From: a bacterium
Lineage (GTDB): Bacteria; JADJOY01
NCBI GenBank assembly: GCA_046331705.1
Contig: JAXLQJ010000002.1
Span: 58,370-78,369 of the forward strand
Reading direction: 5' to 3'
Length of the DNA stretch: 20,000 nt
Shown here one piece after another: positions 1-20,000 of this stretch (position 1 is its first letter; each line of letters begins with the position of its first letter). The translations under genes and the position numbers were made by a program. The notes beneath the pieces are model-generated. The model did no database searches and was not told where the DNA came from. It was given only the letters and a program-made list of their open reading frames with translations.

Positions 1-1
1 C

Positions 2-3000
2 ACGCGCCTCACCGACGGCATGACCGCCGACCGCCAGCCCGCGTGGTCGCCCGACGGCGACTCGATCGTCTACACGTCGCGCTGGAAGAACGAGAGCCTC
101 GAGAACTTGTGGATCCTCGATCCCACCAAGCCCGCGTGGCGCTGGCGGCTCACCTGGGCGGGCGGCCACGACGCCGTCTGGACGCCGGACGGCCAGTGGG
201 TGATCTACGCGGCCGCGCGCGGCTCGGATCCCGCGGATACCGATCTGTGGGCCATCCGGCCGAGCGACGGCGCCGAGCGGCAGCTCACCTCCGGCCCGGC
301 GCTGGACGCGAGCCCCGCGGTCTCGGCCGACGGCCTGCACGTGGTCTACGCCCGCTTCGCGACCGACACCAACGACGACGGCCGCATCGGCACCGACGAC
401 GACGCGTCGATCGCACGCCTCGACCTCGACACCAGCCGCCTCGCCGAGCTCACCGAGACCTCGCTGCCGACGCCGATCCCGCTCACTCCCGACGACTACT
501 TCGACGCGTTCCCGCGGGTCGTGGGCAGCCGCGTGGTGATGGCATCCGATCGGCTCGCGGTCCGCGGCCGCAATCTCGACGTCGTCGAGATACCGCTCGC
601 AGGGCTGGTGCGCGAGGAAGCGAGCGCCGCCGAGCAGCTCCGTCTCGCCCGCGCCCTCGATGCGCGGCCGGGCCTCGACCCACGCGTACGCATCCTCGGC
701 TACGCGAAGGTGCTGCGTCCCTTCGCCGCCGGGAGCGCCGCCAGCGCGGACGATCTCGACGAAGCGCGCGAGCGGATCGGCGAGCTCGAGCTCCTCGCCG
801 GCCAGCGCCGCGAGGCCGTGCGCGCGTTCGAGGCGCTGGTGGCGAGCGCCGCGCCGGGAGCGATCGCGCGAGCCCGCGCCGAGGTGGAGCTGGTGAAGAT
901 CCGCCGCGAGGACGCCGAGGACGATCTCTCGGCGCCCGCCCAGCGGCACGCGCTCGACGAACGCCTGGACGCGGGGCTCGCCACCCTGGCCGAGATCGAC
1001 CGGCGTTTCCCGGGCACCCTCGAGATCCAGGTGCGCGCGGCGATCGAGCGCGGCCGCCACCATCTCTCGCGCGGGATCCGCGGTGCCGCCCTCGACGACT
1101 TCCGCGCCGCCGAGGCCGCGGCGCAGACGTTTCCCGCCCTCGCCGCCGAAGCGGCGTTCGAGCGCGGGCGCGTCTACCAATCGGTCTCGGACACACAGGG
1201 CTTGGTCGGCTCGGACGTGAACCTGCTCACCCGCTATCGCGACGTGGCGCCCTGGGCGGAGCGCGCCGCCGACCGCGCCATCGCCGCGGTCCTCGGCGAC
1301 GCCACGGTGCTCGAGCCGGCGCAGCGTCTCGCCCGGCTCGTGGATCTCGCCGCCGAGCGCAAGGCGGTGCCGGTGCTGCCGGCGCGCGCGCTTCTCGAGG
1401 TCGGCAGGGCGCACGCGGAGGCCGGTCGCCCCGAGCGCGCCCAAGAGGTCTATCGCCGCGTTCCCGCCGAGTTCCCGGAGGATCGGGCGCAAGTGGCCGA
1501 GGCGCGCTTCCGGCTCGCCAGCCTCGCCTACGCTGCCGGGCGCTGGGACGAAGCCCTCGAGCAGTACCGCCTCATCCAACGCGACGTGCCGCAAGCCGAG
1601 CGCGCCTACGAGCTGGCGCGGGAGAGCTTCGTGCGCGCGGCGGTCGAGAAGGGCGAAGCGGAGATCAAGGGACGCGATCCCCAGAGCGCCATCGCCACCT
1701 TCGTCGGCCTGGTGAAGTACGACCCGAGCGTCGTGGAAGCGCACCGCGGGCTCGTCGACGCCTACGTCCGCGCCCGGCGCCTGAAGGAGATCCAGAGCCA
1801 CTACGAGGCGCAGCTCGAGCAGAACCCCAGCGACGCGGTGGCGGCGTACGCGCTCGGGCTCGTCTTCACCTACCCCGAAGCGCTCGATCTCGACGCCGCC
1901 GAGAAGTGGCTCAGGCGCTCCATCGTCCTCGATCCGCGCAACGCGTACGCGCACCAGACGCTCGGCTTCGTCCTCAAGGCCCGCGCCGACCGCGTCGAGG
2001 AGCCGAGCCTGGCGCGCGAGCTGATGGACGCCACCGTGGGCTCGGTGCTGGCCAAGACGGGCATCCGCTCGCAGGAGACCGAGCGCAAGGAAGACCTGCT
2101 CAACCAAGCGCTCGAGAAGTACCAGGCCGCGCAGGCGCTCTCGAACGAAGCGATGAGTCCCGGTCAGCGCGCCGATCTCGACCTCAACCTCGGCAACGTC
2201 TATCTCGAGCTCGGCAACGATCTGCGCGCGTACGAGTCGTACCGAGCGCGCGAGGCCTCGGGCCGGCCGTTCGCCGTCGAGGAACAGGAAGCGCTCTTCC
2301 ACACGAGCTTCTCGAAGGCGGCCCACCGCACGGGGCACCTCGACGAGGCCGAGCGCCACGCGCTCGCCGCGCTGGCGTTCTGGCGCCCGCGCAAGGACGA
2401 GGCGCGGATCTACGAGCTGGTCGACAGCCTCGGCCTCGTCTACCAGGAGCAAGGCCGGCGCACCGAGGCGGTGGAGGCCTATCGCGAGACGCTCGAGATC
2501 AGCCGGCGGCGCGGCGACGAGTCCAACGCCTTCCGGGCGCTCATGAACCTGGCCGTGAATCTCACGTTCCAGGCGGAAAACGGCGTGCGCGGCGCCGATT
2601 GGTCGCTGCTCGACGAGGCGCTCGCGCGTCACGAGGAGGCGCTCGCCAAGCTCGGCACGCGCGCCACGCGAAGCGAGAGCAGCACCGGGTTCGCCGTGAC
2701 CAACGTGAACGTGGCGCTGGCCGGCGAGTCGTCCTCCGCCGCCACCGGCTTCGACGAGGCGGGCTTCCGGCGCCTCTTCCTCACCTTCGTCGCCCGCATC
2801 CACCGCGATGCGGGCAACGTCGACGAGAGCGTCGCGGCGCTGACGGCCAAGCGTGCCCAGCTTCCCGCGCTCGAGCCACGCGACGCGGCCCGTAACCCGG
2901 GCACCGCCATCGACCACGCGATCCTGCTCGAGCAGATCGGCGCGCTTAGGCTGGCGCAAGGCAAGCCCGCCGAGGCGCTTGGCGCGCTGACCCGATCGCT

Positions 3001-6000
3001 CGAGCTCTGCGAGGCCCTGGGCGACGTCGGGTTGGCAGGCGCCGTCGCGGGTATCGAGCAGCTCGCGCGCCTGGCCGGCGAGGCCCCGGCGAGCGTCCTC
3101 GACGACACCCGCGCAGCAGCGCTCGTCGCGCACGCCGAGCGCGTGCGCGAGCTGGCGTCCAACGCCACCACGAATCCCGAGCGCCGCTGGCTCGTGGCGC
3201 GAGCGTGGAACGCCGAGGCGGAGATCGTGCGGGCCGGCATCGCGCGCGAGCCCGCGGCACCGGCGGCAGGCTCGCGAGCGACCGTGGCGGAGCGCGTGCG
3301 CAGCGGTCTCGCGGCCGCCGAGCGGGATGCCGCGGCGCTCGATCGCGCGCGCGCGGCCCTCGACCAGGCGCTCACGGTGCTCGGGGCGCCACGACCGGAC
3401 GACCCGCCGGCGATCGCGCGGGCGCGGGCCATCTCGGCGGTGAACCGGGCGCGGCTGGGGTTGCGGGTCGCCGCCGATGCCAGCGCGGCGCGCGCGGCCC
3501 TCGACGTCGCCTTGGGCGGGCTGCGCGACGGCGCCGACGACGACCTACGCTGGCGCGTGCTCGCGGAGCGCGGCGCGCTGCGCGAACGAGCGCGCGACGA
3601 CCAGGACGGCGCGACCGCCGATCTGGAAGCGGCGGCGGCGCTCGTGAAGGCGCTCGCCCCGGGAACGCTCGAGGTCGACGATGCCGGCGAGCTCGATGCG
3701 CTCTTCGACAGGCTCGCCAGCCGTGCCGTCGTCCAGGGACGGGTGTCGAAGGCGCTCACGCTGCTCGACACCGCGCCCGCGATCGCCCTCGCACACGTGG
3801 TCGGCGCGGGGCTCGCGCCCGAGCCGCCGCGACCGCCCGATGCCGCGCTCGCCGCCGCCGTGGGCTCGCCGCCGCAAGAGGAGAAATCGCGCGAGCGCGA
3901 GGTGCTCGCGAGCGTGCTCGCCCGCGAGCCTCTCGATCCCGGCGATCTGCAGGCGCGGCTCGGCGAGGGCGAGATCGTGCTGGCGCCGGTGACCGTGCCG
4001 CGCTCGGCGATCGTCCGGGTGTTCCGCCTCGACGCCGCGCGCCTCGACGCGGTGGAGGTGCCGCGCACCGGCGACGACGCCGCGCTCGCGAGCGCGGTGA
4101 TCGCCGCGGGGCTCGGTGGGCGCAGACCGACGGCGCTCTACCTCTCACCACGCGCCGAGCTGGTCCGCTTGCCGTGGGAGAGCGCGATCCCCGTGGGAGT
4201 ACCGTCGGCGCGGGTGCTGAGCCTCGCACACCTCGCCGCCTCGCTCGATGCGCGCAACGTGCTGCGCGAGGGCCGCTTGCGCATCGCCGCCGAGCGCACA
4301 CCCGGGCCCGTCGCACCCGAGGTGACCGAGATCGCGGGCGCGGATGCGGATCGCGAGCGCATCCTGCGCGAGCTCCCTGGGAAATCGATCGTCGAGATCG
4401 CGACGCCGCTCACCGGCGGCAGCGACCCGCTGGCGCTGCGCCCCGCGCTCCCGCTCGGTGCGGGCCGGCTGCAGCGCTTCACCCTCGACGATCTGGTGCG
4501 CGAGCCGGCGCGCCGCCGCGTGGCGCTCGCGCAGGCGATCGAGGCGTCGTCGCTCACCCGTGACGCCGCCGTGCAGGTCCTCGCTGCCGCCGGCTTCCCG
4601 TCGGTCGTGATCGCGCCGGAGGCCTCGACCCGCGAGCGCGTCGTGGCGGCGCTCGGCGAAGCCTCGGTGGGCGAGGCGGTGGCGAGCGCCCGCAAGAGCG
4701 CTCCCACGACTCCGCTCGAGCTCTACGGCGCGGTGGGATTCGACGCCGACCAGGCGCTGGCGTTCGCCGAGGAGCGCTACGGCGATCTCGTCGCCCAGGC
4801 GGCGCGCGCGTATCGAGAGGAGCGCTGGAAGGACGCGGCCGACGCGTTCGCCGACGCGCTCAGCCTGGAAGAGATCCTCGATCGCCCGGCCGACCGCGCG
4901 CAGATGCTCTACCGGCTCACCGACGCCTGCGCCCGCGCCGGCCAATGGCAGCGAGCCACGCGCTACCAGCAGCAATCCGTCGCCGACGCGCGCAAGCAAG
5001 GCGATCCGGCGGCGCTCGCCCAGGCGCTCTTCGACCTCGGCGTCTTCCGCTCGCGCGCCGAGGATTTCGACGGCGCGATCGCCGCCCTCGGCGAGACCGC
5101 AGCGCTATGGGCCAAGCTCGGACGCGTCGCGGACAAGAGCCAGGCGCTCGCGGTGCAAGGGATCGCCGAGGAGAGCGCCGGGCGTTACCAGCGCGCGCTC
5201 GAGACCTTCGGCACCGCGCTGGCGCTCGACGAGGTGAGCGGTGCCTCCGAGGGCCAAGGGCGCCAGATTCGCCGCATCGGCCGCATCCAGCTGGTGCGGC
5301 TCAATCGCTACGCGGACGCGGAAGCGAGCTTCCGCAAGGCGCAGGCGATCCTCGAGAGCGCAGGCGACGTCCCGGGCTGGATCGAATCGACCCTGGAGAT
5401 CGGCCTCGCGCGAGTGGCGATCGGCGATCTCGCCGGCGCCATCGCGCAATACGACGAAGGGCTCGAGGCGGCGCGGGACTCCGACGAGAAGGCGCTCGTC
5501 GCCAAGGCGCTCGCCTACCGCGCCGAAGCGCATTGGCTCTCCGCGAGCTACGGCGAGGCCTTCGCCGACATCCGCGCTGCGGAACAAGCGGCCGAGGCGG
5601 CCTCAGCGCCGCGCCAGGCGTTCCTGGCGACCAACCTGAACGCGTTGGTGCGATGGAGCCTGAACGACTTCGACGCGGCGCTGGACGAGGCCGAACGGGC
5701 GCTCGCGCTCGCCGAGAAGCTGGGCGAGAAGACGGACGTATCCGCCGTCCACAACAACCTCGGGATCATCCACCGCGACGCCGGCCGGCCTGCGGCGGCG
5801 CTCGAGGAGCTGGACCAAGCGCTCGCGGTGGATCGCGCCATCGGCTCGCGCTGGGGCGAGGGCTACGACCTGCGCAACATCGGCATGACGTACCTCGTCA
5901 TGGGTCGCCTGGACGCCGCGCTCGACTCCCTGACCCGCGCGGTCGACGTGAGCCGCTCGATCGGCGATCGGGTCAACGAGGCGAAGGCGCTCGTGAGCCT

Positions 6001-7606
6001 CGGCGACACCCAGCTCGCGCTCGCGCGGCCCGCAGACGCCGAGCGGACCTTCGTCGACACCGCGACGCTGGCGCACGAGCTGGGCGTGCGCGAGGTCGAG
6101 TGGCGCGCGCTCTGGGGCCGCGGCCGCGCGGAGCGCGAACAAGGCCGGTTCCCCGAGGCCCGCGCCAGCTTCGAGGCGGCGGTGGAGCTGGTGGAGAGCC
6201 TGCGCGCGGCCCTCAAGATCGAGGAGATGCGCAACGGCTTCATCACCAACAAGGTCGATCTCTACGAGGACCTGATCCGGCTCCTCCTCGACCGCGGCGA
6301 GGTGGCGCGCGCCTTCGACGTCGCGGAGCGGTCGCGGGCACGCGGCTTCATCGACCTGCTGGGCAACCAGAAGCTCGCGCCCGCGAAGGCGGCGAGCCGC
6401 GAGCTGCTCGCGAAGGTGCGCGCCCTCGACGTGCGCGTCGAGGAGGTGCGCAGCCAGCCGGCCGGCGCCGATCGCGACCGCGCGCTCGCCGCCGCCGAGA
6501 GCGAGCGCAAGGACCTGCTCACCCAGATCCAGCTCGAGGACCCGGCGCTCTCGAGCTTCGTGTCGGTGTCGCCGCTCGACGTCGCGGGCGTGAGAGCGCT
6601 GCTCGCGCCCGACGTGACGCTGCTCGCGTACTTCGTCGCGAAGAGCGAGGTGATCGTGTGGGTGGTGCGGAACGACTCCCTCGACGTGGCGCGCACGCCG
6701 CTCACGCGCGCCGAGCTCGAGAAGCGCGTGCTCGGCTTCCGCGACCGGATCCAGAAGGTGGAGCCGGTGGAAGCGGAGTCGCAAGCGCTCTACGACGCGC
6801 TGATCCGGCCCATCGCGGCGCGCATCCCCAAGGACGCCACCCTCGCGATCGTGCCCCACGGCATCCTTCACTACCTGTCGTTCGCCGCGTTGGCCGACGC
6901 CAAGGATCCGGCCGCCCCGTACCTGATCCAGCACCACCCGATCTTCATGAGCGCCAGCGCCAGCGTCCTCGCCTACACGGTCAAGCCCGACGCCGGTCGA
7001 CCGCGCGGGGCGCTCAAGGTGCTGGCCATCGGCAATCCCGATCTCGGGACACGCGATTTCGATCTGCCGTTCGCCGAGAAGGAAGTGAAGAGCCTCGCCT
7101 GGACGTATCCGCAGATCGACATCCTCACCGGCGCCAAGGCCACCAAGGAATGGCTGCTCGCGCACGTCGGCGAGTACGACGTCATCCACCTGGCCTCGCA
7201 CGGCGAGTTCGATCCGGTGAACCCGCTCGCCTCGGCGCTCAAGCTCGCGACCAGCTCGAGCGACGCCGCCGCCGGCGATCTCTTCGCCCGCGAGGTCTTC
7301 GGGCTAGATCTCAAGGCCACCATGGTCACGCTCTCCGCGTGCCAGACGGGTCTCGGCAAGGTCGAGGCCGGCGACGAGGTGATCGGCCTCAACCGCGCGT
7401 TCCTCTACGCCGGCACGCACAGCCTGCTGTCGAGCCTGTGGCGCGTCTCCGACGTCTCGACGGCGATCCTGGTCAAGCACTTCTACCGGAACTTCGTGCA
7501 CGAGCCGCGCGCCGAGTCGCTTCGCCAGGCGCAGCTCCACGTCATGAGCTACTACCCGCACCCGAGCTACTGGGCTGGCTTCGTGCTGAGCGGCGACTAC
7601 CGCTGA
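2..7606 (+). CDS. Giant PD40/TolB-propeller + TPR + CHAT-domain (caspase-like cysteine protease) protein, 5'-truncated by the window edge
   Basis: The frame is open from position 2 (TRLTDG precedes the ATG at 20, continuing a PD40-type repeat), so the true start is probably upstream. N-terminal repeats PAWSPDG, AVWTPDG and PAVSADG. Many TPR-like helices (e.g. AHQTLGFV, DLNLGNVYLELG, VHNNLGIIHRDAG, DLRNIGMTYLVMG). C-terminal CHAT motifs IVPHGILHYLSF, DVIHLASHG (His codon 7199), VTLSACQTG (Cys codon 7340), AFLYAGTHSLLSSLWRVSD and HPSYWAGFVLSG. Confidence 0.93.
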   Translation, partial: TRLTDGMTADRQPAWSPDGDSIVYTSRWKNESLENLWILDPTKPAWRWRLTWAGGHDAVWTPDGQWVIYAAARGSDPADTDLWAIRPSDGAERQLTSGPALDASPAVSADGLHVVYARFATDTNDDGRIGTDDDASIARLDLDTSRLAELTETSLPTPIPLTPDDYFDAFPRVVGSRVVMASDRLAVRGRNLDVVEIPLAGLVREEASAAEQLRLARALDARPGLDPRVRILGYAKVLRPFAAGSAASADDLDEARERIGELELLAGQRREAVRAFEALVASAAPGAIARARAEVELVKIRREDAEDDLSAPAQRHALDERLDAGLATLAEIDRRFPGTLEIQVRAAIERGRHHLSRGIRGAALDDFRAAEAAAQTFPALAAEAAFERGRVYQSVSDTQGLVGSDVNLLTRYRDVAPWAERAADRAIAAVLGDATVLEPAQRLARLVDLAAERKAVPVLPARALLEVGRAHAEAGRPERAQEVYRRVPAEFPEDRAQVAEARFRLASLAYAAGRWDEALEQYRLIQRDVPQAERAYELARESFVRAAVEKGEAEIKGRDPQSAIATFVGLVKYDPSVVEAHRGLVDAYVRARRLKEIQSHYEAQLEQNPSDAVAAYALGLVFTYPEALDLDAAEKWLRRSIVLDPRNAYAHQTLGFVLKARADRVEEPSLARELMDATVGSVLAKTGIRSQETERKEDLLNQALEKYQAAQALSNEAMSPGQRADLDLNLGNVYLELGNDLRAYESYRAREASGRPFAVEEQEALFHTSFSKAAHRTGHLDEAERHALAALAFWRPRKDEARIYELVDSLGLVYQEQGRRTEAVEAYRETLEISRRRGDESNAFRALMNLAVNLTFQAENGVRGADWSLLDEALARHEEALAKLGTRATRSESSTGFAVTNVNVALAGESSSAATGFDEAGFRRLFLTFVARIHRDAGNVDESVAALTAKRAQLPALEPRDAARNPGTAIDHAILLEQIGALRLAQGKPAEALGALTRSLELCEALGDVGLAGAVAGIEQLARLAGEAPASVLDDTRAAALVAHAERVRELASNATTNPERRWLVARAWNAEAEIVRAGIAREPAAPAAGSRATVAERVRSGLAAAERDAAALDRARAALDQALTVLGAPRPDDPPAIARARAISAVNRARLGLRVAADASAARAALDVALGGLRDGADDDLRWRVLAERGALRERARDDQDGATADLEAAAALVKALAPGTLEVDDAGELDALFDRLASRAVVQGRVSKALTLLDTAPAIALAHVVGAGLAPEPPRPPDAALAAAVGSPPQEEKSREREVLASVLAREPLDPGDLQARLGEGEIVLAPVTVPRSAIVRVFRLDAARLDAVEVPRTGDDAALASAVIAAGLGGRRPTALYLSPRAELVRLPWESAIPVGVPSARVLSLAHLAASLDARNVLREGRLRIAAERTPGPVAPEVTEIAGADADRERILRELPGKSIVEIATPLTGGSDPLALRPALPLGAGRLQRFTLDDLVREPARRRVALAQAIEASSLTRDAAVQVLAAAGFPSVVIAPEASTRERVVAALGEASVGEAVASARKSAPTTPLELYGAVGFDADQALAFAEERYGDLVAQAARAYREERWKDAADAFADALSLEEILDRPADRAQMLYRLTDACARAGQWQRATRYQQQSVADARKQGDPAALAQALFDLGVFRSRAEDFDGAIAALGETAALWAKLGRVADKSQALAVQGIAEESAGRYQRALETFGTALALDEVSGASEGQGRQIRRIGRIQLVRLNRYADAEASFRKAQAILESAGDVPGWIESTLEIGLARVAIGDLAGAIAQYDEGLEAARDSDEKALVAKALAYRAEAHWLSASYGEAFADIRAAEQAAEAASAPRQAFLATNLNALVRWSLNDFDAALDEAERALALAEKLGEKTDVSAVHNNLGIIHRDAGRPAAALEELDQALAVDRAIGSRWGEGYDLRNIGMTYLVMGRLDAALDSLTRAVDVSRSIGDRVNEAKALVSLGDTQLALARPADAERTFVDTATLAHELGVREVEWRALWGRGRAEREQGRFPEARASFEAAVELVESLRAALKIEEMRNGFITNKVDLYEDLIRLLLDRGEVARAFDVAERSRARGFIDLLGNQKLAPAKAASRELLAKVRALDVRVEEVRSQPAGADRDRALAAAESERKDLLTQIQLEDPALSSFVSVSPLDVAGVRALLAPDVTLLAYFVAKSEVIVWVVRNDSLDVARTPLTRAELEKRVLGFRDRIQKVEPVEAESQALYDALIRPIAARIPKDATLAIVPHGILHYLSFAALADAKDPAAPYLIQHHPIFMSASASVLAYTVKPDAGRPRGALKVLAIGNPDLGTRDFDLPFAEKEVKSLAWTYPQIDILTGAKATKEWLLAHVGEYDVIHLASHGEFDPVNPLASALKLATSSSDAAAGDLFAREVFGLDLKATMVTLSACQTGLGKVEAGDEVIGLNRAFLYAGTHSLLSSLWRVSDVSTAILVKHFYRNFVHEPRAESLRQAQLHVMSYYPHPSYWAGFVLSGDYR
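365..403 (+). other. DxNxDG (EF-hand-like) calcium-binding loop inserted in the propeller region
   Basis: The translation DTNDDGRIGTDDD matches the Dx[DN]xDG Ca-binding loop pattern. Confidence 0.55.
3536..4740 (+). other. Internal degenerate (pseudo-)CHAT module of the giant protein
   Basis: Colinear similarity to 6086-7606. EPLDPGDLQARLGEGEIVL vs SPLDVAGVRALLAPDVTLL; LYLSPRAELVRLPW vs LAIVPHGILHYLSF; EIAGADADRERIL vs DILTGAKATKEWLL; SIVEIATPL vs DVIHLASHG; LAAAGFPSVV vs FLYAGTHSLL; LELYG vs FVLSG. Confidence 0.7.
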
Positions 7607-7610
7607 CGCC

Positions 7611-7661
7611 AGCGGCGCGTTCACGCGCCGCTCCTCGTCGCCGCGGTGCCGCGGCGAGGAG
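7611..7661. terminator. Tandem GC-rich hairpins between convergent genes (possible bidirectional terminator, no U-tract)
   Basis: AGCGGCGCGT-TC-ACGCGCCGCT (7611-7632, perfect 10-bp inverted repeat) abuts CTCCTC-gtc-GCCGCGG-TG-CCGCGGC-GAGGAG (7631-7661). Both lie between the stops at 7606 (+) and 7677 (-). Confidence 0.55.
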
Positions 7662-7676
7662 AAGGTCGAACACGGG

Positions 7677-9062
7677 TCAGGGCAGCGCCGCGAACGCGTG
7701 GCTGCGACGGTCGGGCCGCCCGAACTCGAGGAAGTAGCGCAGCCCCGCGAGGAACGGCACGCCGAACGTGGCGCGCTCCTTCCACATCCGCACCACGCTC
7801 CCGAGCACCGCGAACGGCGCCACCGGCAGCCGCGCCAAGCGCCGCGCCAGCGGCGCGCTCCACGGGAACGCCGTGGCCAGCCCGAAGAGGTGGTAGAGGT
7901 TCCTCACCTCGCGCTCGGTGTGAGCGGCGCCGTCGCCCGCGGCGACCACGGCGCGCTCCCCGAACGGCGTGCCGGGCAACGCCACGGAGAGCGTGACACG
8001 CGCGAAATCCGCGCGCAGCCGGTGATTGAAGCGAATCGTCGTCCACACGTCCTCGGGACCCTCGCCCGGCGAGCCGACCAGGTTGAAGGTCACCAGCGCG
8101 ATGCCGGCGGCGCGGATCCGCGCCGCCGCCTCGATCACCTGCTGGTCGCTGGCGCGCCGATTCAGCACGGCCCGGCGGCGCTGCTCGTCACCGGATTCGA
8201 TGCCGATGCCGAGGGCGCGACAGCCGGCCCGCGCCAGCGCGCGGATCGTCCGCTCGGAGGCGAGCTCGGGGGCGAGATGGCAGGAGAACGGCACGCGCGC
8301 GGCGCTCGGAAAGCGATCCGCCAGCTCCTCGACCCATTCGGCGCGCGCGCCGAACACGTCGTCGCCGAAGTGCACGTGGCCGAGCGGCGCGCGGGCGGCC
8401 ACGTCGCGCAACTCCTCGATCACGCGCGCCACGCTCTTCACGCGCACCCACTCGCGCGGCTCGTGGTACACGCGCCTGAGCGCGGGTTGATAGCAATACG
8501 CACACGAGAACGGGCAGCCGCGCCCCGCCAGGAAGCGCTTCCACGGAAACGCGCGCATGCCCGGATAGCGCGCCCAGTAGAGGTCACGATCGGGAAGCGG
8601 CAGCGCGTCGAGGTCCATGCGCAGCGGACGCGGGCGGTTGCGGACCGCGCGGCCTTCGACCCGACTCGCGCTCCCGGGCAAGTCCCGGAACCCGTCGCCA
8701 CGCTCGAGGCGCTCGGCCAGCTCGGCAAGCGTGTCCTCGGCATCGCCCACCACGGCGACGTCCGCGTGGGAGTCGAGCGACTGCTCCGGCAAGAAGGTCG
8801 GATAGCTGCCCACGAGCGCGACCGGCACGTCGAGCACCGCGCGGGCGCGAAACGCCGTGCGCTGCGCCCATTCCCGCGCCAAGAGCGAAGCCTGCACCAC
8901 CGCGAGATCGGGCCGGAGGTCGCGCGCCAGCGTCCACAGAGCGGGCTCCTGCGACTCGATGAGCAGCGCGGTACGGTGCCCGCGCGCGCGCAACGCCGCC
9001 GAGGTCTCGGCGAGCACCGGCGACTCGTCGAACGCGCTACGAGCGACGAAGAGCACCTGCAC
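7677..9062 (-). CDS. B12-binding domain / radical SAM protein (class B methyltransferase-like, BchE/HpnP/HpnJ-type architecture)
   Basis: N-terminal Rossmann-type B12-binding domain (SAALRARGH...RPDLAVV...VALVGSYPTFLPE...DVAVVGDAEDT). Linker DLDALPLPDRDL. GRGCPFSCAYC CxxxCxxC motif at 8493-8516, followed by HFGDDVF, GIGIESG and FNLVGSPGE. GTG start. Confidence 0.9.
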   Translation of the reverse strand: MQVLFVARSAFDESPVLAETSAALRARGHRTALLIESQEPALWTLARDLRPDLAVVQASLLAREWAQRTAFRARAVLDVPVALVGSYPTFLPEQSLDSHADVAVVGDAEDTLAELAERLERGDGFRDLPGSASRVEGRAVRNRPRPLRMDLDALPLPDRDLYWARYPGMRAFPWKRFLAGRGCPFSCAYCYQPALRRVYHEPREWVRVKSVARVIEELRDVAARAPLGHVHFGDDVFGARAEWVEELADRFPSAARVPFSCHLAPELASERTIRALARAGCRALGIGIESGDEQRRRAVLNRRASDQQVIEAAARIRAAGIALVTFNLVGSPGEGPEDVWTTIRFNHRLRADFARVTLSVALPGTPFGERAVVAAGDGAAHTEREVRNLYHLFGLATAFPWSAPLARRLARLPVAPFAVLGSVVRMWKERATFGVPFLAGLRYFLEFGRPDRRSHAFAALP

Positions 9063-9083
9063 GGCGATCGCTCGGTGCCGCGC

Positions 9084-9527
9084 TCAGAGGCTCACGCTCA
9101 GCGCCACGACGGCCACCGTCGCGAGCGCCGAGACCTTGCCCATGCGATCGAGCTGGCGCTCGCAGGCGCGGCGCGCCTCGAGCTCGCTGCCGCCGCTCGC
9201 CGTGGCGTAGGCGGCGATGGTGCGGGTGGCCCGCAGCTCGAGCACCGCCGCCAGCGCGAGCCACGCGACGCACACGAGCTTGAGCCCCATCACCCAGCCG
9301 TGGGGCTGATGCTGAAGGTGGCTCAGCGCCGCGCCGCTCACGACCGCGACCACCATGCCGGGTGCCTCGAGAAGACGGGTGGGCTCGAAGGCGGCCAGCC
9401 GCAGCGCGCCGGCACGGTCCGGATCCACGCTCTTTCGCGCCTGCGCGAGCAAGACCGCCTGCCCCAGGGCACCGCCGATGGCGGCGAACACGGCGAGCAG
9501 ATGGACGACCAACGCGACCTCGATCAT
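9084..9527 (-). CDS. Small integral membrane protein (about 4 TM, DUF2269/CopD-like pattern)
   Basis: Start reassigned to the ATG at 9527 (GGGGGA upstream), giving 147 aa: MIEVALVVHLLAVFAAIGG...PGMVVAVVSGAAL...GWVMGLKLVCV. The H...GG, G...G and W...KL motifs are typical of such 4-TM families. The longer ORF-track extension to 9842 overlaps tetR. Confidence 0.7.
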   Translation of the reverse strand: MIEVALVVHLLAVFAAIGGALGQAVLLAQARKSVDPDRAGALRLAAFEPTRLLEAPGMVVAVVSGAALSHLQHQPHGWVMGLKLVCVAWLALAAVLELRATRTIAAYATASGGSELEARRACERQLDRMGKVSALATVAVVALSVSL

Positions 9528-9628
9528 GGATCCCCCGCACGCCGCGACCGCTGCCGCGGTCTCCGCCGCGGGCGAAGCTCGAGCACGAGCGTTCGACGGC
9601 CGATCGTCCGCCGCGCGCCGCGGCGATT

Positions 9629-9655
9629 CCGTGCCGCAAGTCACTTGCGGCGCGG
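9629..9655. other. Inverted repeat centred on the tetR stop codon
   Basis: CCGTGCCGCAAGT-C-ACTTGCGGCGCGG: a 9-bp perfect core, 12 of 13 positions complementary, with the stop codon (TCA 9641-9643) at the centre. Confidence 0.5.
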
Positions 9656-10336
9656 CGCCACCGTGAAGGCCTCCAGCAAGGCGCTCACTCCGCGGGTCGT
9701 GTAGCGCACGGCCTCCTCGCGGGTGAGCGCGCGGCGGCACCATTGCTCGAGGACCGCGCGTCCCGCGGCGACCAGCATGCGCGCCACCGTCGCGACCTCG
9801 AGCGGGGTCGCGCCCGTCGCGGCGCCGATCGCGGTGAGCCACGGCGACACCAGGCGATCGAGCAGCCTGCGCCCCTGCAGCGCGAGCTCGGGATCGGGAG
9901 CGTGCCCCCCGAGCAGCTCCCAGGGGCCCGCGCCGTTGGCCTCGATGGCATCGCAGACCGCCTCGACGAAGACACGCGTCGCGTCCTCGAGGGTCGCCGC
10001 GGAAGTCGCGGCCACGCCCACGGCGAAGCGTGCCTCGACGTCGCGCACGAAATCCTCGAGCACCGCCACGAGCAGCGCGCGGCGCGATGCGAAGAGCCTG
10101 TAGACCAGCTGCCGCGTGACGCCGGCGCGGACCGCCAGCTCGGCGAACTGGACCGCGTCCACGCCACGTCGCGTGATCAGCTCGGCGGCGAGCCGCACGA
10201 GCTGCGCGCGCCGCTCCTCGGGGGCGAGGCGCCGGCGCGCCGGCGCGGAGCGCGCCGCGGCCGCGGCCGAAGCCGAGGCGGCCGAGCGGCGGGGACGCGC
10301 GCGCGAATGTGATCGAGATCGCAGAGGTGGAGCCAT
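9641..10336 (-). CDS. TetR/AcrR family transcriptional regulator
   Basis: HTH signature RRLAPEERRAQLVRLAAELITRRGVDAVQFAELAVRAGVTRQLVYRLFASRRALL. Transcribed divergently from the oxidoreductase pair. Confidence 0.93.
   Translation of the reverse strand: MAPPLRSRSHSRARPRRSAASASAAAAARSAPARRRLAPEERRAQLVRLAAELITRRGVDAVQFAELAVRAGVTRQLVYRLFASRRALLVAVLEDFVRDVEARFAVGVAATSAATLEDATRVFVEAVCDAIEANGAGPWELLGGHAPDPELALQGRRLLDRLVSPWLTAIGAATGATPLEVATVARMLVAAGRAVLEQWCRRALTREEAVRYTTRGVSALLEAFTVAPRRK
10308..10323. promoter_or_regulatory. CRP/FNR-family-like binding site
   Basis: TGTGATCGAGATCGCA matches the CRP consensus core TGTGATCTAGATCACA at 14 of 16 positions and is preceded by AA. It lies in the first codons of tetR. 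Confidence 0.5.
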
Positions 10337-10344
10337 GACTCGAT

Positions 10345-10350
10345 CACAAT
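10345..10350 (+). promoter_or_regulatory. Putative -10 element (CACAAT) for the 10402 oxidoreductase operon
   Basis: 4 of 6 match to TATAAT in the only AT-rich patch of the region. It implies a TSS near 10357, which places the CRP-like box centre at -41.5. Confidence 0.35.
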
Positions 10351-10367
10351 TTTACACCTGTCAACTT
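10348..10367. promoter_or_regulatory. Putative TetR operator (imperfect 20-bp palindrome)
   Basis: AATTTTACA-CC-TGTCAACTT: 7 of 9 arm positions are complementary. It is AT-rich, sits in the 65-bp divergent intergenic gap, and contains TTGACA on the minus strand. Confidence 0.6.
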
Positions 10368-10401
10368 ACGACGGGGATCGCGGCGCTTCGAGGAGACGGC
10401 G

Positions 10402-12144
10402 ATGCGGGACTTCGACGTGGTCGTGATCGGCGGTGGCATCAACGGCTTGACGGTGGCCGCGTACCTCGCCCGCGCGGGCCAGAAGGTCGCGGTCTTCGAG
10501 GCGCGCGGCCAGTGCGGAGCGCACTGCGACACCGTCGAGCTGGGCATTCCCGGCTTCCTGCACAACACCCACGCCGCGTGGCTGGTCCCCGCGCTGAGCC
10601 CCGCCATGGGCGACCTCGAGCTCGCGCGCCACGGCCTCGAGCTGCTCGGCACGGACGTGCTCTTCGCCAAGACCTTCGGCGACGGCACCAACGTGGTGCA
10701 AGCGCTCGACCCGGCGCTCACGGAGGCGAGCATCTCGCGCGCCTCGCCCCGCGATGGCGCGGTGCAACGCGCCATCGCCGCGTTCATGACGGACCAGGCG
10801 GGCGAGGTGCTCGAGCTGAATCAGGAGCTTCTCTACTCGCTGCCGAGCGCGGCCACCCTCGACCGGCTCGCTGCGTTCGACGACGCGTTGCTCGGTCGTC
10901 TCGCGGTGCCGCTCTCGGGCGAGGACGCGCTGCGCATGAACGGCTTCGAGGTCCTCGAGGTGCTCTTCGAATCGGACTCGGTGCGAACGCTGCCCGCGGC
11001 GCTCGGGGAGTTCACGGGCCAGTGGCCACTCCATCGCCGAGTCGGATCGTTGGTGCTGAGCCTCGCCGGGCTCTCGCCGATGCCGGTGCACACGGCGCGG
11101 GGCGGATCACACGCCCTCACCCACGCGCTGGTGCGCAGCCTGATCGCCCACGGCGGCGAGATCTTCACCACCTGCCCGGTCGAGCGAATCGTGGTGCGCG
11201 ACGGACGGGCGTGCGGCATCCGGCTGTCGGCGGACGCGCTGCTTCCCAACGAGACGATCGGGGCTCGGGTGGTCGTCTCCAACCTCACGCTGGTGCCGAC
11301 CTTCCTCTGGCTGCTCGGCGAGGACGTCATCGGGAGCGAGCGGGCGCGGCTCGTGAAGGGATTCGATTACGACGATCCGCAGCTCCTCGGCGTCCACTTC
11401 GCGCTTTCGGGGGACCCCGAATTCGCCTCCGCCCACCACGATCCCGCGATCCAGCGCTCGTGGGTCGGCTACCTCGGCGGCGAGACGCTCGACGAGATGC
11501 GCTCCGGGCTGACGCGCTTGCTCTCCGGCGTGATCCCCGACGACGTCATGGGCGGCTGGTTCATCCCCACCCGCGCCGATCCCTCCCAAGCTCCGCCCGG
11601 CTGCCACACGCTCTTCGCGTGGATGAGCGTGCCTCCCTGCCCGCGCCGCTGGCGCGGCCAGCGGCTCGCGGGCTGGGACGCGTGGCGCGCGCTCGCCGAG
11701 CCGCTCGCCGACGCGCTCACCGAGCGGCTCGAGGCCCTGGCACCCGGTTTCCGCCGCTCGATCCTGGAGCGGCACGTGAACACGCCGCTCGACCAGCAGA
11801 ACGCCAATCCCTCGGCGATCCGCGGCAACATGATCGGCGGCAGCGCCGTCCCCGAGCAGTACGGGCGGAATCGACCGTTGCCGGGAATCGTCGCGGGCGG
11901 CGCATCGCGCAGCTTCCTGCCCGGCCTCTACCTCTCGAACTCGATCCATCCCTACGGCGCGACCCACCTCGCCACGGGCTGCATCGCCGCCGGCGAGGTC
12001 GCCGAGGATCTGGGCTGCCGCGATCGGGATTGGTGGTGCAACCCGCCGTTCCTGTGGTTCCTCCAGAATGTCGGCGACATCCCGCTCAACCGTGGCGTGG
12101 CGAAGCGATGGCACCCGGGATCGGGCACGGAGGTGAGCCGATGA
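10402..12144 (+). CDS. Phytoene desaturase family (COG1233) FAD-dependent oxidoreductase, paralog A1
   Basis: DVVVIGGGINGLTVAAYLARAGQKVAVFEAR dinucleotide-binding motif; PGFLHNTHA; GGSHALTHALV; DPSQAPPGCHT; LAPGFRRSILERHVNTPLD. GAGGAG RBS upstream. Confidence 0.92.
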   Translation: MRDFDVVVIGGGINGLTVAAYLARAGQKVAVFEARGQCGAHCDTVELGIPGFLHNTHAAWLVPALSPAMGDLELARHGLELLGTDVLFAKTFGDGTNVVQALDPALTEASISRASPRDGAVQRAIAAFMTDQAGEVLELNQELLYSLPSAATLDRLAAFDDALLGRLAVPLSGEDALRMNGFEVLEVLFESDSVRTLPAALGEFTGQWPLHRRVGSLVLSLAGLSPMPVHTARGGSHALTHALVRSLIAHGGEIFTTCPVERIVVRDGRACGIRLSADALLPNETIGARVVVSNLTLVPTFLWLLGEDVIGSERARLVKGFDYDDPQLLGVHFALSGDPEFASAHHDPAIQRSWVGYLGGETLDEMRSGLTRLLSGVIPDDVMGGWFIPTRADPSQAPPGCHTLFAWMSVPPCPRRWRGQRLAGWDAWRALAEPLADALTERLEALAPGFRRSILERHVNTPLDQQNANPSAIRGNMIGGSAVPEQYGRNRPLPGIVAGGASRSFLPGLYLSNSIHPYGATHLATGCIAAGEVAEDLGCRDRDWWCNPPFLWFLQNVGDIPLNRGVAKRWHPGSGTEVSR

Positions 12145-13718
12145 ACGCTTCCCCGTCGTACGACGCGATCGTGCTGGGTGGTGGACCCAACGGCTTGATG
12201 TGCGCCGCGTACCTCGCCCGCGCCGGCCACCGCGTGGCACTCCTCGAGCGGCGTCACGAGACCGGTGGCGGGCTCAACACCGAGGAGTACTTCGGCTTCC
12301 GCTTCAACTTGCACGCCGTCTACCACCTGATGGGCGAGCGCATGCCCGCGCACGGCGATCTCGGGCTCGCGGCGCTCGGCGTGCGCTACCTCTACCCGCC
12401 GGCAGTCGCGTCGTTCGCGCTCCGCGACGGCAAGGCGCTCGTCTTCACCCGCGATCCACGCGAGACCGCGCGGGCCATCGAGGCGCTCTGCGCCGCCGAC
12501 GCGTCCCGCTACCTGCGCATGTGGGACGAGTTCCAGCCGATGCTCGACGAGTACCTGGTGCCGATGACCTACGAGCTGCCGCGGCCGGGCCTCGACCAGG
12601 TCGTGGCGCTGGGGCGAACCCCCGTCGGACAGCGGCTCGCCGAGCTCTCGGAGCTCACGTTCATCCAGGTGCTCGACCACTTCGGCTTCGCCGATCCGCG
12701 GGTGCGCATGGCGCTGCTCGCGTTCCCGGCGATGTGGGGGCTCGCCCTCGACGAGCCGCTCGGGTTCCTCTTCCCCCTCTACCTCTGCCGCATGCTCGCG
12801 GCGGGGCTCGTGAAGGGTGGTTCGCATCGGCTCTCGTCGGCGATCTACCGCTCGTTCGTGAGCGCGGGCGGGACGGTGCTCGACGCGTGCGAGGCGACGC
12901 GCATCGTGGTCGAAGGTGGCACCGTCGCCGCCGTCGACTCCGCCGATGGCCGTCGGCTCGCGACGCGGACCGTCGTGTCCACGCTCGATCCGACGCAGAC
13001 CTTCGCGGAGCTGTTGCGCGGCGTCGCGCTGCCCGAGGATCTGCGGTCCTCGGTGGATGGCTGGCAATGGGAGGAGCGCTCGCTCTTCGGGCTGCACCTC
13101 GGCGTGCGCGGCGAGGTGCGCTTCCACTGCGCCGCCGCGGACCCACGGGTGGCGGAGTCGATGATCGTGTTCCTGGGGATCGACACCGACGACGAGCTGA
13201 TCGCGCACCTGCGCCACGTCGACGCCGGCCATCCCGACGGCTGCGAGTGGATGCACGTGACCGTTCCGAGTCGCTTCGACGCGACGATGGCGCCGCCCGG
13301 GCACGCGGTGCTGCGCGGCGAGTCGGTGGTCGCCTACGATCCGGCGTGGCCGGAACGCGCGCACGCGTTCGGCGACTCGGCGCTGGCGCTGCTCGCGCGT
13401 CACGCCGAGCTGGGCGAGATCGTGCTCAGGCGCCACCACACTCCCGTCGACATCGAGCGCAAGCTCACGACCATGAAGCGCGGCTCGATCAAGCACGGTG
13501 CCCTGAAACCGCTTCAGATGGGCTACTACCGTCCCAACGATCTGTGCTCGCGCAGCGCCACACCCGTCCCGGGGCTCTTCCTGGGCGGCGCCTCGATGTA
13601 CCCGGGAGGCATGATCCTGGGCGGCCCCGGCTATCTCGCCGCCCAGGTCGTCGGCGAGCACCTCGCGAACGCGAGCGGCGGCGCCCGGTCCGGATCGACG
13701 GCACCGGCCGATCCGTAG
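12141..13718 (+). CDS. Phytoene desaturase family (COG1233) FAD-dependent oxidoreductase, paralog A2
   Basis: True start is the ATG at 12141 (ATGA overlap with the upstream stop, GGAGGT RBS), giving 525 aa. YDAIVLGGGPNGLMCAAYLARAGHRVALLERRHETGGG; KGGSHRLSSAI; FDATMAPPGH; TPVPGLFLGGASMYPGGMILGGPGYLAA. Confidence 0.92.
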   Translation: MNASPSYDAIVLGGGPNGLMCAAYLARAGHRVALLERRHETGGGLNTEEYFGFRFNLHAVYHLMGERMPAHGDLGLAALGVRYLYPPAVASFALRDGKALVFTRDPRETARAIEALCAADASRYLRMWDEFQPMLDEYLVPMTYELPRPGLDQVVALGRTPVGQRLAELSELTFIQVLDHFGFADPRVRMALLAFPAMWGLALDEPLGFLFPLYLCRMLAAGLVKGGSHRLSSAIYRSFVSAGGTVLDACEATRIVVEGGTVAAVDSADGRRLATRTVVSTLDPTQTFAELLRGVALPEDLRSSVDGWQWEERSLFGLHLGVRGEVRFHCAAADPRVAESMIVFLGIDTDDELIAHLRHVDAGHPDGCEWMHVTVPSRFDATMAPPGHAVLRGESVVAYDPAWPERAHAFGDSALALLARHAELGEIVLRRHHTPVDIERKLTTMKRGSIKHGALKPLQMGYYRPNDLCSRSATPVPGLFLGGASMYPGGMILGGPGYLAAQVVGEHLANASGGARSGSTAPADP

Positions 13719-13762
13719 CGCGGCGGGGCGGCACGCACCCGGCGGCGCTGCCGGCTGCCGCG
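13719..13762. terminator. Imperfect GC-rich hairpin between convergent genes
   Basis: CGCGGCGG...CGGCA pairs with TGCCG...CTGCCGCG in the 51-bp gap between the stops at 13718 (+) and 13770 (-). No U-tract. Confidence 0.3.
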
Positions 13763-13769
13763 AGCGCGA

Positions 13770-15518
13770 TCAGGGCTTGGTGGGTGCCAAGGCCCGCGAG
13801 GTTCCAGCAGGCGCGGGATCGGCGGGGTCGGCAAGCGCCACCGCCCGCTCGCTCGGCTCGCGCGATGCGTCGGGCGCGACGCCCGCGGCGTCGGTCGCCG
13901 GCGTGGGTCCGGCCGGCGGGATGGGCGGCTGGCGCAGCCACTCGCCGAGCCGCGAGAGCTCGGGCATGCCGAGCAGCCGCGCCAGGACCAGGTAACACGC
14001 CATGCCGAGCGCCCCCAACACGGACGTCTCGATCAGGTGGGCGACGCTGAGCGAGGTGAGATCGAAGCCGGCGAGGGAGCCGTGCGCGGCGAGCCAGCGG
14101 GCGACCCATCGCTCGCACGGAACGATCGCCAGTGCCATGAGCGCGGCGGCGAACGCGGGTCGCACGCTCGCACGCGCCAGCGCCACCATGCCCAGTCGCC
14201 CCAGCCGCCGCCGCAGGACGAGCAGCAAGAGCGGCAGCGACACCCACGCGTTGATGCTGAACGCGAGCGCGATCCCGCCCACGTCCCACCAGCGCGCCAG
14301 CGCGTAGCCCACGGCGGTCATCGGCGCGAGCAGCGTCACCACCATGAACGCGACGCGACGTGCCTCGCCGAGCGACATCGCCAGATAGGTGGGCACCTGA
14401 TTCAGCACGATCGCCGCGATCCACGGCGCGAAGCCGAGCACCACCTGCGAGGTCAGCCGGGCGCTCTCGGCGGTGAATCGCCCGCGCAGGAAGAGCGCGC
14501 CCACCATCGGCTCGCGCAGCACGATCACCAGCGCCGTGATCGGCATCAGCACCACGCTCGCGATCCGCACGAAGGTGACCACCAGCTCGCGCAAGCGGGC
14601 GGTGTCGCCGGCGGCGGCGAGCGCGGCCATGCGCGGATAGAGCGGCGACACCAGCGAGCCCTGCACCAGCGTGGGCAGCACGATCAGCACCGACGTGCCG
14701 TACCGGAACGCCGCGACTCGTCCCGGCCCCAGGCGCGAGGCGAGCAACGAGGCCACGACGAAGCCCGCCACCACCGCCAGCGAGAAGATCGCCGTCGGCG
14801 TCACCTGCCGCAGCACCTCGCGCAACGCCTCGGATCGCCACTCGATCCGCAGTCGCAGGTGACGGTGGTAGGGCGCGAGCAGCGGCAGCACCATCAACGC
14901 CTGTGCCGCGTATCCGCTGACCAGACCCCACGCGGCGCCATCGACTCCCAGCGTCGGCGCGAGCACCACCACCCCCACGATCAAGCCGGCGCTGGGGAGC
15001 AGCGTCGCCAGCGCCGCGGTGGTGAAGCGCTGGTAGGAGTAGAGCAACGCCTCGGCGAGCGCGAACGCCGGGAAGAGCACCATCACCGGCGTCACGATGC
15101 GCGTGATCCGCACGAAACGTCCGACGGCGTGCGCATCGAGCCCCGGCAACCAGCGCGCGCCGAGCGGCGCGGCGAGCGCGTAACCGGCGGCGAGCAGCAG
15201 GAGCGATCCGAGCGCCAGGTTCGCGAAGCTGGTCGCCAGACGCCACGCGCTCGCCTGTCCCTCGCCGCTGCGGGTCGCGACGAATTTCGGGACCAGCGAG
15301 AGGTGCAGCACCGAGCGCGCGTGAAAGCCGAGCATCACGGGAAGCAGCTGGCCGAGGAACAGCACGTCGGTGTCGACGCCGGCCCCGAAATGCGCGGCGA
15401 CCACCGCCAGCGACACGAAGCGCAACGCCAGCGAAACGACCCCGATGACGGCGAGGGCCACCGACGCCGTGCGCATCCGCTGGGCGCGGCCGAGGGGTGC
15501 GAGGTCGTCGGAGCTCAT
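13770..15518 (-). CDS. MurJ/MviN-family (MOP superfamily) lipid flippase-like membrane protein, divergent paralog
   Basis: Start assigned to the ATG at 15518 (AGGA upstream), giving 582 aa with about 14 hydrophobic segments. MviN-like motifs AAHFGAGVDTD, LVPKF, LAAPLGARWLPG, QRFTTAAL, LYPRMA, REPMVGALFLRGRFTAE and GGIALAFSI. Pro/Ala-rich C-terminal tail. Confidence 0.85.
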   Translation of the reverse strand: MSSDDLAPLGRAQRMRTASVALAVIGVVSLALRFVSLAVVAAHFGAGVDTDVLFLGQLLPVMLGFHARSVLHLSLVPKFVATRSGEGQASAWRLATSFANLALGSLLLLAAGYALAAPLGARWLPGLDAHAVGRFVRITRIVTPVMVLFPAFALAEALLYSYQRFTTAALATLLPSAGLIVGVVVLAPTLGVDGAAWGLVSGYAAQALMVLPLLAPYHRHLRLRIEWRSEALREVLRQVTPTAIFSLAVVAGFVVASLLASRLGPGRVAAFRYGTSVLIVLPTLVQGSLVSPLYPRMAALAAAGDTARLRELVVTFVRIASVVLMPITALVIVLREPMVGALFLRGRFTAESARLTSQVVLGFAPWIAAIVLNQVPTYLAMSLGEARRVAFMVVTLLAPMTAVGYALARWWDVGGIALAFSINAWVSLPLLLLVLRRRLGRLGMVALARASVRPAFAAALMALAIVPCERWVARWLAAHGSLAGFDLTSLSVAHLIETSVLGALGMACYLVLARLLGMPELSRLGEWLRQPPIPPAGPTPATDAAGVAPDASREPSERAVALADPADPAPAGTSRALAPTKP

Positions 15519-15826
15519 CGGAATCCTGGCGATCGACTCGGACGGACGCCCCGGCCGAATCGTTCCGGAGCGGCGCACGCGAGCGCGCAGTCGCCGGTCG
15601 CGAGCGATGCAAGTACCAGCATGGCTCCGCCGCCACGCACCGCACCAGATCGGCGCGGCTTTGTCGCGAAAAGATGACGAACCAGGCCCGCGAAGGCACG
15701 AAACAGCCCCGAATTCGTGATGTCCGTCACGCTTCCGGCACTCGTCGGCGTGTACGTTCGGCGCCACTCGACGCGGCTCCACACCCCTGCCGAGCCGAGC
15801 GACGCCGACGCGAGCAGGAGAGCGCC

Positions 15827-17326
15827 ATGGCGAACGACGAAGCGGACGTGGTGGTCATCGGTGGCGGCCCCGGCGGCCTGAGCTGCGCGGCTGCGCTCGC
15901 GCATCGCGGCGTACGCACGTTGCTCCTCGAGAAGAACTCGCGCATCGGCGGCAAACCGGTCACCGTGTCCCGCAACGGCTACCGCTACGAGCTCGGTCCC
16001 AAGCTCCAGGTACCGATGCGTGGACCCGCGTTCGCGACGCTCTTCGAGGAGCTCGGGATCACGGCGCGCCTGCGCCCGATCCCGCTCACGGCGGCGACGC
16101 TCTCGTATCGGCCGCGGGAAGAGGCGGCGTACCGCACCCTCGTCGCTCCCCAGACCGGCGACGACCCGACTCCGCTCTTCGACCTCTGGGGCCTCGACGA
16201 ACGCGAGCGGCTCGAGGCCTTCTCGATGCTCACGCAGCTCGTGATGCTGGAGGGGCCCGAGCTGGAAGCGCTCGACGACGTCAGCATGCACGACTACCTG
16301 CAGGCGCAGCTGCGCGTGCCGTGGCGCCTCTACAGCTACATGGCGATGCACGCGAACGCGTCGTTGGCGGAGCCCATCGACCGCGTCGCCGCCTCCGAGC
16401 AGGTGCGCATCCTGAAGGACATCGCGTTGCGCGGCGCGGGCGGCTATTACCGGGGCGGCTTCGGGCGCGTCCTCGGCGACCTCGCGGCGGCGTTTCGCGG
16501 CATGGGGGGTGAGATCCGCAACGCGCACCGGGTGGAGCGCATCCGCGTCGAGCACGGGCGCGTGACCGGCGTCGAGACCCAGCACGGCACCATCCGGGCG
16601 CGCGCGGTGGTGAGCAGCGCGGGCATCCAGCCGACCGTCCTCGAGCTGGTGGGCCCCGCGCATTTCGAGACCGGCTACGTGAAGCGCATCCGCGCCCTCG
16701 AGCCGGGATGGGGGTGGGCCAGCGTCCGCTATTTCCTCGACGCACCGGTCTTCCAGACGGGCATGGCGATGCTCTACTCGGACGAGAGCTGGTGGGACCT
16801 GGAACGCGCGCGCCGCGTGAGCGCGGGACACGATCCCGACGAGGTCATCGTGTTCCTCACGGTGCCCGCGGTGTTCGACCCGACGATGGCGCCACCGGGC
16901 CGTCAATGCGTGATCAGCGGCACCATCTGCTCGCCGGACCCGAAGGCCGCGGAGATCGAGCGACTCCATCGCCGCGTCGACGCCATGATGGAGCGGGTCT
17001 ACCCGGACGCGTGGCGCGCCGTCGTCGACCGCGAAGCCGACGGCCCCGCCGAGATCTCCGCCGCCACGCGGCACGCCGTGCTCCCGGGGCAAGGCGGCGA
17101 GTGCGTGGGATTGGGGCAGGTCGTCGGGCAATGCGGGCGACACAAGCCGAAGAACGCGACGCCGCTGCCCGGGCTCTATCTCGCCGGAACCGACGCCGGC
17201 GCGGCGGGCATGGGGACCCATCAAGCCGCGACGTCGGGGATGGTCGCCGCCGCGGCCGTGCTCGCGTACCTGCGCGCCGATTCCCAGCAATTCACGCGCG
17301 GGGCGTTGCTGCCCTACGCCTCGTGA
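15827..17326 (+). CDS. Phytoene desaturase family (COG1233/CrtI/RetSat-like) FAD-dependent oxidoreductase, paralog B1
   Basis: ATG at 15827 with AGGAG RBS, giving 499 aa. DVVVIGGGPGGLSCAAALAHRGVRTLLLEKNSRIGGK; GYRYELGP; YYRGGFG; FDPTMAPPGRQ; TPLPGLYLAGTDAG. Confidence 0.92.
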   Translation: MANDEADVVVIGGGPGGLSCAAALAHRGVRTLLLEKNSRIGGKPVTVSRNGYRYELGPKLQVPMRGPAFATLFEELGITARLRPIPLTAATLSYRPREEAAYRTLVAPQTGDDPTPLFDLWGLDERERLEAFSMLTQLVMLEGPELEALDDVSMHDYLQAQLRVPWRLYSYMAMHANASLAEPIDRVAASEQVRILKDIALRGAGGYYRGGFGRVLGDLAAAFRGMGGEIRNAHRVERIRVEHGRVTGVETQHGTIRARAVVSSAGIQPTVLELVGPAHFETGYVKRIRALEPGWGWASVRYFLDAPVFQTGMAMLYSDESWWDLERARRVSAGHDPDEVIVFLTVPAVFDPTMAPPGRQCVISGTICSPDPKAAEIERLHRRVDAMMERVYPDAWRAVVDREADGPAEISAATRHAVLPGQGGECVGLGQVVGQCGRHKPKNATPLPGLYLAGTDAGAAGMGTHQAATSGMVAAAAVLAYLRADSQQFTRGALLPYAS

Positions 17327-17592
17327 GCCCGCTGCTCCGCGCGGGTGCAGACCTCGACGGCGGTACCCGCGGCCACGCACTCCGCCGTCGCCGAGAGCGC
17401 CGCATCGGGAGGGAACGGGCCGCACGCTCGCCACACCAGCGAGCGCACGGTCTCGACCTTCCCGATCCGATCGGCGAGCTCGCTCAGTGCCTCCACGTCC
17501 CGATGGGCGATCGGCAGGTCGATGGTAGCCGACGCGAGCTGCACGCGAACCGGTGAGACGACTTCGAGAAGATGGGGATCCAGCGCACGCAT
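17314..17592 (-). CDS. Hypothetical protein (92 aa)
   Basis: MRALDPHLLEVVSPVRVQLASATIDLPIAHRDVEALSELADRIGKVETVRSLVWRACG... has a protein-like composition and mostly G/C third positions, and it fills an otherwise empty gap of about 400 bp. It has no clear RBS and overlaps the convergent B1 gene end by 13 bp. Confidence 0.35.
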   Translation of the reverse strand: MRALDPHLLEVVSPVRVQLASATIDLPIAHRDVEALSELADRIGKVETVRSLVWRACGPFPPDAALSATAECVAAGTAVEVCTRAEQRAHEA

Positions 17593-17732
17593 GGTGAGCG
17601 CTCGTGGATCGTCGGCGCGGCGGGAGGGCCGGCGGCGCCAGCGACTCACCGTCGGCTGCACGGCGCACGCGTTTCGAGGTGCGAGCTTCGCGCCAACCGC
17701 GGGCTCGAGCGCCGCGGCGAACGCGATCTCGC

Positions 17733-18419
17733 TCACGCAGCGGCGAGCGGATTGCGTGCGCTCACCACCCATCCCCACAGATTGAGCCAGGGATAGGGGA
17801 ACGGGAACCGCCGAAACGACACGTCCTCGAAGCCCGCCGCGCGCACGATCGCGTGAAGCTCGGCGCGCCGATAGGAGTTCGAGCGCCACCAGCGCTCGAT
17901 GAGCAGCGCCATCAGCCAGTTCCGGCGCGTGATCGCGAACAGCAGCCGGCCGCCCGGGACCAGCCGAGCGCGGAGATGACCGAGCGCCGTCGCCAGCGAG
18001 GCCTTGGGGAGATACTCGAGCATCGCCGAGGACAGCACCACGTCGTAGCCGCTCCACGAGGGAGGCAGCTCGTCGGGCGCCAGCACGTTGGCGATCGTGA
18101 GCCGGACGTTGGTGGCGTCGTTCGCCGCGAGCCAGTCGCGAAGCCGCGCCAGCATCGCCGGAGTGAGATCGAATCCGTCGATCGAGATGCCCGTGAGCCG
18201 GCGGGCGCGAATCACTGCGAGCGCGCCGCGGGTGACCACTCCCGTTCCGCATCCCGCGTCGAGGATGCGCTGGCCCGAGCCCAGGCACAGCTCGTGCGCC
18301 AAGAGGGCGCGGATTCCCGGGCCGTAACCGAGCAGATCGGCGAAGAACCAATGGTAGAGGTCGGTCTTCTCGGTGTAGAGCCGCCGCACCTCCTCCGCGG
18401 ACAGACCGCGACCCTGCAC
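17733..18419 (-). CDS. Class I SAM-dependent methyltransferase (UbiE/Methyltransf_11/25-like)
   Basis: Motif I RILDAGCGTG, post-I IDGFDLTPAML, motif II YDVVLSSAMLEYL and motif III RARLVPGGRLL. GTG start 13 bp after the B2 stop. Confidence 0.9.
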   Translation of the reverse strand: MQGRGLSAEEVRRLYTEKTDLYHWFFADLLGYGPGIRALLAHELCLGSGQRILDAGCGTGVVTRGALAVIRARRLTGISIDGFDLTPAMLARLRDWLAANDATNVRLTIANVLAPDELPPSWSGYDVVLSSAMLEYLPKASLATALGHLRARLVPGGRLLFAITRRNWLMALLIERWWRSNSYRRAELHAIVRAAGFEDVSFRRFPFPYPWLNLWGWVVSARNPLAAA

Positions 18420-18432
18420 GGGGCGGGTCCCG

Positions 18433-19911
18433 TCACGCCGCGCGCGCCGCGGCGTGGTGGTGCTCGAGCACGGCCGCGGCGACGTGGATGCCCGACTCGA
18501 TCGCCTGCTGGGTGCCGACGCCGGTGCCCCCGGCGTCGCAGCCGACGATGAAGAGCCCCTCGATCGGCGTGCGGATGGAGGGCTTGCTGGGGCCGCATTG
18601 ACCGACCACCTGGCCGAGGCCGATGGTCTCTCCGCCTTGGCCGTGGAACACCGACTCGCGGGTGAGGTTGGAGACGTCGCGCGGCGTGTAGAGCTCCTTG
18701 TCCTCGATCGCGTCGGCGAAGCCGGGGAAGGCGTCGAACAGGACCTTCTCCCCCGCCGCCGCCCACGCTTCGATCTCGGCGGCGGTCAGCTGCGGGCTGG
18801 GTGGGCAGAACGAGCCCGACAGCACGATCTGCTTCCCTTCCGGCGCGGCCGTGGGATCGTAGTTCGACGGCACCTCGTAATAGACCACGCCTTCGCGCGA
18901 CGCCTCGCCTTGCGCCGCCGAGCGCAGCCGCTCCAGGCTCCACGGGCTGTCGTCCGAGAACACCACTCCGTACGGCACCTCGATCACCGGACGCTTCAGG
19001 AAATAGCGGTAGCCGAGCAACGCCCACGACGGCACCAGCTCACGGATGCGGCGCACGTAATCGGCAGGGAACTGCTCCTCGCCGACCAGCTTGACCACGG
19101 TCGGCTGAAGCCCGGCGTTGCTGACCACGATCGGCGCTTCGAAGGTGCCTTGGCTCGTCACCACGCCCGTGACGCGGCCGTTCTCCACCACGATGCGCTC
19201 GGTGCGCGCCTTCATGAGCACGCGACCGCCGTTCCTGCGCACCGCCTCGCAATACGCCTCCGCGACCTTGCCGAACCCGCCGCGGCAGAACATGCCGCCG
19301 TGGCGCAGGAACATCGCCTGGAGGCTGCGGATCGCCTCGGCGGCCTCGAGAAGATCGACGGGCACCATGAACATGCCGTCGCAGCACAAGCTCACCAGGA
19401 ACGCGTAGAGCGAGCGCGGCACGCCGCGCGCGGTGATCCAGTCGTGAAAGCTCACGTCGTGGAGCTTCTCGATCTCCTCGGGCGGCATCATCGTCATCTC
19501 GGCGAACATCGCGATCGCCGTGCCGTGGTCTTCCTCCTTCACGCCCAGCCAATCGAAGATCACCATCGGGTCGGTCTCGCCGACGGGCATGTCGGGGAGC
19601 TGCGAGTGGGTCCCGGCGGGTGAGCGGTAGATGGCCCCCTGGTGACCGGGCGCCACCAGCTCCGCGAGATCCTCGACCCCCAGCTCGCGGGCCACCGATT
19701 CGTAGAGGTTGTCGATCACCGGCGCCCCGATCACCACCCACGCCGTGTACGTGAATCCGTTCTTGGTGAGACTCATCGCCTTGCCGCCGGCGCGAGCGTT
19801 CTTTTCCACCAGCAGCACCTTGAGACCGCGACGCGCCAGCAACCCCGCGCAAGCGCTGCCACCGAAGCCCGCCCCCACCACGATCACGTCGTAGGTCTCG
19901 CCCGTCGTCAT
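18433..19911 (-). CDS. Phytoene desaturase family (COG1233/CrtI/RetSat-like) FAD-dependent oxidoreductase, paralog B2
   Basis: YDVIVVGAGFGGSACAGLLARRGLKVLLVEKNARAGGK; FCRGGFG; YDPTAAPEGKQ; TPIEGLFIVGCDAGG. GGAGG RBS upstream. Confidence 0.92.
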   Translation of the reverse strand: MTTGETYDVIVVGAGFGGSACAGLLARRGLKVLLVEKNARAGGKAMSLTKNGFTYTAWVVIGAPVIDNLYESVARELGVEDLAELVAPGHQGAIYRSPAGTHSQLPDMPVGETDPMVIFDWLGVKEEDHGTAIAMFAEMTMMPPEEIEKLHDVSFHDWITARGVPRSLYAFLVSLCCDGMFMVPVDLLEAAEAIRSLQAMFLRHGGMFCRGGFGKVAEAYCEAVRRNGGRVLMKARTERIVVENGRVTGVVTSQGTFEAPIVVSNAGLQPTVVKLVGEEQFPADYVRRIRELVPSWALLGYRYFLKRPVIEVPYGVVFSDDSPWSLERLRSAAQGEASREGVVYYEVPSNYDPTAAPEGKQIVLSGSFCPPSPQLTAAEIEAWAAAGEKVLFDAFPGFADAIEDKELYTPRDVSNLTRESVFHGQGGETIGLGQVVGQCGPSKPSIRTPIEGLFIVGCDAGGTGVGTQQAIESGIHVAAAVLEHHHAAARAA

Positions 19912-19968
19912 CCGTGCCTCCGTGAACGCGTCGACCTGCGGGAGCGAGCCCCCGCGCTCGCGACCGCC

Positions 19969-20000
19969 TCAGCCCTCGAGCATCGCCTCGACGGCACCGA
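19969..20000 (-). CDS. Probable 3' end of an upstream gene cut by the window edge
   Basis: The minus-strand frame reads ...GAVEAMLEG-stop (TGA at 19971-19969) with GC-rich third positions. A short GCGAGC/GCTCGC hairpin lies between it and the B2 RBS. Confidence 0.4.
   Translation of the reverse strand, partial: GAVEAMLEG

Follow-up and report, generated by a model that had tools for sequence, protein, structure and literature searches.

Does the giant CHAT protease encoded at this locus carry a second, catalytically dead CHAT module in its middle, and if so, why has it been kept? The gene lies at the start of the window, by which we mean the whole 20,000-nucleotide stretch of DNA that was analysed. 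An earlier note had aligned the middle of the reading frame by eye with its C-terminal end, and had read the pair as the product of an internal duplication. The full-length protein has 2698 amino acids (P0001), with the domain order beta-propeller, TPR array, dead module, TPR array and intact module. Residue numbers in the window are the full-length numbers minus 164. The features of the gene are as follows.

2..7606, + strand: open reading frame of the giant propeller-TPR-dead CHAT-TPR-CHAT protein (2534 of 2698 aa in the window; 5' end outside)
2..604, + strand: C-terminal part of the TolB-like PD40 beta-propeller (boundary approximate; Pfam PD40 E 2e-11)
605..3535, + strand: first TPR array (Pfam TPR families; boundaries approximate)
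3536..4741, + strand: whole dead CHAT module, aa 1179-1580, with helical entry, pseudo-caspase subdomain and dead caspase-like subdomain
3539..3814, + strand: helical entry of the dead module, counterpart of the helices from 6086 (four helices in the model; 1 of 1000 shuffles reaches the pairwise score)
3932..4249, + strand: pseudo-caspase (CHAT1/PPD-type) subdomain of the dead module, including the linker helix (hhalign P 97.0%, E 9.5e-11 to its counterpart in the C-terminal module; strands and helices in the model)
4268..4732, + strand: dead caspase-like (CHAT2/APD-type) subdomain (hhalign P 98.3%, E 1.2e-14)
4406..4408, + strand: Pro1469, at the catalytic His position (family alignment; Pro in 37/59 relatives, His in 0/59)
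4538..4540, + strand: Ile1513, at the catalytic Cys position (family alignment and hhalign; Cys in 0/59)
4727..4768, + strand: conserved stretch joining the last strand of the dead module to the second TPR array (weighted conservation Gly1576 0.96, Gly1579 0.88, Ala1589 0.93)
4757..6085, + strand: second TPR array, about 440 aa (Pfam TPR_12 and others)
6086..7606, + strand: intact CHAT module with His2400 (nt 7199) and Cys2447 (nt 7340) (Pfam CHAT E 1.7e-65; dyad in 58/59 relatives)

Pfam marks PD40 propeller repeats, TPRs and a single C-terminal CHAT domain on the giant protein. It has no match in the middle segment at E ≤ 1, so the suspicion that profile annotation could miss the module was correct. 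The propeller matches TIGR02800 with E 5e-24, far under the equivalog cut-off.

Searches with the dead module alone, including one of 1.84 billion representatives, found a single relative, P0002. The family was therefore gathered through the N-terminal half, which gave 62 proteins among 8000 candidates. Of these 59 are longer than 2400 aa, and the counts given here are without P0036, P0052 and P0062, each of which is under 2400 aa. A word-based search of limited reach found no shorter or split forms. P0036 (1750 aa) was considered as a stand-alone N-terminal half and rejected; it breaks off within the dead module, its last residues form a tail unmatched in any relative, and it is probably the result of a frameshift.

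All 12 motifs on which the alignment by eye was based are present in frame 2 of the open reading frame at the places given. Compared pairwise, the two segments match weakly (BLASTP E 0.13), and neither pairwise BLAST nor self-BLAST of the protein reveals the repeat. The pairwise alignment of the whole segment was not outscored by any of 1000 shuffles (z 4.3), and most of this signal comes from the helical part (1/1000). The alpha/beta part was not significant (177/1000), and the core gave 41/1000. Profile-profile comparison of the middle and C-terminal modules with hhalign gave P = 99.87% and E = 8.9e-32 over 394 columns, with 0.16% for a reversed control and at most 0.08% in ten of ten column-shuffled controls. 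The significant profile match to the C-terminal CHAT on which the earlier note had staked its proposal was therefore found. In our judgment it is this family-level (profile) evidence that makes a match that is weak between the two sequences decisive.

Other searches gave the following results. A profile of the 59 C-terminal modules matches the middle region over most of its length in seven of the 59 proteins (E 1e-28 to 4e-74), the best alignments running from the entry helix to the last strand, and gives a weak 11 bits against the middle of the window protein. With a profile built without P0001 and P0002, from an alignment that had been made with the query present, a two-sequence search returned E 2e-32 for the middle segment of the window and 3e-32 for the C-terminal module. 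Pfam PF12770 misses the dead copy of the window, but passes its cut-off on both orthologous segments that were scanned (L018 E 9e-30, L014 E 1e-6). Among the families listed by a language-model search of the ESM Atlas all are CHAT, with 0.96 for the whole segment and 0.94 for the alpha/beta part (4094-4750); the two results count as one source.

The AlphaFold2 model of the dead module, made with a 42-row alignment, has pLDDT 90.7 and pTM 0.90 and is of low confidence only in the linker. It rests on that self-made alignment; single-sequence folding without it gave pLDDT 44. Foldseek found 37 matches to the model at E ≤ 0.001, and among the matches listed were the Craspase TPR-CHAT, DdvA, separase and chains of the ciliary central apparatus. 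An independent structure aligner placed the TPR-CHAT chain 7y83 (Z 19.5, rmsd 5.1, 347 residues aligned) and DdvA (Z 19.3, 4.9, 315) at the top, with Csx29 (Z 18.6, 4.3, 356), yeast separase (Z 18.4, 4.1, 346) and the separase protease domain 5fc2 (Z 17.1, 3.3, 255) close by. Gingipains gave Z 12.7 and 11.4, and the first unrelated TPR protein 10.7. The predicted dead module thus has the pseudo-caspase plus caspase alpha/beta architecture, with Z 19.5-17.1 to TPR-CHAT and separase chains over 255-356 residues. The structural check that had been suggested accordingly returned a predicted CHAT/separase fold, with the alpha/beta core of the caspase-hemoglobinase type. Judged by the profiles and the predicted model together, 3536-4741 is a second, complete CHAT module found throughout the family, and the hidden module is real.

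The ciliary central-pair chains 7n6g_1N, 7sqc_R0 and 9ijj match the model roughly as closely as separase (Z 17.3, 15.9), and may represent a eukaryotic case in which the TPR-CHAT fold is used as a scaffold.

The module has lost its catalytic residues throughout the family. In the middle copy the His column contains Pro in 37 and Arg in 10 of 59 proteins and His in none, and the Cys column never contains Cys. Within two columns of the dyad sites His occurs in 4/59 and Cys in 0/59. In the C-terminal module His and Cys are both present in 58/59. Loss of the dyad from the middle copy is therefore common to all 59 relatives in the homolog alignment. The 19 genome-derived full-length segments (L009 being left out of the 20 full-length loci) also have no dyad; one of these is unaligned at the columns and one is close to a protein already counted. 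The Pro at the His position (4406) was read correctly from the sequence, but the Cys position corresponds to Ile1513 (nt 4538) and not to Ala1512 (nt 4535), one codon away. Cys occurs in the reading frame only at aa 1003, 1643 and 2447, so that 3536-4741 is free of Cys as had been claimed. Its two His residues (aa 1265 and 1410) are both away from the dyad columns.

The phmmer alignment places the C-terminal His2400 and Cys2447 on H615 and C658 of Csx29, which are its catalytic dyad (PMC10028731), and the C-terminal unit is probably the active protease. In one member, P0054 (2620 aa), His and Cys are missing from the C-terminal module too; both modules look dead, and the architecture is kept.

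From the alignments, the loss in the dead copy extends past the dyad, and the motifs and loops around the active site are eroded. An LPFAxxE-type motif is found in 1/59 dead against 47/59 intact copies, and an S/T-L-W-x-V motif in 0/59 against 49/59. The loop ahead of the His strand has a median length of 36 aa in dead copies and 53 aa in intact ones, and that past the Cys strand 22 aa and 30 aa, which puts the dead-copy loops flanking the dyad strands a median 17 and 8 residues below those of the intact copies.

How did the second module arise? In a FastTree phylogeny (90 rows, 498 columns) the 21 dead copies fall on one side of a split with support of 0.725, beside long branches. The sub-groups among them parallel the sub-groups of the intact copies, in keeping with a single old event and subsequent vertical descent. 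The best pairwise match is a C-terminal module of the family for 14 of the 21 dead copies. The median profile score was 113 (n = 21) compared with 64 for other CHATs (n = 48), and the second-best score belongs to a non-family protein. Between the two TPR arrays the in-register match is the best (E 3e-19), with shifted offsets only slightly worse (E 3e-17). A Binatia genome (L020:4371-12761) has three CHAT genes in a row, namely a guanylate-cyclase-like/CHAT/DUF4384 gene followed by two TPR-CHAT genes. The modules of these two are among the closest to the dead copies, and as tandem single-module genes they score about as well against them as the C-terminal modules of the family do. We favour internal duplication over fusion of two related TPR-CHAT genes, but these sequence comparisons do not separate the two or prove either. 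The pairing of a dead with an intact module in one chain, as first noticed, stands firm; the further suggestions of a substrate platform or decoy, a cFLIP analogy and an internal duplication are less supported.

Where does the protein act? A hydrophobic stretch is present at the N-terminus in 54/59 proteins including that of the window (by a crude hydrophobicity rule applied with no control), a similarly crude rule finds a lipobox-like Cys in 12, and 56/59 have no internal membrane-like segment. By these features the family is probably exported. A genome scan gave at least 79 loci, with at least 20 full-length genes in Thermodesulfobacteriota, Myxococcota, Nitrospirota, Nitrospinota, Magnetococcia and unassigned bacteria. 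Among the matches listed, a DUF1318 lipoprotein gene is upstream in 17/20 full-length loci, an AsmA/DUF748-like gene is upstream in 16/20, and an SH3 and M48 peptidase pair is nearby in 11/20; none of 57 other CHAT loci has any of these neighbours. The neighbour profiles were built from those very loci, several of the contigs stop short, and most AsmA-type Pfam scores fall below the cut-off. The usual order in the relatives is AsmA-like protein, DUF1318 lipoprotein, giant gene, SH3 protein and M48 peptidase, found at loci L001-L006, L008-L012, L015-L019 and L029 (for example L009:5516-20199). At L029 the SH3 and M48 genes are upstream, and in Geobacter sp. OR-1 (L006:5617-9226) the AsmA-like gene is broken up into two ORFs. 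In two Myxococcota loci (L021:7366-9951 and L024:2439-5027) a methyl-accepting chemotaxis gene directly precedes the giant gene, replacing the AsmA/DUF1318 pair.

The window locus has no downstream SH3 and M48 genes, and its upstream side lies outside the window. Downstream on the other strand are genes for a radical SAM enzyme, DUF2269 and TetR, followed by others.

7677-9062, - strand: B12-binding radical SAM gene
9084-9620, - strand: DUF2269 gene
9641-10336, - strand: TetR gene
10402-13718, + strand, 15821-17326, + strand, and 18433-19911, - strand: four FAD-dependent oxidoreductase genes close together
13770-15563, - strand: MurJ-like flippase gene
17733-18419, - strand: methyltransferase gene

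We saw no sign that the oxidoreductase, flippase, methyltransferase, TetR, DUF2269 or radical SAM genes of the window belong to the protease system. Substrates of CHAT proteases are often encoded nearby (PMC9729208). PADLOC (2023 library) gave a generic TPR model and a weak BovA match (E 5e-4) for the whole protein, and left the dead module and three neighbours unmatched.

The upstream genes of the relatives recall ydbH-ynbE-ydbL of E. coli, where an AsmA-like gene is likewise followed by a small lipoprotein gene; the resemblance is one of gene order. These three genes form an operon for an envelope lipid bridge (PMC11126948; bioRxiv 10.64898/2026.03.16.712125), and YdbL is a substrate of DegP in vitro according to the same preprint, in whose text 'CHAT' occurs 0 times. 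YdbL is the only match of the DUF1318 lipoprotein among PDB sequences, and a weak one (E 1.5). The probable export and the envelope operon had both escaped the earlier note, as had the pseudo-caspase/caspase pair that is standard within a single module; the dead/intact pair itself had been seen.

Why, then, has the dead module been retained? It is the fastest-changing part of the protein, with mean identity of 21-25% compared with 35% for the TPRs and 53% for the active core. In four Desulfuromonadia genes dN/dS is 0.18 and 0.14 for the dead subdomains, 0.06-0.08 for the TPR arrays and 0.02 for the active core. The pairs do not include L006 and L010, although both were aligned; the actPPD row was discarded for a faulty end marker, and dS is near saturation. 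The least saturated pair gives 0.21-0.23 for the dead subdomains against 0.03 for the active core. These values of about 0.14-0.2, with dS near-saturated, indicate that the dead module is under purifying selection. Conservation in it is highest at Gly1531, Gly1576, Gly1579 and Ala1589, which belong to the fold core and the TPR junction, and in some members (P0061, L029) the module is much shortened. Such a pattern of conservation would suit a folded spacer or a relay more than it would a binding cleft.

On balance, and with modest confidence, we think that the dead module is kept as a structural scaffold or relay in an exported, envelope-associated two-unit TPR-CHAT sensor-protease. Two TPR-CHAT units would stand behind a TolB-like propeller, with the C-terminal unit performing proteolysis. 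The middle unit would have lost its His-Cys dyad early in the history of the family and been kept as a folded structural element. The dead module would close the first TPR array and feed straight into the second, and would therefore determine how the propeller/TPR input end and the protease end are placed relative to each other. It might also relay a conformational change, like the coupling of TPR to CHAT in Csx29, where such allostery has been described (PMC10028731, PMC9729208). We infer both this role and a link to outer-membrane upkeep. The fast change and the shortening in some members count against a scaffold, and are also compatible with slow decay.

A more specific proposal, tentative and rather unlikely in our estimation, is that the whole forms an envelope protease system. 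Alongside the two-unit TPR-CHAT protein the system would encode an AsmA-like lipid bridge, a YdbL-like lipoprotein, an SH3 protein and an M48 peptidase. The dead module would serve as an allosteric gate, sensing the state of the bridge or outer membrane and licensing the protease to cut one of these partners.

Next comes a regulator resembling cFLIP, in which the dead caspase-like subdomain would bind its intact counterpart, either within one chain or between the chains of a dimer, and turn it off or on. Inactive caspase homologues are known as regulators, cFLIP being one. The dead copy is always found alongside an intact one (58/59), with no stand-alone form in the word-based search of low reach, and, as DdvA shows, it is possible for CHAT sites to face a partner chain (PMC11506125). 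Yet no surface-type motif is conserved family-wide, the two modules are separated by about 440 aa of TPR, and the faster rate seems unlike that of an interface with a highly conserved partner. We judge such a regulator unlikely, and the analogy with cFLIP/caspase-8 drawn earlier is less supported because the conserved parts of the dead copy are glycines of the core and the passage into the following TPR array.

The module might alternatively serve as a substrate trap or exosite, its dead cleft or a new surface binding a substrate or partner and presenting it to the active site. Some sub-clades conserve motifs of their own within the dead module, an example being the S-x-T-H...R-K-P-F-R stretch of the consensus, and fast change could mirror diversity of partners. 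The cleft itself speaks against this role, since the loops and motifs around it are shortened or lost and the His position is mostly Pro. A decoy or platform acting through the old cleft, as once suggested, has lost ground because of this erosion, and we place the trap after the cFLIP-like regulator as improbable.

Lower again, and doubtful, is the reading of the module as a decaying relic that persists only as an in-frame link between two needed halves and must not misfold. It has the lowest identity within the protein, dN in the dead core is about eight times that of the active core (0.24 vs 0.03), and a few members are strongly shortened. Against decay, none of the 59 proteins lacks the module, which also occurs in Thermodesulfobacteriota, Myxococcota, Nitrospirota, Nitrospinota and Magnetococcia genomes; it is alignable end to end in 7/59, has dN/dS far under 1 and keeps near-invariant junction glycines. 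Gain of a different catalytic activity is very improbable; nothing speaks for it directly beyond Ser1407 and His1410 in a partly conserved linker motif, and no polar column exceeds 0.72 conservation family-wide, while the core is free of Cys in many members.

The favoured scaffold or relay would reside in a new domain layout for the separase/Craspase class, with four caspase-related subdomains predicted per chain and one able to cut. We found no account of a paired dead/intact layout in the literature within reach, which takes in little of the subscription journals. Pfam already marks a second CHAT in some family members, and undercounts dead CHAT modules. Within the family the dead copies range by degrees from those easily recognised to those almost erased, a natural series in which to study how pseudoproteases emerge. 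The envelope operon brings with it both candidate substrates and hosts that are in culture (Geobacter sp. OR-1, Geomonas oryzae S43), so that a role of bacterial CHAT proteases outside immunity can be tested directly. If the gate proposal were true, a caspase-fold protease would serve outer-membrane upkeep, not immunity or cell death.

How does the protein compare with known systems? cFLIP is a separate protein of the caspase branch, and the cyanobacterial pseudo-orthocaspases are likewise separate proteins, of the orthocaspase branch, whereas here a CHAT-type module is fused to its intact twin. What they share with it is a caspase fold without the His-Cys dyad (PMC6426788, PMC7889975). The Csp system of Clostridioides difficile has the subtilisin fold, functions in spore germination and shows no relation in sequence or fold. 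Its CspB and CspA are produced as a single fusion. The likeness is that of a bacterial protease regulated by related pseudoproteases (PMC7200643, PMC4619724).

Closer relatives are found among the TPR-CHAT proteins. Separase has a helical solenoid with pseudo-protease and protease subdomains, as here, but is eukaryotic, has one protease unit and is controlled by securin (PMC11506125). DdvA, a periplasmic anti-sigma factor of Myxococcus xanthus and the second-best fold match, is an extracytoplasmic TPR-CHAT protein; unlike the present dead and intact pair it has one CHAT with an intact dyad, together with a transmembrane helix and an anti-sigma domain (PMC11506125). The N-terminal anti-sigma domain and transmembrane helix of DdvA are absent from the giant protein, whose N-terminus is a short hydrophobic leader followed by the propeller.

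Csx29, the TPR-CHAT found in type III-E Craspase, similarly has a TPR array followed by a pseudo-caspase (CHAT1) and an active caspase (CHAT2) subdomain, in a separase-like arrangement (PMC10028731). A pseudoprotease beside a protease is therefore normal in the class; every CHAT protease has one pseudo-caspase subdomain, and so what is new here is the whole duplicated dead module. The giant protein scores 39.3 bits against the Csx29 family model NF041237 (NCBIfam), for a cut-off of 300. Csx29 has a single module and the partner Cas7-11, whereas the protein described here has two modules, one of them dead, together with a propeller, a probable export signal and envelope genes as neighbours.
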